From the NCBI GenBank assembly GCA_000002445.1, contig CP000071.1, positions 192,001-256,000 on the forward strand: 64,000 nucleotides of DNA, in the 5' to 3' direction. Position numbers and translations under genes: made by a program. Source of the stretch: Trypanosoma brucei. Its lineage: Eukaryota. The notes below the pieces were generated by a model. That model had not been told where the DNA came from. It searched no databases and worked only from the letters and a program-made list of their open reading frames with translations. Numbering within the stretch: position 1 is the stretch's first letter; each line of letters starts with the position of its first letter. Shown here in pieces: positions 1 to 64,000 of this stretch.

Positions 1-2265
1 CTGGCGGAATTGCTCTACCATGCAAGAAATATTTTCAGCGTCATAGGTAAGGTTTTCCACGACCTCTTTCTTGACGGCACCTCCGTTATCATCATCCGAG
101 GCTTCGAAATCCTCAACATCGTATGGACCCCAAGGATTCATTTTGTTTCCGTTGTCGATAAGTTTTTTTTCTGCCTCCCTATGCTCGGTGCCGACAAACT
201 CCAGTGCCCTGTAGTATGCTAATGCCTTAATGTTGGGATTCACCCGCTGGGCGTCGAAGTTTTCAATCACCAGGTTCGCCACGTCAGTACACCGTGAAAG
301 GGCCACATATGCTTGTCCCTCCTCAAAAATACCGGCGAAGTCAACATTCACATGCGAAAGAGACATGCCCTGTGACTTGTGTATAGTAATAGCATACGCC
401 AACTGAAGAGGAATCTGAATGCTGCAACTAACATCAGAGTCGCCTTGACGCATTGTCCATCGATGTGGTTCAATTACCACCAACCGACCAGCAGCCGCAC
501 CACCACCATCTCCTGGCCCCTGCTTACCTTTGTGATCGAAGCGAACTACTGGTAGCATCATGTGGTCAGCCAAATGTTGCAGGTCATCCTTCGTCGAAGG
601 ATTTGCGGTCTGATGTAATTTGCTGCTAACGAAACTTTCGACGGTTCCAATACTACCATTCGCCAGACCGGCACTAAGATCCAGGTTAGCTAGAAGCATC
701 ACACGGCAACCAGCTCGCACGGATACCGTGGAAGGCAAGTCAGATGGGAAATGACCCTCGCCACGGTGCGCCCCCTTGTAGCTGTAAATCTCTGTGTCGA
801 GTTCACCAAACTTTTCTGTGTTTATGGCATCAACCTCAGAACGGCGCGCACGCAAGATGGTGAAACCATCCTGACGTTGTCGTCGCGTTCTACCCTTACT
901 GTCCGTAATAATGTCAACAGCTTCAGCTCCTACCTCCCGTTTCAACTTCAGTTTCTCCTCATCGACAAACGATACAGTGGTAATGACCGATAATGAGCTT
1001 AACAGCCCAAGAGACGGGGCAGTTAGGGCGCCAACACGAACTTCGTTAAGAAGCGAGAAGAATTCCTTATCCTTCTGCCTGAATTGATGAGACAACGTGC
1101 ACACCAGCGGGTTGACGCGGGGCCAAGACTTCGCTTCAAAACACAGGCGAGTTTCTTGTTTAGGGCTGTGCTTATTTACCGGTGGAAGCTGCAGAAAATC
1201 ACCGGATAGCACCAACTGAATACCACCAAAGGGCTTTCGACACCCTCGAATGTGCCGTGCGACGTACTCCAACATGTCAAAGAACCATGCATCCAACATA
1301 GATACCTCATCCACAACGAGCACGCGGCACTTTCTCCAATTAGCCCTAGCTTTCTTTCGTCCAAGAACATTTCTATATACCATTTGATGTGTGCTGGTAT
1401 GTTGGTCAACGAAGCCACATCCTGAAAAACTGTGCAGTGTCGTCCCACCCAAATTAAGTGCCGCTAACCCGGTCGTTGCGGTGACGAAGGTGGTGGAAAG
1501 TGGTAGTGCAGCAATGATTGCACGAAGGAGGTGGGACTTGCCCGTACCTGCACCACCAGTAAGAAATACGGAGCGGCGGTGGTTTACGACAATATCAAAG
1601 ATACGCTCTTGTTCGTGAGACAGCTCCCATTCCGGCACTTGTGTGACAGCTTGTTGGGCCTGTTGTTTTGGGGTGCAATTAGACGAAGACGAGTCAAGTA
1701 AAAGCTTTCCTCTCTGTTTCGACGCTGCAGTGGTGGTGTTGTCGACGTTCTCCGAAGCCCCGCATCCCCCATCATCGTTCTGCTGCGAAATTCCGGCGGA
1801 TTTCGATGCTGGTGGAGAATGCTTATTAACGGTAACGTGGTTCAGGTTCAGTTTACTAGAATCAACTCGCTCTTCCATGTCGCAGGAATGCAACGCCAAA
1901 TCAGATTGTGCTCCGTTGTTTTCTGCGGGCCCTTGAGCATCTTCCGTGCGCAAACGAGACAGAACCTCAGCCTGGCTAGCTTGAGACAAGTCGTCACGTT
2001 GCCGCTTCGTCATAATAACCACATTGTTGTCACTGGCTGCGTTGCTGTCACCGCTCATCTCCAACTGAGAGCTGGTGGCAGGTAACTGTTGCTCTTCGAT
2101 ATAACCAGCAGACGCCTGACCTTGAAGAATTTCAGATGCGGTTTCCCCCTCGGAAGGGGAAGTAGTTGTGGGATGTATGGCAGATTGGGTGAGGGGACAA
2201 CCAGACGAGCGAAGCTTCGCAACTGTACGCAGGTTCTGGCGACTTCGTAGCGGCCCATCCCACAT
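1..2265 (-). CDS. PIF1-family 5'-3' DNA helicase. The N-terminus and complete helicase core lie in the window and the C-terminus continues past nt 1. Start ATG at 2263-2265; in-frame stop upstream at 2287-2289.
   Basis: Minus-strand translation in the frame ending at nt 2265 has no stop down to nt 1. It gives the Walker A ...RSVFLTGGAGTGKSHLLRAII..., motif II ...CRVLVVDEVSMLDAWFF..., motif III ...FGGIQLVLSGDFLQLPPV..., then ...YAITIHKSQGMSL... and ...GQAYVALSRC..., all canonical PIF1/RecD-like motifs. It is absent from the ORF track only because the ORF runs off the window edge. The N-terminal ~240 aa are low-complexity, Ser/Gln-rich and start with the R-rich segment MWDGPLRSRQNLRTVAKLRSS. 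Confidence 0.85.
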   Translation of the reverse strand, partial: MWDGPLRSRQNLRTVAKLRSSGCPLTQSAIHPTTTSPSEGETASEILQGQASAGYIEEQQLPATSSQLEMSGDSNAASDNNVVIMTKRQRDDLSQASQAEVLSRLRTEDAQGPAENNGAQSDLALHSCDMEERVDSSKLNLNHVTVNKHSPPASKSAGISQQNDDGGCGASENVDNTTTAASKQRGKLLLDSSSSNCTPKQQAQQAVTQVPEWELSHEQERIFDIVVNHRRSVFLTGGAGTGKSHLLRAIIAALPLSTTFVTATTGLAALNLGGTTLHSFSGCGFVDQHTSTHQMVYRNVLGRKKARANWRKCRVLVVDEVSMLDAWFFDMLEYVARHIRGCRKPFGGIQLVLSGDFLQLPPVNKHSPKQETRLCFEAKSWPRVNPLVCTLSHQFRQKDKEFFSLLNEVRVGALTAPSLGLLSSLSVITTVSFVDEEKLKLKREVGAEAVDIITDSKGRTRRQRQDGFTILRARRSEVDAINTEKFGELDTEIYSYKGAHRGEGHFPSDLPSTVSVRAGCRVMLLANLDLSAGLANGSIGTVESFVSSKLHQTANPSTKDDLQHLADHMMLPVVRFDHKGKQGPGDGGGAAAGRLVVIEPHRWTMRQGDSDVSCSIQIPLQLAYAITIHKSQGMSLSHVNVDFAGIFEEGQAYVALSRCTDVANLVIENFDAQRVNPNIKALAYYRALEFVGTEHREAEKKLIDNGNKMNPWGPYDVEDFEASDDDNGGAVKKEVVENLTYDAENISCMVEQFRQ

Positions 2266-3480
2266 CTGAGAAAAATTCCACAAACCCTAAATTCTATGTC
2301 CGCACGGAGGAATCCTTATGTGAAGATAATATAAAGGTTGGGTAAAGAATGCTCATTCAGGTGGCCATTACTACCCCTTCCACTTACCAAGTAGAAATGT
2401 TCGTGACAGTGCTACCGAATTTTGATAACATAAATAGGGTTTACCTCTCGAAATTGTTCAACCAAATCGTTCTAAAGGATAACTCCTTCTGTTTCTCCTT
2501 TAAGCCATGCATTAAAGTTTACTGCAACCCAATAAAAAGGCGAATCACCAAGCGGTTACAACAAATGAAAAATAAATGTGGGATAAGACCGTCGTACCTG
2601 CACGAAAAATATGATAACTCACAAGCCCGTCAAAACGATGGTTGGCATCTCAACACGTGTCACAAACATCCCTGAGAGAGTGCTTTAAAGGTTTAACCAA
2701 AGAAGAAAACAAACGCAAAAAAAAAAAAGGCGTCCATTACAAAAATAAGATAACAATGGGGTAAAGCGAGTGGTCTTCCCCCAAACTCCTTTAGCATATG
2801 TACGCACTGTAGCATGTCGAAGGAGCAAGACATAAGTTGCATCATTACGAAAAAGTGGCATTAATATAAAAAATTGTGTGTCCCAATTTGTATAAATCTG
2901 CTTGCCCTCATTCTTTCCCCCGCTTGCAAGGAAAAGTTGAGCCTTGTTCTTTTTTTTTAAATTTTTTCAGTTAAACTGTAACCGCGATGCGCATTCGCCA
3001 ATAATCATGTGTAAGGGAGAAAAATGACACACACACTAATGGCATGAGTCAAATAAATGCGGCACACCTCCCAGAAAGACGGCATAATACACTAAAACTA
3101 ATGATAGGAACAAAAAAGGAAGAAAGGAAGAATGTTTTTCCTTAAATGAAAGAATTTAAAAGATTTTGCAATGAAAGTTTGGAGTGTGCCACAACTGACA
3201 AATCGCCAGGGGGACCCAATACCGATTAAAGTTTATTCACCTCATATGGTGACATAAAGGCGACAGAGAAAAAAAAAAAAGTAAAACAGAGTACAAAAAT
3301 TGTGGTTCGTGAGATGTAGAGGAAACGTACAAGGGACGCACAAAACTGATGTGTGTTGATTTTTGAGAAAGCTGTGTGAAAGATTAAAAAAAAACAATCT
3401 CCTCACTGCAACATCAATTCCTTTTCCCTTGACCATTCTTCAAGCATTGGTGGCGGTTTCCCGTTCCACACTCCTCCCCA

Positions 3481-3508
3481 CACAAACACACACACACACA
3501 CACACACA
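3481..3508. repeat. (CA)n dinucleotide microsatellite in the intergenic spacer
   Basis: cacaaacacacacacacacacacacacat read directly. Confidence 0.9.
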
Positions 3509-3982
3509 TGTAGCGACCTTCTTCTCTTTCCACTGCCAATATAAATCAGAGACGTTAAAATGCCTGACGTGGCCACCGGACTTTAGTCTCTTCTACACAA
3601 CAATTAAACAGAAGATAAGAAGCTAGTACATACATATATATGTACACATTACAAGAAAAAAAAATTATGTACGCATCTTATCTCCCGGCGCATCTCTTCC
3701 CCTCCTTCACAACACTTGCTTTCCTTTTCCTGTCTTTTTTTCCGTTTGTTCTTTCCCGCTTCATTGATCATCTCTCTCCTATACTCCACATATTTGCTTC
3801 GTAATAAGAAAGATAAAAGGGAGGGACGAAAATAAAAAAGAAAAAAAAGCGCACACACAAAAAAAAAAACAGGGACAACACCTGTTCACGTAGTCGCTTC
3901 ACCGTGCAGAGTGCTGCTGCATGATTGTAAGTCATGAAGAGGTAAAAAGGGGTGGTGAGAGGTCAAAGGATATATGAATGCG

Positions 3983-4004
3983 TATATATATATATATATA
4001 TATA
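3983..4004. repeat. (TA)n microsatellite
   Basis: tatatatatatatatatatata read directly. Confidence 0.9.
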
Positions 4005-4483
4005 CGTATGTTTATACAAATGTACATGTGTAAACATGCGTATGTGTGTGTAGGTGTATGAAGAGAGGAGGAAAGAAAGTATGGCTGCAACAAACAACGT
4101 TAACAAAAAAAAAAGGAAAACAAGTAACAAATTTAGGGTGAGTGGTACAGATGCATGCATATACGTACACACATAAATATAGATATGTTGATATATCAAA
4201 CACCCCGTGGACACAGTGCATATGCATCTAAAGGAGAAAACAGAAGAAAAATAAAAATGAAAAATCATAAAAACACAACATGGGTGAGCAACCAAGTAAA
4301 GGAAACAACCCAGCAGAAAAAAAAAAGGAAAACAAAAAATGAGGAAATTATGTGGCTGTATCACACTCTCTATAACTGTGTGCCCCTCCTCCTTTTTGCC
4401 ACCAAAGCATATAAACAATTCGTTGATAGATATTTACACACTTACTTATGGGTTGTGCCGCAATAGTGCGCGTTGCATCCTCC

Positions 4484-7400
4484 TTAACGACCATCGTCCA
4501 TCAACACTTCACCGAAGGCATGACTACCCCAAATCATACTGTAATTGTTCGGTTCCTTTTCGCGAAGGGCGTTTGCGGGGGCCATGCTCTGCTGGGAAAC
4601 ATCTCCAAATACCGCGAACTCACGCACATCGGCCTCCCCTAATTTCCCACACATTTCCTTTACAAATGAATCGAACGAAGTCGTGTGTCTGCTTGCCTCA
4701 TGCGGCATTTCCCTTGACCCCTTTGCATACGTACGGTCTGCTGCCAACTTTACACCTCTGTCCATAATGTCTTCAATAAGCGAGTCATCATCCGAAGCAT
4801 CAGCGTCTTTCGTTTGTTCACCACATGTTCCCACCGGTGGTTGATGTCGCTGCACATCTGTCAAAGGTTTCGTCGTCACACGCATTCGCGCTGCAGGTGT
4901 TAAACCCATGTTGCAAGAGGAACCAAATGCTGAGAATGGGCTTGCATCAATTGCAGAGTCAATAGTTTTCTCCCCATGCTCTATTCCGAAGCGGCAGGGC
5001 TCAGTACACACCACACTTACAGGTGGGAACGAGTACGTCAAAACCGCGTCGAGCGACAACTGATCATGAATGGGGTTTCGGGCCGGGCTTGTGCGAACAT
5101 TCAACAAACTTTGGATGTCTTGCACGGTAAAGTAGCTAGCCTCCGGCATTCCCTTAGGTGTGTCCAGGAGAAAACTGAATGGTTTACTGGTGAAGGTGGC
5201 GTTGCGGAAGTACTCAACAATTGCCTTCGAGCTGCTCGGTTCCGCAAACTCCACGAAACTAAACCACAGCGTTGGGGCGGGGGCACCCAGTTCAGAGCCA
5301 TTCCTTCCCACTCCAGTAATATCCCCCTTTGGTGGAACTTGATTTTCATCACGGCACAATCGAACCTTATTAAGCTCACCAAAGTATGTAAGAAGTCGAC
5401 GAAATTGTGCTCGGCGAAGTGTCGAGGGAAGTTTCGTGATGTATACTGTTCGGTCCATCAATTCGGCCTGTGTGTAAACACTTGGGGCGTAGCCACCTCC
5501 TCGTGGACCTGAAAACGTTTTTGCGGAGTCCAGCCCCGTGGCTGCTTCAGAAAGTTGTGGCCTCACTTGTGACGCACGATGTTGCTGTTGCTGTTGTTGT
5601 TGCAAATGCTGTTGCTGCTGCTGCACCTGTTTTTGGATCAAACTCATTGCCGCGCTGCTTCCACAGTGGCGGAAGAACATTGACGGGGTCGATGCGTCAC
5701 CATGCGGTAACGAAACGGGCGTTGCTGAGTGGGGAGAGGCACATTCCACTGAGACATCGTGGGAGCTGCTGATGTCCATCGGTTCACCACGAGTGGTGAC
5801 TCGGTGAGAAGATGGCGATGTATATGTAAGACCCGGTGAACTATTACTTGTACCGTTAGCATTCACAGGTGTCACTTTCTCTATGACACGCCTTGGGGTT
5901 GGTCGAGCACTGGCACACAATGAAGAATTTCCTCCACCCTGTGCCGAGTCGAGTGGCAGCAGTCCCTCGAGACAATGGTCGTATTCCTTGCGGTACGGAT
6001 CTTTTTTGGCGCGCGACTTATTGTTCTTCCTCCACAAAGACGTGAATTCCTCTAGGCAAGCAAGCAGAATGAGGCACGGTTTGTGAACATCCTCTTCACC
6101 CTTCCCCGCTCCAAACAGGACGGCGGGTTTAGTTGATAGCGGTCGACTTCTTTCAAATTCCTTTGCACTCCTGAGCGCAACCTCGTGCTCCTTGATAATC
6201 TTGACTGCCAATTCATACGGACTTTTCTTCAAGTAACAATACTGGAAGAGATAGGCACTCAACACAGCTGCCACTTTTCGAGACTCATCTGGTTTGTCGT
6301 TGCTGATAAAGAGGTGCACGAGCGACCGTGCGATCTTCGAAATGAAAATTATGTTCCTGCCCATAATCAGGTCGGGGTCTTCACCATTTTCCACTCCCAC
6401 ATTATCCCTACCACCCCTGCGGGGGATCCGCATCTTTTCGTGGAGTGATAACAAGGCATTTACCAGTGGTGTTGAAAGTGCTTGTGCGTGGTGCCCAAAT
6501 GCAATGAGTGTGTCGGTTAACGCTGTGGCAAGTTGCTCCGCCGTCTTTTCTGTTGCCTCTGGGTTAGTAAGCAGCTGCTGCATCTTATCAGTTAACACAT
6601 TGACATCCACGACGTTGGCATGAAGCTCTTCAACCACCTCACGAAGTAGAGCATTATTCCCAACTCTAGCACATAGGTCATTCACGTCACTTGCAACATT
6701 CCTCCGAAATGGTTTTAACATCGTACCGGACTCCACTGCCGCTTCAGAGGCTGCCGTACCACTGACAGGATCTCGGCCGCTTGGTTTAGAAAGGTAGCGC
6801 GCAACCATGGGGAATAACTGCCCTTTAGCGTAGGAACCGTTCAATTTTTCAGCAGCGTCACGTGCAGTGCCCTCCTTATCGAAGAATATCAGCCCACTGC
6901 GCCTTGGGCCACCAGAAAGTTGGACAATATCTGGAAATATTTCTGCACTGAGAGCTCCATAGCGCGAAAAAAGCGCGAAAAGAGATTTTTTGTCCATCGT
7001 TGCTAACAGGTTGTGCACACCAACAAGAAACAGATCACGACCACTGTATGTCCTCTTGAAAAAGTCGTCTATCTCGTCCAACACAGCCATGTTAGATGTG
7101 TCATGCAACGCAGAGTAAGTAGCACTTGTATCATTCCCACCGGCTACGTCAGCAACTGACTGGTTACCAGCAAGCGCCACACCGCCGGGGTGAAAGTCAA
7201 ACAGTTTGTTGAGGTGAACAACATCAATTGGTTGCGCCTGTCCCTCGGGTGGTTTCAACTGAAATAACGACACTGCTTCCATCGCCGTCGCCTCTTCATT
7301 ATAGTATACCAGAGCGCTAACACTGCTGCAGGCCATAGGGGTTGTCGCGAAGCTGCATGATTTAGGGGGCCACATATCGAAGCACTCAGCACCCTTTTGA

Positions 7401-8617
7401 ATAAAGTTCTGACTTAAAACGGAATGAGCCACTTCTGGATCCAAACCGTGTATCGCGACGACGTGCTTCCCGGAGGCTCTATTCATGTGTGAATTGCTCT
7501 GAATAAAGCGGCACATTTCCATGTGTGTTTTGTAGAGTTCAGTACCTGGAGGTAACCGCCATGGCTTCGCTGAGGAGGAGAGACCCCATGTTGGCTGTTG
7601 CTGCGTACGTTGCGTTTGTTGCTGCTTTTGCTTGCCTGACATCGACGTTACACTGCGAGTTGCATCTGGAGACACTGGCAAACTTTGAGCAGGTGGCGCT
7701 TCCGGGTCACAATAGATTACTCGGAGTGGCTGGTGCTGTCCATTAGGCACAAAATCATTAAACTTCTCGACGGCCACAGCAGCAAACGCCTTAGAGGGAA
7801 AGAACACAGCACCTGCGCGTCGATTCGGACGCAGGGAGAAGTGTTGCGGCAAAATTTCTGCTTTCTTTGCATTCATGGGAAAGAATATGTTCAACAGCTC
7901 CTCCTTTGTTGTACGCGACTCGAGGTTGAAAACGGCGACAATATGGTAATTGCTGCACTCAGAAGCGAATGCCAGCATGATTTGGGAGGTGAGTGACTGT
8001 GGTGATTGTGACACAGAATTTTGGGTATTGGCGGCAGTGCTCCCGCTGTTACCACTGGAGCTGTCGTGTGAAGCCATTACGCGTACGCTGGGCGTACTCG
8101 CGGGCCATCGTGCCGCCACGTTCTTCTCTGGAGGTGCAATCATCCCATCATTTGCAATACCACCACGACTCGGAGGCCACGGCATTGCCATTGGCGTCAT
8201 TGGGGCAGGTTGACAATACAAGAGGGGGTTTTGAAGCATTGCGTGCAGATCCACTGGGTTGGGTACAGCAGGGACTGCGAAGCCAACAGCACCCATCGGC
8301 ACATGAAATTCTTTCGCCTCAGGGTTTAATGTCGACTTGGTGGATGCTGCAGCTCCGGCGCCGTCATTCACGAGGGGCCAACAGTGCGCTGCTGTAGTTT
8401 CACTTGATTGAGATGAGGTACCAGTGACCTTCTCCATCTGAATGTCATTTGCAGTGGTTAAAGAAGCGGCCTCCACCGTGAATCCTTTCTGCGTTGGTGG
8501 TTCACTGCTTGCAGGAGAAGTGAGCTGCACCGACGCTATGGATGAACCGGAGTCCCTCTTGGTTGGTTGGGGTTGAGAAACAGTGGAAGTAGTTCCTGCC
8601 GTTTCTGGAGTTATCAT
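4484..8617 (-). CDS. Large Gln/Ser-rich protein with at least three RRM-like modules and a polyQ tract (putative RNA-binding protein). The likely start is ATG 8615-8617; the track's upstream ATG at 8698 lies inside the poly-pyrimidine tract.
   Basis: 1404-aa minus-strand ORF. RRM-like segments are TVYITKLPSTLRRAQFRRLLTYFGELNKVRLCRDE..., HIVAVFNLESRTTKEELLNIFFPMNAKKAEILP...AGAVFFPSKAFAAVAVEKFN and LFLVGVHNLLATMDKKSLFALFSRYGALSAEIFPDIV...GLIFFDKEGTARDAAEKLNG. There is a polyQ run QKQVQQQQQHLQQQQQQQH. No plus-strand ORF of comparable length exists. The ATG at 8615-8617 directly follows a minus-strand pyrimidine tract (ttgttgcgtgtgcgtgtgtgtattttgttttacgttgggaaATG). Confidence 0.7.
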   Translation of the reverse strand: MITPETAGTTSTVSQPQPTKRDSGSSIASVQLTSPASSEPPTQKGFTVEAASLTTANDIQMEKVTGTSSQSSETTAAHCWPLVNDGAGAAASTKSTLNPEAKEFHVPMGAVGFAVPAVPNPVDLHAMLQNPLLYCQPAPMTPMAMPWPPSRGGIANDGMIAPPEKNVAARWPASTPSVRVMASHDSSSGNSGSTAANTQNSVSQSPQSLTSQIMLAFASECSNYHIVAVFNLESRTTKEELLNIFFPMNAKKAEILPQHFSLRPNRRAGAVFFPSKAFAAVAVEKFNDFVPNGQHQPLRVIYCDPEAPPAQSLPVSPDATRSVTSMSGKQKQQQTQRTQQQPTWGLSSSAKPWRLPPGTELYKTHMEMCRFIQSNSHMNRASGKHVVAIHGLDPEVAHSVLSQNFIQKGAECFDMWPPKSCSFATTPMACSSVSALVYYNEEATAMEAVSLFQLKPPEGQAQPIDVVHLNKLFDFHPGGVALAGNQSVADVAGGNDTSATYSALHDTSNMAVLDEIDDFFKRTYSGRDLFLVGVHNLLATMDKKSLFALFSRYGALSAEIFPDIVQLSGGPRRSGLIFFDKEGTARDAAEKLNGSYAKGQLFPMVARYLSKPSGRDPVSGTAASEAAVESGTMLKPFRRNVASDVNDLCARVGNNALLREVVEELHANVVDVNVLTDKMQQLLTNPEATEKTAEQLATALTDTLIAFGHHAQALSTPLVNALLSLHEKMRIPRRGGRDNVGVENGEDPDLIMGRNIIFISKIARSLVHLFISNDKPDESRKVAAVLSAYLFQYCYLKKSPYELAVKIIKEHEVALRSAKEFERSRPLSTKPAVLFGAGKGEEDVHKPCLILLACLEEFTSLWRKNNKSRAKKDPYRKEYDHCLEGLLPLDSAQGGGNSSLCASARPTPRRVIEKVTPVNANGTSNSSPGLTYTSPSSHRVTTRGEPMDISSSHDVSVECASPHSATPVSLPHGDASTPSMFFRHCGSSAAMSLIQKQVQQQQQHLQQQQQQQHRASQVRPQLSEAATGLDSAKTFSGPRGGGYAPSVYTQAELMDRTVYITKLPSTLRRAQFRRLLTYFGELNKVRLCRDENQVPPKGDITGVGRNGSELGAPAPTLWFSFVEFAEPSSSKAIVEYFRNATFTSKPFSFLLDTPKGMPEASYFTVQDIQSLLNVRTSPARNPIHDQLSLDAVLTYSFPPVSVVCTEPCRFGIEHGEKTIDSAIDASPFSAFGSSCNMGLTPAARMRVTTKPLTDVQRHQPPVGTCGEQTKDADASDDDSLIEDIMDRGVKLAADRTYAKGSREMPHEASRHTTSFDSFVKEMCGKLGEADVREFAVFGDVSQQSMAPANALREKEPNNYSMIWGSHAFGEVLMDDGR

Positions 8618-8700
8618 TTCCCAACGTAAAACAAAATACACACACGCACACGCAACAACAGAAAGAAGTTTTTTTAAAAAAAAAGCACAAACAAACAAAA
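8618..8700 (-). promoter_or_regulatory. Poly-pyrimidine tract and probable trans-splice acceptor region upstream of the 4484-8617 gene (minus-strand sense)
   Basis: The minus strand reads ...gtgctttttttttaaaaaaacttctttctgttgttgcgtgtgcgtgtgtgtattttgttttacg... immediately 5' of the ATG. This is inferred from kinetoplastid mRNA processing rules, not mapped. Confidence 0.35.
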
Positions 8701-9708
8701 TTTAGTGAAGCTTTCACAAAAGCTCAAGTTTCTCGTCCCCACAAAGAAAAATGAAAACAACAACTAACGACACTCTCCTTTTCCGATGCTAAATATTTAT
8801 TTTATTGCAGTAATGCTGTAGAAACGATGTGCCTCTCGTTTTTTATTTATTTACTTTCGTTTCTTCTCTATTTTTGAGGTTGTGCAGCGCCAAATGAAAA
8901 GTTATTCCCTTTCGATCGCGTCTCCAGCAACCAAATACTGTCGAGTTCTTTTTTTTGTTGTAGTTGTTGTTCCTGTGTTATTTTTAATTTTTAATATATC
9001 AACGCTGCTCTTTTTTTCTAAGTAATAAACAAAATGCGTAACACCGCAGCTGTTGACAAAAATGAGGTGTTCGGTGTTGTTGTTTTGATGAGAAATCTCT
9101 GCGCGGTGGTTATGCTCACAAAACACACACGCAAAAACAAAAACGAAAATAAATTCAATAATAAGAATGAAAGGACAAAGCGAGTAATCGAAACAAGGCC
9201 TTCCCAGATACAAAAATATATATGAGTGGCACACGCAACAAATGCTGCGGTTTGTGCCCTGGGGAAGTAAAATTAAGAAGAAGAAAAAAAGGAGGGTAAA
9301 AAAAGGAGGAAACAAAACAAAAAAAAACAACGACAACAAGCGAGAGTTCTGTTTGAATTCACTCGAAACCTTTCCTATTTTCTTTTAATTTTTGATATTT
9401 CTTTTCTTTCGAGGTTTCTCCTTTTCGTCTTTTTCTGACTTTTCTTTTTTTTTTCTTTTTCTGCTACCCCACTTACGCTTACCTGATAAGGGTGTTTTGG
9501 TGTAATGTAATTGCTTCTACTTCAGTTGATTCTAACCCTTTTCCTTACTTTCCTCTGCCTGTGGTTCCCTTCCTTGTGTTTTTTCTTTTATATTTTCTTG
9601 ACTCTGCCCAGGTTATTATTATTTTTTTTTAATTCTTTATTTTTGTTTTATTTATATCGTTTATCTCCTCCTTTCTCGTACTAAATGGAGGGCTTACGAA
9701 TATAATAG

Positions 9709-9733
9709 AAATATATATATATATATATATATA
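9709..9733. repeat. (AT)n microsatellite followed at 9766-9790 by a (TG)n run
   Basis: atatatatatatatatatatata and tgtgtgtgtgtgtgtttgtgtttg read directly. Confidence 0.85.
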
Positions 9734-11347
9734 CTTATATATATTTATATGTACTTTGTGCTCGATTGTGTATGTGTGTGTGTTTGTGTTTGTTTCTCTC
9801 TCTGTCTGTGTGTGTGTTTCTTTACCTTTTACTCTTTTCTAAATGTATCGAAATTCTTCTTTTCTTTTCTTCCTTTTGTTTTTTTTTAATATTGAAGAAA
9901 AAGAAAAAAATATTTCTTTTTTATTTGTTGTATAAGTGCCCTCGGTGAAACAACCTTGGTATTTCTCCACACCACAATTTCTGTTTTTGTATGTTTTATT
10001 TTTTTCTTTTTTCTTTTTTTTCTGTTTGTTTGTTTTTTTATCGCTCTCAAACAGCGCAAATTCTATCGGGTTTTCTTTTTTTTTTTCTTCGTTCCTCTTG
10101 ATTTGTTGTTGTTTTTTTTCTTTTAATTTGGAGGGGGGAGTTGATATATAGATTTATTAAATTTTGTTTTTGTTTTGTTTTGTTTTCGAAAATTTCTCAC
10201 GGAGAAGATAAAAAAAAAGAGAAAGTGATAAGTGGCTACAAAAAAAAAAAGAGCTAAGAAAAGTAGTGGGAAGCTGTGAAAATAGATTTCACGTAAAAAA
10301 AAAAAAAGTATGCGTACAAAAAAAAATTCTTCTTTCTTCTGTTCTTCAGCAGCGGCGGCTGATTGTCTTCTTCCGCTTCCTGTTTAGTATCAAACAGAAA
10401 AGACCGGAGGATGACGGAGTGAGACAAAAAAAGGAAAAGAGAAACAAAGAATTTCGGAGTGTAACTTTATATTTTTGCTTTTGTTTGATTGTTTATTTTT
10501 TTCTACTTTTCCCTTTTTTGAAAAAAAATTCTCCTTTTGTTTTGTTTTGTATTCGCAAAAAAAAAAAAACAAAACTAGAGATGTACAGACAATGGCAACA
10601 ACAAAACAAAAATTGGAAACAAAAGGAAAGAAAAGCCTAGCAGGAGCAAAGTTACTGAGTGAAGACGAACTGTTCCTTTTCCTTGTCCTCGTTTCTGCTT
10701 TGTTGTCTATTTTTTTTTCTTTTTTCCTTTTTTTAAAAAAAAAGAAAAAGACTATCCTTCTTACAAGTAAAAGAAAAAACAAACGAGGTTAAAACCTCAG
10801 TGACCCGCTGTAAATAATCGAATAAGCGCGAATTACGTGTGATGTAATGTACGCGTGGCGCGTCAAATCGGGGAGGGGGATCACATCAACAATTGATAAC
10901 GGAAGGAAAGAAAGAGAGAAAATAAAAAGGAAGAAAAAAAAGTTCGTAAAGTGTCAGGAGAAACGCAGCAAAGACAGCAATGCAAAACAGTGGGCACATC
11001 ACACAACTTAAAAGAATTATTATGATCGTAATTATTAAGACAATTATATCTGAGTACAGTAACACTGCATATCCCACACACATTTCCACCACACAACAAC
11101 AATAACAATGGTTATCGACAGCGGTATTGGTGGCATAACCTCAGAAACAACAACATCGTGATAAGAACAAATACATTTGGTTCGCTCACACACCTTTAAG
11201 ACCAAGCGTATACGTCATGGAGAAAGAAAGAGTGAATATCAACAGGTATTTCCCCCCCCCGTTTAACACTCCCTCTTACGTCGTTGTTTTATTTATTTTT
11301 TTTAAAAAAGGGGGGGGCACAAAAAAAAAAAAAGAGGAATTAAACAC

Positions 11348-11830
11348 TCATTCAAAGGCATTTACGCATGATTCCACTACATTTAAGAGGTTTGTGTTTT
11401 CTAACGCAGCAGCCACACGTTCCTTGTCGCCAAGTTGTTTGTTTACCTGCTCCTCCTGTTCGTGTGATCCAGGTGTAACGCATATGTCAACTTTCATATT
11501 GCGCGGTAAGCACCTTTTGAGTTTGAGACCAATGCAAAGGCCAATTAGTGTGGTTAAACTGCAATGTGGAACTGTAGGAGTGAATTGGACACGCACCGTT
11601 TGTCTTTCCTCATCCACACTAATCAGTTTTGGGTCAACAACCTGAAGTTCCTCCAATGTATTGGGATGTTCCGGGTCACGAATGGTGCGAATCAGTTCAT
11701 AAATTTCCAACCCGTCGATGGGGTCCCTTACATCTTCGCAGAGTTCCTCCTTTTCCTGTTCAACTGTCCGTTTCCGCTTCCCCAAATTGCCGCGAAAGAC
11801 AGTGGGATTGGGATTGACGAGTTCCTCCAT
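11348..11830 (-). CDS. MIP18/FAM96 family (DUF59) protein, a cytosolic Fe-S cluster assembly CIA2-type factor
   Basis: [12 protein letters not shown]...[30 protein letters not shown]...[29 protein letters not shown]...[43 protein letters not shown]. The DPEHP and TPTVPHCS hallmarks and near-colinearity with human FAM96A/B are evident. Start is chosen at the internal ATG (11828-11830), because the upstream 22 codons of the track ORF ([15 protein letters not shown]...) are translated poly-T spacer. Confidence 0.8.
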
Positions 11831-12634
11831 AACGAGACTAATTTCAGCACTCAAAAAAAAAAAATAATTAAAAAAAACAAACGGGCGCCACGACACACTT
11901 CACTCAACCCCTCCCCTCTTTTCCCTTGCGGCTACAGAAACAGTCCGCTAGAAATAATAATAATAATAATATTAATTGGAGGAAAATAATGGAGTAGTTG
12001 ACGAATGAGAAAACAGCAGACAGGGAAATAAAAGAAATACGTAAAAAGTTAATTAAATGATTTATTAACAACGAAAGTATCACACGCCGTTAGCTGAGCA
12101 AAGAAAGAAAAGAATCTGCCACAGACACGCGCACGCACGTACGACTCAAATAAAACCCAACTAACGGCGATGCAAAGAACAAACTCATTTACCGAAGATT
12201 ACATTCGTAAACTCAGGTTCGTTCTTTTTATTATTCGCGCTTATTTGATCCCTTCTTTATTTATTTCCCGTGACTCATCTCTCCCTATATCTTTTTTTTT
12301 CAAAAAAAAAAAATGAGTTCAGCTTTGCAGATGCCTGGCTGCCAACCACGTGCCGCAACATTATTTCCTCTCACTCCTCCCACATGCTCCGCGGTGGCGC
12401 CTCACGGGTTCCTCCCCACCCGTCAGCATTGCAAATGTATTCGATTCCTTTATTATTATTTTTTTTTCTTGTCCTTTAGTTTTTTGTATGTATGCAAGCA
12501 TGCACAGGCATTTATATTTAATTCGTTCAAAACCGATTTAGTGGGGCACGGAGGATGTTAACAGGAAACACTTTCACAGCCCACAACACCTTAGGGGAAA
12601 GAAAGAAAGGAGCGGAATAAAACTCGTTTTAGAA

Positions 12635-13396
12635 TTAGAACCGCCCCCGCTTCCGATCGTTATTATTTCCGTTAAAGTTTGGTTTCGACTTGTTCCGCGG
12701 GGGTTCCTGGACGCCCCTCTGCTGCTGTTTGCTCTGCTGGGCCACATGCCCTTCGGATTTGCCCACCTTTTGTTTCTTAGCGGGGGGTTCCTCGTCCTCA
12801 TCCTCCTCCTTTTCTTGATCATCATCATCCTCATCTTCATCTTCATCATCTTCATCTTCATCATCTTCGTCATCTTCATCATCTTCCTCATCTTCGTCAT
12901 CGTCATCGTCACTGTCGTCTGTACGATCTACGACCTGTTGGCGCTTCGTTGCTGCGTTACCGTTCTTTTTCCCGTCTGTGAGTGGTACGCCTGCCATGTC
13001 ATCACCATCATCCAATCCCGTGTCTTCCCCTTCTTCTTCCTCCTCCTCCTCCTCAGCGTTGTCGTATTCCCCACTTCCACTCAAAGCAGCGGAAAGCATT
13101 CCTTCCGACTCCTGCTGATACCCACAACAATGAAGAACAGCATTTCCCTTCACACGGAAGACAACTTCTTGTTCATAACCAAAAACGATATCGACGGGAG
13201 TTTGCATCAGTTGCTGAGAAACGTCAAGAGTGAGAAGAGAAAACGATTCACCATCAACTGTCACATACAACGTGCTGCGGCCCTTCACACCGTGCTTTAC
13301 AGAAACAACAGAAAGGTGAAATGAGTGATGCTTTTCCAGCACCAACTTGTGTTCCTTGCCCGGAACGACCTCGAAACCATGAAACATGGGCGCCAT
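12635..13396 (-). CDS. Nucleoplasmin-like (HD2/FKBP-NPL type) acidic nuclear protein with a basic C-terminal tail ending RKRGRF
   Basis: The N-terminus MAPMFHGFEVVPGKEHKLVLEKHHSFHLSVVSVKHG...STLYVTVDGESFSLLTLDVSQQLMQTPVDIVFGYEQEVVFRVKGNAVLHCCGYQ matches the plant HD2 / insect FKBP39 NPL pattern (FWG.EV.PG ... L.H.SQA ... L.V.V.......LGTLS ... DLVF..E.E.......GSVY..GY). It is followed by poly-Glu/Asp tracts and a Lys/Arg-rich end. Confidence 0.75.
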   Translation of the reverse strand: MAPMFHGFEVVPGKEHKLVLEKHHSFHLSVVSVKHGVKGRSTLYVTVDGESFSLLTLDVSQQLMQTPVDIVFGYEQEVVFRVKGNAVLHCCGYQQESEGMLSAALSGSGEYDNAEEEEEEEEGEDTGLDDGDDMAGVPLTDGKKNGNAATKRQQVVDRTDDSDDDDDEDEEDDEDDEDDEDEDDEDEDEDDDDQEKEEDEDEEPPAKKQKVGKSEGHVAQQSKQQQRGVQEPPRNKSKPNFNGNNNDRKRGRF

Positions 13397-14139
13397 TGCT
13401 TTCTCACTTTATGCTTTTCGGTAGAGCACAAACTTGAAAAAAATATCGGGTTTCAGTTACGAAAGTAAAAAAAACGAATAATCGGATAGAAGGGGAAAAC
13501 AAAGTAAAGGAGGGATTGAAACCAGCAATAAGAGTATTAAAGAAAAAAATTAGTAGCAGCAGGTCTTGGCAAACTGAACAGTTATCAATCAACCCAATAG
13601 GCCATAGCCACCTGCAAGAAAAAAGAAGGGAGGGTCAATAAACAGAAAACTAATGCGAAGAGAACACACACCACACGTCCAATGATTTAAAAAAAAACAA
13701 AAGAGAATTGCACAGGCACATGACCCCGCACTTCACTCAAACATTAACTACCTGAAGGAAAGAAAAAAACAACATACAACGAATTACGTCACACCCTATA
13801 ACATAACATCATCATCGAAAGTACAAGTTCGCATGCCTTAGTACAACCAAAAATTAAATTTTATATCGTTACAAATGGTCAACCAACCAAAAGACACGAA
13901 AATAGATTATTCAAGATGCAATTTATGAACAGTTTGAAACGCAATCAACAAAAACAGAGAAAGATTCGCAATAAGATTTAACATATCGACTAAAAACGAA
14001 AAAAAAAAGATCAATTAGTTGTGGCCTACAAGCAAACAACAACAAATTTACAAACGATGATAGAGCAAAAGGAACAACAATATTCCAAGAGGATTAATAA
14101 CTGAAGTGAAACAACAGGTCATATTACAAAGAGCGCCAG

Positions 14140-14199
14140 NNNNNNNNNNNNNNNNNNNNNNNNNNNNNNNNNNNNNNNNNNNNNNNNNNNNNNNNNNNN
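14140..14199. other. Assembly gap (60 N) inside a NOPP44/46 gene copy
   Basis: A literal run of n. The flanks do not join colinearly: the left flank is unique sequence and the right flank resumes inside the NOPP N-terminal domain. Confidence 0.99.
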
Positions 14200-14469
14200 A
14201 GTCAAATGCACTGAGCCAGAACCCGTGGCGGAAAGAGTGGTTCCCTGCTCTGCGGTTAACACGAGGTCGATGCCCATTTGAAATAGGCTCCGCTTGGGGT
14301 CAAGCGTGGCAATGGTAAATTCCTTCCCCTGAAAGGATATCACAAGAGTAATAGCACCACTTGCATTCGCAGGCACAGCAATTTGTGTGAGACGAAGTAC
14401 GTGGTCTTCGGGTATCTTCGGTTTGACCTTCTGCCCGGCACTCACTTCAACACCGTAGAAACCCTTCAC
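14200..14469 (-). CDS. NOPP44/46-type gene copy, N-terminal NPL-like domain only. It is truncated by the assembly gap, and its canonical start codon is replaced (ATG GAG GGT becomes GTG AAG GGT), so it is a possible pseudogene or has an alternative start.
   Basis: It encodes ...VKGFYGVEVSAGQKVKPKIPEDHVLRLTQIAVPANASGAITLVISFQGKEFTIATLDPKRSLFQMGIDLVLTAEQGTTLSATGSGSVHLT, identical to residues 2-90 of the 16921-17907 gene, and then runs into the Ns. The 5' flank (14470-14870) is unrelated to the 5' flanks of the other copies. Confidence 0.5.
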
Positions 14470-14870
14470 AAATGTTAAATGCAATACGCCTTTACTAATG
14501 GAAAATACAAAATGAATCGGAGACAACGGTGAAAGCATAGATAAGGGAAAGCGTAACACTGACGTACGCTACCAAACAATAGGCAAACACAGGGAAAAAA
14601 CACAGTCACATTCAATGTGTCGAAACCTCTGTGTTTTTCTGTTACCAAGCCACCTCCATGACAGGCAAATCATGTCACATCACGAACGCTTTCATTTTCG
14701 AACGCTTAATTACCATTATAGAAGCCCAAATAATCATTATTTCTACCCCACCCAATCCCATTTATGTCTCAGTTTCTTCTTCGCTCGTAAAATATCTCTG
14801 CATTTAGATGCGTTACCGATGTTTTCGTTGCTAAAACACATACTAACAAATAACAACAAATATTTACCAC

Positions 14871-15195
14871 AACTGAAGGTAGAGAAATGTGGTCGCTCAA
14901 GCGGTGCATGTCAGTACAAGCACAAACATTAATAACAATATCACAATTTCTCCATGCCTCCACGTGCAACACAACATCCGAACATGAGGGGATATATCGT
15001 CATCACACGTATCAATCATAGAACACGAGTGTAATAAGAGGTTAGCCTCGTAGTCAAATGCATAAACGGGAATAATAATGAGGCATATATCACGTATTCC
15101 ATAAGATTACTCTCTCAGTTACAACAATGCGGCACATCACATGGCACATATATCATTTTTAGTAACGACCCCTCCCAGAGTTCCCGCCGCGGAAT
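14871..15195. repeat. Copy 1 of a repeated 3'-flank/3'-end module of the NOPP array (about 325 bp shared by three gene copies)
   Basis: The string caactgaaggtagagaaatgtggtcgctcaagcggtgcatgtcagtacaagcacaaac...catttttagtaacgacccctcccagagttcccgcc recurs near-identically at 16633-16957 and 18296-18606. Confidence 0.9.
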
Positions 15196-16259
15196 CCACC
15201 TCTATTCCAGACCGCATTTGTTCCGCCTCTTCCGCTGTAAGGGGGCAGAGTGCGAGATGCATCGTTTAGGTGGTGATTTGGTGGGAAAGGATAGTTGTTT
15301 CGGCTGGAATAGGGATGAAAACCCCTATTTATTGCAGCAAACCCCCTTCCTAACAAATTGCTTGACATTCCTTGCCACTCACCCCCGCTATACAAGTACC
15401 TTTCTTCATTGGTATATCCCCTTCTCATTTCACCATTTGCTTGCCCTCTATACCCGCCACCCATGTAACCTCTTCCCCTACTTGAATACCCACCTCTCCC
15501 GTACCCTCTGTTCATTCCCAACTGATCCGCTTCATGGATTGGTTCATTATAAATGGCACCGAAACCACCTTGGGAAGAAGTGCTATTTATTCTCTGACGT
15601 CCACGTTGCCTGAAAAAACCCTGATGAACACCGCCGTACCCTCCTTCACCGTTGTAACGAAAGTAACCTCCCCGACGATATCTATGCTCATCCACGTGTT
15701 GTTCGTTGTGAAACTCGACTCCTCCCTCATGCCTAATTTTTGAAGGTCGCTCTTCGCCCTTATCGCCTCTCTTCCCAATTTTTTCCACACCATCATCAAC
15801 GCTCACAATACCTTCAACATCATAGTCACTTTCGCTGGTATTGTTTGAACTTTGCACTGATGTTTTACAAGCGGGCGCTACGCCACGAAAAGGCGGCGGC
15901 GCCATTTTCTCGAATGGGACACCACTGCAAATCTCACCACCGCAACTTGACTCACCATCCGTAACATTCTCAATAGGTTGTATATATCCAGTCACATGCA
16001 CTGAGCCGTTGCCAGTGGCGGAAAGAATAATATTCTGCTCTGCTTTAATCACAAGGTCAATCCCCATTTGCGATACATTCCTCACAGGATCAAGAGAAGC
16101 GATAGTAAATTCTTTACCCTGAAGGGAAACGACAAGAGAGACGGCATCACTTGTATTCGCAGGCACAGCAATTTGTGTGAGACGAAGTACGTTACCCTCC
16201 GGTATCTCTGGAATAACTTTCTCCCCGACGCTCACTTCAACACCGTAGAAACCCTCCAT
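15159..16259 (-). CDS. NOPP44/46-related paralog. It keeps the NPL-like N-terminal domain, has no acidic tract, and ends in a Tyr/Gly/Arg-rich low-complexity (RGG/YG, FUS-like) tail with RGGNSGRGRY.
   Basis: The N-terminus MEGFYGVEVSVGEKVIPEIPEGNVLRLTQIAVPANTSDAVSLVVSLQGKEFTIASLDPVRNVSQMGIDLVIKAEQNIILSATGNGSVHVTGYIQP is about 75% identical to the NOPP copy at 16921-17907. The tail is ...YRRGGYFRYNGEGGYGGVHQGFF...NRGYGRGGYSSRGRGYMGGGYRGQANGEMRRGY...NRGGFRGGNSGRGRY. The last ~12 codons and the 3' flank are identical to the NOPP copy. Confidence 0.8.
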   Translation of the reverse strand: MEGFYGVEVSVGEKVIPEIPEGNVLRLTQIAVPANTSDAVSLVVSLQGKEFTIASLDPVRNVSQMGIDLVIKAEQNIILSATGNGSVHVTGYIQPIENVTDGESSCGGEICSGVPFEKMAPPPFRGVAPACKTSVQSSNNTSESDYDVEGIVSVDDGVEKIGKRGDKGEERPSKIRHEGGVEFHNEQHVDEHRYRRGGYFRYNGEGGYGGVHQGFFRQRGRQRINSTSSQGGFGAIYNEPIHEADQLGMNRGYGRGGYSSRGRGYMGGGYRGQANGEMRRGYTNEERYLYSGGEWQGMSSNLLGRGFAAINRGFHPYSSRNNYPFPPNHHLNDASRTLPPYSGRGGTNAVWNRGGFRGGNSGRGRY

Positions 16260-16486
16260 TGCTGCCGATTGGAATGTAATTTATCTATCACCATTGCAAG
16301 TAAAAAATAATATAAACGAAAAAAGAAAACAAAACGGCACATGTTTCACGAAGCAGAAGGAGAATAGTCAAAAAAATTCAAAAAAAAAGATGTTAGGGCA
16401 ACGTAGCGCCATCTGGACAACCAGAAGCCGCAACTTCAGAAACTCCGAACGATCATTCTTACGATAGTAACGCTAGGAAGAATTCA

Positions 16487-16957
16487 CTCTCATCATTATC
16501 CTTTGTTATCATTATTATTCTTATTCACGCTGATTCATCGTTTATATTTTCTCTCCTTATATTACTCAACCATTTCTTTAGTGTCCTCTAACGCTGTCCA
16601 TAATTTCAAGCGCAAGAAAAACGTTGCACTACAACTGAAGGTAGAGAAATGTGGTCGCTCAAGCGGTGCATGTCAGTACAAGCACAAACATTAATAACAA
16701 TATCACAATTTCTCCATGCCTCCACGTGCAACACAACATCCGAACATGAGGGGATATATCGTCATCACACGTATCAATCATAGAACACGAGTGTAATAAG
16801 AGGTTAGCCTCGTAGTCAAATGCATAAACGGGAATAATAATGAGGCATATATCACGTATTCCATAAGATTACCCTCTCAGTTACAACAATGCGGCACATC
16901 ACATGGCACATATATCATTTTTAGTAACGACCCCTCCCAGAGTTCCCGCCACGGAAG
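16487..16957. repeat. Copy 2 of the array intergenic/3'-end repeat (about 470 bp shared with 18149-18606; the 3' 325 bp is also shared with 14871-15195)
   Basis: Direct comparison of the three regions. It starts at ctctcatcattatcctttgttatcattattattcttattcacgctg... Confidence 0.9.
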
Positions 16958-17907
16958 TTGCCGCGATTCCCGCCACGGAAGTTACCACGGTTTCCTCCAC
17001 GATCCCCGCCACGGAAGTTGCCACGGTTTCCTCCACGATCTCCGCCACGGAAGTTTCCACGGTTTCCTCCGTTACCACTTCGGTCTCCGCCGCGGAAGTT
17101 TCCACGGTTTCCTCCACGGTCTCCGCCACGGAACCCTCCGCGATTACCACCGTTACCGTTTCGGTCCCCACCACGGAACCCCCCGCGATTACCACCACGG
17201 AACCCTTGTTGCTCAGTGCGTTGCACTTTACTGGCTGGCTCATCATCATCATCGTCATCATCATCATCATCATCATCATCGTCATCGTCATCGTCATTAT
17301 CATTATCATTATCATCTTCTTCATCATCGTCATCGTCATCGTCATCGTCACTGTCGTCTTCATCGTAGGCTTCATCATCATCATCATTGTCGTCTTCGTC
17401 ACCCGCGTCAATTCCTTCATTGTCCTTTTCAATACCTTCCTCGTCATCGGATTCGTCGTCTCCATCGACGCCGTCACCATTTGCTTCATCGGAATTCTCT
17501 TCGCTTACAGGAAACTTGGCAGATTTCCCTCCTCTTTTCGGGGGAACTCCGTAGGATTCCATATCTTCAGCATCCACCTCATCGAGATCATCTTCCTCAT
17601 CAAAATCACTTCCATCATCAACAGGTTGAACGTATCCAGTCAAATGCACTGAGCCAGAACCCGTGGCGGAAAGAGTGGTTCCCTGCTCTGCGGTTAACAC
17701 GAGGTCGATGCCCATTTGAAATAGGCTCCGCTTGGGGTCAAGCGTGGCAATGGTAAATTCCTTCCCCTGAAAGGATATCACAAGAGTAATAGCACCACTT
17801 GCATTCGCAGGCACAGCAATTTGTGTGAGACGAAGTACGTGGTCTTCGGGTATCTTCGGTTTGACCTTCTGCCCGGCACTCACTTCAACACCGTAGAAAC
17901 CCTCCAT
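16921..17907 (-). CDS. NOPP44/46: Nucleolar phosphoprotein NOPP44/46-type: NPL-like N-terminal domain, long Asp/Glu tract and C-terminal RGG/RGN repeats
   Basis: MEGFYGVEVSAGQKVKPKIPEDHVLRLTQIAV...GSVHLTGYVQP, then an acidic region (over 40 consecutive Asp residues encoded by GAT/GAC repeats), then roughly 11 RGGF/RGGN/RGNF repeat units, ending GGNSGRGRY. This domain order matches the described T. brucei NOPP44/46. Confidence 0.85.
   Translation of the reverse strand: MEGFYGVEVSAGQKVKPKIPEDHVLRLTQIAVPANASGAITLVISFQGKEFTIATLDPKRSLFQMGIDLVLTAEQGTTLSATGSGSVHLTGYVQPVDDGSDFDEEDDLDEVDAEDMESYGVPPKRGGKSAKFPVSEENSDEANGDGVDGDDESDDEEGIEKDNEGIDAGDEDDNDDDDEAYDEDDSDDDDDDDDDEEDDNDNDNDDDDDDDDDDDDDDDDDDEPASKVQRTEQQGFRGGNRGGFRGGDRNGNGGNRGGFRGGDRGGNRGNFRGGDRSGNGGNRGNFRGGDRGGNRGNFRGGDRGGNRGNFRGGNRGNFRGGNSGRGRY
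16945..17215. repeat. Coding minisatellite: periodic repeats of about 30-36 nt encoding the (GGDRGGNRGNFR)n RGG box
   Basis: Recurring ccgccacggaagttgccacggtttcctccacgatc units on the plus strand. Confidence 0.85.
17241..17365. repeat. Coding trinucleotide repeat (ATC/GTC on plus, equal to GAT/GAC, encoding poly-Asp)
   Basis: catcatcatcatcgtcatcatcatcatcatcatcatcgtcatcgtcatcgtcattatcattatcatt... read directly. Confidence 0.9.
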
Positions 17908-18148
17908 TGCTGCCGATTGGAATGTAATTTATCTACCACCATTGCAAGACAAAGTCAGGTATTGCGAGGAAAGAGAGAAAAGGTTACAAACTCCAAGGGG
18001 CAAAGAGTAAAAAATACAAAAAAAAACACCGCCATCGGACAAAACACACAAAATGAAAGTGTTATTACCCAAAAGTAAGTACCAGGAAACAGATTCCATT
18101 ATATGCAAAGCGACCTATCACCTTCTTCCACATCCTCTGTCCCTCCCA

Positions 18149-18606
18149 CTCTCATCATTATCCTTTGTTATCATTATTATTCTTATTCACGCTGATTCAT
18201 CGTTTATATTTTCTCTCCTTATATTACTCAACCATTTCTTTAGTGTCCTCTAACGCTGTCCATAATTTCAAGCGCAAGAAAAACGTTGCACTACAACTGA
18301 AGGTAGAGAAATGTGGTCGCTCAAGCGGTGCATGTCAGTACAAGCACAAACATTAATAACAATATCACAATTTCTCCATGCCTCCACGTGCAACACAACA
18401 TCCGAACATGAGGGGATATATCGTCATCACACGTATCAATCATAGAACACGAGTGTAATAAGAGGTTAGCCTCGTAGTCAAATGCATAAACGGGAATAAT
18501 AATGAGGCATATATCACGTATTCCATAAGATTACCCTCTCAGTTACAACAATGCGGCACATCACATGGCACATATATCATTTTTAGTAACGACACCTCCC
18601 AGAGTT
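18149..18606. repeat. Copy 3 of the array repeat, ending in the last 8 codons of a further NOPP copy and then a gap
   Basis: Identical to 16487-16945 except for occasional single-base differences (for example gacacctccc versus gacccctccc). Confidence 0.9.
18583..18606 (-). CDS. 3'-terminal fragment (…NSGRCRY-stop) of an additional NOPP44/46 copy whose body is lost in the assembly gap
   Basis: The minus strand reads aactctgggaggtgtcgttactaa, giving N S G R C R Y stop, colinear with the C-terminus of the 16921-17907 gene. The 60 N follow immediately. Confidence 0.45.
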   Translation of the reverse strand, partial: NSGRCRY

Positions 18607-18666
18607 NNNNNNNNNNNNNNNNNNNNNNNNNNNNNNNNNNNNNNNNNNNNNNNNNNNNNNNNNNNN
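18607..18666. other. Assembly gap (60 N) at the upstream edge of the NOPP array
   Basis: Literal n run. The sequence after the gap is unique, not NOPP-like. Confidence 0.99.
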
Positions 18667-19317
18667 ACCTTCGCACAGCCTCTGTTGGGTGGGCAAACCT
18701 CTGGCAGAAGGGAGTGGATAAGATCTCTTGCGCCACGCACATCGTCCCACGACGTACAGTGAATATTGCCTTTCTCTTCATCCGTACTGTTGGGAAACTA
18801 AGCGCCTGCGATTATATACACCAACTCTGTGACTATTGTTGTCGGCGAAGCATCCCAGAAGGAGGTTCCTCATAAAGTTAACATTCACCTACAAATACGG
18901 CACGCTAAGGTGGGTGGTGAAGAAACGGGAAGGTCCGGTGACAGTAATTTGTCTACTTTTGAGGGAAATCACCAGATGTAACCGAACCACTTTGCATCTT
19001 TGGTGGCGGAGATCCGCATGATTCAGAGAACGCCTTTCATCGGTATTTTCGTCCCCACCTATTCAAACTATGGTTTAGCTTATCATTACTGTGGAAACCT
19101 TCTCCGTCTCGTTTTTCTAGAAACAGCAGTGTACTATGCTGTGCTTTCAGCGGGACAAGAGGTGGAGGGCCAAAGTACGTACCTTTTCAATTTATACACT
19201 ACATTATCTTGCAATGTGGGATGGTCCCACCATAATACAAGTTTTCTATTGTTTTGTTGGTGTTTTCGCGGAGCAATGACGAACCTTCACTTATTTTCGC
19301 GTTTGATCTATGCTCCC

Positions 19318-21252
19318 TCAGGTTTTCCACGTTATTGTGGAAAGCCAATTTTTGTGGTGGGCAACTATTACCTGAAGGAAACCATCCTCGACCAACAACC
19401 AAGAGAGACCAGAGATGATATTCTCTAATGGCTGGTGGGGTCGGTTGCCGTTCTCCAAGTGAACATTAGCGGTGTCGCTCCCCTCCTCTCGCTCCCGGTT
19501 GTTATCTGTGTTTTGGTCCGTCTCTCTTCTTAAATCGTCGGGTGCCTCCTCGTCAAAGTGATCTGATTCGGGGGGCCCCAATGGCACGGTACTGTGTACG
19601 GCATATGATTGTAGGTTACGGTCAAGGAGAACAACCTCATTAAGAGTTGTGCTGTGGCATAGCCAGTGACGCACAAAACTTCGCTGGTATTTCGTGTGCG
19701 AAGTCTTCTGTAGAACCGGTCCTCCCTCACAAATGAATGTTAGCGCCCCACTCGTCATGTTCCGTGCTAGAACGGTGCACACAAAGGCGGGACATGTGGC
19801 ATCGTAGGCCGCCGAGTGCCTGCACCTCCTAAACTCTTTGTAGCTTTTCGAACCACTGCCATCCTCTGTTAGCTCTGTGCTCGCCAAAACGCTCATGACT
19901 TTTCCATCTAATGTGCCAACGACCGTACCTACACTCGAATAAGTGTAGGTGGCGGAGGAAATGCCGCAGAAAAATCGCTTGGGTGGTGCCAACTCATACC
20001 CACAACCACCGTTTGTAGCGGACGCACACTTCACTACGACTGCGCGATCTTCGTACGGGGAAGAGCAAATGATAACCCCGTCAAGGCACTGCGAAAAGAG
20101 ACCTGACTTTAGCCAATAAGCACCAGAAGTTTCACTAATTTCCTCACCTCTGTTACGTCGTGCAGGGAACACCGAAGCAAGACGAGTCACCGGAAAGATA
20201 GATGATACAAGACCCGTTAGTGGAATATGGTGAACTATACCCGTACATATTCCGCAATCTTCCACATGAACGACAAGCACGCCGTGTAGAAGTGTTCCAA
20301 CAACCACAAAAGGCCGGTCAAAGATCTCGTTAACATCCAGTGGTACAACATGACGTGGAAAGGAGAATGAGGAAACGCACGATAGTACATTTGCCAGCAC
20401 TCGCGGAGCAATACTTTTACACTCAACACCAGGCCCCGTATTTATGAATACCAACCTCTCTTCACAGGGGAGGGACACCACAACACAGTTAGGAATCCGG
20501 TACAACCACAGACAACGGCAGGGGATAGAACTGAAGGAGAAAGTTCCTAGGGGGGAATGCAACGTCCCCTCCGATTCCGCTATCGGTTCACCGGTGGTCA
20601 GCGACACGTTATCGTCGTGTTGGCTGCCCGATTCTGCAAAACGGCGTACCATATCATTTACCTCCTCTACGTGTTGCAGCGTGCCGATAACTAATTGGGC
20701 ACGCGGCGATTGCGATAGCTGCACCTCGTACGGCCTCGTAGGTACTTGCCAGTACACACCTGATTCAGGCGAATCATCGTCCTCACGCCTCTCTGGTATC
20801 AACGGTAGTAGAAACCGTCGTCCCTCGGTTATAATCAACGCTATTAAACGATTCCCTCTGCGAAGACGGGGATCCCCCCGAAGCTCAGTTATTGTTGTAG
20901 GACCTATGTCCCACTGGCAGTGGTCAGTCTCAGCATCCCTTTGTGGAACGCTCTCCTCGGAAACTTTGGGCCAGCACCAACTAACGGCAAATAACGGGGT
21001 GAGGGTTGGCTTCATGGTTTGACGTACCATTTTGTCAAAGAGGAAAACCTCCTCCTCCTCATCTGGCGTTTCCACGGTGCCGCCGACACCTTCTCGGAGT
21101 GCATCGGCAACTTCTTGGCGAGGACGTGGGGAAAGTTTACGTCTACTATTCCCCCGTGCTAACTCTACAACACTCTCGCCACCGGTATCCTTAGTCATTT
21201 CAGAAGTGGCATGTGACGTACCCTTCCCCTCATTCATATCGTGTAGGGACAA
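19318..21252 (-). CDS. Hypothetical protein (644 aa) with no recognisable domain
   Basis: Uninterrupted minus-strand ORF. Its codon usage is similar to neighbouring genes, it sits on the same strand as the whole unit, and only short shadow ORFs lie opposite it. Confidence 0.6.
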   Translation of the reverse strand: MSLHDMNEGKGTSHATSEMTKDTGGESVVELARGNSRRKLSPRPRQEVADALREGVGGTVETPDEEEEVFLFDKMVRQTMKPTLTPLFAVSWCWPKVSEESVPQRDAETDHCQWDIGPTTITELRGDPRLRRGNRLIALIITEGRRFLLPLIPERREDDDSPESGVYWQVPTRPYEVQLSQSPRAQLVIGTLQHVEEVNDMVRRFAESGSQHDDNVSLTTGEPIAESEGTLHSPLGTFSFSSIPCRCLWLYRIPNCVVVSLPCEERLVFINTGPGVECKSIAPRVLANVLSCVSSFSFPRHVVPLDVNEIFDRPFVVVGTLLHGVLVVHVEDCGICTGIVHHIPLTGLVSSIFPVTRLASVFPARRNRGEEISETSGAYWLKSGLFSQCLDGVIICSSPYEDRAVVVKCASATNGGCGYELAPPKRFFCGISSATYTYSSVGTVVGTLDGKVMSVLASTELTEDGSGSKSYKEFRRCRHSAAYDATCPAFVCTVLARNMTSGALTFICEGGPVLQKTSHTKYQRSFVRHWLCHSTTLNEVVLLDRNLQSYAVHSTVPLGPPESDHFDEEAPDDLRRETDQNTDNNREREEGSDTANVHLENGNRPHQPLENIISGLSWLLVEDGFLQVIVAHHKNWLSTITWKT

Positions 21253-21735
21253 CTACTCGTGCTCGTTCAGTTTCAGCACGATACAGATATTTTATATTAC
21301 TACTCTATTTTCATGCTACGCCTCACGTGCAGAAAATTTAAAGTATACACGCGTGAAGGTAACTTACTGTCGCCTTCACAGAAAAAGAAAATGGTTTGTT
21401 CGCTCGAAGTGGTATTGTGTAGTTGAGACATTGACACATTTTAGTGAAGATACAAATATATATATATAGGTAGGTAGATATGTTCGTAGGCGTAAGGTAC
21501 ACATTAAACCTCACGCGTCAAGGCGCCTTGAACCGCAGCAGTAAGCAAAATTTATTGAAAATACAGTAAAAGTACAAGGTACAACGGAGGATCAGCAGCA
21601 AAAGACGTTCAGTGTTGGTTCACCGTCTCGCCACTGGGTTGTGCATCATGTTACTCCTCCATTTCCCATTTCCCTGGCGACGAGTGCAACCACAGTGCGC
21701 TTCTGCGGTTTCACTGATAAAACATCGGCTGCAAC

Positions 21736-24700
21736 CTACACAACTGGCGCAACCGCAACCCCAGCGAAATCTGTGTTTACTGGTGGTGCTACATTGCTGT
21801 TGAGCAACGGCGGTACAGGCAATGGCACCGGGGCAGGAACCGCAGCAACCGCGCCACCAACGGCAGAAACGAGCAGGGGGGCCGTTGCAATTTCAGGCGG
21901 CAAAGGAACAGGTGTGGGCAGTTGCTCCAGTCGCAAATTTACGGGATTAGAAGCAACTACGATGTTGTTACCTGTCGATAGCTGCGGTGACACCTGTGGA
22001 GGGAGCGGCAAACGACTCGGTGTAGCCGGCACCACTTGAACCTGTGGGGGAGAAGTTGTCGAATGAGTCGGCAAGCCTCCAACAGATTCCGGATTAAGCT
22101 GCGGTGCCACTGGCACAGGTGACTGCAAGGGCAGAATAGACGGAGCTGAGGAGTTCTCGAGTTCCCTTGTCAAGAGCGTGGGAGCCAGCGGCGTCAGCAG
22201 TGGTGTTTGCTTGTTAGGGGGTGGGTTGACTGCAACTGGTTGAATTGAGAGAGGAGTTGCAAGTGACACACCCGCTGCGGGTTTCACAACATCTAACGTA
22301 TTTTTCGAGACGGTAATTTCTTGCGCTCGCGGTGGGGACAAAGAAGCAAGAATGCGGCTTCTAACGGACATCGGGCTTGTTTGCGGCGCCACTCCAGAAA
22401 TCGACGGGGCTGATGATAGATGAACGATGTTCCCTTCTACCTGCGTACTCTTCATCTGCACCGCTTGTCTCAGAGTTGAAATATCTGAATTTAAGCTCAT
22501 AATTAATGTTTGCTTCTCCATGAGCTCTTTTTCCAATGATTTAGTAGTTGCGCAAGCTTCCAGTAACTGGTGGGTCAGTGACTCTCTCTCTTTAGTTTGG
22601 CGCGCTAGTTCAGTTTTCATCCGGTCAACTTCGCAATCTTTTTCGCGAAGCAATGCCTCCATGCTACTATTACCAACGGACAGGGCAGCAGCTGCTTGAG
22701 CCTGAAGCTGCTCACAGTGTTCCTTCCAGGACCGGGAATTTTTCTTTGCATCGTCAACCTCACCTTGCAACTCCTTCTCTCTGATCGCTGCTTCCTCAAG
22801 AAGACGTTTCAGCCGTCGTTCCTCTTCATCACGCATTCGCTGCGAGTTACTTAACCCCTCGTTTATTCCTGCAGCACGTTGCAGTGCTTCCTCCTGTTCG
22901 TGACGAAGTCTTTGGATATCGCGATCCCTGGACTGTAAGGATGCCTCAAAGTCCTGTCGCTGCTTCTCCAGTTGTTGCCTGAGTCCTAGGTTTTCCGCCG
23001 TAATTTGTGCAGCACCACATTGCTCCCGCCGTAACTCTTCAACAACACCTTGAAGTTCTTTTGCGGTACGGTCCTTCTCCGAAAGGCGCTGACTCCACAT
23101 CCGCTCGCTTTCACGTCTCACTTCCTCAATTTTCTCTCGTTGTTGTGCTAACTCCCGCTTTGTCATCTCCAGTTGTCTCTCAGACTCACGAAGTTGTTTC
23201 ACCACTTGTCCCTTTTCCCCCTCTAAAATCCGGCGAGCCTCTTCGTGGTGTTCATTCATTCGTTTGTAAACCGATTCAAAGTCTCTGGACAGTTCGTGTG
23301 CTGCAGTGCTGTCAGCGTTGTGCATGTCCCCACGCATACGCTGAATCTCACCTTCATGGGCCGCTTTGGCACGTGCAATTTCATCAACTAACTCTTGCTT
23401 CTCCTCACGTAACACACGTAATTCCGCACTCTGCTTAGCCGATAATGACTCGAGCTCACCCTGCAAAGTGTGAAGTGCATTCCGTGCTTCACCAGCTGTC
23501 CGTTCGGAATCCGTAGCACGTCGTTCCAAACGTTGCTGGGACGCCAATGCGTCTTGTAGCTGCTTCCTAACAGTACGCAACTCCTCTCGCAGCCGAGCCT
23601 CCTCTGAAGCAGCCGCTGTTGCTGCCGCTGCCTTCGTCCTCCATTGCTGAATATCCGCTTCAGCCTCTCGCTGCCGTTGCTGTTGTTCTTCCAATGTCCT
23701 TTCGAGCATCCTCAGCTGTGAATTGCACCTCTCTTCGTCCTCAGTTCGCATCCTCTCGTGCGTATTGTTGATGCGCCGCAGTTCCTCTTCAAACCACCGT
23801 TTCATGCTCAGCTTGTCATCCTCAAATGTACGTTGTAGTACTTCCACAGTCTTCCGATGCACGTCTGCAAGGGCCTCCTCTGACGACCGTGATTTTGAAC
23901 AAGATTCCTGTTTTTGTCGCACTTCGTTTAGTTGATTCACTACCTGGGAAAATATTTCCCGTGCTTCTGCAGCTTGCTGTTCACTCCTAGCTATCATTTG
24001 CCGTTTGGATTCTATGTCGTGACGCAGTGCGGCTATTTCGCTCTTGTAGGACTGGTGTAGCTGGTTTGCCTCCGCTCGGTATTCGCGTTCGCGCTCACGC
24101 ATCTCATTACATATTCGCTCCACCATCACATTGGTCGCGCTCTTCACGGTTTGCTCCACAACGTTGTGGCACTCCGATATCTCCTTTTGGCTTTGTATTC
24201 GTACCTCTGACTCCTCACGCAACCGTTGCATTGCCCTTTCATGTTGTCGCTCACGCATTCGCTCTTCCTCTTCAATATGCCGGCGTCGTTCACGCTCTAA
24301 CTCCCTCGCCCGCTCGTGCTTCCATTCTTCCAGTTCCCTTTCCTGTGCAAGGAGACGCTGTCGTTGTTCCTCTTCCCGTTTCGCACGCGACTCCTCCAGT
24401 TGTCTGGCGGTTTCGATTAGCGATTGCTGCTCCTCTTCCCGCTCATATCGCCGAGTGCGCTCTTCTTCCATACGTCGACGAGCCTCCTCTGCACGACAGA
24501 GTTGGTTATACTCATCTCGTATCTGAAACTCACGTTGAAGCAGTAAGGCCTCAGGGGTCCCTACGTTCGAGTAACCGGCACAAGTTCCCGTGCCGAGGGT
24601 AAAGAGAACGCATTTGCTGAACCCCAGCCGGCTACCGGACGCCATACGGTACGGTAGGTTTTCGCCCTGCATTCCAATGGGTGGCATAGGCTTATTCAAA

Positions 24701-24813
24701 ATGGAAGATAAAATGGACGAAGCAGTAACATCACTTTGAAGCATAGGTGGCATAACTGAAGTATACGTCTGCAAAAACCTGCCGGAAGGATGTGAAGCAA
24801 CGCAGTCTCCCAT
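21736..24813 (-). CDS. Coiled-coil protein (1025 aa): Ser/Pro-rich N-terminus, about 650 aa of E/R/Q/L-rich heptad-like sequence, and a Pro/Val/Ala-rich C-terminus
   Basis: ORF containing ...REEEQRQRLLAQERELEEWKHERARELERERRRHIEEEERMRERQHERAMQRLREESEVRIQ... and many similar segments. The C-terminal 300 aa are PVPLPPE / PAPVPLPVPPLL-type low complexity. Confidence 0.75.
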   Translation of the reverse strand: MGDCVASHPSGRFLQTYTSVMPPMLQSDVTASSILSSILNKPMPPIGMQGENLPYRMASGSRLGFSKCVLFTLGTGTCAGYSNVGTPEALLLQREFQIRDEYNQLCRAEEARRRMEEERTRRYEREEEQQSLIETARQLEESRAKREEEQRQRLLAQERELEEWKHERARELERERRRHIEEEERMRERQHERAMQRLREESEVRIQSQKEISECHNVVEQTVKSATNVMVERICNEMREREREYRAEANQLHQSYKSEIAALRHDIESKRQMIARSEQQAAEAREIFSQVVNQLNEVRQKQESCSKSRSSEEALADVHRKTVEVLQRTFEDDKLSMKRWFEEELRRINNTHERMRTEDEERCNSQLRMLERTLEEQQQRQREAEADIQQWRTKAAAATAAASEEARLREELRTVRKQLQDALASQQRLERRATDSERTAGEARNALHTLQGELESLSAKQSAELRVLREEKQELVDEIARAKAAHEGEIQRMRGDMHNADSTAAHELSRDFESVYKRMNEHHEEARRILEGEKGQVVKQLRESERQLEMTKRELAQQREKIEEVRRESERMWSQRLSEKDRTAKELQGVVEELRREQCGAAQITAENLGLRQQLEKQRQDFEASLQSRDRDIQRLRHEQEEALQRAAGINEGLSNSQRMRDEEERRLKRLLEEAAIREKELQGEVDDAKKNSRSWKEHCEQLQAQAAAALSVGNSSMEALLREKDCEVDRMKTELARQTKERESLTHQLLEACATTKSLEKELMEKQTLIMSLNSDISTLRQAVQMKSTQVEGNIVHLSSAPSISGVAPQTSPMSVRSRILASLSPPRAQEITVSKNTLDVVKPAAGVSLATPLSIQPVAVNPPPNKQTPLLTPLAPTLLTRELENSSAPSILPLQSPVPVAPQLNPESVGGLPTHSTTSPPQVQVVPATPSRLPLPPQVSPQLSTGNNIVVASNPVNLRLEQLPTPVPLPPEIATAPLLVSAVGGAVAAVPAPVPLPVPPLLNSNVAPPVNTDFAGVAVAPVV

Positions 24814-25609
24814 CTTGTTTCCTCCTCGTCCACCTTCAGCACACCTTCTCCTTTCGGCTGTTCCCCGCCGGCTAGGCCACCCTGCAGAATTTTCGCCTTC
24901 AGAACGTCTTTGTACGCCGCTACCCTTTGACAGAGAATCCTTAGATTAACGGTAAATCCGCATTGGGTTTTTTTGAAAAAAAAAAAAACAGTCGAATGAA
25001 TTTGTCGGAGCGGATAGTGAGGAAGCGACGTGGGGAAAAGGATAGAATATCATCGTCCGCAAGGGGTCACGGGCAAAATCCCCACCACAATACATGTGAG
25101 CACAAATAAGAAAATGGGAGGGTTTCACATTTCATAGTGAATGGTGGTAAGGGGGCGTCATATGCACCACAAGAGCCACTGAGAAAGGATATAACTTCAG
25201 CTTTTGTATGGTTTATTCTTACATAGAGTAAACAGAAACATCATTAATGGGAAGGAAATTATGAAACGGGTCGGCGCGTGCAAGAAAAAAAAAGTACAAC
25301 GAGGAATCGAACATCCGCGTAGAAAGGGAGCTGTCAAAAAGTGAGGATGGGGGTGGAATTGATGGGTTTTTCAGGGGGCACCCATTCAAATATTTATATA
25401 TACATGTGTGCCTGCATAAACGGACAAATAAACAAAGCGACAAAGATAAATAGATTGTGGCATAAATAAAACATATTTGCACGAACTAATAATGCGGTCA
25501 CGCTGCCCTCCTCCTTTCCCCCGCCATGCCATGCGGTACCTGGTGCAATAGTTAGCAGATGTTCTCAAACTCCCACTCCCTTCATTGAGATCCCTCAGGT
25601 AAAGGTGGA

Positions 25610-28600
25610 CTAAACGTATTTTGCGGGATCAGAAAAGCTGGATTCCCTCACCTTGCACGCCTCATCAGACACAAAGACACCCTTCCGCAGCCGCGTAAAA
25701 TCATTCGCTACGGTGACTGCGTTGGTACTCAAGCGCCGCAAGGCTTTAAGGATCCGTGATTCCACGCGGCTTTTCTCTCGGTGTTCAACACGCAGTGCAT
25801 CTTCCAGGTGACGGACTTCTCCCCTTAATTGTGCCCTAAGGCCCTCACAACTTGAGGTAAAGAGGGTGCCTACACTACTTAACAGCGTGGCATGATTCAC
25901 GCCGTCCAGCTGAAACCATGGACGAAAAGTCATGGATGAGAGCGTTTGCTGCCAGACCGCGAGAATGAACCACAACGGATTCAGCGAAGGGTGTGTGCTA
26001 CTCCACCGACAGTCAGATTCAAGTCGATTTTGTTTAGCTGATTCATTGCCAGGGGCATCACAACTACCATCGGAGAACGAAGTTACTTCACTAATTGCCG
26101 TGGAAACGGAAGTTGCTTCGTCATGTGGTACGTTCGTGATATTATCCGTCCAGCAACCCAGCGAGGAGATTAGGTCCTCAGGTTTCGCAGGTGTATATAG
26201 CAGGTCATCATTTTGGAAGTGGGACTGCAGCGGTCGTCCACAAGACAGATTCATAGCTAGCCTTAAGTCCCTTCTCTGAAGAGCACATATCCTATTCTCG
26301 CACTTGCCAAGGTACGATAACGTCCGCCCACCACACTTTACCTCATCTGTGCCAAAGAACCCCTCACCCACCAACATCAGCATAATCTGATCCTCAACAA
26401 CCGACGTGCGTAATCCAGTAACAAACGGTTCCAAACTTCCAAGCGGTTGCATGTTCAAAAGACTGCAGTTGGCTAGCTGTTCCCGCTTCGAGTCAAGTGC
26501 ATTCCAGTTTATTCGATCAGAACATTCATGCATCTTTAGTAGCGCAAACAACTGTACCAACTTCAAATCCATCACATCCCGTTGCGCTCCACAGACCTGG
26601 GCAATATCAGGTATTGCTTCAGATAGTTCTTGCATCAAATAGTTAATTATCTCAGTGTTAAAACGCGACAAACGCAACGTCAACTCCCGCTCCATTATCA
26701 CCTTGAGCTCCCTTGCATTATCCTCGACGTAGGGTATATGATGCCTCATATCTTCTGCGGTGGCAGACACTTTGGTGGCAGCAAACCCCCCTATTGTTTC
26801 CCTTCTTGTTTCCGCCACCAACTCCAAAACTACCGCATCGGCACCCTCCAGCCTCGCGCCAACTGTTTCCTTCGTTTTCGCAGCGGCAACGTTGCGAATA
26901 CGCATCGCCTGCTCCGCAATGATCGCCCTCAGTTGCTGTATCTGCTTTCGATAATCCAAACTAATGAAATGGCGATGAAGATCCCTAAACTCTGTAAGCA
27001 AACGCTTGCGTACAGCAAGCGACACGTCTGAAGGACCTGATGGAAGCGGGCACCTTCTCACGACAGGCCTCCGCTTGGTTAAGTGGTCGTCGTTCATGTC
27101 TTCATATGCCTCATCCAACAAATCTAATACTTTCCCCCAAAACGCAACAGTGACAGACTTGAACTTTCGTTGCACCACTGTTTCAAAATCTCTAACCACA
27201 ACCCGAGGTGCTGGGATCTCTTTGAAACCCCCCAATGCCTCTCTCACAACATTGTCCAGGTTCTGTACCTTTGTCAAGTTCATGCGGATGCTGCGTGAGC
27301 GTCGTGTCGCACTTTTACGTGCCCGCACAAGCACAGTACGCAGTTGGTGACACCATATTACGAGAGAGACGGCAACCCGAGTGAAAACGGAAAGTTCTGT
27401 GTTCTTTTCGAAAACCCGCACAGCGCGCAGCAGTTGCTGGGCACCCGATTTATTCCACATGCTGTTCACAGCATCATATAGCACCAACTGCTCCAGTTGT
27501 TGTGGCGGTAATTGCTCCTTCCGGTTTCCGTAATTTGCGCCGAAGACCACGCGACAGTACGCTTCCACCGCTGTCCTTGCCGATTCTTCCTCACAACTCC
27601 TATCGTTGCTGCGCGAAACACCACCACCACCGACGCCCGCGTCTGACTCCGTCAGTGCCGACGGGGAAAGGGATGGAACGCGTTCTCTGTTCTGTGAGTT
27701 TCTCGCTGGTGTTTCCTGCTTCTCTTCGGCCGCTGCAAGGCTGAGCCGTCGCAGCTTGTCGTTGTATAGGGCGGAAAGCACAGAATGCGTCGCATGACTC
27801 ACGGTACCACTGTACGGTATCACTTGCCAACTTGAGACAGCAACACCAAAAAGTTTCATCATATTCTCTTGAAAAAGTTCAATCAGTTCTGGAATGCTAG
27901 AGGCCATTGGAGGCGGGCGCTGGATAAGCTGCACATCGTTTATAGAAGCACCAGCTTCGCGCATGAGCACTGCATCGGTGAAGGTAATCACAAAAAAGGT
28001 CATATCAGCAATAAGCTGACGAATCTTTTGTGACTCACTTTCTTTGCTGGAACCTTCCATGCTTTGCCATTGGTTCTCACGAGCGGGGTGCGTCTCGTGT
28101 TTGCTAACCGCCCGACTACTGCTGAAACTGCTACTCAACATCTCAGAGGAATTGTCATCATCGATGCGTTGTGTGAAGGGGGAAAACAAGTTGCCAACAG
28201 ACTCCACCATGTGCTGCGTGCCGATCACCTCGCAGGGGACAGTGTACAGAAGACCGTCACCAAGTAACAAATCGGGGAGTTGATACGATGACATGGCCCC
28301 TCTCTCGCTCCAAACGACTTCACTCGCTAACTCTTTCAGCAACCACGGGGAGCTACGGGAAACACCTGATTGGGAAGAGTGGATGGACGAGGCATATAAC
28401 TTTTCGGACGAGCACCATGATTTACTGGGACACATGGGTAGCGTGCAACGGCGCTGCGGGCTAGGCTTGTCTCGAATTAGCGATTTCCTAGGGCTCTTCT
28501 GCAAGGCGCAAATGCGTTCTTGAATAGTCACGTCATATGCACCAGGTCTGATTGTGCTGACTCGTACCGGTGTGGGTGCCTGATAAGTGGATAATGTATC

Positions 28601-29530
28601 ACCTTCACGCTGTCTTCGGCCTCTAGAAGACGACAAATGCGAAAAGTTCACAACGCGGGAAAGTGTTCCGCTTTTAGAATCGTCTTCGGGATACTCAAAT
28701 CTCCGGAGTGCTCGTTCCTGTGTCCACAGCGAAGGAAGGACACTCGGTGTCTGACACTGCGGTGCGCCGATTTCAGGATCTCGCGGAACCACACGGAAAC
28801 TGCTGGCAGCACTAGGAATGGTGCAGCGGCCAGGCGAGTAAAGGATGCGGGGTGATGCCATACAACTCCTCTCTGTTCGGGGATCCATGGAGACACGACA
28901 AGGTTTAGTGGACGCCGCCCTGGCCCTGCTGTTCTGTGCCGCGTTCGCATCACTTATGTTAGTGGTACTACAGGCGCAGCTGCCCTTGCGGAATGAGCAC
29001 TCCTGCAGAGACATCGATGTGTATGGAGAACTAACTGTACCACATGTATTGACAGCGGGGCTATCGTCATTCTTGGTCATGGGAGAATCGTCTGAAAAGG
29101 AACATGTTGCGCAGCGAAGGAGAAAATCAGCCACGGTACTTTTTCCACTTTCCGTTGCACCAGCCACAACCATGCTGGGGAGACACCCGGAAGGGCGCCT
29201 CATCTCCTTCAGCCCCTTCATGCTGGTGTTTAAGATCTCAAGTGTACTGTTCAGTGACCGCCGCAAGCGCAGCAACTTTTCTGATGAGTCTGTGAGGAGC
29301 CCGTTGAACTCGACAGCAATGTCCATCAATCTTTTTACCCCATCCTTCACATTGGGTTGCGCGAAGTAGATGAGAGGTGAACCACCGTCTTCACTATCAG
29401 TTGACGCAGTGTGCCGTGTGGATCCTCCCATTTGCGTGGGAATCTGCGAAATGGTCTCAAAACACGTTAGTGGATGTTGTTCATCGTGGTTTTCGGTTGT
29501 GCCTGTCATTAACTCTCCACACTCTCCCAC
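25610..29530 (-). CDS. Large hypothetical protein (1306 aa) with an N-terminal dynamin-like Walker A / G1 motif
   Basis: The ORF has ...RRPSGCLPSMVVAGATESGKSTVADFLLRC... (GxxxxGKST preceded by LP-hhVVhG, as in the dynamin G1 element) near residue 120. This is followed by Ser-rich low complexity and a long alpha-helical C-terminal region. No G3/G4 motifs were confidently found by eye. Confidence 0.65.
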   Translation of the reverse strand: MGECGELMTGTTENHDEQHPLTCFETISQIPTQMGGSTRHTASTDSEDGGSPLIYFAQPNVKDGVKRLMDIAVEFNGLLTDSSEKLLRLRRSLNSTLEILNTSMKGLKEMRRPSGCLPSMVVAGATESGKSTVADFLLRCATCSFSDDSPMTKNDDSPAVNTCGTVSSPYTSMSLQECSFRKGSCACSTTNISDANAAQNSRARAASTKPCRVSMDPRTERSCMASPRILYSPGRCTIPSAASSFRVVPRDPEIGAPQCQTPSVLPSLWTQERALRRFEYPEDDSKSGTLSRVVNFSHLSSSRGRRQREGDTLSTYQAPTPVRVSTIRPGAYDVTIQERICALQKSPRKSLIRDKPSPQRRCTLPMCPSKSWCSSEKLYASSIHSSQSGVSRSSPWLLKELASEVVWSERGAMSSYQLPDLLLGDGLLYTVPCEVIGTQHMVESVGNLFSPFTQRIDDDNSSEMLSSSFSSSRAVSKHETHPARENQWQSMEGSSKESESQKIRQLIADMTFFVITFTDAVLMREAGASINDVQLIQRPPPMASSIPELIELFQENMMKLFGVAVSSWQVIPYSGTVSHATHSVLSALYNDKLRRLSLAAAEEKQETPARNSQNRERVPSLSPSALTESDAGVGGGGVSRSNDRSCEEESARTAVEAYCRVVFGANYGNRKEQLPPQQLEQLVLYDAVNSMWNKSGAQQLLRAVRVFEKNTELSVFTRVAVSLVIWCHQLRTVLVRARKSATRRSRSIRMNLTKVQNLDNVVREALGGFKEIPAPRVVVRDFETVVQRKFKSVTVAFWGKVLDLLDEAYEDMNDDHLTKRRPVVRRCPLPSGPSDVSLAVRKRLLTEFRDLHRHFISLDYRKQIQQLRAIIAEQAMRIRNVAAAKTKETVGARLEGADAVVLELVAETRRETIGGFAATKVSATAEDMRHHIPYVEDNARELKVIMERELTLRLSRFNTEIINYLMQELSEAIPDIAQVCGAQRDVMDLKLVQLFALLKMHECSDRINWNALDSKREQLANCSLLNMQPLGSLEPFVTGLRTSVVEDQIMLMLVGEGFFGTDEVKCGGRTLSYLGKCENRICALQRRDLRLAMNLSCGRPLQSHFQNDDLLYTPAKPEDLISSLGCWTDNITNVPHDEATSVSTAISEVTSFSDGSCDAPGNESAKQNRLESDCRWSSTHPSLNPLWFILAVWQQTLSSMTFRPWFQLDGVNHATLLSSVGTLFTSSCEGLRAQLRGEVRHLEDALRVEHREKSRVESRILKALRRLSTNAVTVANDFTRLRKGVFVSDEACKVRESSFSDPAKYV

Positions 29531-31043
29531 TCACTCGCACACTCCGTCTATCTCCTTTTATTCAGCCAAGTTGTTTGTTACTCAACTAAAAGCCCTTCCG
29601 GGCCCACTCAAACAATCGGGGTAAAACGTGGGGTTGCCTCCCCTCCCTTCTCCCCTTTCCCTTCCCTTTCTCCTCACAAGTATTTCTTTTACTATAATAT
29701 TTCTCTTTTTTTTAGGGGGTGGATTGGTCCCGTTTCTTCCGCCTTCACTTCTTTCTTAAATATCTCCCCTCCCACCACTATTGATGATGGCGTGAGGCTA
29801 CTGACCATTACACCACAAGTGATACGAAACAAAAAGAAAGCAAGCGAATAAAAATACGGAAGTGCACCAAAGAAAGAAAGGTCGGCAAGTCATACAGCAG
29901 CTGGTAAGAATGAAAGGGGTAGTGGAATGTAGACATTGATTTTACCGCAACAACAACAAAAAAATGGGGGAAAAGGGATCGGTGATTAAATTAATAAAAG
30001 AAGATCGGGTTCGTAAAAAAGTAAAAAACACACCGGTGAAGTGTGCTGTGCCAAGGCCAGCGAAGACGTGAGGGGTGAAAGCTCAACGCAGTGGGGCGAC
30101 GGCACGCACGCGCTCATGCGATACGGAGCTGAGATGCTCATTTTTTCATTTTTAAGGCCTCTCTAGAAATACATAAAAAAACGTACATATACACGCACAC
30201 ATTTTAACCCAAATAACGCAGTTCCACTTCCGATATAGAGATGTGGTGTGGAGAGAAAAAAACGCAGAAGATTTCTCAAATTGTGAAATTCGTGAGAAAC
30301 GGGGGTTAGTTAGTCACTTTTGCAGTCAGAGCAATACATAGTGGAAAGTAAGGGAAGAAAAAGAAAATACTACCAGCAGCGTGTGGCATTTTTAATGGCA
30401 TTGCTTTCCCACGAACACACTCTTCACAGAGGAATGCATGTTCCATGTATATGAATTGCATCAAAACTCAATTGGTTTGCTTGCTACAGCAAACAAAACG
30501 TGTCGCGTTATGATCCCCCGCCCCCCATTCCCCTTTAATTTTTAATTTACCTCCCTAAATTTCCAAACCTCTCGCACACACCTTAAAAATGGTGTTCCTC
30601 CTACGCGTTAAGAAACGCGAAGTGCACAACGTAACCCGGAATGTCCACGAACAAAGCAGAAAAAAGCGACTGCACTGATCATTTTTGTTTGTTTAAAAAT
30701 GTTAACTTCCCCCCTTGCAGCCTCCAAGTACACGCACACATGGCATGTTGTTTTTTCTGTATGAGACAGTTCGTCCACATGTTTAGAAGTAAACCGAAGT
30801 AGAGGAAGAAGCAAGTAAGAATAAAATAGCAAAAAAAAAATTAAACATTAAAAGCAAACAAGACATCAGAGAAGATGCCAGAAGGCAAAAAAGAAAAAAA
30901 AGATGTGCCTTTACAACAATCACCCGCTCCCTTTCAGCGCCCGCCGGTCGACATCCCCTTTGAAGAGATAAAAAGACAATATGAATTAAATTAAAACATT
31001 ATTAAACCAAATTTGACTATAGCAAAACACTAATCGCGTTGAA

Positions 31044-34000
31044 CTAGACAAGGTACTTTGGCATCTTCATGAGGGGCATAATCAATTCAATCTCCTTTGG
31101 TGTAAAGGATTCACGGTGGTACAACTCCCATCCATTAGCATGAGCCTTCCACCACTGCTCAAATGCTACTTTCACCTCCCGCTGCACCTCAGCCATGGCG
31201 TCGTGCTCTAAAGGAGCTAACTTGCGCATGAGAAACTTTACATGTGGTGTAATGGGGCCAACATCTGAAGAAAGGAATGCACACAGACAGCGTACAAGCG
31301 CTGCACGGCGTCGCTTCCGATTATTTTCCCTTTCTATTACAGCTGGGAGTGGTTCTTCTGCGACACCACCGGTGTCTCGATCTGAAGAAATCGAATATTC
31401 CTGCAATTCTTTGGCACACTGCTGTACGAGCGAATTAATTTGCTCTATAGATGCCACCCTGGAAAGAACTGCCAAAAGAGAACGGGTGTTGGCACGAAGA
31501 TCCCCATCACCGTGTGACATGCACCCCACGCAGGCACTGAACACACTACGCATGGTCTCATACTTTCCAATTCGATGAAGGTTCATAAGCAACATCTGAT
31601 AAAATGCGCGAGTAAGAACAACCTTCGCTCTCCGCGTCTTCCCAAAAGGGTAATTTCCCTCCAGGACATCGCATAAAAACTTGACTACTGACTGGATCAC
31701 ATCCTTCCGCTGCCGTGACAAAGCGAAAGAACTTAGAGTTGACAGTGCTACTGTTTCAAAATCGTCATTATCGAGTGAAGCGCCGTCCAGAGCTGTAGTT
31801 GCAGTTGTTATTGCCTCCATCCACATCACACTAAATAACTCAGGCGGTGGACTGTGCCACATGGAGGTTAATGTCTTTAACCCAGCCTGTTCAGCGGTTG
31901 TTGAAACATCACTGGTGTTGCCGTGGTTTTTGTTGTCAGATGCCACTGGGTGCTTGTTTACCACCAACATATCTTCATTCGCATTGACAGCGGTAATACA
32001 TGTTGTTGCCACCTGAAAAGGGAAACCAGAGTTTAATACCGTCGGGGGGTAGCATACCTGCAACCTGACGATACAATTGAGCTGACGAAGAAAGTCCAAA
32101 ACAACACTCTGCGCCGAATTGTTAGAAGGAATGTATTTACTTTGATACAGAGAGAGACGCAAAAGATACCTTAGTGAAGTCGCAGCGTAGTGACGAATCT
32201 CGTTTGAATCACTAAACAGAAATATTTTTTTCCGGTCCAAAATGCACCGACACAACTTAGGCAGCAGCACGATGTTAACATCAGCGGCAAACACGTCCAG
32301 CAGCTTCGTGATGACGTGAAGCGCCCGTAATATGCCTCTTTTCACGCCAGTAAATGCCACTTTGATGTTTGCCTCTACGCTATCTGAATCACGTACCCCC
32401 GAGGTCACATTCACGGGGGAGCCGGAACCATCATCCAGTGGTGTCAGCATGTCAAAGAAGGGTTCGTACATTGACCAAACATCATGGGTTTTCACCTTAC
32501 CGTACAGTGCACCAAGACCTGAAATGAAACTCATGAGCACCGTATGTGACAAGAGGATGTTACTGCATGCTTGTAGCAGCATACTGACATAGCAATCGAG
32601 CGCCTCCCGACGAAGTTTAGGGTTTCTTTTGGAGAGACAAATTGCAGCAACGATTACGTCAACAAGGCACGGAAGCTCCTGAGGGTATTCTTTGCTTCTG
32701 TTACTCTCGCTTTGCACAAGCTTCATGTAGTCACTAAACCAAAGGTACGCAACCTGTATGTACCTTTTCACAGTCTCTTCAACTCCTGCGGCTTCACCTA
32801 AAGACCTCCACATAGACGCCAGTCCCACTGAAAACGAGGTTTGATCACGATTTGCTAGCAGCACGTTCCACACCCAAGTCCCTCGGATTCTCTTCTCGAT
32901 GGCAGCCTCGTTGACTAAGACTTTTCCCACCGAATCGTCGGTGTCTGATGCCTGTTCCTGAGCACCTTTCGACGTGTTTTCGTTATCGTCCAAAATTCCC
33001 GCCAACTTAGAAATCAAATTTTTCAGCCCCTGCCGCACCATCCTTCTCTCCGCCAAATCCTTCTCTTCATGACAGGTGGTAAAAGATTGCATGCGCAACC
33101 TTAACCCAGGCACCTCATTGTCAGGTACAGTAAATACTTCGCCATCGCCAGATATATCTGGGGGAGCGCACGTCCTGTCCACCCGAATGGACTTAGGGGG
33201 GAATACCAACCCCATTTTTCCATGGAGGCTAAAGGAAGTGTGGTTTTCCTGTAAAAATCTGTACCTGTTGCTAAAAAAAGAGGTGGTATCTTCACCTTCC
33301 ATGCTTCCCTTCCGCATCAAAATGTTCACTTTGGGTGTCTTCTCTTTTAACGAATATAGCACCACCCGCAGTACAGAGAACGCCGAGCGACGCGTCTCGG
33401 CACAGATGTCCACTGTAAGTTTGAACAGCGCTGCAATGGAAGCTGGTGAAAGAAGCTCGTAATGTAGTTGGATGTGGTTACAAGAGAGGGTACGCAGCAT
33501 CTGAACAGCAAACGTCGGTGCCGTATGTGAGCACTTCATTGCAAGCGGCAACAGCTCATCTGTAAGACACGCTATCGCCATGGGTTCAATAAGGAATGGA
33601 GTGCACACCTCCGCAGCACGGTCCCCATATAAGGAGCATGCGCTGCCTGTTCGGCGAAGCTGGTCTGGTATTTTTAATCCCACTTCAAACATACGCCGAA
33701 TAAAAGATGCGTCACGCTGATATACGTCCAAGGAAAAACCTATTACTGTTTGCATAATTGCACCACTCAGCGCCTTTCGCAACTGCACAAGAGAACCTTT
33801 CTCGCCTACACCGCTCGTTGCGATATCGTCAGATGCGTTGGCAAGCGCGGAGCCTTTACCGTGGTCATCACTCTTACTCTGACTTGTTTCGGCACCAGTA
33901 CACCCCTCAACAAAAAAAACGTCACATATTTTTGCTGCATCACTGCCACGGTCACCCTCCACGCAGGAATCATTGCCCTCACTGCTACAATTCTCAATTT

Positions 34001-37000
34001 GTAAAATTTCCTCCCCTGGTCCAGTGTGTCCTTCCTTATCACATATGCTGTTCTTCTCTCCACTACAAACATCGCCTTCCTGTCTGACGAAATCGATTAT
34101 ACCCTCCAAAACATCGAAATGGCGCAGGAGAAACTGGCGACAACCATCGAAACCGAGGTATGGCAGATATGTTCTTAGAATGCAAGAGCAATGTTTTCGG
34201 ACATCTGGGTACGGTGAAAACAGCAATGAGTACGCGATAGAGAGGGTGTCACCAAGGTACTGAGGATAAACAACCATTGGATTCTGTTGGCGGCGGCAGT
34301 GGAGGAGATATTCTGATCGCAGTCGCCAGAAAAGGGCTGGAAAATAGAAGCGGTGCCTCTCCGACTCCACTATAATTGCGGAGAAGTGCTTGAATTCCAC
34401 GTCAAAAGGGATGGTGTAATCATTGGGAATGTTTGTTCGGGTGTCTAATCCCATTTCCCGAAAAAAGAGTGTAAGAACGTAGCAAAGCGTATCGACGTCA
34501 ACCCCTTTTGTGTGGGCAACATCCAGCGGCAATTTACCACGTACCAACAAACTTTGATCGCGTCGCAACACGGTAGCAATAACAGCTTCATCAGCCACGC
34601 CACCTGTCACACGTCTCAACACATAATCCAAAAGTAGACTGTGAATGCTCTCCGTTAACCTTGTAGACTTCTCTAGAAGCGATGGGGAAACCTCGTGTAG
34701 GGGCCATGGAGTTTTAGGGTCCTTATAGTGCCATGGCGTCATGTTGGTCTCACCGTCCGTGGCACACTGAACTCGCAGCTCACAGTTAACGGCCCAAACG
34801 GTATCCAACCAGCACACTGCACCGCAAAGCACGTTATGAGGCGTGACGACGTCGTGGCTGCCCTCAGCGTCAGGAGCCGACGGTGCCTGATGTGATACCA
34901 ACTGACGCACTGAATCGTCTACACACCCACCATTTTCCCTCAGACCTTCGTTCACACTATCGTGATGTGAACTAGGGGACAAATGAGGCGGAAGGAATGC
35001 ACGCAGGCCCCGTGCAGCCTCCTTACGACTGGGGACCCTAATGTGCTCGATATTTTGAATAATGTCTGTGAGATCCGTCAGAAACAACTGATAAACCTCA
35101 TGGAGGAACGAAACATGTTCCTCCGATGGTTCCTGCCACACAGGTTCCACATCAAAGTAACGATACAGTCCCATGCTAGATTTATCTTGTTTCTGTTCCG
35201 AGTCGCCCTCAGCGGCACATGACTCTTCCTCCATCATGTGATCGCCCCGTACCAGTGACGAATCCACAGCTCGGACACCGACACACCTGGTTTCAGAAAA
35301 GGCGAAGAAAACAGCCGTGTAAAGTAGGGCAGCGCAGCAGCGCCGCTTTCGATTAGTTATCGAGAAAAGTTGCGCTTGAATGCAGTCCAGCAACTCGTAA
35401 CGATAAGGAAAGCAGGCTAATCCAGCACCGCAAACGCAGCTGGACAATAAAGACGAACACCACAATACCTCCTCGTCGTTGCACGTATTCACATCACTGC
35501 GCAGCGGCGGCAACAACCGTGCAATCGCCCACTTCATCACGCGTTCAGGAGAACGCCGAGCAAGGGGTTCCAGCAGGCAACCTACAGAGGGTACCTGCGA
35601 GTTTTTCACCTGCGTTTCCGCCTCTTTAAGAGCCTTCTTCAAGCAATCACTGTAAGCTTCGTCACTGACATTGTGCGAAAGAGAATCTATAATACTCGCC
35701 AGAACATCCGCGTCACTGTCTTCAGTATCTCCCCGCTTAGCACTATGAAACAGTTGTTCCACAACGCTGACAGCAAACTCACACTCAGCAACTTCACTGC
35801 CCAATAATTCGTCTAGATTTAAAACAGTAAAGACGGCAAACAAGAACTCTCGCACACTATTAGAAAGTTGAATACTACTGCAATTTATCCACTGCGGTAC
35901 TAGTGGAAGTATCTCACTGAGGAACGTCCGACAACTCTCCCGGGTCTCACTGCATTCACTAAATGGCAAAAGGGTCTTCGTAAATAACTTGAGGGCCACA
36001 GAGCACTGTAGGGGTGACTCCAAGCATCCACGAATTCCAGCTTCAACGTACTTGAAGGCAGGTGGTTGCATAATTTTGGGTGAAAGAAGCGTAAGTAACC
36101 CCACTGCATTTATAATAGAGTGGTGGCCGTGGTATAACGCGGGGATAATCGCGGGGGCCACAATCTCGACAAGGGAATCGACGGTCTCCCGCTTCCAACG
36201 ATATCCATTAATGACAAAACCATTTCCTGGATCTTTCTCACCCGTTAGCAACCAACTGTGCTTGTGCTTCACCCGCAAGTAAGCGGTTTCCAGGAAGGTG
36301 TTGTAAAACGACAACAAGTGCCCCAGTGCTCTACTATCAACGGCACAAGGTGTAAGAAAAACACTGGTTGAAGACACAAACCGACGCAGCTGATTCCATA
36401 GTGGTGAGGTGGTACAGCAAGGTAGTGCCTCACTAATGCGCCCGACAATCTTCATAAACCGACCTTGACTAACTTCCAGCACTTTGCGGCCGCCAAAAGA
36501 CCATGCAGATGAAACGAGGCGCTCCGGCTTATCATTGCTACTAATGGGCGGTCTCATTACGCTCAATATCATACTGAACAATGTTTCCGCGTATTCATCA
36601 AGGTCCATGATTCCAGCACGCTCTCGACAGATCTTAAACACAATGTCCAGCGAAACCATGAGCCAACTCCCTGACCTCTGCTGCCAATAACGTGCATCCA
36701 CAAGCAAGAAACGCACAATACGCTCCGTCATAGGCAGCGCTCTTCCCGTTACACGATCATAAGTAGCATGAATTGGTAGAAGAATATATAAAAACCACAG
36801 CGCCTGCACCGCCTGCTCACTGTCTTGGGAGAAATAAGGCGCACAAATCTCCCACAACCCATTTAGGGATTCGCCATCAAAGTGCAATGAGGCACACCAG
36901 CACAAATTTGCTAGTATTTCAGCAACTTCTGCTTTTACATGGGTGTAGAACCGAATACGAGACAACCGTGATGATTCGAAAACAAGTGAGTGAACGATAT

Positions 37001-37637
37001 CCACGAGCGGTTTCCACGGAAGGGAAAACCCGGGGTGCTTCAATGCATATTTGCGTCGCCCACGAACAACTGAGCAAAAGCAACTCACAACAGAACTCCA
37101 CGCGCTCACGTTACGAATCATGAAGTCCCAGTTCACAATCCACGTATAGAGAAAGATTACGACGTTGCGTTGCACGTCGCGAGGGAGGTTGTACGAGAAA
37201 TTTTTATTTGTAAATGTCCTCCTAAAGTATGTGCAACGACACACTAATTCGTCTTCGGCATCGGACCAGTCACTGTACTCGTTCCGTGGGGAGCTGCATA
37301 TAGGCACGAGTGGAACAGGAGTTCCCGTGCCATCAGCGACGCCAAAGCGTGAGCAGGATGATCCCTTCTCTCCGTGTTCACCCCGCTGCTCGTCCACGTT
37401 GTTAGAATTAATTCTACCCGCAACCTCCTCTGGAGTTCCGAATGCCAGCAGTAATAGCATGCCCTTTTCTATAGCCATGCGGTCCTCACGCTCAATCGCC
37501 TCTCGTAGGCGGGGATGCGTGCAACGGTCTAAATACGGCAACAGCCACTGCTCTTGTAGGTTTCTCTTCTTTGAAACATCTGTCGCGTCACCCACGGCCA
37601 ATGAAACCTCCGCGGAGGATCTCTCATCGCTTTGCAT
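31044..37637 (-). CDS. Very large (about 2197 aa) hypothetical protein, probably an alpha-helical HEAT/ARM-like repeat scaffold. The track ORF extends to 37826, but the first ATG after the minus-strand pyrimidine tract / AG is at 37635-37637 (MQSDERSS...).
   Basis: 6.6-kb uninterrupted minus ORF. The sequence is leucine-rich and helical in character throughout (…LLLAFGTPEEVAG…, …ALYHGHHSIINAVGLLTLLSPKIMQ…, …LRYLLRLSLYQSKYIP…) with no catalytic motif visible. The C-terminus ends …IELIMPLMKMPKYLV. Confidence 0.7.
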   Translation of the reverse strand: MQSDERSSAEVSLAVGDATDVSKKRNLQEQWLLPYLDRCTHPRLREAIEREDRMAIEKGMLLLLAFGTPEEVAGRINSNNVDEQRGEHGEKGSSCSRFGVADGTGTPVPLVPICSSPRNEYSDWSDAEDELVCRCTYFRRTFTNKNFSYNLPRDVQRNVVIFLYTWIVNWDFMIRNVSAWSSVVSCFCSVVRGRRKYALKHPGFSLPWKPLVDIVHSLVFESSRLSRIRFYTHVKAEVAEILANLCWCASLHFDGESLNGLWEICAPYFSQDSEQAVQALWFLYILLPIHATYDRVTGRALPMTERIVRFLLVDARYWQQRSGSWLMVSLDIVFKICRERAGIMDLDEYAETLFSMILSVMRPPISSNDKPERLVSSAWSFGGRKVLEVSQGRFMKIVGRISEALPCCTTSPLWNQLRRFVSSTSVFLTPCAVDSRALGHLLSFYNTFLETAYLRVKHKHSWLLTGEKDPGNGFVINGYRWKRETVDSLVEIVAPAIIPALYHGHHSIINAVGLLTLLSPKIMQPPAFKYVEAGIRGCLESPLQCSVALKLFTKTLLPFSECSETRESCRTFLSEILPLVPQWINCSSIQLSNSVREFLFAVFTVLNLDELLGSEVAECEFAVSVVEQLFHSAKRGDTEDSDADVLASIIDSLSHNVSDEAYSDCLKKALKEAETQVKNSQVPSVGCLLEPLARRSPERVMKWAIARLLPPLRSDVNTCNDEEVLWCSSLLSSCVCGAGLACFPYRYELLDCIQAQLFSITNRKRRCCAALLYTAVFFAFSETRCVGVRAVDSSLVRGDHMMEEESCAAEGDSEQKQDKSSMGLYRYFDVEPVWQEPSEEHVSFLHEVYQLFLTDLTDIIQNIEHIRVPSRKEAARGLRAFLPPHLSPSSHHDSVNEGLRENGGCVDDSVRQLVSHQAPSAPDAEGSHDVVTPHNVLCGAVCWLDTVWAVNCELRVQCATDGETNMTPWHYKDPKTPWPLHEVSPSLLEKSTRLTESIHSLLLDYVLRRVTGGVADEAVIATVLRRDQSLLVRGKLPLDVAHTKGVDVDTLCYVLTLFFREMGLDTRTNIPNDYTIPFDVEFKHFSAIIVESERHRFYFPALFWRLRSEYLLHCRRQQNPMVVYPQYLGDTLSIAYSLLFSPYPDVRKHCSCILRTYLPYLGFDGCRQFLLRHFDVLEGIIDFVRQEGDVCSGEKNSICDKEGHTGPGEEILQIENCSSEGNDSCVEGDRGSDAAKICDVFFVEGCTGAETSQSKSDDHGKGSALANASDDIATSGVGEKGSLVQLRKALSGAIMQTVIGFSLDVYQRDASFIRRMFEVGLKIPDQLRRTGSACSLYGDRAAEVCTPFLIEPMAIACLTDELLPLAMKCSHTAPTFAVQMLRTLSCNHIQLHYELLSPASIAALFKLTVDICAETRRSAFSVLRVVLYSLKEKTPKVNILMRKGSMEGEDTTSFFSNRYRFLQENHTSFSLHGKMGLVFPPKSIRVDRTCAPPDISGDGEVFTVPDNEVPGLRLRMQSFTTCHEEKDLAERRMVRQGLKNLISKLAGILDDNENTSKGAQEQASDTDDSVGKVLVNEAAIEKRIRGTWVWNVLLANRDQTSFSVGLASMWRSLGEAAGVEETVKRYIQVAYLWFSDYMKLVQSESNRSKEYPQELPCLVDVIVAAICLSKRNPKLRREALDCYVSMLLQACSNILLSHTVLMSFISGLGALYGKVKTHDVWSMYEPFFDMLTPLDDGSGSPVNVTSGVRDSDSVEANIKVAFTGVKRGILRALHVITKLLDVFAADVNIVLLPKLCRCILDRKKIFLFSDSNEIRHYAATSLRYLLRLSLYQSKYIPSNNSAQSVVLDFLRQLNCIVRLQVCYPPTVLNSGFPFQVATTCITAVNANEDMLVVNKHPVASDNKNHGNTSDVSTTAEQAGLKTLTSMWHSPPPELFSVMWMEAITTATTALDGASLDNDDFETVALSTLSSFALSRQRKDVIQSVVKFLCDVLEGNYPFGKTRRAKVVLTRAFYQMLLMNLHRIGKYETMRSVFSACVGCMSHGDGDLRANTRSLLAVLSRVASIEQINSLVQQCAKELQEYSISSDRDTGGVAEEPLPAVIERENNRKRRRAALVRCLCAFLSSDVGPITPHVKFLMRKLAPLEHDAMAEVQREVKVAFEQWWKAHANGWELYHRESFTPKEIELIMPLMKMPKYLV

Positions 37638-39907
37638 CAACAAAAGGCAGCCAAAATTTCCACGCACAATCGATAAATAATACCACACAAACAAACAAAG
37701 ATTTGTCCCAAGTGCTAAAAACCTTGCGTCTACCTCTGCAGAAGAGTGACGCGAAGCGTGCCTAGGAGTTTTTTTTTTTTTTAAAGGGCGGTTTCCAGTA
37801 AATTTCTGCCAATACTTGTTTTCCACCTTTGATTTGTTACTAATTATCTTCTTTCCGGTTACCTCCCCTTCTTAGTCTACTACACACCTAACGATGGTGG
37901 TTTTATAGCTTTTTGATGATTGGATGAATTTCCCTTTGATTCTTTTCACTAACTAACAAATGTGCGTGTTGCAACTACCCTTTTTTGCCTTCTTGTCCTT
38001 CCCTTTGCTATTTTCTCTTTCGTATGGGCTAACTACTTTCACTGTTCGGTGTTTCTTTACTTTCCTCTCTACTTCTTTCCCTATCCTTCTTTTATTTCTT
38101 ATAGATGCTTCTTTTTTTTTTTAAGCTTTCTCTCCTTCTTATCACTGTTGTCGTTATTGTACTACTGTGATTCTTGCAATTACGATAGAAAATCTCTGCA
38201 GTTCTTATTTCCTTTTTTTTTCCCCCTCTCTTTGTGCACCTCACCCGTGCGAGTGTTAATTACTGTACGAATTTACGAGCAACTCCCCCTTCTCGTCACT
38301 GTCGCGATATAAGGACTTGAGTATAAATAATCAGCAGTAACAAAACAAAATTTGGTAAATAGAATACCTCGGGAGGTTAACTTCGGAAGTTTTCTTAAAA
38401 AAAAAAAGAACGGCAAATTACTGATGCTACAGAATGTTTTTCGTTTTATGTGCGCCTCTCAGTGCAGTTTTTGATTCGTATGTTAATTAATCTTCTTTAT
38501 TCCCTCTTCTGTTTTTCGTCAAATTAATGGAAATATGTATAAATGTGTTTGGTTTCACACCTTGTTGTATATCCGTACCTGTGCTTGGATGGAAGCAGAA
38601 AGGTTAAATCAAATTTACGAAAATAAACGTTGTCACTCCTTTTTTTCCTTCACCGTTTTGATTCCCTCCTCCTTTACAAAACACTGTTATATGAAGTTAT
38701 TAGAGTCTTATTCAGCTCTTTTCTTTGTAAGTTATTGTATTTTTTGCTCGGTTTTCTTTTTCTTCGTTCAGCTCAGAACTTTTGCTGTTTTCTTTTTTTT
38801 TGTGTGTGTGTGTGTTTCGGGTGGACAAACTGTTTCTCTTTTCCTGCTTTCCTTTTTTTTTTAACCGTAAACGTCCTCAAGCATAACACAGAGCGAGCTT
38901 CTTTACACTCCTGTACTTTCCTCACCTTCTTTTTTTTTCAACTAAGTTTCTTTGATGATCTTTGCCTTCCTTGCCGTTGTTGGTTTTGTTTCCCTTGTTA
39001 GTTCTTTTATATCCATTGAAGTGCCACAATAGTGGGCGGTAAGGTGAAAAATAATAAAAAAAAGAAGACGGAAGAAGAGTAGGCAAATGAATGACGAAGC
39101 AAATAAGCAACAAGGGATTAATTAGAGTCAGCAGGGAAAGGAGGATAAAAGAAGTGGGGAAAATAAGCGGCAGAAGCCCCACAGTGAAACAAAAATACAT
39201 ATGAAGGAAGTGTAGGGAGAAAGGGAGTTAAAAGAGGAGCGGGAGATTTAGCAAAGCGGAAAGTTATGCGATGACGGAACGCAACTCCACTTCCCTGGGG
39301 TTGCCGCACCATTAAATTCATGTAAGCGCTAAATTGGCCCGGGGAGTGACGCCACGTAGCAGTAAAAATACGAAACAGATATAAGAAAAAACTGAGAGAA
39401 ATGACGGCAAACAAAAGAGCCGTTCAGGTTTCCTTTTCCTTATATGTTCCTCGTCGGTCCCTACCTTACATAATGAGTGTGCTACTTTCCACCTTACGTA
39501 CATACACCAGCAACCACAAACATATGCATACCATATATGTGTATAAATAAACATATGCATGATCTTTCTTTTAGTCCCCTCCCCTTCTTCCGCTATCTAA
39601 GAAGACTGCAACACGCAACATGTGCAAGGAAACGGAAAGGTGGGGACGGGAAACCGGAAGAAAAAGAGACGCGGATTCGGGGCCTCACCATATGTAAACC
39701 ATCTAATTACGCAATTGGGCGTCGCAGCCCATAGCGAACCGACCCCTCCGCCACAACATCCATTCTGTACACATAAAAACATCCACCGCGGTCAACCAAG
39801 GACATAATTCTTATCCATGAAGAAAGAAAACATGCGAACACACACACACACATGCAAAACACAACAGAACACACGAGATTACCAGCCCTCTCTATTCAGC
39901 CACTCCA

Positions 39908-40909
39908 TTACGGAAGGAGAAAGCAAACCTCAAAGTCCCGCTCCCCACTGCCGCAGTATACCTGTCCACAGTCTTTAGAACCTGGGCGATACCAAAAGAG
40001 TGAGCCAGGGTACAATAAATTCTCCACAGTCACAATGCTGGCGGTAGGCTCGTACTTAACGACCCACACACCCCGCGGTTCATCATCTGTGATGGGCGAG
40101 AGGCGGTCCGTCACGCTACTGTATGTTGGGCCATACAAGATGCGATTACGCTCCGGGTTGCCGGCATGGAAGACGCGTAAATAGCACGATGGTTTCATTG
40201 CATGACGCGTCGGTTGTCCAGCGAAGAGGGTGTTCTTTTCAACATCGCCCGCAGGTGTAAAGACGTACTGGCCACGTACAATTAGGGAGCACGCTCTATC
40301 GTGTAGTCCGATGAAATGCGCTAAACGAATGGTCTCGGGCACCGCCACAATCATAAATTTTGGTCGCTTCTTTCTTGGTGGTTCCTCTTCAACCTCCTCC
40401 TCCTCCTCCTCCAATTCTCCCTCGTCCTGTTCCTCTTCTTCTTCCTCCTCTTCCTCCTCCATATCTTCTTCATTTTCCTCGCCTTCCCCACCATACTTCT
40501 CTTTTGCATCCTTCAGTAAATCCTCCGCATCAGGTACTTTTACCTCTGGTTCAGGTTCGGGAGGAATGTCACGACGCACCTTGTAGAGGAACGAAGGATC
40601 GCCAATGTAAACCCCGCGAAGTTGATCGCAAAAAGCCACCTGGTCCTCCGAGAGGGTCTCTAACACCCGCCACGACGTTCCGCCATCAACGCTGAAGAAA
40701 GAGTGACGAGCGCCAAACAAACCATTTGGCATCACTTGCGCAACAAGGTAATCCCCTCGCACACCGGTAACCTTTCCCCAGAACTGCACAGGGAGGTTAT
40801 ATTTGAGAGCAAGGAGCGGTAGAGAAGACTGTAGAGCCGCGCGCTCCGCCGTGCTTAATGCCTTGCCCACATATGGAAGGCCAAATATACAATCGGAAAC
40901 AGATGACAT
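39908..40909 (-). CDS. RSP9: Radial spoke head protein 9 (RSP9/RSPH9) homolog with a lineage-specific poly-Glu insertion. The likely start is ATG 40907-40909 (MSSVSD...).
   Basis: It is colinear with human RSPH9. LPLLALKYNLPVQFWGKVTGVRGDYLVAQ aligns with LMLVKRDYRYDRVLFWGRILGLVADYYIAQ. IRLAHFIGLHDRACSLIVRGQYVFTPAGDV aligns with TRLVSVIDQIDKAVAIIPRGALFKTPFGPT. EPRGVWVVKYEPTASIVTVENLLYPGSLFWYRPGSKDCGQVYCGSGERDFEVCFLL aligns with IPKGSWSIQMERGNALVVLRSLLWPGLTFYHAPRTKNYGYVYVGTGEKNMDLPFML. An acidic insert EEDMEEEEEEEEEEQDEGELEEEEEEVEEE sits in the middle. Confidence 0.85.
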   Translation of the reverse strand: MSSVSDCIFGLPYVGKALSTAERAALQSSLPLLALKYNLPVQFWGKVTGVRGDYLVAQVMPNGLFGARHSFFSVDGGTSWRVLETLSEDQVAFCDQLRGVYIGDPSFLYKVRRDIPPEPEPEVKVPDAEDLLKDAKEKYGGEGEENEEDMEEEEEEEEEEQDEGELEEEEEEVEEEPPRKKRPKFMIVAVPETIRLAHFIGLHDRACSLIVRGQYVFTPAGDVEKNTLFAGQPTRHAMKPSCYLRVFHAGNPERNRILYGPTYSSVTDRLSPITDDEPRGVWVVKYEPTASIVTVENLLYPGSLFWYRPGSKDCGQVYCGSGERDFEVCFLLP

Positions 40910-41700
40910 GCGCTGAGAGGTGATTGCCGACTGCACAAAAGGGATGAGTGAATAGTCAGAACTAAAATAAACCAAGAGACACCTTTGATGCTGGCAATGA
41001 GAAAACCTTCTACAATTTTTTTTTCTTTTCCTTACAATCTAACCTTCCCCTCACACTTTTATTTCAGTTTACTCTTTCAGAGTTATCTGCGCCTCTGCTC
41101 TATTCTCCACCTGACCGACTTGATATAGAAAGATACTGGTGGTGCACAACCTCAAAGGGTAAGGTGGAGCAAAGCTGAATCCAATTTATATTGGCATACC
41201 CACATGCAACAGTTTCAAACAAATCATCCGAGCAGTACAAACTTATGCTCTAGTGGGAAACTTCCCCAGCATATCGACAATTTAAAAAGATTGCAATGAA
41301 ATACAGGTTCATTAGGAAATGTGAAAGGAACTTCCAGGAGAGAAAGAAAAAAGGGTGCAGAAAGTATGTTAAGTCTTCATCCCTTATCTTCTGTGCAAGA
41401 TACAAAAATACCATTGGATGCCTACTCCCCAATCTTAAACTACAAGGTTATTTCTTCTTCAATAGACAAAAGCAAATAAGTTAATATATACCTACCCCGC
41501 ACGTCGAGAATTTCACAAACCTCAACACATATACACAAATATACACATATACATACATACATATATATACACGACACGTGTGTACAAACATATCTGTACA
41601 CTAATGAACGCGATATAGCAGAGAGGACCTTGGTCAACGTAAGCCCTACTAACTCCTTTTATACACAGACAGACGTAAACATATATTTATTTATTTAAAT

Positions 41701-43362
41701 CTATTCACTCGTCGACCGCCAACCAAAATGCCTTAACCCCGTTTCTCTAAATTCTTCCCGTACGAGAGGTGCCATGCGAATATCCTTGTCTGTTTGGTAC
41801 ACAATCCTGTTTGCTATCTTTGCCCCTGCATTGATTACCTCTTGTTGTACCGCGGCAGCTTGCGATAGGCATGTGCGACCGGTTTCCTCTGCACGCTTAG
41901 CGGCCTCCAAACTCCATGTAAAAAGGTATGCTCCACTGCAGGCAGTGATACAAACCTCTCCGTTTCCCTCATAGCGATCAAATCCGCCAGAAGTGAACTT
42001 TAGTGCTTCGATTCCACCCAGTGCACTAAGTTGTGCGGGAGTTGGCTGCAGCCTCAGCGGGGAAGGTTTATCTTGACCCATACGTGAAGTAAAGCCGTTC
42101 TTTTCTCCATTATTCCCGCACGCCGTTCGCATGAGTAACAGGAACTTCTCACATACCGCCACAACATACTGACCATTAGCGGTCACATCTATATCGACAA
42201 TAGGCACTTTCGTCTCGAGTAGAGTTTTTGCCGTCTTGGGATTGTGGCTACCATCTTTGCGGCGACTCCCCGGAGGTCCCGTGTAAAGTCGGACACTTCC
42301 AGTGCCGTCACCAATAACGAGATAACCGTTAGCCGAGGTAGCGTGGCATGTGAAGGGTTTCCGTAGAGACCCCAGTTTATAATCAGCCAGTGACATTCCG
42401 TCTTCAACAATGATGTTCTTCCTTGGATCAATACGAAGATCAACGTTGAAGGCGACATCCTTCGCAAGACAAGTATATATCGGCTCGGGCCGCGCAACAT
42501 GTTCGCTATACGTCACACGTTGCAAGTTCACCGGAGTTCTGAACTGCTGAACCACCTCCCCCCGCTCCAAATCCACCTCGCGCAAATGGCTGTCCTCCAC
42601 GCTAAAAAGGAGGAGCTTCCTTTCTAAATCGTCAATCAGTGCACCGTCGCAGGTTTGGACACTCTTAAGGTCGATGGTCTCCGGCTTCCTCCCCTCAAAG
42701 CCATTGGCGTCATAAGAATGGGCTTGAAGCTGAACTTCATTTTGGGTCTCTCGAACAACCACAATCCGATTGTGTTTCATGGACTCACTGTAGCACACGT
42801 TACCAGATCCTGTTGCCTTCACGCGCTCTCTATCCAGATCAAGATGATAAGTCGGTTCACTGTAATCATCCTCTGGAGCAACATACGTTGAGGTTTGGCC
42901 GATATATTCATATATTGGGTCCTGGGCTGTAGATACATCGAGGGGTGTTTGCGTCAGCATCGAGTACGTGCAACGATTATACATTTCCACGAATTTTCTA
43001 GTTACAATTTCCCCGGACCCACCGCTTTCAAGATCAACAAACTTGAATGCAAGGTTTTGAAAGGTGCCGTCCACTAAAGATAGCCAGTGCACCGAGCACT
43101 CGCGATAGCAGTGTGCGAGCGACAAACCACTTCCGAGGGACTGCTTCAACACCTCGCCCTCCTCTTCGTCCACAAGTACAAAACTGTATGGCAATTGTTC
43201 ACTTCTATTTTCATAGAGAATTAAAGAGAACGATCCCATTCGTTTTCCTTCAATAATGGGCACGAAGCAGTCATCGCTTTTAACGTACAACAGACCGCTG
43301 CCAGAGAAGAGCTCTCTCCTCGTGGAGCGATTATTTGAAGAAAATAACTTGTGGAATGACAT
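41701..43362 (-). CDS. Cytoplasmic beta-propeller-type protein (553 aa), tentatively VID27-like
   Basis: Clean 553-aa ORF. The C-terminal half (…YLVIGDGTGSVRLYTGPPGS…AKTLLETKVPIVDIDVTANGQYVVAVCEKFLLLMRT…) resembles the Vid27/CYPRO4 family architecture as I recall it. This could not be verified without a profile search. Confidence 0.5.
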   Translation of the reverse strand: MSFHKLFSSNNRSTRRELFSGSGLLYVKSDDCFVPIIEGKRMGSFSLILYENRSEQLPYSFVLVDEEEGEVLKQSLGSGLSLAHCYRECSVHWLSLVDGTFQNLAFKFVDLESGGSGEIVTRKFVEMYNRCTYSMLTQTPLDVSTAQDPIYEYIGQTSTYVAPEDDYSEPTYHLDLDRERVKATGSGNVCYSESMKHNRIVVVRETQNEVQLQAHSYDANGFEGRKPETIDLKSVQTCDGALIDDLERKLLLFSVEDSHLREVDLERGEVVQQFRTPVNLQRVTYSEHVARPEPIYTCLAKDVAFNVDLRIDPRKNIIVEDGMSLADYKLGSLRKPFTCHATSANGYLVIGDGTGSVRLYTGPPGSRRKDGSHNPKTAKTLLETKVPIVDIDVTANGQYVVAVCEKFLLLMRTACGNNGEKNGFTSRMGQDKPSPLRLQPTPAQLSALGGIEALKFTSGGFDRYEGNGEVCITACSGAYLFTWSLEAAKRAEETGRTCLSQAAAVQQEVINAGAKIANRIVYQTDKDIRMAPLVREEFRETGLRHFGWRSTSE

Positions 43363-45153
43363 TCCGAGTATTTATCGGTCCTTAAGAGTTGAATCTCGTG
43401 CTCTACTACTGCGTCCCCCACCAAAAAAAAAAAAGAGCAAGATGTTGCTGTCTACTTTGACGATACACACGCACAAAGAAAAGAAAAAGGAAAATAAAGG
43501 CCCCTTATTTTAAGAGAAAAAAGAGCTATTTCTTTCGCTTTGTCTCTAACGTTGCTGCACTTTAGCTTCCTCCAAATATAATGAATAGCAAGGCGCTGTT
43601 GCACTGTCCGTTCCTTTGGCGTCAAAAAAAAAAGCAGAGAAACATGAAGGTAGTAAGAAAATGAATGGGACACTTTAAGTAAAAAGTTTCTGTTTGTTTC
43701 GTATATTATTGTAACAATAACGAAAAGTGCAGTGGAATTTGAGACGCGTGGGTCGAACGCAGCAGCCTGCATTTTGAAAAACAATGCCAGTAATTGAATA
43801 AACTCCACGATGCACTTTAATATAGAAAAAATGCGCCACAAAACAAAGGATTCCAACGCGAAAAAATACATAGATACGCAAGTGCACAAATATATAAGCG
43901 CGCACCACTGGAACTTACGTTCGGTCCCCTAACGCAAATCAGTTATTCGGAACCTTGCAAATGTTATAGAGAAACAGTGGAGGTACCACCTCGTTCTGGC
44001 TTGTTGAAAAGGAAATAAAATAAATGAAAAAGAATACAAAGTCAGAAAATTTTCTGATAATTGCACTAGTAGCAATATATCCCTCTGAAAATGCAGCTGT
44101 TGTGTGTAATCCGAGGGAGGGTAGTCACTTGAATGTAACAATACATGAGTGCAATGCGTCGAGCCGAGAAACAAACGAAATAAAGATGTAGAAACGGTTG
44201 GGACACGCAGAAACGTTTCGTCTTCGGGAGTGAAGAAAATTTTCCAGTTGCTCGCCCAGTTGCGAGAGCCACACCATCTGCCCGCGGTATGGAACAATTG
44301 AGTTACAGAATACGCTTTTCACAGGATTTCATTTTTAGTGTGTATGTAATGTCTGTAGCATCAATGGATCACGCCATTTTTTCTTCTCTGTTTTTATTTT
44401 TTATTTTTTGTCATTAGTCTTTGCGCTATCACCGAAGCTGCTGTTGTCATTTGAATGAATTCCCGTAGAGGAGCAAGTATATTAATGATGTTACCGTTGC
44501 ACTGGGTCTTGGGAACCGAATAACCCAATGCCTTCCTTCTCTTCTCACACCCTTTTGCTCCTCTTGTTGGTGCTTACCACTTGCGTTCCTTCATACAATA
44601 ACAGTATTCAGCGGAGTTTCATTTTTCTTCACAACAGTTAATGGTTCCTTGTTGATTTCTCCCTTACATAACATCATCTTTCTCGCTACCCAACTTATAC
44701 ACGAGAAACGTTTGCTCGCCACAACACTTTTTCAGGCATAATGAGACAGCGTGACATGAAAGAAAAAAAAAGATGGACCCTGTAGCCACAAAAGAGTAAC
44801 GAAGCTTTGTTGCAGTCACATGTCGCTGTGAGAGATGACCGAAACATAATGTTGAAACAACAAAAGGAAAAGCGAAGAAAAGTAGCAACGCGATTAACAT
44901 CACAAGCTAAAAGGAGGGGGGAAATGGCACAGGTGGAGAATATAACACGCTGTAAAGTTTCAGCATGTTGGTATAGCCAGGATGGAAAGTGGCAGAACGA
45001 TTATGCAACGGGGGAAACCCCATCTACAATATTTCACTCCCCATCCCCATGGTTTATTTCGAATACGGGCAACCCCATTCACAAAAACAGGACTTGTACC
45101 ACCCCTACGCACCCCTCCCCGGTATGTATTCTTTTCAGGTACTGAACTTCCCA

Positions 45154-48100
45154 TCAAGGCCTATTCCGGGCTGTTTGCACCGCCACCAGAAACTCTTCCA
45201 GCAACATCTTGTGGTTCATCTGACCAGTGCCCATCATTGGATTCTCATACCAACACGCAACTACGTTACTTTTTGGTGAAGATATCACGTAACATAATCC
45301 ACTCATGTGCAGCAGGCGGCATTTGCCTCCCATCATTGGATTATCCGGCAAGTAGCGATAAGTGGAGCTCGTCAGTGTGTCAAGTAATCGTGCCCGGAAA
45401 TGAGGTCCCTCTTCCTCATTTTGTGCAAGCACCGTATAACAGGGAATCATCTCATCTTGTTTTGCACTACACTCATACGTCGGCAACAGGACGCAACGAA
45501 GGTGGTACGGTGGGGCATTGGCGCTTACAGCACTGACCCAATTGAGGAGAACGGGTTGTGTACACACCATCCACGACACCCTTAGAAGATAGTGGCAGCG
45601 ACGATTGTATTCCCTGGGTAGTGACACATTGATAGAAATTTGACGGTTAGGGGGCGGTTCCTCCAGGCACCTTGTTCGACCCGTTCTACGATCCATCGCG
45701 CGGCAATGTCCAAGTGAGAGTTGCTCTTCGTCAACAAGAACAACACAATTAACCGTCGGTTCCTCATTTGAAGAATCGCCAACAGGGATACCAGTCGAGA
45801 GTTCTTCAACGTTCTCTGCCCAGGTAACCGGGGTGCGCACACGGAGGTTCGAATTGAGACTTTTTTCCATAAACCCCAAAAAATCTTGGTAGGAGACGCA
45901 CGCGTTGTCAAGCGATTCTGGAATAATTGCTAAGCACATCTCGTTCTCGGGAAAGGTCAGCGTTAATGAACGCGGAATGAAGGTATCGGATCTACCACGG
46001 TCATGTATGTATGAGTCAAGGGCATCCCACTGAAAGGCAGCCTCTTCACTAATTTGCATCTCCAGATTCACCCTCCGGGCACTAAAACTCGTGTTCAGGT
46101 AATTTAGCAACAAAAACTTGTGCTCGACCTTTTGCATCTTGGGCAAACTTGTGTATACACTTCGGTGCAATAGTCTCGTGATGTGAATGCTCTGACCCGT
46201 TTCATCAATTTTCAGCTCGTGAATCTGATAACCGATTGACGTGACGACACGTGCATGGGGAATCACGTCTTCACGTGGCCACTGAATCTCCGCCACTGAC
46301 GGCAGGGACAGCACGATTTGATGCCGATGTTGTAAACGCTGAAGAACATATTCCAAACTTTGCATTGTATCACGCATTGGAATAGAGTATTGGTGAATCG
46401 GTTTGTCGAAGAAGCTGTCTCGTGGGTAAGCAGGTTTCGCGCCGAAAAGAGGCAATATTCTACAGTAACACAACGCCGACCAGTGCGAACGCTGTGCGGC
46501 AGCTGCGCCTGCATCGTTTGAGTACGAACTAGACAACTCTGGATGAGCGAATTTCCAGCGTCTTCTCAAGATCGTTTCGGTGCTGGCACCGTGCGCAGCA
46601 ATTGACGCCTCGTCTGTGCGTACAGAGGTGCAGTATGGATTAATAGGTTTCATAGCGAACATCACGCCATTCTTCAACTGTACATGCGCAACCGGTGCCG
46701 TTACCGCCCCAGATCTCTGGTCATGTGCATTATGACCACGAGCCTCACAGGAACTAATGCTTCCAGCTGATGAAGGCAGAGGCATGGTATCGACATGAGG
46801 AAAGGAAGTCGTGGATGGCAAAAAGAAATCGTCCCTATACTTCAGCACCACCCTCTCGTCTGCTATGAATGCCACGTTATTTTTTCGGGTGGGGAGGAGA
46901 AGTGTTTGACCATCAGCAACAATAACGCTAAGGTCACGGTTAAAGATATTTGCCGCGCAAAACTTAGGATCAATGTTTTTACGTTCCTCACACGTGAAAT
47001 GATCCATCTTATCTGAGAACGAATCCATGAACCACGTCCAAGTGTTAGCATCATTGATGATGCACGGGTTCCAAGCACGCCCTGAATGAGTAACCAGGTT
47101 CAGATCGAGCCTGAGAACCATATTACCACTTTGAACATCAAAGTCAACAATATTTCTCCCGCACGGAACAATACTGGGGGCGTCGATGGATGTCCCCACC
47201 CGTCCTATACGGCTGACCTGGCAGCAGTTACCTATCCCTTTTAAAATAAACTCACACACCGTATCCCAATTCCCCTGTCCTTTTCCCTCCAAGCAAACAT
47301 TTACAAGGCGATACCACCTTGCACAAACAAACGGTTGGTGTGCTAATTGCTTTCTTGATCCGATTTGTGGGTAACCAAGTGACCCCCAAACATCCCCACC
47401 CGGTAAAGCTGGGCTGAGTTCCATCAGTGAGCGAAAAGCAGCTTCTCTCAACTCCCTACCTTCACTCAAGGCATCTGCAGATACATCTTTTGTTTGACAG
47501 GGATCTGCGGATGCCTCTCTTGAATTTCTCTGAGCTTGCGTCGTCCGTGGAACATCTTCACCTAAACCCGTTGGGGTGCCCGATAGTGGAGCGGAGGATT
47601 TTACCTTTTGAGAGTCCTCACTCTCAGAAGGGGCTTCCGATTTAGCAACCGAAGGGCCGGAGGTTCGTGGCTGAATAACAGGCAATAACAAAACTCCACG
47701 GGGTTGCATGGGGGGAATAGCCAATCCGGGTGATAGAGGCGCAACTTCCCCGGCACATCGATGCATATCAATTTGTTTCCAGTGTTTCTGAAACCACTCC
47801 TCTCGTGTAAATAGCTCAGAGGACGGAACATTGCCACCAGTGAAGTCCGATGGCAGTTGGTAAAAGTAGCATCGAGCCCATTCAGCGTCTATATAAAGAC
47901 GGTGGCAAGGCTGCTCAGCGCCAAAGTGAGAAAAGCTAGGATTTTCATCATCATTAACACACTCCAGTAATGGTGCAGAGTGGAGCGGTGGGCGACCCAT
48001 ACAAATAATGTTTACCTTCTCCATACCAACTTTCAGCAGCCGGATGCATATTGCTTGCACAAGATCATTGGTGACTTGAAATATGCCCTTCCCAGCGGAA

Positions 48101-49803
48101 ACCACGCTAATCATTAGCCCAGTGTTCTTGTCACTCCGAAGCTCTTTGGTTTCATCTAATAAAAGTCCGATGGTTTCAACAGTGCAGGAATTTTTCGATG
48201 GAACGAAAAGGTCCCTGGCGGTTAAATTTTCAATCGTTTTTGAAGAGGAAGAGGAAGTGCAACTACCAGCAACGGCGCTGTTGCAGTAAACAACAGAGGT
48301 TACCCCACCTGCGCGAAGCTCTTCCTTTACCTCACCCAATACACGTCGCAAAAACTCCTCACACTGAAGGTTGATATCCTCCGTTATCATTGGGGACCGG
48401 CTGTCATCAGGCACGTGCATTACATGAACGACGTCCACACAACCCCTAATAGCATACTTAGGGTGCAGTCTCCCGGCCATTACAATACGGAGATGTGGTG
48501 AGGCTTTATGCTTAGAAAGTTGTTGGGTTAAGTATTCGCCGAGAAAGTTTTTGACTGCCCAATCAAGCTGAATACACCCATCAGAGGTGAGATTCCACAT
48601 CTCAGCTGATATTTCGAGTATAATGTAATGGACCGCCGAGAGTGAAAGAAAGTTCACCACCGTGCCTTTCGTTACAAGTCCGCAACGCACAGAACGATAC
48701 CCCTTTGACTGCTCCTCCACCTTTCCCTCTTGACGATGATGTTGCGCCGCACCACTGTGCTCAAATCCATTCGATAATAAGCCTGTGCGAGGGGCTGGAG
48801 GCGCCTGCGGCACGCCACCACCACTATTGCCATGCGGTGCAGGATTATTTTCCCTTTTCCTCAGCATTTCGTTAACCTTCAAACAAAAACCTAAAAGGTT
48901 AATCTCCTCTCCTTCGTAAATAATGTTATCCCGCAAAGCCTCAGCAATAAGAAACATATCCGCACGCGAAATCTGTTGACGCTCAAAGGACAGTTCGACG
49001 TGCGAGAGACCGAAGCGCTCACACACCTCATCGTAAGAAGGTATAACACGCGCTACCGCCTTGCCATTGGCGATATTGTTGATGAACTTGCTCTTGTTAG
49101 CCAACGAGTAGAGGACGCTTATTGCCCCATTCGAATGAGGAGCGTCTTTTTCGCCAAAACAATATGCCCGACACACCCAACTTTCGTGACTGACGCATGG
49201 TGTAGCAGTGGCCGAGTCCCATCCCAGTGACTGAGCATCCGTGTGAGTTGTTCCTCTTCCGGTTGCTATTGCAATCGGATCCGATGAGGGGAAAACACCC
49301 AAGCGGGCAGCACCACCATCAAAACGTAACGGTAGTTGTGACCCTGTAGAAAAAAGAGTGCCAGCATTCGAGGTGCCACCGACGCCGCCCACGGAGGGAG
49401 CTATTGATTGGCCTTGTGAACATGATGACCCACAAAAGCTGTTACTTCTGTAGCCCTCCCCACAGCCGTCCCCGCTGTCGTGGGATGGGATGAATAGTTC
49501 GATTATGGCTTCAGTGAATGGTTCGCCGGGTGCGGGCATCGGAAGTCCATAGTTTTTGGGGTAGTACAAGAAAGGTACTGTAGAAGTGCTCTCCGCATGG
49601 CTTCGGAAGACAATCGTCGTAAGGATATTGCTCTGTCCATCAGTAGTTTGTTTTTCTACCTGTCGACGCCTCCTGCGTAACGGTACACCTTCCGTCTGAC
49701 AGTGAGTGGCCATTGGACCTCCAACCGTTGTTGTTAAGGTACTCAAGCCTTCTTTGCGTATTGATTCCACACGTGTAGTGTAGAAACCAAGACTAAAACA
49801 CAA
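45154..49803 (-). CDS. Large hypothetical protein (1549 aa)
   Basis: 4.65-kb uninterrupted minus ORF with complex, non-repetitive sequence. No motif was confidently recognised by eye. Confidence 0.65.
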   Translation of the reverse strand: MCFSLGFYTTRVESIRKEGLSTLTTTVGGPMATHCQTEGVPLRRRRRQVEKQTTDGQSNILTTIVFRSHAESTSTVPFLYYPKNYGLPMPAPGEPFTEAIIELFIPSHDSGDGCGEGYRSNSFCGSSCSQGQSIAPSVGGVGGTSNAGTLFSTGSQLPLRFDGGAARLGVFPSSDPIAIATGRGTTHTDAQSLGWDSATATPCVSHESWVCRAYCFGEKDAPHSNGAISVLYSLANKSKFINNIANGKAVARVIPSYDEVCERFGLSHVELSFERQQISRADMFLIAEALRDNIIYEGEEINLLGFCLKVNEMLRKRENNPAPHGNSGGGVPQAPPAPRTGLLSNGFEHSGAAQHHRQEGKVEEQSKGYRSVRCGLVTKGTVVNFLSLSAVHYIILEISAEMWNLTSDGCIQLDWAVKNFLGEYLTQQLSKHKASPHLRIVMAGRLHPKYAIRGCVDVVHVMHVPDDSRSPMITEDINLQCEEFLRRVLGEVKEELRAGGVTSVVYCNSAVAGSCTSSSSSKTIENLTARDLFVPSKNSCTVETIGLLLDETKELRSDKNTGLMISVVSAGKGIFQVTNDLVQAICIRLLKVGMEKVNIICMGRPPLHSAPLLECVNDDENPSFSHFGAEQPCHRLYIDAEWARCYFYQLPSDFTGGNVPSSELFTREEWFQKHWKQIDMHRCAGEVAPLSPGLAIPPMQPRGVLLLPVIQPRTSGPSVAKSEAPSESEDSQKVKSSAPLSGTPTGLGEDVPRTTQAQRNSREASADPCQTKDVSADALSEGRELREAAFRSLMELSPALPGGDVWGSLGYPQIGSRKQLAHQPFVCARWYRLVNVCLEGKGQGNWDTVCEFILKGIGNCCQVSRIGRVGTSIDAPSIVPCGRNIVDFDVQSGNMVLRLDLNLVTHSGRAWNPCIINDANTWTWFMDSFSDKMDHFTCEERKNIDPKFCAANIFNRDLSVIVADGQTLLLPTRKNNVAFIADERVVLKYRDDFFLPSTTSFPHVDTMPLPSSAGSISSCEARGHNAHDQRSGAVTAPVAHVQLKNGVMFAMKPINPYCTSVRTDEASIAAHGASTETILRRRWKFAHPELSSSYSNDAGAAAAQRSHWSALCYCRILPLFGAKPAYPRDSFFDKPIHQYSIPMRDTMQSLEYVLQRLQHRHQIVLSLPSVAEIQWPREDVIPHARVVTSIGYQIHELKIDETGQSIHITRLLHRSVYTSLPKMQKVEHKFLLLNYLNTSFSARRVNLEMQISEEAAFQWDALDSYIHDRGRSDTFIPRSLTLTFPENEMCLAIIPESLDNACVSYQDFLGFMEKSLNSNLRVRTPVTWAENVEELSTGIPVGDSSNEEPTVNCVVLVDEEQLSLGHCRAMDRRTGRTRCLEEPPPNRQISINVSLPREYNRRCHYLLRVSWMVCTQPVLLNWVSAVSANAPPYHLRCVLLPTYECSAKQDEMIPCYTVLAQNEEEGPHFRARLLDTLTSSTYRYLPDNPMMGGKCRLLHMSGLCYVISSPKSNVVACWYENPMMGTGQMNHKMLLEEFLVAVQTARNRP

Positions 49804-50761
49804 CGAACTTCTAACGACAGTGACGTCACCGCTGCGACACAGTCCTCACACCTTCCCCTTTCGCTTCAACTGTACTATCGAGAAACAAAGATACGCGACA
49901 AAGGGGGGCATGGTTGCCTGTGTGAAACAGCTTGAGAAGGTACAACACACTAATAAACATAGTTGAAGTACCAACGAACTTGAAGGAGAGAAGTGCAGAG
50001 GGGTAAAACGCCCACCCCGCAGAGGGTTCCCTACCACCCTCTACACGCCGGCAACACGAGCCACGCAAACACAATGAAACTAAATGATTTAAAATACATC
50101 ACAAATGAAGGTTATACCTTTCACCTACCCGTATGCGCCTCTTTTTTTTTTTTTTATTGCGTTGCACAGCACCATTGTCATCCGCATACGGCTTCCACTC
50201 TGTCCTTACAACGCACCGACTACCAAAAATTGGAGGGTAAAACTGTGAACGTAAAACAGAAGGTACATGGAATACTGGAATAACTAACTCCTACGGATAG
50301 AAGGGGAAAACACAAATAAATTACCTTCGTCTTTCAAACACTGCCAGAGCAGTCGGTGTTGATAAAAAGAGAAACACGGCAACACACATGTCGAAACCAA
50401 ACAAGATTATTTTTTTTGAAGAACCCCTCTCATTGCGTCCATCAAAAGAGGGATCAACACCGAACTCACTGCAACTCCTAAGCAAGCCACTTTAGAAACA
50501 AGCCCACACTCACTCATGCCTGTCGGCGACTTATCCTTTTCACCATGACGCGCACAACGGCGACTTCAAAACTAGCATCTGAACGCGGAGTACCGCAAGG
50601 CGATTGAAACGGATGAAATATCATGTAAAATAGATTCCTACATACCATACTTTAACTGGACTAGGTGTTCAAATATATGTATATAGTACATGCCTCAACA
50701 CTAAGAACAAGAGTCACCTAGAACGTACAAAACTAGGTATAGCAGATGCTGCTGAGCTTTC

Positions 50762-53700
50762 TCAACTCAATGTTATATTAATGCCGCGCAACATTCGTAC
50801 GACCCTTTGTTTAACTTTTTCATTGGGGTGACCGCTCAGTCGCCCTCGCATTTCATTCACTAGTGACTGTAAATAGCTGTCACCAGCCTGATCACGCAGC
50901 AATTCGCCATGATCACTGCAACTGCCGCTGCTGAGAACATCTTCCCCAGAAACCACCCCACGCTGAGACAAGACTAAAATACGTATTTTCAGTGCCATGG
51001 GAACCAGCAGAGGTGGCAATTCCCCACAGTCAAGCGTTCGCAGCAATTCCGTTCCTCTTCTTTCATACGTCCCTCTACTGCCTGTACCTTGAGGAACAGG
51101 AGCCTGTCTCCGACGCTTGCCTCCTAATCGCAGGCACGCACTGTCTACAGATCCCAACGCAGTGATGCATCGGTACTCCGCGTGCCGCTCCAGTTGCTCG
51201 ACATGGTGAATCGCTGCCTCCGCTTCCCCAAGTGCCATAAAATAGTATGCATAGCATAACTCAGTAACACAGCGGAACATCCAGTATCCCCGGCGTTCCT
51301 CCGTGGATGAACAAATGAGCTCTTTTCGCCGTAAGACTACGTCCAAGAGGGTAAGGAAACACCTGATGCGCTGCTTGTTACTAAGGAAGGCATCAAATGT
51401 AGGAGGAGCAGCCGGCACATTACCTGACGACTCCGCCTGAGCTACGCCGGATGCATAGTAGAACAAGAAAGATGTATCATCATCGACGTCTGGAGCCTGA
51501 GAAGGCGACCAGCCACCATCCACCACTGGAGCTCCTGACGCCACCCCAAAGGTACAGCGGTCCCACCGTGGGATCTGCACACGACCACCACCTGGCAGAG
51601 TCCACCTCCTAAAAGTCGTCTTTAGCCCATCCCTCAGCTTGTTAAATACCCGGTGCATATCTTGAAACCAACTCGAGACGGTCCCCATAACATCCGTTCC
51701 AGGAATCGCGGCCTCATTCCTGTCATCGCCTGTGCGTTGGCTCGTTGAATCACCGCGTTCCTCCCTTTGTCCTGGACCACCGCCGACAACTGGCAACTCC
51801 TCAACTAACGTCCCTTCATCTGCAGCTCTAATATGGCTAATGTGTCGCTCAGTGGCAGGAGTGAGGATAGAAGTGCCAATAACAAGAAATGGATCGTCCT
51901 CTCCATTCCCGCTAGCAGAACTAACACCGCTGTCACTTCCCACATGCCTATCAATACTGTCGCCAAGGTTGCTCGTATCCTCCGGTAGAGACATACGGGC
52001 AGACGAGAGAGCTGTGGCATCATCAGTGATCATGTCGTCAACATCAACATCACCATCATCTTCGGCCCCCTCAACGACCATGCCGCGTATCCCACTAAAA
52101 GCATCAGATTCGGCGGTAGTTGAACTCATCGCACCGTTCGCAAGGAATAAAGGCGGCACAGTACCTATCCCACCAACAACCCGACGGGAGCCAAACACCC
52201 AAGTGGCCACTAACTGCCTTGTCAAAAGAATCAAGTCGGTGAGGGACATATGTAGAGCTCTCTCTGCAGCAGCGAACTGCTCCAGTGACGCTTCAACATG
52301 CGACCGCGAGAAATTCACGTGCCATATGCGATCCTGTGACTGATATTGCCCTACTTCCTCGTTGGACTCGTCTTCGTAATGAGAGTCAAAATCGTCAACG
52401 CTGCCTCCACCATCGTCGTCACTGTCATCACTTACCGTCGTGTTCAGTTCCACCCGCACATCAGTTCGGTCCTCGGTATCTGGTGTGCGGGTTACCAAAT
52501 TGTCACCAAGGGAGAGAATTTCGGAGAGTCGATCGCCACGAGTGGAGGGGATTTCGCCAAGCAAAATTCGTCGTACAGTGTCTACCACCCCAACGACAGA
52601 TCTTGAGAAAGTGTCTTCCACCTCCTCACGGTGTTCTATTGACTGAGAAACCCTGCCGTTGAGGGGGCCCAGTACCTTAATAGTATCGTCAATCCCAGAC
52701 GTCAACAGCCGACCGGTGCGATGGCTGTACAACACAACGTTGACAATGCTAGCATCCCCAGGTGTTGTATGAATAAGTTTCCCATCACTGGTTCGCCAAA
52801 AGAACACATTGCCGCTGTCACAACCCGAACAGACAATGCTGTCATCCTCCATGAAGGTAACGTCCTTGAACATAGTTTGTACATTCCTTCGCCCCGACAT
52901 TTTCACAGCCCCATCCGCCGTGGCAACAGTCAGTTTATCAACCGCTCCCATATCCAAAACCGATGAAAAACCAGTACACGTTGCGTTCCGTGACGCACTC
53001 GTCGACACAGCTCTGGAGTACAGGGTTTCCAACCAAGGAACAACGTAGACATGCTCTTCACGGTAGTTAACAGCAAGAGAAGTACCGTTCGCACTAAAAG
53101 AAAGTCCGCTTACGCCATTTGACCGACGAACACAAGGTATGGTGATGGCAGCAAAGGCACCAAGCGAGCACATACGCACATCGTGTAAGTACACCGCCTC
53201 AGTATTGGTGCCTGAAGCCAAAAGAAACGGCCAACGATCGTGCACTGCCAATGTACGCACCTCCCCTACACTTGGCAGACATGGGTTTCCGTCGGTCGTT
53301 CTTTCGCTTTCCAAGCGACGGGTGCGGGTGTCAATTCGGGATATGAACCCATTGAGGTAACCAACGTACGCCGTGTCAGGCCACCACGGAGAAACAGCAA
53401 TGGAAGAAGCTACTTGGGAATGCCGGCATTTGTAGAACGACTCACCCACTTCTAAATCGGTTACCAACGTACGGCCATCACGTGCACACGACACAACATG
53501 GTGATCATTGCCTGGAACAAAAACGGCATGGAATATGTTGGAACTATGCCGGGTACGGTATCGCTGCTTTATTTGCCATTCAAATGTGTCGTACAAACAA
53601 AAAGCAAGATCGTCAGACCCCGATAGCAACAACTCACCACTCGCGTTCATCGAAAGAGAATTCACGCAACCATTATGCCCCTCTAACTCACGCCTGAGCC

Positions 53701-54022
53701 CAAATGAGCGTACAAAACTTTCGCTTGGGGTTTGGGCGCCCTCGGATGCGATAGGGTTGGCTGAATGCTCCATTTCCTCCGGGTTTGCGAACGGATCGCA
53801 ATGGGATTCCCTTGTCCCATCCAAATGAGTAACGGATTCAATACAACCCCGTAAATTATGCGGCAATTCTTGCTGGTACGCTTCCGCCCTCTGCGTGTGG
53901 ACCAGAGATCGCAGCGAACCTGTGGAGAACCCCAGCGGCTGCATCCGCCACGCTAAGCGAACGTCATGGCAATAAAGAGGGAGCTGGTCCCTTTTAGTCT
54001 GTTTGAATCTCTCGCACTGCAT
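50762..54022 (-). CDS. WD40-repeat protein (1086 aa) with an acidic/Ser-rich central linker and an alpha-helical C-terminal domain
   Basis: N-terminal WD-like blades, for example …LEGHNGCVNSLSMNASGELLLSGSDDLAFCLYD…, …VVSCARDGRTLVTDLE…, …IVCSGCDSGNVFFWRTSDGKLIHT…. The C-terminal region …MFRCVTELCYAYYFMALGEAEAAIHHVEQLERHAEYRCI… looks TPR/helical. Confidence 0.65.
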   Translation of the reverse strand: MQCERFKQTKRDQLPLYCHDVRLAWRMQPLGFSTGSLRSLVHTQRAEAYQQELPHNLRGCIESVTHLDGTRESHCDPFANPEEMEHSANPIASEGAQTPSESFVRSFGLRRELEGHNGCVNSLSMNASGELLLSGSDDLAFCLYDTFEWQIKQRYRTRHSSNIFHAVFVPGNDHHVVSCARDGRTLVTDLEVGESFYKCRHSQVASSIAVSPWWPDTAYVGYLNGFISRIDTRTRRLESERTTDGNPCLPSVGEVRTLAVHDRWPFLLASGTNTEAVYLHDVRMCSLGAFAAITIPCVRRSNGVSGLSFSANGTSLAVNYREEHVYVVPWLETLYSRAVSTSASRNATCTGFSSVLDMGAVDKLTVATADGAVKMSGRRNVQTMFKDVTFMEDDSIVCSGCDSGNVFFWRTSDGKLIHTTPGDASIVNVVLYSHRTGRLLTSGIDDTIKVLGPLNGRVSQSIEHREEVEDTFSRSVVGVVDTVRRILLGEIPSTRGDRLSEILSLGDNLVTRTPDTEDRTDVRVELNTTVSDDSDDDGGGSVDDFDSHYEDESNEEVGQYQSQDRIWHVNFSRSHVEASLEQFAAAERALHMSLTDLILLTRQLVATWVFGSRRVVGGIGTVPPLFLANGAMSSTTAESDAFSGIRGMVVEGAEDDGDVDVDDMITDDATALSSARMSLPEDTSNLGDSIDRHVGSDSGVSSASGNGEDDPFLVIGTSILTPATERHISHIRAADEGTLVEELPVVGGGPGQREERGDSTSQRTGDDRNEAAIPGTDVMGTVSSWFQDMHRVFNKLRDGLKTTFRRWTLPGGGRVQIPRWDRCTFGVASGAPVVDGGWSPSQAPDVDDDTSFLFYYASGVAQAESSGNVPAAPPTFDAFLSNKQRIRCFLTLLDVVLRRKELICSSTEERRGYWMFRCVTELCYAYYFMALGEAEAAIHHVEQLERHAEYRCITALGSVDSACLRLGGKRRRQAPVPQGTGSRGTYERRGTELLRTLDCGELPPLLVPMALKIRILVLSQRGVVSGEDVLSSGSCSDHGELLRDQAGDSYLQSLVNEMRGRLSGHPNEKVKQRVVRMLRGINITLS

Positions 54023-54128
54023 CCGATGTCAAAGCCCAAACACAGGCACTGGCCAATCCTGTTTCAGACTAATATGTGCTATCGAGCAATAATAGTGAAA
54101 ATTTAGTGCGATTGCCCACCCCCTCAAA

Positions 54129-54153
54129 GTATATATATATATATATATATATA
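54129..54153. repeat. (TA)n microsatellite
   Basis: atatatatatatatatatatatata read directly. Confidence 0.9.
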
Positions 54154-55304
54154 ATGGTATGTGTGAATGTATGACGTACAAAGTATTGGTTCCCCCTCAC
54201 TATGTCCACTGGTCGCCTCTGATTACTGTAGAGCCTTTCCTTGCCCAACCACAAATCCCAATGGATTGCAATTACTTTGTCTTTTTTCTTTTTTTGCCTT
54301 CGCTTAGTTTGCCCTTTAGCTGTTTGCACGGGTGGTAAACAAACCGATACCGAAGGTCCCTCCAGAGGGCGAAATAGTGCGCAAGGAAAAGAAATATCAA
54401 AAACACAAACGAAACCGCGCAAAAAGCACGCATGCGTTACACGCACACACACAACCACAATTACACGACAGCGTAAACATAAACAGGATGTGTACAAGAC
54501 CTCAGCAGAATGCATTCACTACAGGTATGCAATGACCAACACCGAATTTCGCCCCTCACCCAACATAATCCTACTGAGGACACAAAACGATATAAACTTC
54601 CGAAAATAAAAAAGTACGCCACCAACCAGAAGCATGTGATAGCAAAATTCAGCAGACTCATTTTTCGCAAGATAGTAAGTATAAAGTGACTAAACTATGT
54701 AACAATAAAAAAAAAAACAAAATCATTAGTTGCCTAACAGAGTGTTCCTCCAAACACATTCGTAACCTCCTATCTCCCTCCTTTTCTTAATGTAACGAAG
54801 GCAGTGTGAGCGCATACACTAGTGTTCGGGGGAAAACATTGGCTGTGACTAAGTGCTTCTTCAAGATTCGCGCCCCCGTAACCAATATGGCAGACAAGCC
54901 ACATGAGCAACGGAGTATTTATTCAACCCTGAGGCTCGCCACTTTATTCCTTTCTCATATACTTCACCAACGGTCACCCCGCACACGGACGCATGCATGT
55001 TCGCTACCCCAAGTAGTGATGGCTCAAATCCCCTTTCCACTTCCCCGATTCTGAGTGCTGCAGAAACTACTGGATCGACCTGTAAAAAGCAAATCATCCA
55101 TCAATGTGCACATCACTAATAACAAAACAAACCTCGTAAAGTCACCCTTTTCCCTTCCCTTGACCCACACACCCCCAATTGGTGTGTGAAGAGCAGACAT
55201 GCACATTTCCATCTGTGCAGCATGTATTATCAGGGAGGAAAAAAAGAAAATAAAAAGTACGCCTTCACCAATGGTAAGTTTCCCGCAAATAACTTAACCT
55301 CCAA

Positions 55305-57647
55305 CTACACGCTCACAGCGCTGCTGTCACTTGCCGCAACATCACTTCTGGTTTTCTTTTCCCTCGCGCTCACTTCGGTGGCCTCAAGCTGAAGCAGTAC
55401 TTCTATACTGTCAGTGATGTCCTCCAACACTTCCACTCTCACGTCCTCACGGGTACGGAATGTAAGTAATGTATCCTTTCCACCAATTTTACGGCGCTGG
55501 CGCACCCACTGATATTGTGTGATGGACATGGCCAGGTTCAGTGCTATAATCACCAGAAGTATGTATACGACAGTCACAGTATTCGCAAGGAAGGTCGCTA
55601 GAGAAAACGAAGAACCCCCGGCGGAAGCAATTGCGGGAACGAGGGCGTCACCGAACATCATGAAGTAAAGTGTCATGAAAGAGTAGTTCACATCGGTGAA
55701 GCGACCGTCACTATGTGGTCCAAAGACCATGCAGTAAAACAAAACAAAACCAATGAACATTGGCAGAATACTCAACATACCAAGAAACAGCTTCGAGATG
55801 AGACGAAGCATCGCCTGTACATTGAAGTACATTTCGGGGAAATACCGCGATTGCGAAAGAAGATTCACACAAACGAAGAAGGCAGCCACCCCTAATGTCA
55901 TGTTTTCCACCGCATCAAAAAAACAAGACAACTGTACGCCAAACAGCCTCACAGAAAATAAGGAAACGTATAGCAAAATGAGAAGGTCGGCGACCAGACC
56001 AACAAAATGCCATCCATCGCCTCCCTTCTCCTGCAAACGGTGATGCCACTGCTCGTACATATTCATGAAACCAACTGGCCCGGAGTCACGGGCCCCTGGT
56101 CGAGACGTTCTGTGCATTATCCACTGATCAGCGTGATGTCGCACCCACCGTTTCAAGCTCTTCACAATAAGCATAGTGACACCACGATCACTGTCTGCCC
56201 CATCAATTTCACTCGGAGATGATTCAACATCAGTTCCCTCCGAGTGACATTTCCTGCCTGAACCAACACCTTCTCTGGCCCTAGGAAGTGAATAACCACC
56301 TTCACGACTCTTTTCGGCAGCCGCTTCACGTCGAAAAGAAATCGCGGACTTAAGTGCACGGAACCTGATCGCCATATCCAAAAGAGCAAGCAGAAACATT
56401 ACTGAAGTGAGGAGAAATCGCGGATGAATACGAGGTTGAATATGTTTTGCAGTTGATATAATATTGTATGTGGTCTCAACATAGCCGCCACGGTGGAAGA
56501 AGAATTTGACTTCGATCGTCCACTGGTATATAATCATACTAAAACCACTGGTAGATCGAGAACCGTCGGTCAGCTTGGCGATTACTTGTGGGAGTGTCCC
56601 ACGCAAACGTATACTACGCACATTATCCGTCAATGAAAAGAAAAAAACATCCGCATTAGTGGCCGCGTCGCCCTTAATTTGTCTCCTACAGGGGCTGTAG
56701 TATTTCCCAGAGAGGGTACTGAGCCTCGGTGCGCATGCGGTATTTATTCGAATATTGGGTGGGGAATCTAAAACATTACCTGAAGACGTTTCCGCACGCG
56801 AGTACCGACTGCTATACTCTTCCTCGCCGTCATTTGTTTTGCTACTTCCATTACTCCAATCCCTATATTCACTGGCAAACGGTCCTAGAGGATCTTCCTC
56901 GGTCAATGTCACTGAAAATATTTTTGTATCGGAAGGTCCGATATGCTCTCGTGAACCAAAGGCAAACAATTCCACGTCCATCTTCACGGGTGTCACCGCA
57001 TTAATCGTGACGGTTTCCGCTTCGCTAGTATCAGCAAGATTATTCATTTCCTTAGTAAGTATTCTATCCATCTCTTCAACACGCTGAGGTGTCTCCCCGT
57101 TCAAAATGTATCGAAGGAATTCCGTTCCCTTACCCGTAGCAGCACTCATGTAATAATGATACTTCAGTTCCGCCTCTGCTGCAGCAGCCAACTCGTAAAA
57201 TGCCGCGACAAAGTCTTCAATTCTCGAGAAAAGGTCCTTGCGGTTATGGACGAAAACGGTGGGGAGACGCACAATATCTCCGCTCTCCTTACCAAGATAA
57301 TCGTCAGCCAAAAAATGCCCAAGAACTGCTTTGCGTTTCACATAACTCGTTGTGTAGGAAGGCACGTGATATGCTAACGAAAGTACAAGAATACCGACTA
57401 GCATGAGCCAACTTACAATAAACCTGTGCGGAAGTGGCCGACCCATGAAGAGAAGGTCGGTAGTGGCGGAACCGATGCTCGCTGAATGCTCACGTCGCAC
57501 GCCGTCCCTTCCATTCATACGCTCCTCCGCTCCTTTAGAATCACGCCTTGTGTAAAGTAATGGCCGACACATGGCGTCAGATCCTGATGTTGAGTCCACG
57601 CCATCAGACCGACTCCATGCGCTTAGCGAAGACCCAAACATAAACAC
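55305..57647 (-). CDS. Polycystin/mucolipin-type (TRP-superfamily, PKD_channel-like) cation channel, 780 aa
   Basis: The topology fits TRPML/PKD2. It has one TM (FIVSWLMLVGILVLSLAYHV), a roughly 300-aa luminal loop, then five TMs (…FLLTSVMFLLALLDMAI…, …WHFVGLVADLLILLYVSLFSV…, …LGVAAFFVCVNLL…, …LGMLSILPMFIGFVLFYCMVFG…), a pore-helix/filter-like FMTLYFMMFGDALVP, and a final TM LATFLANTVTVVYILLVIIALNLAMSI. Confidence 0.6.
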   Translation of the reverse strand: MFMFGSSLSAWSRSDGVDSTSGSDAMCRPLLYTRRDSKGAEERMNGRDGVRREHSASIGSATTDLLFMGRPLPHRFIVSWLMLVGILVLSLAYHVPSYTTSYVKRKAVLGHFLADDYLGKESGDIVRLPTVFVHNRKDLFSRIEDFVAAFYELAAAAEAELKYHYYMSAATGKGTEFLRYILNGETPQRVEEMDRILTKEMNNLADTSEAETVTINAVTPVKMDVELFAFGSREHIGPSDTKIFSVTLTEEDPLGPFASEYRDWSNGSSKTNDGEEEYSSRYSRAETSSGNVLDSPPNIRINTACAPRLSTLSGKYYSPCRRQIKGDAATNADVFFFSLTDNVRSIRLRGTLPQVIAKLTDGSRSTSGFSMIIYQWTIEVKFFFHRGGYVETTYNIISTAKHIQPRIHPRFLLTSVMFLLALLDMAIRFRALKSAISFRREAAAEKSREGGYSLPRAREGVGSGRKCHSEGTDVESSPSEIDGADSDRGVTMLIVKSLKRWVRHHADQWIMHRTSRPGARDSGPVGFMNMYEQWHHRLQEKGGDGWHFVGLVADLLILLYVSLFSVRLFGVQLSCFFDAVENMTLGVAAFFVCVNLLSQSRYFPEMYFNVQAMLRLISKLFLGMLSILPMFIGFVLFYCMVFGPHSDGRFTDVNYSFMTLYFMMFGDALVPAIASAGGSSFSLATFLANTVTVVYILLVIIALNLAMSITQYQWVRQRRKIGGKDTLLTFRTREDVRVEVLEDITDSIEVLLQLEATEVSAREKKTRSDVAASDSSAVSV

Positions 57648-59404
57648 TTCGTTTCGCGCAGCGAATCATGGAAAGAAAGAGAACAATTAGGTGAGGAAAT
57701 GTAAAATTAAATCGAATGTGTGCTATTAGAGAAAGAGAAAATGACAACAGCAGTGGATATAATCAAAGCTCCATTGACCCGTAACAATAATACCAAGAAT
57801 AGATTTACCTATTCAAATATGTCTATATAAATATATACCTTGTTAGATATATATATATATATATGTTTGCGTACATGCAAAAACACAAGAGTCATCCGCA
57901 ACCGGAATCAAGTTACATGTGAGAATCTTCACAAATCACCACGTGAGGTGTTGTCTTGTGTGCCTCCACATCGCCACCCCGACGCTTTCGAAAACTGTCG
58001 CCGCAATTTCCACAACCTTTCACTTTTCTTAACGCGCATGTGATTCCTTCATAAAAGGGAATGAAGGGGAGGGAAAAGAGCAGCAACATCAAAAAAGGAG
58101 GAAAAAAAAAAGCAAATGTAAAAGCAAAAAAAAAAATAAATTAGCGGCAGTAGAAGGAAAAATATAATGATACGGATGTAAGGAAAGCCACCGAAACCAC
58201 GCATAGCAACGACAGCTTGGAACACAAAAATAAGTGCTCGGCAACTGCTGAGGTGTAACAAATCAGCTGATATTTCTGGACAAAGCACATATTCAACACA
58301 ACACAACGCAACGACGCTCCTCCTACTGTAACCAAATGCTACACAGCAAATGCATTAAGTAACAGAGAGATTGAGAGAAAGAGTAGGAGCGTTTAAAGAA
58401 AAAAAAAGGAGGAGACGAGAAAGAGTGTGCACAAAGTTTAAGGAGGTAAGCTGGTCCCACAGAAGGTAAATTGTGTTTGTGTGTCAAGGGGGAAAAAAAA
58501 AATGAGGGACAATGAACGATGCGTTAATTACGATATGGTGAGACTTCGTCCACTCGAGGGATATCGTGTGAAAAGAAAAAGGTACCGCTACATTTTGCGA
58601 CTCCCGTGAGAATATCAACGCAACGCACTAACGAGCGAAGGCACATGCAACCACAACAAATAAAGTTCATTCCCACAGAATTGATACAAGCAGCCCATTC
58701 CAATTTCCTTTCAAAAAAAAAAATTAAAAAGAAATTTCGGCCGTCATTTCCAGCCCGCAAACACTGTCTCCCCACTGGGCTCCCTCTTCTCTTCTATCCT
58801 TTCTTTTTCTTTCTTTTTTTCTTTTTCTTTTTTTTTTGATCAGATTACTTCCTTCTTAAACGCCACTAACCCGCACCCCTCCGCTCAGCTCAGCCCAACC
58901 CGGCTGGTGTCTGTTCGCCGTCTCCACTCGGTATTTTGTTGATGTTTGTTTCTCCGGCTTTCGGTTACTCCCTTTTCTTTTTCTTTTTTTTTTTTAGGCG
59001 CGTTAAGATTATTTCTGGTGCAGAAGCCACAAACAATAATATGGAAGAAACGCACAAAAAAAAAACAGTGAGAAGAATATTTGCAAAGGGAAGAAGAAAG
59101 CAAAACAGCAACCAAAAAAAAAAGTGCTAAAACCGCTTGCACTATGAAAAGTAATCTCATCTTCCACAAAAAAAAAATTAGCTGGAGACATGATTGAATT
59201 CCTTTCATCAGCAGCTGCTGACGGTAAACCATTCGCTGACAGTCTCACACGTTGGTACGGAGTGCACAGTTGAAAATATGGTGAAAACTAATCGACCGCG
59301 CAAACTGCTTGACCAAGTTTGTAAATAGAGAGAGAATGAATATATATATATATATATATTTCGGAAAGAATGATGGGAAAATATCGAAACCAGGCGCCTC
59401 AAAG

Positions 59405-60079
59405 TCAAAACACCTCTTGAAGGGTTCCTTCCAGCAGTTCCTCATCATTAAAAAAACATTCAAGAGCTTCATCTAGAGATTTCTCATGAACCTTACTTAC
59501 GGGTACCACCTTCCCTCGCCCATTTTCCCGGCGCTTTTCGGGACTTGCAGGAACTTTAATACGTTGGTTAACAACCTTCGGAGGCGATAACAACCTCATC
59601 GTTGGTTCAATTTCAACCCTGTGCAAGTTCATATCCGTTTCAACATCTAGTAATGTATCATGCAGCAATTGCTCTTCCCTAAAAAACTCATCGAGAGTAT
59701 CTTCAAGCGATATGTCTCTCACCACTCTTGAGGTTTTTTCCGCTCTATTGGTTGTTTTTTCCACAATCGGAGAGATTTTATTTCCTCTGGAATCCTCCTC
59801 CTTGTGCCTTTTCACATTTGTTATATTTTCCTTTGGTCTCTCAACCGCTGTTGATTCGAGTGCATCCTCAACTTTTGGATTAATAATATTTAATTCGGCA
59901 CGGCACACGTTGACTCGGCGGGGCGCTACGAAATGGGCCCATTTTAGAGGAGCAACACGAAGAAACACGCCAATCAACACAAAAATAAGCACAGCACACA
60001 ATAACTCTAATATGATGGAAATGTTTGAAGCATACGCCAACTTTTCCCTATCGATTACCTGAAAGAAAAAAAAATACAT
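59405..60079 (-). CDS. Small hypothetical membrane-anchored protein (up to 224 aa) with a duplicated acidic C-terminal motif. The start is uncertain: a poly-T/AG acceptor-like site lies just 3' of the first ATG.
   Basis: There is one TM segment (ISIILELLCAVLIFVLIGVFL). An internal repeat is present: LEDTLDEFFREEQLLHDTLLDVE versus LDEALECFFNDEELLEGTLQEVF. The only alternative on the opposite strand is a 116-aa low-complexity ORF. Confidence 0.4.
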   Translation of the reverse strand: MYFFFFQVIDREKLAYASNISIILELLCAVLIFVLIGVFLRVAPLKWAHFVAPRRVNVCRAELNIINPKVEDALESTAVERPKENITNVKRHKEEDSRGNKISPIVEKTTNRAEKTSRVVRDISLEDTLDEFFREEQLLHDTLLDVETDMNLHRVEIEPTMRLLSPPKVVNQRIKVPASPEKRRENGRGKVVPVSKVHEKSLDEALECFFNDEELLEGTLQEVF

Positions 60080-60894
60080 CTCAGTACTCTCGCAGCGAGT
60101 CCCTCAAAGAAATGGTTTGAGTGAACACTTTAGTCTGCGATCACAAATAATAATTTTTTTAGAAAAAAAAAAAACTTCCCACTTTCCCGTCCGACCTTGC
60201 ACTATTCTGCAAGCACGTATCGGTTTATTTATCTTTATAATCTTTCGTTTACCTTGTCCCTTTTTCTCTCTTTTTTTTTTCTTCTTCGTCTTCTTTTGTT
60301 TTGGTGTGGCGCCTCCTTACTAAGATATGAGATATCTACGGCACCAAAACCTTTTTTTTTTAAAAAAAGAAGACTAAGCGGTAACAAAATGTAATTGTGC
60401 AGAATGTCATGGAAACAAATGAAGCTATTAGTTCAGAAGTTTGCAGAGTGATGACACACAAACACACAAACATATATATATATATATATATTTATATATT
60501 TATATTTATTGATTTATACGGTGGAGTTGATACACATATAATAGAAAGTAACAATAACAGTAGTAGTAGTAGTAATAATAATAAGGCTTAAAAAAAAAGA
60601 AAAAAGAGGGATGCAGAGAGGCGGAGTGCGCAGGTGGATGGGGGAAAATAAAAAGTAATTGAGGGTGAGAATAAAAGTAAGTAAGCAAGTAACTAAAACA
60701 AAAAAAAAAGTAAAACAAAACAAAACAAAACATGCACACGGAAGCCCACATACACACGCCTGCGCACGTCTAGTGTACGAATATTGGTCAAAGAATCTTT
60801 AGAATGACATGAACATACACACGCATATCCATTCCTCTCTTTAAGTGATTGCTTACAGATTGTTAAATATAGTTAAGTATAAGTGTAAATATAT

Positions 60895-60926
<32 letters not shown>

Positions 60927-62845
60927 ATTTGTGCGTGTGTGTGTGTATTTTTTTTTGTGTTTCTTCTTTTAGCCATCTGATTTAGCAGTGTCGACACCCG
61001 AGATCCGTAGTCAAGAGAAAAATGTTGGGAATAAGTAATAATCGTAAAATAAAACAGAAAAAAACAGATCAGATCAGAAGATATTGTCGCAAACAAAAAA
61101 AACGAAAAATCGGGGAATCTTGGACTGAAAAGGTACGGAACGGTAACATAAAAAATCATAAACAAAAACAAATGATTTTTTTTTTTAAAAAGAGGCGGTG
61201 AAGTAAAGCAGGAAAGGTAAAAGCAGTAATGACGACGGGATTAACCACCTGGGAAGACAACAAAAAGGACAAAGGTAAAATTGAATGGGGAGAAGGGAGT
61301 GGTTCGTACCGTCGCTGCGGTGAACCTTAAGCAAATAAAGATGAGATGAAAAAAAAAAAGAAGGAAACGAACAAACTCTTTTAGTTTTTGACAAAAATTG
61401 GCATTTTCGTACTACCTCGACTCCTCCCTCTTTTTGTTATTGCTGTTGTTTTCGGGGCTGCGAAACTATCAATATGAGGGGGGGGCGGAGGAAAAAAGCA
61501 AAAACAATTACAATTACAATTACAAGATCATTATTTTATATGACAGCTATTACGCACCTTAATATCAGTACGCGTGTGTTTACTTTTAACAAAAATAAAA
61601 TCACACATTAACAAACAATCATAAATGCCTTTATTTCCTTCTCCCACCACCACCACCACCCCCCCTGTGATAACCATTCAACTGCCTTTATTATTCCCTT
61701 TTCTTGTGTTTCTTTTTTTGTGTGTGGGTGTGTGTTTTTGTGTTTCGCATAACCTAACAACCATGTGTATTATATACCGAATTAAATATATGCCCGTAAA
61801 TATCGATATATATTAAATATTTCTCCACCCCTTCCTCTTTCTTTTCCTTAATTTATTTTTTCTTCCATCACCGTGGAAAATTGCTCATTGGTTCACTGTT
61901 TTATCACCACACACTTTTAATATCCCCCTTCCTCCACTTTACATTGCGCCACCGCAACAAAAAAAAAAGATACGAAAAAAAAAACAAACATAACATAACA
62001 TTAAAAAAGCAAATGAACTTAAACAACATAAATGGTAAATAGAAAACACGTAAAGCGAGTGAAATGAGTTGGTTGTAGAAATATGAAGGGGTTGAAAACA
62101 AAAATAAAAAGAACAGACAAAAAATACATAAATAAATTGAAGAAATCTGGAATTAAATATATATATGTGTCTGTTGTGCATAGTACACGTAAATGTCCAC
62201 AAAACCCTAACTCATGAAGAATATGGGAAAAAAAGATATTGTTGTCGGCGTTGATGAGAGTTTAAGGAACATAACGAGATGATAAGCACCAAAAAAAGAA
62301 AAAAAAAGAAAAACAAACATTTGTCAGACCACAAAAATAAAAAAACAATGGAACCTGAAACAACACAACTGCGCCGAGATTCGATTATCATTTAAAGAAA
62401 AAAAGGAAGGAATAACATTTAAAAACGAAAAAAAAACAAGAGAAAAAAAATCAGACAACGATACACCGACGGAATGAATAAATTAATAAAAACACGACGA
62501 ATGTAACTGCGCAAAGAGTAAAGACGGAAGTCGAACACAACAAACAGAATAACGAGGTAAACAAAAACGAACATAAGATGATAGAAACACCAAGGATACG
62601 CAATATTACACAATCACGCAGCATACGAGAAGGGGGGAAAATGAATGGAAAAAACAGCCAAAACAAGAGAGATGCACGACGGATAGAAGATCAACTAAAA
62701 AACAAAACGGGTTGAAAAAAAAAAAACTCAAAAAATTCAGCGAGGGAAGCGCATAGGAGTCACCAAATATGCGATTAGTTTCCTCTCAAGAGTCAATGCA
62801 ACACACCGCATGCACACATAAATATATATAGATATATGGATATAT

Positions 62846-62886
<41 letters not shown>

Positions 62887-64000
62887 CCCCGTACTTTCCT
62901 TCATTTCCTTCCACATAAACATGTTTTTATGCTTACTTTTTCTCCCCTCCTCCTCTTCCTCCCCCTCAGTTCGTTTCTCTACCTCAGTTATGTTATGTTG
63001 CATCACAAATTTTTCGCTCCGCCATATATCTAAATAAATATATATATTTATATATATTTATTTATTTATCAATACTTATTTATAAGCATATGCATATCAA
63101 TGTTTCAATTATCTTATCAACAGCATCCATGTACTTAATAACTTTTTGGCCTCCAACACTTATCCACGGCACCGAACAGAACGAAACTTTTTCATATAAT
63201 ATTCCTTTAACCGATGTGCCCCAAAGATATATACAAACGCAATTAGAACAACAAAATCATCATCTGCGTTATGATGATTTCCTCTTTTTTTTTCTTCTTC
63301 TTCTCATTTTCTTTTATTTTTTTTTTAATTTCTAATTGTAATTATTTTCTTCCTTCCACACACACACACCCAAGTGGTCATAAACACACGTACATGCATA
63401 ATTATATATAAGTGTGGTATATATATATATATATTCCCTACCCCATAATATCATATTATATTGCACCAAAGGTGCGAATACAAACGAAAAAAAAATCAAT
63501 ATACATAAATGTATAAAATATGGATGCGTATGGTTATAATCGCAAAGGTTTATCTCTTGTCTTCTTATTTCTCTCTCACATAATTAGATATTTTTCTTGT
63601 TTTTGTTTATTTTCCCCTTTAGTTCTTTTTGTTTTTTTCTTAAAATCGCCTTCGCCACCAAAAAACCAAAAAAAAAAACATAAATACATACACACACGTA
63701 ACCTTCCCGCATTCTCCATATCTGCTGAATGGTTGGTTTGTTCACGATTTATTTATTTATTTATTGTTTTGTTTTCGCTCCCTCCCCTCTCTTTCTCTTT
63801 CTCTTTCTCTTTCTCTTCCTCATCCAAAATCCAAATTCCCTCTTCCTGCTTCTTTTTTTTTCTTTTCTTTTTTTTTCTTCTTCTTGCTTTTGATATTTAT
63901 TTAATCATTTTATGATTATTATTTTGTGTGTGTGTGTGTGTTTGTGTGTCTGTTCTTTTCCTTCTATTTCTCATTCTCTTTCTCATTCCCCTCCTATTCT
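60080..64000. promoter_or_regulatory. Gene-free, low-complexity ~4-kb region at the upstream end of the minus-strand gene array. It is a candidate RNA pol II transcription start region or strand-switch region.
   Basis: There is no ORF longer than 131 aa on either strand. It is dense in (AT)n, (TG)n and homopolymers. Around 62000-62800 the plus strand is A/C-rich, so the minus (coding) strand is G/T-rich. This is inferred from the general organisation of kinetoplastid transcription units. Confidence 0.3.
62849..62882. repeat. (AT)n microsatellite, about 17 units; further (AT)n/(TG)n runs lie at 60470-60490, 60906-60955 and 63935-63960
   Basis: atatatatatatatatatatatatatatatatat read directly. 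Confidence 0.9.

What the first reader, a model, noticed from the sequence alone, without database searches (positions are those of the whole stretch)
12635..18700. Collapsed tandem array of nucleoplasmin-fold acidic nucleolar protein genes with two assembly gaps
Four NOPP-type units are visible: 14200-14469 (N-term only, cut by a gap), 15159-16259, 16921-17907 and an 18583-18606 C-terminal stub cut by a gap. A distinct NPL-type gene sits at 12635-13396. The units share 325-470-bp flank repeats. Both 60-N gaps sit exactly where a repeat unit would continue, so the true copy number and the order of variant copies are unresolved. Copy-number and variant content of such arrays are often strain-variable.
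Basis: seen in the sequence. Interest (0 to 1): 0.6.

Follow-up and report, generated by a model that had tools for sequence, protein, structure and literature searches.

The report
Known trypanosome NOPP44/46 gene cluster
This is the already-described Trypanosoma brucei chromosome-8 cluster of nucleolar NOPP44/46 genes, and its two half-copies next to the N-gaps are real end-pieces of the cluster (they join the flanking DNA directly in three related genomes), so it is an ordinary, known locus.

Summary
There are three complete nucleoplasmin-like (NPL) domain genes on the minus strand, a start-less 89-codon N-terminal copy, a 24-nt C-terminal stub, 99-100% identical flank repeats, and exactly two 60-N runs. 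The locus is the T. brucei chromosome-8 cluster Tb927.8.730-760, which includes NOPP44/46-1 and NOPP44/46-2. Jackson (2007) already catalogued it as array "64a".

The reading that the gaps cut these units is not supported. In T. b. gambiense DAL972, T. equiperdum IVM-t1 and two de novo T. equiperdum OVI contigs, the bases on either side of each gap are directly adjacent, with nothing between them. The two partial copies are therefore real relics at the ends of the cluster, and the N-runs sit on the repeat/unique boundaries.

DAL972 has the same gene order as the window and no gap. IVM-t1 has a different content: two NOPP44/46-1 genes, no complete NOPP44/46-2 and a mosaic relic. Strain variation by unequal crossing-over is therefore supported.

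Extra internal units in the reference strain cannot be excluded without reads, but nothing seen here requires them. NOPP44/46-2 is not acidic. The locus is ordinary and already known, so interest is low.

The parts
12635..13396 (-). Divergent NPL-domain acidic protein gene (253 aa; Tb927.8.730-type). It is the conserved distal member of the cluster.
   Evidence: ORF. Pfam NPL E = 6.7e-16. Exact match to TREU927 AAZ12844/XP_846910. pI 4.2 with a D/E run of 31. Orthologues at the same position in T. cruzi and L. donovani.
14140..14199 (.). 60-N placeholder gap 1. It sits exactly on the boundary between the shared NPL-coding repeat and unique downstream DNA.
   Evidence: The flanks are directly adjacent in DAL972 (L001 12060|12061), in IVM-t1 (L004 7708|7709) and in OVI contig L005.
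14200..14469 (-). Terminal relic: 89 codons of an NPL N-terminal domain. Codon 1 is GTG and codon 2 is AAG (full copies have ATG GAG). There is no acidic or RGG tail. In other assemblies it reads on into LALFVI-stop.
   Evidence: 100% identity to 17638-17903. Start-codon change seen. The same relic is annotated 'nucleolar RNA-binding protein, truncated' in DAL972 (P0004). DAL972's copy carries 2 private SNPs.
14470..14865 (-). Unique 396-bp 5' flank of the relic ('A' flank).
   Evidence: No other copy in the window. Present in DAL972 and OVI, absent from IVM-t1.
14866..15194 (-). Flank repeat copy 1: the last 36 nt of the NOPP44/46-2 coding sequence plus 293 nt of 3' flank.
   Evidence: 99.1% identical to 16628-16956 and to 18290-18606.
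15159..16259 (-). NOPP44/46-2 (Tb927.8.750; 366 aa): NPL core plus a non-acidic G/R/Y-rich tail.
   Evidence: ORF. Pfam NPL E = 8.4e-17. Exact match to AAZ12846, CBH13083 and SCU66017. Name from PMC6299225. pI 7.8.
16485..16956 (-). Flank repeat copy 2, an intergenic repeat of 460 bp in one pairing and 329 bp in the other. It includes the last 36 nt of the NOPP44/46-1 coding sequence.
   Evidence: 16485-16944 matches 18147-18606 at 99.8%. 16628-16956 matches 14866-15194 at 99.1%.
16921..17907 (-). NOPP44/46-1 (Tb927.8.760-type; 328 aa): NPL core, long Asp/Glu tract, then 14 RGG motifs in 36/81-nt repeats.
   Evidence: ORF. Pfam NPL E = 3.1e-18. Composition. Tandem repeats. 99-100% identical over aligned residues to the DAL972 323-aa and IVM-t1 325-aa ORFs. 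AF2 model pLDDT 94, TM about 0.8 to HDT, FKBP43-NTD and NPM1 cores.
18147..18606 (-). Flank repeat copy 3. It carries the 24-nt C-terminal coding stub (18583-18606, reading NSGRCRY-stop) and forms the upstream end of the cluster.
   Evidence: The stub-specific T (Cys) variant is shared with IVM-t1 and OVI contig L007.
18607..18666 (.). 60-N placeholder gap 2. It sits exactly on the boundary between unique upstream DNA and the first flank repeat.
   Evidence: The flanks are directly adjacent in DAL972 (L001 7667|7668), IVM-t1 (L004 3669|3670) and OVI contig L007.

Best explanation
The interval is the Trypanosoma brucei chromosome-8 NOPP44/46 cluster (Tb927.8.730-760). It lies in one minus-strand polycistronic unit, between the 639-aa gene upstream and the FeS-assembly gene downstream.

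The cluster is small and heterogeneous, not a long homogeneous array. In the direction of transcription it runs:
1. unique DNA
2. a 24-nt coding-end stub with a full intergenic repeat
3. NOPP44/46-1 (NPL core, Asp/Glu tract, RGG repeats)
4. an intergenic repeat
5. NOPP44/46-2 (NPL core, G/R/Y-rich tail)
6. a 3' repeat followed by a unique flank
7. a start-less 89-codon NPL relic
8. unique DNA
9. the divergent acidic NPL gene

The two partial copies are real relics at the ends of the cluster. The two 60-N runs are placeholder gaps on the repeat/unique boundaries. Relative to three related genomes, no sequence is missing at either one.

The cluster changes by unequal crossing-over and gene conversion. 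The substrates are the 99-100% identical intergenic repeats (329 and 460 bp), the 266-bp NPL-coding repeat and the 36/81-nt RGG repeats. This produces strain-specific gene numbers and tail lengths.

The proteins are inferred to work as nucleophosmin-like nucleolar oligomers. The NPL core is the oligomerisation platform and the acidic and RGG tails bind proteins and RNA. Published work places NOPP44/46 in 60S ribosomal subunit biogenesis.

Shown here: gene identities, the fold, the junction contiguity and the differences between strains. Inferred: the oligomeric state, the recombination mechanism, and that the reference strain has no further internal units.
For: Identity of the locus:
- Exact protein matches to TREU927, DAL972 and T. 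equiperdum.
- Gene names NOPP44/46-1 = Tb927.8.760 and NOPP44/46-2 = Tb927.8.750 (PMC6299225).
- Catalogued as array 64a 'nucleolar RNA-binding protein', with a divergent copy that keeps its orthology across species (PMC1855330).
- All ORFs over 250 aa in the window are on the minus strand.

Fold:
- Pfam NPL at E = 1e-16 to 1e-18.
- AF2 model with pLDDT 94.
- Foldseek TM about 0.8 to plant HDT1-4, the FKBP43 N-terminal domain, the NPM1 core and NO38.

Junctions:
- Zero bases lie between the gap flanks in DAL972 and IVM-t1.
- OVI de novo contigs L005 and L007 cross both junctions.
- IVM-t1 contigs were assembled de novo, and TREU927 was used only to order them (PMC6395869).
- The stub-specific SNP is shared by the window, IVM-t1 and OVI.
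- DAL972's relic has private SNPs, so it was assembled as a distinct copy.
- TREU927 carries 39 gaps totalling 3,590 N, so its N-runs are placeholders (PMC6742220).

Layout and dynamics:
- The gapless DAL972 locus aligns colinearly to window 18606-14200 at 99.5%.
- IVM-t1 has a duplicated NOPP44/46-1, a contracted RGG block and a mosaic NOPP2/NOPP1 relic. These are the products expected from crossover in the repeats.
- T. cruzi and L. donovani have only three NPL genes at the syntenic site.

Function: 60S biogenesis and growth defects on RNAi (PMC2864271; PMC6299225).
Against: - No reads or long-read assembly of the window's own strain could be examined, so extra internal units are not excluded.
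- The reference authors left gaps at repeats of 266 and 460 bp, which capillary reads should be able to span. That may mean they had evidence of unresolved size.
- In the window the relic is 100% identical to NOPP44/46-1 over 266 bp. This could be a collapsed consensus rather than recent gene conversion.
- OVI contig L002 joins the relic's unique 5' flank to a complete NOPP44/46-1 and then NOPP44/46-2. If that join is real, the two-gene unit repeats with a 3,438-bp period.
- The DAL972, OVI and IVM-t1 assemblies are themselves prone to repeat collapse.
- The pentameric state and nucleolar role are taken from homologues and the literature and were not tested here.
Confidence: 0.7

Rival explanations
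1. The gaps are real physical gaps in a collapsed array. Further [NOPP44/46-1 + NOPP44/46-2] units (period 3,438 bp) lie in the reference strain, most plausibly at gap 1. On this model the copy at 14200-14469 is the start of a full gene and the true relic is hidden.
For: - The gaps flank the cluster on both sides.
- Exact 266-bp identity between the relic and NOPP44/46-1 in the window.
- OVI contig L002 runs A flank, full NOPP44/46-1, NOPP44/46-2, then the 3' repeat, which is exactly one period bounded by the same repeat.
- Jackson (2007) warns that arrays may be collapsed in the TREU927 assembly.
- IVM-t1 shows that more than one NOPP44/46-1 gene can exist.
Against: - The gap flanks abut in three other genomes.
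- A-flank copies lack an ATG (GTG AAG) in the window, DAL972 and OVI, so the extra full-length copies would have no start codon.
- L002 carries the relic-type start but the NOPP44/46-1-type base near the 3' end of the repeat. A path switch inside a collapsed repeat would produce this.
- All OVI contigs are accounted for by the minimal layout, with each unique segment used once.
- DAL972 assembled the same order with no gap and with copy-specific SNPs.
- The syntenic clusters in T. cruzi and L. donovani hold only three genes.
Confidence: 0.25
2. The direct junctions seen in the other assemblies are artefacts. They were copied from the TREU927 reference by reference-guided assembly with the Ns removed, and so say nothing about the true structure.
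For: DAL972 contigs were ordered against TREU927. IVM-t1 chromosomes were built with TREU927 as the reference.
Against: - TREU927 was used only for ordering and annotation, and the contigs themselves were assembled de novo.
- The OVI contigs are unscaffolded de novo contigs of 8.5 and 42 kb, and they cross both junctions.
- The assemblies differ from the window by SNPs and indels on both sides of the junctions.
- IVM-t1 joins a different sequence, a NOPP2-type mosaic, to the same downstream base.
Confidence: 0.05

Closest known systems
T. brucei NOPP44/46 family, Tb927.8.730-760 (array '64a' of Jackson 2007)
   Same: The 253-aa and 366-aa protein sequences match exactly. The 328-aa NPL + acidic + RGG gene has the NOPP44/46-1 architecture. 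Neighbours, strand and gene order are the same as in DAL972.
   Different: Nothing of substance. The window is this locus. The only addition here is that the gap-adjacent partial copies are terminal relics rather than gap-truncated genes.
Nucleophosmin (NPM1/B23, Xenopus NO38) and the nucleoplasmin family
   Same: The predicted beta-sandwich core superposes at TM about 0.75-0.80. The core is followed by acidic tracts and then a nucleic-acid-binding C-terminal region. Both are nucleolar and act in large ribosomal subunit biogenesis (literature).
   Different: Sequence identity is only about 20%. The C-terminal RNA-binding part is an RGG repeat array, or a G/R/Y-rich tail, rather than NPM1's helical domain. 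Pentamer formation was not tested.
Plant HD2-type HDT1-4 and nucleolar FKBP (AtFKBP43, Drosophila FKBP39, yeast Fpr3/4) NPL domains (Pfam PF17800)
   Same: These are the best sequence and structure matches: 7vmf HDT2 at E = 0.002 by sequence, and TM 0.80-0.83 at 26-29% identity. They share the NPL core followed by an acidic stretch.
   Different: There is no zinc finger or FKBP domain. The tails are RGG or G/R/Y-rich instead.
Variable tandem gene arrays of T. brucei that evolve by unequal crossing-over and gene conversion (Jackson 2007; Jackson et al. 2010)
   Same: Near-identical intergenic repeats, mosaic copies, differences in content between subspecies, and expression by polycistronic transcription.
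   Different: This is a small cluster of functionally diverged paralogues with degenerate end-copies, not a long dosage array of identical genes.

Membership tests
NPL (nucleoplasmin-like) domain, Pfam PF17800 | Match to the family HMM above the gathering score | tested here: met
   59-67 bits against a cutoff of 23.4, for all three complete genes and the relic.
NPL (nucleoplasmin-like) domain, Pfam PF17800 | Nucleoplasmin-type beta-sandwich core fold | tested here: met
   AF2 model with pLDDT 94, all-beta with 7 DSSP strands. Foldseek probability 1.00 and TM 0.75-0.83 to HDT1-4, FKBP43-NTD, NPM1, NO38, PfNPM and FKBP39.
NPL (nucleoplasmin-like) domain, Pfam PF17800 | Pentamer (or decamer) assembly of the core | not testable with these tools
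   No multimer prediction or experiment was available. This is inferred from the homologues, which were solved as 5-chain assemblies.
Nucleoplasmin/nucleophosmin-type chaperone architecture | Acidic tract(s) following the core | tested here: met
   Met for NOPP44/46-1 (D/E run 19, pI 4.05) and for the 253-aa gene (D/E run 31, pI 4.2). Not met for NOPP44/46-2 (D/E run 2, pI 7.8) or for the relic, which has no tail.
T. brucei NOPP44/46 family (Tb927.8.730-760) | Sequence identity to the named gene products | tested here: met
   The 366-aa protein is an exact match to AAZ12846, CBH13083 and SCU66017. The 253-aa protein is an exact match to AAZ12844/XP_846910. The 328-aa protein is not in the collection but is 99-100% identical over aligned residues to the DAL972 and IVM-t1 ORFs at the same position.
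T. brucei NOPP44/46 family (Tb927.8.730-760) | Chromosomal position and neighbours | tested here: met
   Same order as DAL972 chromosome 8: 639-aa gene, NOPP1, NOPP2, truncated copy, NPL gene, FeS-assembly gene, 1377-aa RRM protein.
T. brucei NOPP44/46 family (Tb927.8.730-760) | Nucleolar localisation, tyrosine phosphorylation, and requirement for the 60S subunit | not testable with these tools
   Literature only (PMC6299225; PMC2864271).
Collapsed tandem array with true assembly gaps | N-runs adjacent to repeated sequence | tested here: met
   Both 60-N runs border repeats.
Collapsed tandem array with true assembly gaps | Sequence missing at the gaps relative to gap-free assemblies of close relatives | tested here: not met
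   There are 0 bases between the gap flanks in DAL972, IVM-t1 and the OVI contigs.
Collapsed tandem array with true assembly gaps | Excess read depth or long reads showing more units in the same strain | not testable with these tools
   No reads were available. The stored supplementary copy-number tables were cut off before chromosome 8.

The most novel reading that the evidence does not exclude
The start-less, tail-less NPL relic may not be inert. Its 89-codon reading frame is open in every Trypanozoon assembly examined, and its junction is intact in DAL972 and IVM-t1, with OVI contig L005 reaching 21 nt across it. It reads on into a short hydrophobic end (LALFVI) that could replace the missing half of the last beta-strand. 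In IVM-t1 it has a normal ATG and a NOPP44/46-2-type 5' region. L. donovani also encodes a 118-aa, essentially core-only NPL protein in the syntenic cluster. A core-only subunit could co-assemble with NOPP44/46-1 and -2 and dilute the number of acidic or RGG tails per oligomer.
Probability: 0.06. Interest if true: 0.4.

Novelty: already known. Interest (0 to 1): 0.12.

Why it matters
The practical value is for users of the reference genome.

- The two N-runs at this locus should not be read as evidence of missing genes. The 'truncated' model Tb927.8.740 is a real relic rather than a gap artefact.
- Anyone measuring NOPP44/46 dosage, designing RNAi or knockouts, or assigning peptides should note three things. 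NOPP44/46-1 and the relic share an identical 266-bp segment. All copies share near-identical 3' flanks. Strains differ in gene content: IVM-t1 appears to lack a complete NOPP44/46-2.

None of this changes current understanding of the biology.

Tried and rejected
- Protein-database searches for NOPP44/46-1 variants. The collection does not hold these low-complexity proteins, so no cDNA or strain variants could be retrieved.
- Exact look-up of the TREU927-type junction-spanning ORF.
- Look-up of the 253-aa gene's contig. Not on record, so the TREU927 record itself could not be fetched.
- Published copy numbers. Jensen 2005 is not held. The Fadda 2014 and Antwi 2016 supplementary tables are cut off before chromosome 8. 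One broad literature search was uninformative.
- Searches for 'Tb927.8.740' returned only Tb927.8.7400.
- A sensitive search for ancient homology between the relic's flanks (the A flank, the DNA downstream of the junction, the unique DNA upstream of the stub) and the other intergenic regions or coding sequences found nothing. The origin of the end-junctions stays open.
- Rfam scan of the window found no family. No cluster sequence occurs elsewhere in the window.
- Rejected: that the shared junctions are reference-propagated artefacts (see rival explanations).
- Rejected: that OVI contig L002 proves extra units. It is equally what a collapsed 266-bp repeat gives, and it would imply full-length genes with no start codon.
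Full report
**1. What is in the sequence**

On the minus strand there are complete ORFs at 12635-13396 (253 aa), 15159-16259 (366 aa) and 16921-17907 (328 aa).

A partial N-terminal copy lies at 14200-14469. Positions 14200-14465 are 100% identical to 17638-17903 over 266 bp. A 24-nt coding end (NSGRCRY-stop) lies at 18583-18606.

The window contains exactly two N-runs, 14140-14199 and 18607-18666, each of 60 N.

The flank repeats are real and nearly identical:
- 14866-15194 matches 16628-16956 (329 bp, 99.1%).
- 14866-15182 matches 18290-18606 (317 bp, 99.1%).
- 16485-16944 matches 18147-18606 (460 bp, 99.8%).

The N-terminal domains of the 366-aa and 328-aa genes are about 81% identical at the DNA level. 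All ORFs over 250 aa in the window lie on the minus strand, so this is a single polycistronic unit. No Rfam family matches the window, and no cluster sequence occurs elsewhere in it.

**2. What the genes are**

All four N-terminal units match Pfam NPL (PF17800) at E = 7e-16 to 3e-18. An AlphaFold2 model of residues 1-99 of the 328-aa protein has a mean pLDDT of 94 and is all-beta. By Foldseek it superposes at TM 0.75-0.83 on Arabidopsis HDT1-4, the FKBP43 N-terminal domain, the human NPM1 core, Xenopus NO38, Plasmodium nucleoplasmin and the Drosophila FKBP39 NPL domain. The best sequence match among solved structures is HDT2, 7vmf.

- The 366-aa protein is an exact match to entries from TREU927 (AAZ12846), T. 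b. gambiense DAL972 and T. equiperdum.
- The 253-aa protein is an exact match to TREU927 AAZ12844/XP_846910, on a 2,481,190-bp record.

The literature names Tb927.8.760 as NOPP44/46-1 and Tb927.8.750 as NOPP44/46-2 (PMC6299225). The neighbouring RRM protein fits Tb927.8.710 (DRBD17) by gene numbering. The window is therefore the chromosome-8 NOPP44/46 cluster of T. brucei TREU927 or a near-identical strain.

Jackson (2007) already lists it as tandem array 64a, 'nucleolar RNA-binding protein'. That paper describes mixed dynamics, with the divergent copy keeping its orthology across species and the others evolving together (PMC1855330).

The three complete genes have different tails:

| Gene | Size | Tail | pI |
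|---|---|---|---|
| NOPP44/46-1 | 328 aa | D/E run of 19, then 14 RGG motifs in 36/81-nt repeats | 4.05 |
| 253-aa gene | 253 aa | D/E run of 31, then a basic end | 4.2 |
| NOPP44/46-2 | 366 aa | G/R/Y-rich, no acidic tract | 7.8 |

'Acidic' therefore describes two of the three genes.

**3. The gaps**

I fetched the same locus from other Trypanozoon assemblies, using the single-copy flanking genes and the 366-aa gene as anchors.

- *T. b. gambiense* DAL972 (FN554971) has no Ns here. Window 18667 aligns to L001 7667 and window 18606 to L001 7668. Window 14200 aligns to L001 12060 and window 14139 to L001 12061. Nothing lies between the gap flanks. The interior aligns colinearly to window 18606-14200 at 99.5%, giving the same order: stub, NOPP44/46-1 (323 aa), NOPP44/46-2, relic, NPL gene.
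- *T. equiperdum* IVM-t1 (GCA_003543875.1) shows the same two direct junctions (L004 3669|3670 and 7708|7709) but has a different interior.
- Two unscaffolded de novo contigs of *T. equiperdum* OVI cross the junctions independently. L005 begins 21 nt inside the NPL repeat and runs across gap 1 (TCTGGCTCAGTGCATTTGACT|CTGGCGCTC...). L007 (42 kb) runs from unique upstream DNA across gap 2 and on for 692 nt, at 100% identity to window 18606-17915.

The stub carries a copy-specific base (GGTGTCG, giving Cys) that the window shares with IVM-t1 and OVI next to the same unique sequence. DAL972's relic has two private SNPs relative to its NOPP44/46-1, so it was assembled as a distinct copy.

The contigs of these assemblies were built de novo. 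TREU927 served only to order them (PMC2854126; PMC6395869). Reference propagation therefore does not explain the shared junctions.

The partial copies are genuine terminal relics, and the N-runs sit exactly on the repeat/unique boundaries. The TREU927 reference is reported to hold 39 gaps with 3,590 ambiguous bases in total, so such runs are short placeholders rather than measured sizes (PMC6742220).

**4. The relic**

The relic's first two codons are GTG AAG, where the full genes have ATG GAG. This holds in the window, DAL972 and OVI.

Its 396-bp 5' flank (14470-14865) is unrelated to the other 5' regions. Homology to the full genes covers only codons 2-89.

The truncation falls inside the last strand of the modelled core, which spans residues 86-95. 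The frame then reads on into LALFVI-stop. DAL972's annotators called this gene 'nucleolar RNA-binding protein, truncated'.

**5. Is anything still hidden?**

This cannot be settled without reads from the window's own strain.

Points in favour of extra units:
- Gaps exist at repeats that capillary reads should span.
- The relic and NOPP44/46-1 are exactly identical over 266 bp in the window.
- OVI contig L002 links the relic's unique 5' flank to a complete NOPP44/46-1 and then NOPP44/46-2, ending in the same 3' repeat in which it began. That is one 3,438-bp period.

Points against:
- L002 has the relic-type start but the NOPP44/46-1-type base near the 3' end of the shared repeat. A path switch inside a collapsed 266-bp repeat would give this.
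- The three OVI contigs are fully explained by the minimal layout, with each unique segment used once.
- If L002 were real, the extra full-length copies would have no start codon.
- DAL972 assembled the minimal layout without a gap.
- At the syntenic site, T. cruzi and L. donovani each have only three NPL genes, lying between the orthologue of the upstream gene and the FeS-assembly gene. T. cruzi has two NOPP44/46-1-like genes plus one 730-like gene. L. donovani has a core-only 118-aa gene, one NOPP44/46-1-like gene and one 730-like gene.

I put the minimal layout at about 0.7 and hidden internal units at about 0.25.

**6. Dynamics**

IVM-t1 differs from the window in ways that match recombination in the repeats:
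- It has two NOPP44/46-1 genes. Each is preceded by the same intergenic repeat and NOPP44/46-1-type 5' region, which indicates duplication by crossover between intergenic repeats.
- One of the two has its RGG block contracted (251 aa against 325 aa).
- It has no complete NOPP44/46-2.
- Its relic starts as NOPP44/46-2 (with an ATG) and switches to NOPP44/46-1-type sequence before the same junction. This indicates a deletion by crossover between NPL-coding repeats.

Caveat: IVM-t1 is mostly a MiSeq assembly with only 7,508 PacBio reads, so some of this could be collapse. The acidic tract also varies in length between assemblies: 328, 325 and 323 aa.

**7. Mechanism of the proteins**

By fold and architecture, the proteins are nucleophosmin-like. 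They have an oligomerising NPL core, acidic tracts, and a nucleic-acid-binding tail that is RGG-rich or G/R/Y-rich.

Published work reports the following:
- NOPP44/46 is a trypanosome-specific nucleolar phosphoprotein family implicated in 60S maturation.
- NOPP44/46-1 is heavily arginine-methylated.
- Both NOPP44/46-1 and -2 are recovered in mRNA-bound proteomes.
- RNAi against Tb927.8.760 impairs growth.

These points come from PMC6299225 and PMC2864271. Oligomeric state and function were not tested here.

From memory and unverified: the original description (Das et al. 1996, J Biol Chem) reported a multigene family whose 44- and 46-kDa products differ in the repeat region. The paper is not in the held library.

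**8. Verdict**

The family assignment and the strain variability are right. The 'cut by gaps' inference is not supported, and 'collapsed' remains unproven. The locus is already known and ordinary, so interest is low.

Noticed in passing
window 14466-14469 and 14470-14865; L001 11701-12081: The truncated copy has GTG AAG where the full genes have ATG GAG. Its 396-bp 5' flank is unrelated to the other 5' regions. DAL972's annotators used an upstream in-frame ATG to call a 119-aa 'truncated' protein.
   Followed up: partly
L004 4369-5124, 5800-6777, 7439-7729: T. equiperdum IVM-t1 has two NOPP44/46-1 genes (251 aa with a contracted RGG block, and 325 aa) and no complete NOPP44/46-2. Its relic is a mosaic that starts with an ATG in NOPP44/46-2-type sequence and ends in NOPP44/46-1-type sequence. 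This may be a real loss of NOPP44/46-2 or an assembly collapse.
   Followed up: partly
L009 10001-15233; L010 8336-14767: The cluster is syntenic in T. cruzi and L. donovani, with three NPL genes next to the FeS-assembly gene. No counterpart of the non-acidic G/R/Y-rich NOPP44/46-2 was seen there. L. donovani has a 118-aa, essentially core-only NPL gene. One T. cruzi copy is frameshifted in its RGG region, and the L. donovani NOPP1-like ORF (346 aa) is annotated as only 204 aa.
   Followed up: partly
window 11348-11830 (-): A 160-aa FeS_assembly_P (PF01883) protein gene lies immediately downstream of the cluster. It is identical in DAL972, IVM-t1 and OVI and made a useful single-copy anchor.
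   Followed up: yes
window 14866-15194, 16628-16956, 18290-18606: The last 36 nt of the coding sequence plus about 290 nt of 3' flank are 99% identical between NOPP44/46-1 and NOPP44/46-2, although their coding bodies are unrelated beyond the NPL domain. This suggests conversion or selection acting specifically on the shared C-terminal GGNSGRGRY motif and the 3' UTR.
   Followed up: no
protein collection: NOPP44/46-1-type proteins from the window, DAL972 and IVM-t1 are absent from the 15-billion-sequence collection, while their neighbours are present. Low-complexity filtering is the likely cause. Homology searches will therefore under-report this family.
   Followed up: partly
L002 1049-1068; L005 2831-2856: The OVI contigs carry their own short N-runs: 20 N inside the acidic tract of NOPP44/46-1 and 26 N just after the FeS-assembly gene. 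These contigs are therefore small scaffolds rather than fully contiguous sequence.
   Followed up: no

Follow-up and report, generated by a model that had tools for sequence, protein, structure and literature searches.

The question raised by this locus is what kind of protein Trypanosoma brucei encodes directly downstream of its NOPP44/46 array, and whether that protein acts in the same way as its neighbours. To our knowledge, trypanosomes have so far yielded no characterised histone chaperone with a genuine nucleoplasmin fold. An initial annotation of the window (the whole stretch of 64,000 nucleotides of DNA analysed here) described the gene as a second, HD2-like NPL protein that had arisen by an old local duplication. 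Membership of the NPL family was recognised for T. brucei, T. cruzi and Leishmania proteins already in 2015, when sequences of all three were included in an NPL alignment whose supplements do not give the identity of the T. brucei sequence (Edlich-Muth et al. 2015). Given that the gene is annotated and that its NPL domain, nuclear enrichment and nucleolar localisation are already public, the novelty of the gene as such is low.

An exact ATG-to-stop open reading frame (ORF) of 253 codons plus stop lies at 12635-13396 on the minus strand and reproduces exactly the 253-aa sequence that had been quoted for it. Its product is identical (100% identity, 100% coverage) to a protein of T. brucei brucei TREU927 (XP_846910.1, AAZ12844.1, UniProt Q57YF7), for which an NPL Pfam domain is precomputed, which carries the database name "nucleolar RNA-binding protein, putative", and with which a T. 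equiperdum protein shares a 90% cluster. The gene is almost certainly Tb927.8.730. This assignment was inferred from the following: (i) DRBD17 is Tb927.8.710 and matches a 1404-aa RRM-carrying ORF at 4484-8698, (ii) the TrypTag tagging primer for Tb927.8.750 encodes the C-terminus of a 366-aa ORF, (iii) exactly three genes lie between these two ORFs, and (iv) GenBank accessions run from AAZ12844 (the 253-aa protein) to AAZ12846 (the 366-aa protein).

Directly upstream in the direction of transcription, and on the same strand, are three NOPP-type NPL genes, which confirms the placement of the ORF at the end of the NOPP array. These are a 328-aa NOPP44/46-1-type gene (16921-17907, minus strand) with an NPL domain, an acidic tract, 14 RGG repeats and a GRGRY end; NOPP44/46-2 (Tb927.8.750; 15159-16259, minus strand), recognised by its tagging primer, with 366 aa, an NPL domain and a non-acidic G/R/Y-rich tail; and the 5' part of a third NOPP copy (14200-14469, minus strand), which is cut by an assembly gap at 14140-14199. 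The downstream neighbour, at 11348-11896 on the minus strand, is a gene with the Pfam domain FeS_assembly_P (PF01883), and this neighbour is conserved elsewhere. NOPP44/46-2 has an architecture markedly unlike the rest of the array: its NPL domain is 73% identical to that of NOPP44/46-1, but it has no long acidic tract (middle region 12% D/E, pI 7.8), and its G/R/Y/N-rich tail holds only 5 RGG. The window contains two 60-base runs of N, the one just mentioned, which truncates a NOPP copy after its NPL domain and across which an annotated stub protein reads, and another at 18607-18666, preceded by a copy of the NOPP intergenic/3' region (18147-18606) with 99.8% identity. Because both gaps fall within NOPP repeat units, the assembly probably understates how many NOPP copies there are.

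Residues 5-94 of Tb927.8.730 (13115-13384, minus strand) match Pfam NPL (PF17800) with an E value of 6.7e-16 and 59.3 bits against a cutoff of 23.4, covering profile positions 1-93 of 94; the NOPP copies score about equally well. A single-sequence AlphaFold run folded the N-terminal part into an all-beta domain and left residues 97-253 disordered (pLDDT below 50), and an AF2 model of the domain built with an alignment of 15 orthologues contains eight strands in a beta sandwich (pLDDT 95.4, pTM 0.86). With this predicted model as the query, a Foldseek search of the PDB gave a list headed by nucleoplasmin folds (HDT2, AtFKBP43, Drosophila FKBP39, HDT4, HDT1, AtFKBP53, human NPM1, Plasmodium PfNPM and Xenopus NO38). 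The best match was Arabidopsis HDT2 (TM 0.83/0.87, rmsd 1.7 Å); likeness to NPM1/NO38 amounted to TM 0.72-0.80, and the NPM1/NO38/PfNPM group fell at about 0.72-0.84. HDTs themselves are reportedly described as nucleoplasmins. Profile, model and structural search all bear out a second NPL-fold protein at this locus, and its N-terminus is predicted to adopt the nucleoplasmin-like eight-stranded fold. The Pfam scan of Tb927.8.730 gave no match to the nucleoplasmin core family at E values up to 1, and detected no zinc finger, no FKBP peptidyl-prolyl isomerase domain (PF00254) and no RNA-binding domain.

Similarity to the NOPP N-terminal domains extends beyond low-complexity sequence: in pairwise BLASTP, identity to these domains was 31% and 26% (E 6e-17 and 3e-14), and no low-complexity region was involved. 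A tblastn search of the 64-kb window with the NPL domain of Tb927.8.730 did not recover the NOPP copies at an E value of 1e-3, and the finding of NOPP by pairwise BLASTP but not by tblastn indicates strong divergence. Within the window, DNA similarity between the two is limited to GAT/GAA acidic codon repeats, which rules out a recent member of the NOPP repeat, whose units are ~99% identical to one another in DNA.

Orthologues were collected with an exhaustive phmmer search, a word-indexed search having returned 3 matches with the full-length protein and none with the NPL domain. It yielded 44 relatives at E values up to 1e-3, the closest of which form a group referred to here as target-type. 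Identity to the NPL domain of Tb927.8.730 is 63% in T. conorhini, 60% in T. congolense, 51% in T. vivax, 50% in L. donovani, 47% in Phytomonas, 45% in Angomonas and 40% in Trypanoplasma (Cryptobia) borreli. Nine residues (F5, H27, L28, S29, G49, D69, Q76, G84 and G92) are invariant in 15 orthologues from Trypanosoma to Trypanoplasma borreli, indicating purifying selection. In a Neighbor-Joining tree that included the NOPP N-terminal domains, the target-type group, with Tb927.8.730, stands apart from the NOPP-type group, with plant HDTs and FKBP39 outside both; bootstrap support for the key clades is 38-57%, such that the tree is weak by itself. An independent OrthoFinder table groups Tb927.8.740, Tb927.8.750 and Tb927.8.760 without Tb927.8.730.

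Due to the low bootstrap support, the argument for paralogy rests mainly on synteny. In T. conorhini, L. donovani, Angomonas deanei and Phytomonas, as well as on a contig deposited as that of the fly Bactrocera neohumeralis, a NOPP44/46 orthologue is followed on the same strand by a Tb927.8.730 orthologue and then by the FeS_assembly_P gene. This last gene lies next downstream of the Tb927.8.730 orthologue at all kinetoplastid loci surveyed, among them a Logan contig. Tb927.8.730 is an ancient tandem paralogue of NOPP44/46, and conservation of gene order across Trypanosoma, Leishmania, Angomonas and Phytomonas places the tandem duplication before the trypanosomatid radiation, with both copies kept adjacent ever since. 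The initial annotation was therefore right in proposing two sub-families side by side and an old local duplication with divergence. Because a parabodonid also has a target-type sequence, the split between target-type and NOPP-type may be even older than the trypanosomatids. Beyond the FeS_assembly_P gene the neighbourhood varies. A PIF1 helicase gene follows it in the Leishmania, Angomonas and Logan loci, with a separate rotamase gene in Angomonas and Logan; the gene that follows it in T. brucei is the RRM protein DRBD17, and its presence in place of the PIF1 helicase gene points to a synteny break in T. brucei.

The two sub-families also differ at the position of the His once read as catalytic in plant HD2. 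Tb927.8.730 carries a His-x-Ser motif, His27-Leu28-Ser29, on strand beta3 (13310-13318, minus strand) and an Asp, Asp69, on beta6 (13190-13192, minus strand), which corresponds to the pore Asp62 of FKBP39. HMMER alignment places His27 (FHLS) on the His of HDT2 (vHISq), HDT4 (vHASq), AtFKBP43 (lHLSq) and FKBP39 (fHISg), in agreement with the position first claimed for it, and it aligns Asp69 with the Asp that the HDTs and FKBP39 have in common. His-Leu-Ser is present in 15 of 15 target-type kinetoplastid sequences, and Asp69 is likewise invariant. The position of this motif is occupied by Arg-x-Thr/Ser in T. brucei NOPP44/46 and in its orthologues from T. conorhini, L. donovani, Angomonas and Phytomonas (FHLSV in Tb927.8.730 versus LRLTQ in NOPP44/46). 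The same dichotomy has been noted between the His-x-Ser of FKBP39 and HD2 and the Arg-x-Thr of fungal Fpr4 (Edlich-Muth et al. 2015). Trypanosomatids, which keep both sub-types next to each other, thus offer a natural system for studying the function of the pore residues.

A near motif-for-motif match to plant HD2, as originally described, is an overstatement. NPL-domain identity is 33% to HDT2 and 28% to HDT4 (phmmer against the PDB, E 0.031 and 0.0021, respectively), and the NOPP NPL domain is equally close to HDT2 (E 0.002). As judged from these sequence comparisons, the term 'HD2-like' does not separate Tb927.8.730 from NOPP except for the His that it has kept. The extreme N-termini differ as well: the MEFWG of plant HD2 is missing from Tb927.8.730, which begins MAPMFHGFEV, and NOPP44/46 represents a further sub-type (MEGFYG.EV together with L-R-x-T-Q). 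A small feature of the target-type domain is found at residues 89-92 ('HCCG', 13121-13132, minus strand), where a Cys directly follows the conserved His of beta8 (HC[CVTI]GY). The Cys is shared by almost every trypanosomatid-like sequence of the target type (one reads NC in place of HC), and HL or HV stands at this point in Trypanoplasma borreli, in the remaining deeper-branching members of the target type and throughout the NOPP type.

The E/D tracts and basic tail reported downstream of the domain are present. Acidic tract A1 (residues 110-133, EYDNAEEEEEEEEGEDTGLDDGDD; 12998-13069, minus strand), recognised by composition, is predicted to be disordered; A2 (residues 157-203; 12788-12928, minus strand), likewise recognised by composition, is enclosed in a segment (residues 148-203) in which 42 of 56 residues are D/E, and A2 alone resembles NOPP in DNA, through its GAT/GAA codons. 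The D/E content is ~55% between residue 100 and the last 45 residues, and over the whole protein it is 73 of 253, with a pI of 4.2. The C-terminal tail (residues 204-253; 12638-12787, minus strand) is basic (pI 11.5), begins with PPAKKQKV, ends in DRKRGRF and contains no RGG. RGG repeats are absent from every target-type orthologue examined for composition. By comparison, NOPP44/46-1 has 14, and the T. conorhini and L. donovani NOPP orthologues carry 21-26.

The KRGRF end, said to echo the GRGRY end of the NOPP copies, does exist, but it is better explained as a conserved C-terminal motif for nuclear localisation. Residues 249-252 (KRGR; 12641-12652, minus strand) constitute a candidate monopartite nuclear localisation signal (NLS) of the KRxR class, a motif over-represented among T. 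brucei nuclear proteins and interpreted as a monopartite NLS core (Goos et al. 2017, PMC5519215). Tb927.8.730 and its orthologues in T. conorhini, T. congolense, T. vivax and Phytomonas each have a single KRxR within the last 7 residues. At the other end of the tail, a P-x-K-x-x-[RK]-x-E junction that follows the acidic tract is common to both paralogue families, and may act as a second NLS or nucleolar signal. The corresponding sequences are EEPPAKKQKV in Tb927.8.730 (12764-12787, minus strand), EPASKVQRTE in T. brucei NOPP, VPRKFQRAE in the L. donovani NOPP orthologue and QPRKIQRTE in that of T. conorhini. Based on this shared junction and on the C-terminal ends of the L. donovani (KRGRY) and Angomonas (FRGRF) NOPP orthologues, the full layout of the two families is probably homologous.

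Expression and location were taken from published work. In the procyclic nuclear proteome of Goos et al. (2017), 6 peptides of Tb927.8.730 were detected; its log2 nuclear enrichment was 2.57 with p 2.3e-4, which passes the study's thresholds (0.7 for log2 enrichment, 0.05 for p). In the source data of TrypTag it is assigned to the "nucleolus" and to a G1-labelled cell-cycle cluster, and these data agree with the suggestion that it is a nucleolar protein in its own right. A whole-word literature search returned no main-text mention of Tb927.8.730, and it is not mentioned in the supplement of a nucleolar-targeting paper or in a preprint on Leishmania BDF7.

Tb927.8.730 was compared with its closest known systems. 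NOPP44/46 (Tb927.8.760 and Tb927.8.750) shares with Tb927.8.730 an N-terminal NPL domain, acidic tract, junction motif, basic tail, nucleolar location, strand and locus, but differs in belonging to a separate clade and orthogroup with 26-31% NPL identity, and in its length (328 or 366 aa versus 253 aa) and RGG content. Plant HD2/HDT proteins (HDT1-4; PDB 7vmf, 7vmh, 7vrr and 7vmi) share the NPL fold, the His-x-Ser and Asp residues and an acidic disordered region; Tb927.8.730 falls outside the plant clade at 28-33% identity and has no counterpart of the C-terminal C2H2 zinc finger carried by HD-tuins (PMC4414354), there being no Cys in residues 97-253. The NPL-FKBPs (Drosophila FKBP39, yeast Fpr3/Fpr4, and Arabidopsis FKBP43/FKBP53) resemble it in fold and acidic linker, and FKBP39 also in its His-x-Ser, but have an FKBP peptidyl-prolyl isomerase domain that Tb927.8.730 lacks. 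[quoted passage not shown] 2015). The published T. brucei NLP (Tb927.10.5450) shares a name only. It is an unrelated 957-aa AT-hook protein whose 'nucleoplasmin-like' region (e = 2.3e-3) overlaps a Glu-rich stretch, and its identity with Tb927.8.730 was rejected.

We propose that Tb927.8.730 is probably a nucleolar nucleoplasmin-type chaperone that would act as a pentamer on basic proteins, and not a deacetylase. Its NPL beta sandwich would most likely assemble into a homopentamer, as judged from FKBP39, Fpr4 and HD2; ~155 disordered residues with two long Asp/Glu tracts would serve to hold basic client proteins, for instance histones and perhaps ribosomal proteins; and the KRxR of the short basic tail would direct nuclear import. 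Tb927.8.730 would then be the conservative member of an ancient tandem pair, having kept the ancestral His-x-Ser...Asp pore residues, and NOPP44/46 would have gained RGG RNA-binding repeats and swapped the pore His for Arg. Oligomerisation, clients and activity are argued here by analogy with FKBP39, Fpr4, HDTs, AtFKBP43/53, PfNPM and NPM1. All NPL proteins tested (FKBP39, Fpr4 and AtHD2) form pentamers or decamers (Edlich-Muth et al. 2015), and binding to both H2A/H2B and H3/H4 is known for PfNPM and for nucleoplasmins of the FKBP and HDT types. The chaperone reading is supported by the top Foldseek matches, which are pentameric histone chaperones or their kin. It is important to note that the clients could instead be ribosomal proteins or pre-ribosomes, given that NOPP44/46 is tied to 60S biogenesis and RNA rather than to histones. 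Even so, Tb927.8.730 is the cleanest candidate for a trypanosome nucleoplasmin-fold histone chaperone.

The best of the competing explanations, which we nevertheless consider rather unlikely, is that Tb927.8.730 is an RNA-binding ribosome-biogenesis factor like NOPP44/46, contacting pre-rRNA or forming mixed pentamers with its neighbour. Paralogy and adjacency, a recognisably similar NPL domain, nucleolar location and a common layout and junction motif all link it to a protein that binds mRNA and RNA and is implicated in 60S maturation in the literature. What tells against such a role is the part of NOPP44/46 that Tb927.8.730 does not share, as neither it nor the orthologues examined contain a single RGG, and Pfam detects no RNA-binding domain in it. 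In light of the missing RGG repeats, the "RNA-binding" label in the database is, from sequence, probably a mis-transfer from NOPP44/46, apparently by way of homology to its non-RNA-binding part.

A more ambitious extension of the chaperone reading, to which we attach a low probability, would make Tb927.8.730 the kinetoplastid counterpart of the HDT/NPL-FKBP nucleolar histone chaperones, shaping chromatin transcribed by RNA polymerase I. This would include the rDNA and possibly, in T. brucei, the polymerase I-transcribed VSG and procyclin units. Mixed pentamers with NOPP44/46, were they to form, would combine histone-binding acidic tails with RNA-binding RGG tails, and the ring of invariant pore His and Asp residues might serve as a metal-dependent assembly switch.

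That Tb927.8.730 is an HD2-type histone deacetylase with His27 and Asp69 as catalytic residues is highly improbable. Both correspond in alignments to residues of plant HD2 for which a catalytic role was once suggested, a proposal credited to Aravind and Koonin (1998), and both are invariant in the orthologues; HDT2 is, moreover, the best structural match. However, no HDAC activity was detected for the FKBP39 NPL domain, and its His and Asp lie in the five-fold pore of the pentamer, inaccessible to substrate and with poor geometry for a catalytic triad; it was concluded that FKBP39, Arabidopsis HD2 and their relatives are more likely not deacetylases or hydrolases (Edlich-Muth et al. 2015). A later structural study calls HDTs nucleoplasmins in its title (Bobde et al. 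2022). The position of the HD2 'catalytic' His in Tb927.8.730 thus stands, and its catalytic reading is no longer favoured. By analogy with the metal binding suggested for FKBP39 and its relatives (Edlich-Muth et al. 2015), the pore His and Asp of Tb927.8.730 may bind metal ions.

We give practically no credence to a decaying, non-functional remnant of NOPP44/46, as a place at the edge of the tandem array and a tail without RGG repeats might suggest, when the ORF is intact, orthologues with 40-63% NPL identity and invariant core residues extend across Kinetoplastea, the position is kept in four trypanosomatid lineages, 6 peptides of the protein were detected, and no DNA similarity to NOPP exists beyond acidic codon repeats.

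Several further observations concern the loci surveyed. A third short NPL gene (114-152 aa) is located just upstream of the NOPP orthologue in Leishmania, Angomonas and Phytomonas (4664-5020 in locus L001, 6063-6407 in L003 and 4674-5132 in L005); that of L. donovani has an LHVTQ motif and a short acidic tail. A tblastn search with the NOPP NPL domain found no counterpart of this gene in the T. brucei window. The contig filed under B. neohumeralis (JAMJQZ010000711.1) is very probably trypanosomatid contamination of an insect assembly: its 'fly' protein, XP_050340462.1, groups with the Phytomonas sequence in the tree and sits in trypanosomatid gene order, with a rotamase gene downstream. Proteins attributed to Lygus hesperus, Colponema vietnamica and Bolivina argentea similarly resemble kinetoplastid sequences that ended up in datasets of a host or predator. 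Finally, the L. donovani locus (L001, 10001-11095) contains a continuous 364-aa ORF where the gene model has 247 aa, and a 356-aa variant exists. Some L. donovani records appear to collapse or mis-model the acidic-repeat region.

Follow-up and report, generated by a model that had tools for sequence, protein, structure and literature searches.

Tb927.8.750 (NOPP44/46-2), a diverged member of the Trypanosoma brucei NOPP44/46 array with an aromatic RG/RGG-rich tail

NOPP44/46-1, a trypanosome-specific nucleolar RNA-binding phosphoprotein, is essential for ribosome biogenesis, where the 60S subunit depends on it, and the life-cycle phosphatase TbPTP1 acts on it as a substrate. In the window analysed here, a stretch of 64,000 nt of T. 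brucei chromosome 8 (CP000071.1, 192,001 to 256,000), the gene beside it encodes a protein that shares its N-terminal domain and its last codons, and a first interpretation made from the letters alone (the sequence-only reading) took this protein for a NOPP44/46 paralog carrying a FUS-like tail. What is this gene, how does its interior differ from that of its neighbour, and what might its product do?

A named gene in a tandem array with shared ends

The complete coding sequence of NOPP44/46-2, 366 codons plus stop, lies on the minus strand at 15159..16259 (Tb927.8.750, UniProt Q57YF6), and its product is an exact sequence match to AAZ12846.1, CBH13083.1, SCU66017.1 and Q57YF6. A published study ties Tb927.8.750 to Q57YF6 under the name NOPP44/46-2 (PMC9585242). 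The sequence-only reading had asked whether this member is annotated separately from NOPP44/46, and it is; with an annotation, a name and several detections of its product to its credit, it is a known gene and not a discovery. Text matches to Tb927.8.750, Tb927.8.740 and Tb927.8.730 were partly irrelevant, these identifiers being prefixes of Tb927.8.7500, Tb927.8.7400 and Tb927.8.7300.

The comparison partner is the canonical NOPP44/46-1-type neighbour (16921..17907, 328 amino acids, Tb927.8.760 by position). Both frames are present as first described, without a strand, and both are on the minus strand. The neighbour's product consists of a nucleoplasmin-like (NPL) domain, a 42-residue Asp-rich tract and FRGG/RGNF repeats, in this order, and its Tyr181 agrees with the published pY181 site. 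Described at first as poly-Asp of more than 40 residues, the tract does have that length, but it is a mixture of D, E, N and S with 34 Asp, in which the longest pure Asp run is 18. A second NOPP44/46-1-type copy (14200..14559, minus strand) is truncated by an assembly gap at 14140-14199; it is 99.6% identical to the 16921..17907 gene over 269 nt, and its counterpart in T. b. gambiense is annotated as 'truncated' (P0006). A third, distant NPL paralog of 253 amino acids (12635..13396, minus strand, Tb927.8.730 by position, AAZ12844.1) carries an acidic tract, and its C-terminus is basic, with RKRGRF as its last residues. The array is flanked by two 60-N gaps, the one mentioned and another at 18607-18666, and its gene order is the same in T. 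b. gambiense.

The paralogs are most alike at the ends of their genes. The last 36 nt of the coding sequence (15159..15194, minus strand, encoding ...FRGGNSGRGRY plus stop) are 99% common to NOPP44/46-1, the last 10 codons and the stop being identical, and the proximal 3' flank, a 293-nt 3'UTR segment (14866..15158, minus strand), is 99% identical to the 3' flanks of the NOPP44/46-1 copies by blastn and MAFFT, much as the sequence-only reading had it. An RGR[YF] ending also occurs in the 253-residue paralog and in the Leishmania homolog. On the other side of the gene, the last ~45 nt before the ATG (16260..16304, minus strand), which include the 5'UTR and the splice-acceptor region, together with the first ~30 nt of the coding sequence, are ~97-98% identical to NOPP44/46-1 (MAFFT, identity in 30-nt windows), and the spacers of the repeat units are 99-100% identical. 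This pattern suggests that gene conversion homogenises the gene ends while selection holds the interiors apart, in which case the paralogs would share mRNA-processing and 3'UTR regulatory signals. The locus may thus offer a compact model of a disordered tail that is remodelled while gene conversion maintains identical gene ends.

A nucleoplasmin-like core followed by an aromatic tail

The N-terminal domain of NOPP44/46-2 (residues 1-93; 15981..16259, minus strand) is nucleoplasmin-like by Pfam, AlphaFold2 (AF2) and Foldseek, as had been proposed. Residues 4-93 match PF17800 (NPL) with E = 8.4e-17, and AF2 predicts seven beta strands for the N-terminus at a pLDDT of 89-94 (~90 over residues 1-97). 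Foldseek matched the cores of HDT1/2, FKBP43 NPL, PfNPM and NPM1, with TM scores of 0.83-0.87 to the pentameric plant HDT and FKBP43 NPL cores; for nucleoplasmin, NPM1 and HDT cores the range was E = 1e-8 to 1e-5 and TM 0.72-0.87 on the target. The PDB profile matches for the domain were likewise pentameric entries, with at least 5 chains. Amino acid identity to the NOPP44/46-1 domain is 73-74% over 92-93 residues (80% at the nucleotide level), close to the ~75% given at first, and the beta-sandwich is retained under purifying selection (dN/dS 0.22 between the two paralogs, with an interior dS of ~0.74). With this identity, the PF17800 match, the position in the array and the shared flanks, the claim of paralogy stands, and NOPP44/46-2 belongs, as a diverged member, to the NOPP44/46 genes arrayed in tandem on chromosome 8.

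Beyond the core, pLDDT is below 50 across nearly all of residues 100-366. The linker (residues 94-190; 15690..15980, minus strand) is of mixed composition, predicted to be disordered (pLDDT 41-59) and mildly acidic, with a net charge of -9. Its residues 116-170 align colinearly with residues 116-171 of NOPP44/46-1 (z = 3.0; 5 of 500 shuffles reached this score), and so the two middles, which had been called completely different, appear to retain a weak similarity at the start of the NOPP44/46-1 acidic region. The acidic tract itself is missing, as first noted, the longest acidic run of NOPP44/46-2 being 'DD', and so are the regular RGG repeats.

The part that is rich in Y, G, R and N was put at about 230 residues; it comprises 176, residues 191-366 (15162..15689, minus strand), with 23% G, 14% R, 9% Y and 9% N. 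This tail holds 16 RG motifs, 5 of them RGG, and 26 aromatic residues (16 Tyr, 8 Phe and 2 Trp) at a mean spacing of 6.9, and its 25 Arg contribute to a net charge of +15. AF2 predicts it to be disordered and without secondary structure (pLDDT 36-48). No tandem repeats were found in the DNA of 15159-16259, and alignment of the tail to the NOPP44/46-1 RGG array scored on par with composition-matched shuffles (z = 0.95).

How should such a tail be named? Prion-like domains, the FUS low-complexity domain among them, contain almost no charged residues. With FUS-type domains the tail has in common its predicted disorder and its spaced aromatics, but every 60-residue window in it is at least 18% charged; even the most polar one (residues 225-284) combines 58% N/Q/S/Y/G with 18% D/E/K/R, and a prion-like stretch, with few charged residues over at least 60 residues, was not found. 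Its clustered RG and RGG motifs in a Gly-rich stretch of predicted disorder are those of RGG/RG-motif proteins. Of the original 'prion-like, FUS-like' label, the disorder and the Arg/Gly/Tyr richness were borne out, whereas the charge and the 14% Arg speak against the rest; the tail comes closer to the aromatic RG/RGG regions of hnRNP-A or FUS-RGG type, and 'FUS-like' fits only loosely.

Searched at full length with phmmer against 1.84 billion representatives, NOPP44/46-2 gave matches to its NPL domain and no true match to the tail, the single exception, a repetitive 909-residue protein, being spurious. A word-indexed search gave only 3 matches to the full protein and, for the tail alone at E <= 1, only NOPP44/46-2 itself; this search is incomplete for the family, having missed NOPP44/46-1-type proteins, and its absences are weaker evidence than those of phmmer. 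Overall, no tail homolog was detected in 5.8 billion proteins, and none outside Trypanozoon. The clusters of NPL matches were from Phytomonas and Angomonas, contaminant-derived or from metagenomes, with no T. congolense or T. vivax ortholog among them, a gap that could reflect collapsed tandem arrays in those species and not true absence. An NPL-only search returned the truncated T. b. gambiense copy and a partial T. theileri sequence, both uninformative on the tail. Judging by these searches, the NOPP44/46-2 tail appears restricted to the T. brucei group.

What the protein may do

Published proteomics bears directly on the protein. NOPP44/46-2 was found in the mRNA-bound proteome obtained with oligo(dT), and upon PRMT1 knockout its mRNA association fell to 0.6x while its total protein rose to 1.9x (PMC6299225). 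In that study the two paralogs were quantified separately, PRMT1 loss shifting NOPP44/46-2 to 1.90x and NOPP44/46-1 to 1.12x. NOPP44/46-2 also co-precipitates with both eIF4G3 and eIF4G4 (PMC9585242), was recovered in the TbCul-D immunoprecipitate with NOPP44/46-1, NOP60 and importin-alpha (PMC12816148), and was detected by proteomics in whole cells. The detections are thus mostly in mRNA-bound and eIF4G-associated fractions, plus one nuclear cullin-D pull-down, and pull-downs and oligo(dT) capture may contain abundant, sticky RG-rich proteins as background. Because its mRNA association depends on PRMT1, NOPP44/46-2 is likely a PRMT1 substrate. In the literature searched, we found no experiment on where this protein itself localises, in which oligomeric state it occurs, or whether it binds RNA or phase-separates, and no data of its own on tyrosine phosphorylation or a part in 60S biogenesis; the gene is not listed in the supplement of the nucleolar-targeting paper, and its tail appears not to have been studied on its own.

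The explanation that we favour, and consider rather probable as a whole, is that the known gene Tb927.8.750 has kept the NPL core between near-identical gene ends, has lost the Asp-rich tract, carries an RG/aromatic tail where NOPP44/46-1 has its regular FRGG repeats, and encodes what would be a multivalent RNA binder. Going by the homologous structures, its NPL domain would multimerise, pentamers being probable and a mixture with NOPP44/46-1 possible, and a pentamer would display about five RG/aromatic tails, which together could act as a multivalent, arginine-methylation-sensitive RNA binder. The Asp-rich tract of NOPP44/46-1 is absent from NOPP44/46-2, as is the region of the Tyr181 phosphosite, and with no polyanionic tract the NOPP44/46-2 tails would be free of the auto-inhibition or charge balancing that would act on those of NOPP44/46-1. 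The near-neutral protein that results would favour RNA binding, as well as aromatic and arginine contacts that could promote condensation.

How FUS-family proteins phase-separate depends on their content of Tyr and Arg, and in the nucleolus the granular component has pentamers of NPM1 as its scaffold. By analogy, NOPP44/46-2 could plausibly act as a condensate scaffold. The specific form of this idea, in which an NPL pentamer would use its Tyr/Arg-rich tails to bring about or adjust liquid-liquid phase separation in the nucleolus as nucleophosmin does, but through FUS-type Tyr-Arg contacts, seems to us rather unlikely. It draws on the fold in common with NPM1, on a predicted-disordered tail whose aromatics lie ~7 residues apart among 25 Arg, and on the nucleolar annotation of NOPP44/46-2 and its co-purification with nucleolar NOPP44/46-1 and NOP60. 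It has to contend, however, with two of the three published detections coming from poly(A) mRNA and from eIF4G complexes, both of them fractions of a cytoplasmic type, with a charged tail that is not prion-like, and with the lack of acidic tracts, by which NPM1 binds its Arg-rich clients; furthermore, a protein that is apparently confined to the T. brucei group cannot be a general trypanosomatid nucleolar scaffold.

A more far-reaching idea, which we regard as speculative and improbable, is that the NPL pentamer has moved from ribosome biogenesis to mRNP or translation control as a T. brucei-group innovation. A newly evolved Tyr/Arg-rich tail would enable NOPP44/46-2 to enter mixed pentamers with the acidic NOPP44/46-1, and the ratio of the two, arginine methylation and phosphorylation of the 19 Tyr of NOPP44/46-2 would adjust, in life-cycle transitions, how charged nucleolar or mRNP assemblies are and how far they condense.

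NOPP44/46-2 could also be a decaying duplicate, a redundant copy whose middle drifted and whose tail has no function of its own. Its place beside several NOPP44/46-1 copies, a tail devoid of homologs and repeats, and the weak similarity to the acidic region, which suggests divergence in place, would all suit such a history, but it is largely refuted and we hold it to be very improbable. The 366-codon frame is intact, and the tail is not a chance open frame, since stops arose in every one of 20000 nucleotide shuffles, and 8 and 27 stops interrupt the other two frames. The NPL domain is constrained, as described above, and the response to PRMT1 loss differs from that of NOPP44/46-1. The coding sequence is, moreover, identical at 1101 of 1101 nt in T. 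b. gambiense and T. equiperdum contigs, compared to 16 mismatches in 1675 nt of the adjacent gene plus spacer; this lack of variation among the three assemblies makes the dN/dS of the tail unmeasurable.

Finally, an assembly chimera or frameshift in a collapsed repeat array, named by the sequence-only reading as what would refute it, is scarcely credible. Gaps on both sides of the array and near-identical spacers do invite mis-joins, but the annotations of TREU927, T. b. gambiense DAL972 and T. equiperdum OVI all include this 366-residue protein, mass spectrometry has picked it up, and the coding sequence is identical in both further assemblies. On one T. equiperdum contig of 3.2 kb, a NOPP44/46-1 gene, the spacer and the whole NOPP44/46-2 gene lie together at 99.2% identity. 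In none of its forward frames does NOPP44/46-1 encode a product rich in Y, G and R, and in none of those of 15159-16259 are there acidic or RGG repeats.

To summarize, with a common oligomerisation core and a Tyr-rich tail of opposite charge, NOPP44/46-2 could modulate the NOPP44/46-1 system; alternatively, it could be a separate mRNA-binding factor.

Comparison with known systems

NOPP44/46-2 is closest to NOPP44/46-1, the adjacent gene of the same tandem array, with which it shares the NPL domain, the end of the 5'UTR, the last 12 codons and the 3'UTR segment, all of the gene ends being near-identical. Both proteins have RG motifs towards the C-terminus and GRGRY as their last residues, and both were recovered with mRNA and with cullin-D. 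They part in between: NOPP44/46-2 is devoid of the 42-residue Asp-rich tract and of the region around the Tyr181 site, its pI is 7.8 compared to 4.05 and its net charge +1 compared to -56, and it has 19 Tyr compared to 5. Its tail is non-repetitive, with an entropy of 3.67 bits compared to 2.27, and cannot be aligned to that of NOPP44/46-1 beyond composition.

The arrangement of a nucleoplasmin-like (eight-stranded) core followed by a long disordered tail is also that of NPM1, the plant HDT histone deacetylases and FKBP39/43/53, to whose type of core that of NOPP44/46-2 is only 12-30% identical in sequence. These proteins have acidic tracts, and many of them a terminal folded domain or zinc finger, whereas NOPP44/46-2 has neither.

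As for the tail, hnRNP A1/A2, the FUS RGG regions and the GAR domains of fibrillarin and GAR1 are Gly-rich disordered regions with Tyr or Phe and RG/RGG motifs. The NOPP44/46-2 tail can be likened to them in being Gly-rich with Tyr/Phe and RG/RGG motifs, with no sequence homology to any of them, and it differs from the FUS N-terminal SYGQ domain in being rich in charged residues. NOPP44/46-2 also differs in lacking folded RNA-binding domains such as an RRM or a zinc finger, and has instead an NPL domain that would oligomerise.

Identity of the gene and its tandem array

A reading made from the sequence alone had placed the ORF correctly at 15159-16259, leaving its minus strand unstated, and had asked whether the gene is annotated separately from NOPP44/46. 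It is, and was thus already known: the gene is annotated, numbered and named. Its 366-aa product exactly matched AAZ12846.1 (UniProt Q57YF6, T. b. brucei TREU927), CBH13083.1/XP_011775360.1 (T. b. gambiense DAL972) and SCU66017.1 (T. equiperdum), all labelled 'nucleolar RNA-binding protein, putative'. Q57YF6 is Tb927.8.750, published as NOPP44/46-2 (PMC9585242), and the same name is used alongside NOPP44/46-1 for Tb927.8.760 (PMC6299225).

Every gene in the array part of the window lies on the minus strand. First in transcription order is the NOPP44/46-1-type gene at 16921-17907 (328 aa; Tb927.8.760 by position), whose Tyr181 agrees with the published NOPP44/46 pY181, a TbPTP1 substrate site. 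An exact look-up of its 328-aa sequence in the protein collection gave no match, and the T. b. gambiense copy (locus L001, 4367-5338) encodes 323 aa with a shorter poly-Asp run, so the length of this tract varies between strains or copies. NOPP44/46-2 comes second, followed by the N-terminus of another NOPP44/46-1-type copy (14200-14559), 99.6% identical to the first and broken after ~120 codons by a 60-N assembly gap (14140-14199). Fourth is a distant 253-aa paralog (12635-13396; AAZ12844.1, Tb927.8.730 by position; 251 aa in T. b. gambiense), whose nucleoplasmin-like (NPL) domain is only 26% identical and which combines a Glu/Asp-rich tract with a basic, Lys-rich tail and lacks RGG repeats. 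A second 60-N gap (18607-18666) lies upstream of the array, just upstream of a spacer 100% identical to that between the genes at 16921-17907 and 15159-16259; the gaps and the repeated spacer indicate that array copy number is collapsed in the present assembly. Overlapping long ORFs that run antisense to the poly-Asp and RGG regions or read them in another frame (16903-17652, plus; 16899-17489, minus; 12746-13324, plus) were rejected as genes, their poly-Ile, poly-Met or poly-Ser products being by-products of repetitive codons.

Beyond the array, the RRM protein at 4484-8698 (minus) agrees by position with DRBD17 (Tb927.8.710), a neighbour that one published table gives together with Tb927.8.750 and Tb927.8.760 (PMC6299225). 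Further large ORFs lie at 31044-37826, 41701-43362, 45154-49803 and 50762-54022; every large ORF of the window reads from the minus strand, in keeping with a single polycistronic unit. Across the window's large ORFs, Pfam detected an RRM, a PSME4/Blm10-like proteasome activator, VID27, an Iml1 N-terminal domain and a WD40 protein.

A genuine gene with shared ends and a diverged interior

The observation of two paralogs sharing their ends is real and largely accurate, its core being correct since the N-terminal, 5' and 3' identities were all confirmed. The N-terminal domains, estimated from sequence as about 75% identical, share 73-74% of amino acids over 92-93 residues (80% in nucleotides). 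Identity reaches 99% over the final 36 nt of the CDS (...FRGGNSGRGRY and stop, differing at one synonymous site) and the 293 nt that follow, as the claim of common last codons and 3' flanks implied. At the 5' end it is 97-98% over ~45 nt ahead of the ATG and the initial 30 nt of the CDS. These near-identical blocks span 14866-15194 versus 16628-16956 and 16230-16304 versus 17878-17952. The locus is thus a mosaic, with concerted evolution at the gene ends (97-99% identity) and divergence inside, and the common 3'UTR segment and 5' end imply shared mRNA-processing and regulatory signals.

The interiors, described as completely different, are not wholly unrelated, since the linker (residues 94-190) still resembles, weakly and in colinear order, the beginning of the neighbour's acidic region (z = 3.0; score reached in 5 of 500 shuffles). 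The tail (residues 191-366) aligned with the neighbour's RGG array no better than composition-matched shuffles (z = 0.95), and its amino-acid entropy is 3.67 bits versus 2.27. The neighbour's tract is indeed longer than 40 residues (42), but it is a D/E/N/S mixture with 34 Asp and a longest pure run of 18. Overall, NOPP44/46-2 has a pI of 7.8 and a net charge of +1, against 4.05 and -56 for NOPP44/46-1.

Two other origins were ruled out. A pseudogene does not fit the open tail frame (none of 20000 shuffles was stop-free, and the other two frames hold 8 and 27 stops), the dN/dS of 0.22 (dS 0.74) between the two NPL domains, or the quantification of NOPP44/46-2 apart from NOPP44/46-1 by mass spectrometry (PMC6299225). 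An assembly chimera is excluded by the T. b. gambiense and T. equiperdum assemblies, in which the CDS is identical at 1101 of 1101 nt: along T. b. gambiense chromosome 8 the genes follow one another in the same way, encoding 323, 366, 119 (truncated) and 251 aa, and a 3.2-kb T. equiperdum contig (99.2% identity) spans a NOPP44/46-1 gene, the spacer and all of NOPP44/46-2, with 16 mismatches in 1675 nt over the adjacent gene and spacer. No frameshift relation links the two genes.

The ending RGR[Y/F]-COOH (15159-15170, 16921-16932 and 12635-12646) is common to NOPP44/46-1, NOPP44/46-2, the 253-aa paralog (RKRGRF) and the L. donovani homolog P0004 (KRGRY). Being shared by paralogs and a Leishmania homolog, it suggests a conserved motif, which may serve for example in import or nucleolar targeting, beyond gene conversion alone.

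Anatomy and origin of the tail

Residues 1-93 form the NPL domain (Pfam PF17800, E = 8.4e-17), predicted by AF2 with seven strands at pLDDT 89-94. Foldseek matched it to the Arabidopsis HDT1/2 and FKBP43 NPL cores (TM on target 0.83-0.87) and to the Plasmodium nucleoplasmin, Drosophila NLP/FKBP39 and human/Xenopus NPM1 cores (0.72-0.85), and a profile search matched the same pentameric PDB entries. Nearly everything beyond residue 100 has pLDDT <50 without secondary structure. The linker is mixed in composition and mildly acidic (net charge -9). The Gly/Arg-rich aromatic tail, put at ~230 aa in the sequence-only reading, spans 176 aa (G 23%, R 14%, Y 9%, N 9%; net charge +15) with 16 RG motifs, 5 of them RGG, and 16 Tyr, 8 Phe and 2 Trp at a mean spacing of 6.9 residues; no tandem DNA repeats were found in it. 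Prion-like domains are charge-poor; the label 'prion-like' or 'FUS-like' is unsuitable here because every 60-aa window of the tail is at least 18% charged.

A full phmmer scan of the whole protein against 1.84 billion representative proteins gave 53 matches, all to the NPL domain save one spurious repetitive protein. Word-indexed searches of 5.8 billion proteins took either the whole protein or just its tail as query, and the tail query (E <= 1) returned only NOPP44/46-2 itself. The homologs of T. cruzi (NPL, acidic and RGG) and L. donovani (NPL and RGG repeats) have the canonical architecture. The tail appears to have replaced the acidic and RGG modules of the family in one lineage, its restriction to the T. 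brucei group being apparent, as other trypanosome tandem arrays are often collapsed in assemblies. On the most economical reading, NOPP44/46-2 would have arisen by an old tandem duplication (dS 0.74), its linker and RGG region changing where they stood and losing the Asp tract, while gene conversion would hold its ends identical to neighbouring units. A 114-aa NOPP44/46-like NPL fragment (P0007) that UniRef assigns to the insect Lygus hesperus probably reflects contamination of that transcriptome by a trypanosomatid.

Published detections and a model

In the open-access literature searched, NOPP44/46-2 appears in only three papers, each time as a table or figure entry. In bloodstream forms it belongs to the mRNA-bound proteome captured with oligo(dT) (Lueong FDR 0.033), and PRMT1 knockout lowered its mRNA association to 0.6x but raised its total level 1.9x, compared with changes of 0.4x and 1.12x for NOPP44/46-1 (PMC6299225). 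It co-precipitated with eIF4G4 (ratio 5.25) and was reported with both eIF4Gs (PMC9585242). Significant interactors of the nuclear, CUL4-like TbCul-D include both NOPP44/46 proteins, NOP60 and importin-alpha (PMC12816148), a co-purification that does not prove direct contact. This literature yielded no study devoted to where NOPP44/46-2 localises, how it oligomerises, which RNAs it targets or how it behaves in phase separation; the classical NOPP44/46 papers, which lie outside it, may discuss the variant gene.

The best-supported model, in which we place moderate confidence, is that NOPP44/46-2 is an oligomeric RG/RGG-type RNA-binding protein. Its NPL core, pentameric in solved relatives, would multimerise and bring together several RG tails, each disordered, aromatic and positively charged, and these would associate with RNA in a way that depends on PRMT1 methylating their arginines. 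The core, 73% identical in the two proteins, could also allow co-assembly with NOPP44/46-1, whose polyanionic tract NOPP44/46-2 lacks, so that it is not internally charge-neutralised. A putative role as a condensate scaffold, proposed from the sequence, is compatible with the Tyr and Arg content of the tail, but its recovery with mRNA and eIF4G suggests, at least in part, a function that is not confined to the nucleolus.

The protein itself is essentially uncharacterised, and the interest that remains lies in its lineage-restricted tail and the mosaic evolution of the locus. The nearest functional analogy is with hnRNP A-type proteins, through their aromatic RGG low-complexity regions, or with the RGG domains of FUS, although those proteins carry RRMs, whereas NOPP44/46-2 has its RGG-type tail fused to a nucleoplasmin core.

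What the first reader, a model, noticed from the sequence alone, without database searches (positions are those of the whole stretch)
16921..17907. The NOPP44/46 'unique' N-terminal region is an HD2/FKBP-type nucleoplasmin-like (NPL) domain
Residues 1-100 (MEGFYGVEVSAGQKVKPKIPEDHVLRLTQIAV...KEFTIATLDP...IDLVL...GSVHLTGYVQP) follow the plant HD2 histone-deacetylase / FKBP39 NPL pentamer signature (MEFWGVEVK.GKP..V.P....LHLSQA.L ... LG.L ... DLVF ... GSVYF.GY). They are followed, as in HD2 and nucleoplasmin, by an acidic tract. This implies pentameric, histone- or ribosomal-protein-chaperone-like behaviour for the whole array. It also links it to the separate NPL gene at 12635-13396. I recall this family relationship being mentioned in the literature, but the reference is uncertain.
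Basis: partly seen in the sequence, partly recalled or inferred. Interest (0 to 1): 0.55.

Follow-up and report, generated by a model that had tools for sequence, protein, structure and literature searches.

The report
NOPP44/46 N-terminus is a nucleoplasmin-like domain
The first ~95 residues of the Trypanosoma brucei nucleolar phosphoprotein NOPP44/46, long called "unique", clearly belong to the nucleoplasmin-like (NPL) domain family of plant HD2 and nuclear FKBP proteins; public domain databases already record this, so it is a correct but known assignment.

Summary
A 328-aa ORF lies at 16921-17907 on the minus strand. It has three parts: an N-terminal domain (1-95), an acidic tract (96-222, net charge -72) and an RGG tail (223-328).

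The N-terminal domain belongs to Pfam NPL (PF17800): E=3e-18, 66.8 bits against a cut-off of 23.4, covering profile positions 1-93 of 94. A profile of kinetoplastid homologues finds the solved NPL structures: FKBP43 at 1e-10, HDT1-4, and FKBP39 at 5e-8. An AlphaFold model (pLDDT 91.7) superposes on these and on nucleophosmin cores, with TM-scores of 0.73-0.88.

Two qualifications apply:
- The pore histidine of HD2/FKBP39 is arginine here (R-x-T...D, the variant reported for fungal Fpr4).
- The array paralogue at 15159-16259 has no acidic tract, so the "NPL plus acidic tract" pattern does not hold for the whole array.

The separate gene at 12635-13396 is also an NPL protein and keeps the canonical H-x-S...D.

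Oligomeric state and chaperone activity could not be tested here. They are inferred from conserved interface residues.

The assignment is already in public databases, and T. brucei appears in the 2015 NPL alignment. Trypanosome papers nevertheless still call the family "trypanosome-specific" and report no clear NPM1 orthologue. The only fresh angle is reading NOPP44/46 as a working analogue of nucleophosmin.

The parts
17623..17907 (-). NPL (nucleoplasmin-like) domain of NOPP44/46-1, residues 1-95. It is an 8-stranded beta fold. Pore and interface residues are R26, T28, D68, H88 and Y92.
   Evidence: Pfam PF17800 E=3.1e-18, residues 4-93. AlphaFold2 pLDDT 91.7 with beta strands through residue 95. 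Foldseek top hits are HDT2, HDT1, FKBP43, PfNPM, NPM1 and FKBP39, with TM 0.73-0.88.
17242..17622 (-). Acidic tract of NOPP44/46-1, residues 96-222. It is 44% D and 14% E, has a net charge of -72, and includes a 19-residue D/E run.
   Evidence: Composition computed.
16924..17241 (-). Short linker and RGG/RGN repeat tail of NOPP44/46-1, residues 223-328. It has 14 RGG motifs and a net charge of +17, and ends GGNSGRGRY. The stop codon is at 16921-16923.
   Evidence: A 36-nt-periodic DNA repeat lies at 16945-17142 (family D5). The NOPP44/46-1 RGG region is reported to be heavily arginine-methylated (PMC6299225).
15159..16259 (-). Array paralogue of 366 aa. Its sequence is identical to UniProt Q57YF6, 'nucleolar RNA-binding protein, putative'. 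By gene order it is Tb927.8.750 (NOPP44/46-2); no tool confirmed that gene ID. The NPL domain is 70% identical to that of NOPP44/46-1. The tail is Tyr- and RG-rich and has NO acidic tract.
   Evidence: Pfam NPL E=8.4e-17. BLASTP E=1e-53. Tail composition. Names and accessions.
14200..14469 (-). Partial array copy encoding NPL residues 1-90. It is identical to NOPP44/46-1 from residue 3, but reads GTG AAG where the others read ATG GAG. Its 5' flank is unrelated to the others. It is cut off by the assembly gap at 14140-14199.
   Evidence: The T. b. gambiense equivalent is annotated 'nucleolar RNA-binding protein, truncated' (P0001).
18583..18606 (-). Last 8 codons (NSGRCRY + stop) of a further array copy. 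The rest of that copy is hidden by the assembly gap at 18607-18666. The conserved 3' flank is repeated at 18147-18589.
   Evidence: (families D2 and D3).
12635..13396 (-). Separate NPL gene of 253 aa, identical to UniProt Q57YF7, 'nucleolar RNA-binding protein, putative'. It has an NPL domain with the canonical H-x-S...D (residues ~5-94), an acidic tract (~107-207, with a D/E run of 31) and a short basic C-terminus with KKQK and RKR. It has no RGG repeats.
   Evidence: Pfam NPL E=6.7e-16. BLASTP of the domains alone gives E=6e-17 at 31% identity. Composition. Names.

Best explanation
Residues 1-95 of NOPP44/46 form a nucleoplasmin-like (NPL) beta-sandwich domain of the HD2/nuclear-FKBP branch. 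By homology, this domain most likely self-assembles into a ring, a pentamer in the solved structures of NPL and nucleoplasmin cores. The ring would display several copies of the two disordered arms that follow it: a strongly acidic tract and an arginine/glycine-rich, nucleic-acid-binding RGG tail.

Such a multivalent particle with acidic, basic and RNA-binding parts would work like nucleophosmin. It would bind and shield basic proteins (ribosomal proteins, possibly histones) and RNA in the nucleolus. This fits the published requirement of NOPP44/46 for 60S subunit formation.

The proposed catalytic His of HD2-type domains is Arg here. An inter-subunit Arg26-Asp68 contact would therefore replace the His-Asp contact, and deacetylase chemistry is not expected.

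Status of each step:
- Shown here: family membership, predicted fold and domain architecture.
- Inferred: oligomeric state, binding partners and mechanism.
For: Family and fold:
- Pfam NPL scores E=3.1e-18 with full profile coverage.
- A profile of 9 kinetoplastid domains finds the solved NPL cores FKBP43 (1.3e-10), HDT2 (2.1e-9), HDT3, HDT1, FKBP39 (5e-8), FKBP53 and HDT4. Each of these entries has 5, 15 or 20 chains.
- The AlphaFold2 model has pLDDT 91.7 and pTM 0.80.
- The Foldseek PDB hits shown are all NPL, nucleoplasmin or nucleophosmin cores, with probability 1.00, TM 0.73-0.88 and rmsd 1.7-3.1 A.
- The same profile finds 864 relatives at E<=1e-3 in 1.84 billion cluster representatives.

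Interface:
- The FKBP39 residues named as inter-subunit contacts in PMC4414354 are F4, Y47, T51, Q58 and the H24-D62 pair.
- They align to F4, F51, T55, Q64 and R26-D68 of NOPP44/46-1 (alignment).
- F4, D68 and H88 are invariant in the kinetoplastid alignment.
- Across 161 related NPL domains the dominant residues are F4 (153), T55 (111), Q64 (96), D68 (135), H88 (140) and Y92 (128).

Architecture:
- The NPL domain is N-terminal and is followed by more than 100 charged, mostly acidic residues. PMC4414354 describes exactly this for all NPL proteins.

Biology from the literature:
- NOPP44/46 is nucleolar, is implicated in 60S maturation, and shuttles between nucleus and cytoplasm (PMC6299225). 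The export pathway is exportin 1, per the title of Hellman et al. 2007 in that paper's reference list.
- Depletion gives half-mers (PMC3854532).
- It is needed for bloodstream-form growth (PMC2864271).
Against:
- Full-length Drosophila FKBP39 was reported to be a tetramer rather than a pentamer (PMC5225439), so stoichiometry cannot be read off from the fold.
- FKBP39 Leu84, one of the three residues with the most inter-domain NOEs, aligns to Thr90.
- NOPP44/46 sediments in low-molecular-weight fractions of sucrose gradients (PMC3854532). This does not exclude a ~180 kDa pentamer, but it gives no support for one.
- The paralogue at 15159-16259 lacks the acidic tract, so an acidic chaperone arm is not universal in the family.
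- Similarity to true nucleophosmin is weak at sequence level (E=0.06). The analogy with NPM1 is therefore architectural, not orthology.
Confidence: 0.8

Rival explanations
1. The NPL fold is present, but in NOPP44/46 it is only a localisation or docking module, for example for nucleolar retention or kinase binding. It would be monomeric or in some other oligomeric state, and would have no chaperone role. The RNA-binding RGG tail would carry the ribosome-biogenesis function.
For: Oligomerisation and chaperone activity were not tested here. Full-length FKBP39 is reported to be a tetramer, and the distal regions of the chain influence its quaternary state. The paralogue without an acidic tract shows that the NPL domain is used with different tails. 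From my own memory, unverified: Das et al. 1998 (J Cell Sci) assigned nucleolar targeting and kinase association to distinct regions of the protein.
Against: Residues that form inter-subunit contacts in FKBP39 are conserved. Every solved NPL core found by the search was deposited with multiples of five chains. The arrangement of NPL followed by a long acidic tract is the hallmark of the chaperone members.
Confidence: 0.15
2. The domain is an HD2-type enzyme, a 'second family' histone deacetylase or other hydrolase that uses a conserved His/Asp pair. On this view NOPP44/46 is a nucleolar deacetylase.
For: The domain belongs to the same family as plant HD2/HDT proteins. The conserved Asp (D68) is present.
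Against: The proposed catalytic His is Arg in NOPP44/46 (R26). Edlich-Muth et al. found no HDAC or other hydrolase activity in the FKBP39 or Arabidopsis HD2 NPL domains. [quoted passage not shown]
Confidence: 0.02
3. The resemblance is a chance or compositional artefact of a short beta-rich region.
For: BLASTP of the full-length proteins fails to align NOPP44/46-1 with the neighbouring NPL protein. phmmer with the single sequence against the PDB gives only E=0.003.
Against: Pfam scores E=3e-18, 43 bits above the curated cut-off. The domain-only BLASTP gives 6e-17. Profile hits to solved NPL cores range from 1e-10 to 5e-5. The structural matches have TM around 0.8. The domain has ordinary composition and a net charge of -1.
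Confidence: 0.01

Closest known systems
Plant HD2/HDT 'histone deacetylases' (HD-tuins; solved NPL cores 7vmf, 7vrr, 7vmi, 7vmh)
   Same: Both have an N-terminal NPL domain. These are the best structural matches (TM 0.78-0.88, 28-29% identity), with profile E-values of 2e-9 to 5e-5. An acidic stretch follows the domain, and the proteins are nucleolar phosphoproteins.
   Different: HD-tuins end in a C2H2 zinc finger. NOPP44/46-1 contains no cysteine at all and ends in RGG repeats. The HD2 pore His (LHxSQ) is Arg (LRLTQ) in NOPP44/46.
Nuclear NPL-FKBPs (Drosophila FKBP39 4ca9, Arabidopsis FKBP43 7wim and FKBP53 6j2z, yeast Fpr3/Fpr4)
   Same: Both have an NPL domain (FKBP43 is the best profile hit, at 1.3e-10), an acidic linker and nucleolar localisation. 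The R-x-T...D pore variant of NOPP44/46 is the one described for fungal Fpr4.
   Different: NOPP44/46 has no C-terminal FKBP peptidyl-prolyl isomerase domain; Pfam finds only NPL. It also lacks the ~50-residue insertion between beta4 and beta5 that splits the Fpr4 domain.
Nucleophosmin NPM1/B23/NO38 and nucleoplasmin
   Same: The core fold is the same (TM 0.72-0.77). The overall logic is the same: an oligomerising core, then acidic tracts, then a C-terminal nucleic-acid-binding region. Both are nucleolar, both shuttle, and both have a role in ribosome biogenesis (NOPP44/46; NPM1: abstracts of PMC2989734 and PMC11312075).
   Different: Sequence similarity is only marginal (E=0.06), and Pfam Nucleoplasmin gives no hit at E<=1. 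The nucleic-acid-binding part is an RGG repeat rather than the folded NPM1 C-terminal domain (that NPM1 has such a globular CTD: PMC3902904 abstract). No intra-core A1 acidic loop is evident by eye in the NOPP44/46 domain sequence; this was not formally tested, and PMC3068996 reports the A1 tract as NPM-specific and absent from HD2/nuclear FKBPs. This is not an orthologue. Jeilani et al. 2022 state that T. brucei has no clear NPM1 orthologue.
Apicomplexan NPL proteins (Toxoplasma TgNF3, Plasmodium PfNPM 8zs0)
   Same: These are protist nucleolar or chromatin proteins with an N-terminal NPL core followed by acidic stretches. PfNPM is among the top structural matches (TM 0.75-0.88).
   Different: TgNF3 has its own C-terminal globular domain and keeps the His/Asp pair (H25/D67). 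NOPP44/46 has an RGG tail and Arg in place of that His.

Membership tests
NPL domain family (Pfam PF17800; HD2/nuclear-FKBP type) | Significant full-length match to the curated family profile | tested here: met
   E=3.1e-18, 66.8 bits against a cut-off of 23.4, residues 4-93 on profile positions 1-93 of 94. The paralogues score 8.4e-17 and 6.7e-16.
NPL domain family (Pfam PF17800; HD2/nuclear-FKBP type) | Eight-stranded beta jelly-roll fold that superposes on solved NPL cores | tested here: met
   This rests on a predicted model, not an experimental structure. The model has pLDDT 91.7 and beta strands spanning residues 3-95. Foldseek against the PDB returns HDT1-4, FKBP43, FKBP39, FKBP53 and PfNPM with TM 0.73-0.88 and probability 1.00.
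NPL domain family (Pfam PF17800; HD2/nuclear-FKBP type) | The domain sits at the extreme N-terminus and is followed by a stretch of more than 100 residues that is charged, mostly acidic and probably disordered (PMC4414354) | tested here: met
   Met for NOPP44/46-1: domain 1-95, acidic 96-222, net charge -72. Also met for the gene at 12635-13396. NOT met by the paralogue at 15159-16259, which has no acidic tract.
NPL domain family (Pfam PF17800; HD2/nuclear-FKBP type) | Homo-oligomeric (pentameric) ring | not testable with these tools
   Only indirect evidence is available. FKBP39 interface residues F4, Y47, T51, Q58 and D62 align to F4, F51, T55, Q64 and D68 and are conserved in the family. 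Full-length FKBP39 has been reported as a tetramer.
NPL domain family (Pfam PF17800; HD2/nuclear-FKBP type) | Conserved pore triad His-x-Ser on beta3 plus Asp on beta6 | tested here: not met
   NOPP44/46 has R26-x-T28 plus D68, the Arg-Thr-Asp variant known from fungal Fpr4. Among 161 related domains this position is His in 82 and Arg in 34. The feature therefore marks a subgroup and is not required for membership. The neighbouring gene at 12635-13396 keeps H-x-S...D.
NPL domain family (Pfam PF17800; HD2/nuclear-FKBP type) | Binding of histones or other basic proteins | not testable with these tools
   No computation available here addresses binding.
HD-tuin (plant HD2) subfamily | C-terminal C2H2 zinc finger | tested here: not met
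   Pfam finds no domain other than NPL. The 328-aa protein contains no cysteine (sequence).
NPL-FKBP subfamily | C-terminal FKBP-type peptidyl-prolyl isomerase domain | tested here: not met
   No FKBP_C hit at E<=1. The C-terminus is made of RGG repeats.
Nucleoplasmin/nucleophosmin family proper (Pfam Nucleoplasmin) | Significant sequence match to nucleoplasmin/NPM cores | tested here: not met
   No Pfam Nucleoplasmin hit at E<=1. The profile scores only E=0.058-0.54 against NPM1 chains. Only the fold matches.

The most novel reading that the evidence does not exclude
The NOPP44/46 array, together with the neighbouring NPL gene, encodes the trypanosomatid working equivalent of nucleophosmin. 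On this reading the NPL rings may be mixed, built from paralogues whose interface residues are identical but whose tails differ: acidic plus RGG, Tyr/RG-rich without an acidic tract, or acidic only. The combined acidic and arginine-rich arms would scaffold the granular component of the nucleolus and escort basic ribosomal proteins and pre-60S particles. The mix of paralogues and stage-regulated tyrosine phosphorylation would tune that behaviour. This would fill the gap stated in the field, that T. brucei has 'no clear ortholog of NPM1' (PMC9659390).
Probability: 0.3. Interest if true: 0.5.

Novelty: already known. Interest (0 to 1): 0.25.

Why it matters
NOPP44/46 is required for growth of T. 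brucei and is implicated in large-subunit ribosome biogenesis. Trypanosome papers describe it as 'nonconserved' or 'trypanosome-specific'. A 2022 study of nucleolar targeting states that T. brucei has no clear NPM1 orthologue.

The N-terminus is in fact a member of the nucleoplasmin-like superfamily, followed by an acidic tract and an RNA-binding tail. That places the protein in a well-studied mechanistic class: oligomeric acidic chaperones and nucleolar scaffolds. It also suggests concrete experiments on oligomeric state, mixed rings, binding of ribosomal proteins and phase separation.

The assignment is not a discovery. A curated Pfam model detects it at once, homologues are already labelled this way in public databases, and T. 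brucei sequences appear in the 2015 NPL alignment.

Tried and rejected
- The plus-strand translation of the given coordinates is meaningless; the gene is on the minus strand.
- phmmer with the single sequence against the PDB gave only marginal hits: HDT2 at 0.003, mixed with fatty-acid-binding proteins at ~0.1. A 9-sequence profile was needed for clear hits.
- BLASTP of the full-length proteins did not align NOPP44/46-1 with the neighbouring NPL protein, because the low-complexity tails dominate. The domain-only comparison worked.
- The first homologue search, with the 102-aa domain, returned only 8 proteins because of the word-index limit. The exhaustive profile search was used instead.
- Literature searches for an explicit NOPP44/46-NPL or NOPP44/46-nucleophosmin statement found none. 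The one paper that holds both 'NOPP44' and 'nucleoplasmin' does not link them. No paper holds both 'NOPP44' and 'nucleophosmin'.
- The primary NOPP44/46 papers are not in the library: PMC544161 (Jensen 2005) and PMC2168238 (Hellman 2007) could not be fetched. Neither the Das 1996/1998 papers nor Aravind & Koonin 1998 were available to read.
- The supplements of Edlich-Muth 2015 do not list the trypanosome accession used in their Fig. 2.
- Searches for gene IDs Tb927.8.730 and Tb927.8.740 mostly returned prefix artefacts such as Tb927.8.7300.
- A pentamer prediction was not attempted. The structure tool takes single chains from the window only, and a concatemer is not an allowed input.
- The deacetylase reading was considered and rejected (His replaced by Arg; published negative assays).
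Full report
**What is in the window.** The coordinates 16921-17907 hold a 328-aa ORF on the minus strand. The plus-strand reading is meaningless. It has three parts:
- residues 1-95, of ordinary composition, net charge -1;
- residues 96-222, 44% Asp and 14% Glu, net charge -72, longest D/E run 19;
- residues 223-328, a short linker and an RGG/RGN repeat tail with 14 RGG motifs, net charge +17.

All ORFs of 200 aa or more that look like genes lie on the minus strand, as expected for a trypanosomatid polycistronic unit. The two neighbouring paralogues are identical in sequence to T. brucei entries named 'nucleolar RNA-binding protein, putative' (UniProt Q57YF6 and Q57YF7; contig of 2.48 Mb). Published gene IDs place NOPP44/46-1 at Tb927.8.760 and NOPP44/46-2 at Tb927.8.750.

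**Is the N-terminus an NPL domain?** Yes, by three independent tests.
1. The curated Pfam model NPL (PF17800) matches residues 4-93 over profile positions 1-93 of 94. The E-value is 3.1e-18 and the score 66.8 bits, against a gathering cut-off of 23.4. No other family is found at E<=1.
2. A profile of nine kinetoplastid domains (alignment A1) was searched against all PDB sequences. It returns only NPL cores above noise, each aligned end to end: Arabidopsis FKBP43 (1.3e-10), HDT2 (2.1e-9), HDT3 (2.5e-9), HDT1 (9.4e-9), Drosophila FKBP39 (5e-8), FKBP53 (8.3e-8) and HDT4 (4.7e-5). Nucleophosmin follows at E~0.06.
3. AlphaFold2 on A1 gives a confident all-beta model (pLDDT 91.7, pTM 0.80). All 50 Foldseek PDB matches listed are HDT1-4, FKBP43, FKBP53, FKBP39, Plasmodium nucleoplasmin, human NPM1 or Xenopus NO38 cores. 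Probability is 1.00, TM-scores are 0.73-0.88 and rmsd is 1.7-3.1 A.

The same profile finds 864 relatives at E<=1e-3 among 1.84 billion cluster representatives. Chance is excluded.

- *The pore histidine is arginine.* The HD2 'LHLSQA' histidine is His24 of FKBP39. It is the residue once proposed to be catalytic, and it hydrogen-bonds to Asp62 of the neighbouring subunit. In NOPP44/46 it is Arg (L-R26-L-T28-Q), while the Asp is kept (D68). Edlich-Muth et al. describe this Arg-x-Thr...Asp variant for fungal Fpr4. Among 161 related NPL domains the position is His in 82 and Arg in 34.
- *The interface is otherwise conserved.* The remaining FKBP39 interface residues map to identical or conservative residues: F4 to F4, Y47 to F51, T51 to T55, Q58 to Q64, Y86 to Y92. 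This is the only evidence obtainable here for a retained ring interface, and it is indirect.
- *Not every array member has an acidic tract.* The paralogue at 15159-16259 has an NPL domain 70% identical to that of NOPP44/46-1. Its tail has no acidic tract (11% D+E, longest run 2) and is instead rich in Tyr and RG.
- *The separate gene is also NPL.* The gene at 12635-13396 scores Pfam E=6.7e-16, and the domain-only BLASTP gives 6e-17 at 31% identity. It keeps H-x-S...D, has a long acidic tract and a short basic end, and has no RGG repeats.

**Array anatomy.** The genes are part of a tandem array with a period of ~1.7 kb. The array is incompletely assembled:
- A partial copy at 14200-14469 encodes NPL residues 1-90. 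It reads GTG AAG in place of ATG GAG and has an unrelated 5' flank. It runs into a 60-N gap at 14140-14199.
- The last eight codons of a further copy (18583-18606) abut a second 60-N gap at 18607-18666.

Copy number therefore cannot be read from this window.

**How it most likely works.** Fold and architecture are shown here. The rest is inference from the family.
- NPL and nucleoplasmin cores form rings. The solved entries found here have 5, 15 or 20 chains. All NPL proteins are described as carrying long acidic disordered stretches after the N-terminal core.
- A ring of NOPP44/46 would display several acidic arms and several RGG arms. The RGG region of NOPP44/46-1 is reported to be heavily arginine-methylated, and the protein associates with RNA.
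- Published work implicates NOPP44/46 in 60S maturation. Depletion gives half-mers, the protein shuttles between nucleus and cytoplasm, and it is needed for bloodstream-form growth.
- The closest mechanistic analogue is nucleophosmin. It also has an oligomeric core and acidic tracts that bind arginine-rich motifs of nucleolar proteins, plus RNA binding through its C-terminal domain and disordered regions (PMC3902904 abstract).
- Deacetylase chemistry is unlikely, because the His is Arg and because NPL domains of FKBP39 and HD2 showed no such activity.
- Stoichiometry is uncertain, because full-length FKBP39 has been reported to be a tetramer.

**Is it new?** No, as a domain assignment.
- A curated Pfam model finds it directly.
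- All 8 homologues returned, including the truncated T. b. gambiense copy of this gene, carry PF17800 as a precomputed annotation.
- Two of them are named 'Nucleoplasmin-like domain-containing protein' by UniProt.
- The 2015 paper that defined the NPL family includes T. brucei, T. cruzi and L. braziliensis sequences in its alignment.

From my own memory, unverified here: Aravind & Koonin 1998 already grouped a trypanosome RNA-binding protein with HD2 and the nuclear FKBPs.

The trypanosome literature has not absorbed this. A 2018 paper calls NOPP44/46 'a trypanosome-specific protein family'. The 2005 functional paper's title calls it 'a nonconserved phosphoprotein' (reference list). [quoted passage not shown] No paper in the searchable library mentions both NOPP44 and nucleophosmin.

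**Verdict.** Novelty is 'already known'. Interest is low to moderate (0.25) and rests on the untested idea that this family is the trypanosome functional counterpart of nucleophosmin.

Noticed in passing
window 14140-14199 and 18607-18666: Two runs of exactly 60 N (assembly gaps) cut into the NOPP44/46 tandem array. One truncates a partial copy after NPL residue 90. The other hides all but the last 8 codons (18583-18606) of a further copy. The array's true copy number and variant content are therefore unknown from this sequence.
   Followed up: yes
window 14200-14572: The partial array copy reads GTG AAG where the other copies read ATG GAG. Its 5' flank is unrelated to the conserved 5' flank of the other two copies. 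It may be a pseudogene or the array boundary. The T. b. gambiense equivalent is annotated 'truncated'.
   Followed up: partly
window 15159-16259 (minus strand): This array paralogue keeps the NPL domain and the last 15 residues (NRGGFRGGNSGRGRY). Everything in between is replaced by a non-acidic tail rich in Tyr (19 Y in the whole protein) and RG. The array therefore encodes one N-terminal core with different arms, and mixed oligomers are conceivable.
   Followed up: partly
P0009 (not in window; top hit): A 651-aa protein of unknown origin carries five tandem NPL domains in one chain, each followed by a short acidic linker. It begins with a hydrophobic, signal-peptide-like N-terminus. It could be a single-chain pseudo-pentamer of a fold that normally assembles from five subunits. 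P0018 and P0083 each have two NPL domains.
   Followed up: no
P0002: A 114-aa protein labelled as coming from the plant bug Lygus hesperus (UniProt A0A0A9Z...) is 69% identical to the T. brucei NOPP44/46 NPL domain and starts with the same MEGFYG. This is most likely a trypanosomatid sequence in the insect transcriptome.
   Followed up: no
window 16903-17652 (+) and 16958-17368 (+): Long antisense ORFs (249 and 136 aa) overlap the gene. They are I/V-rich or S/P/R-rich low-complexity mirror images of the poly-Asp and RGG coding repeats, not genes.
   Followed up: partly
window 4484-8698, 11348-11896, 39908-40975, 41701-43362, 50762-54022 (all minus strand): Neighbouring minus-strand ORFs have these Pfam matches: RRM_1 (1404 aa), FeS_assembly_P/MIP18-like (182 aa), Radial_spoke-like (355 aa), VID27 WD40-like (553 aa) and WD40 repeats (1086 aa). 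Five other ORFs scanned in the same call gave no Pfam match: 19318-21252, 21736-24813, 25610-29530, 55305-57647 and 59405-60079.
   Followed up: partly
window 12635-13396 vs 16921-17907: BLASTP of the full-length proteins aligns only their low-complexity tails and misses the NPL-NPL homology. The domains alone give E=6e-17. This shows how composition-biased tails can hide a conserved N-terminal domain.
   Followed up: yes
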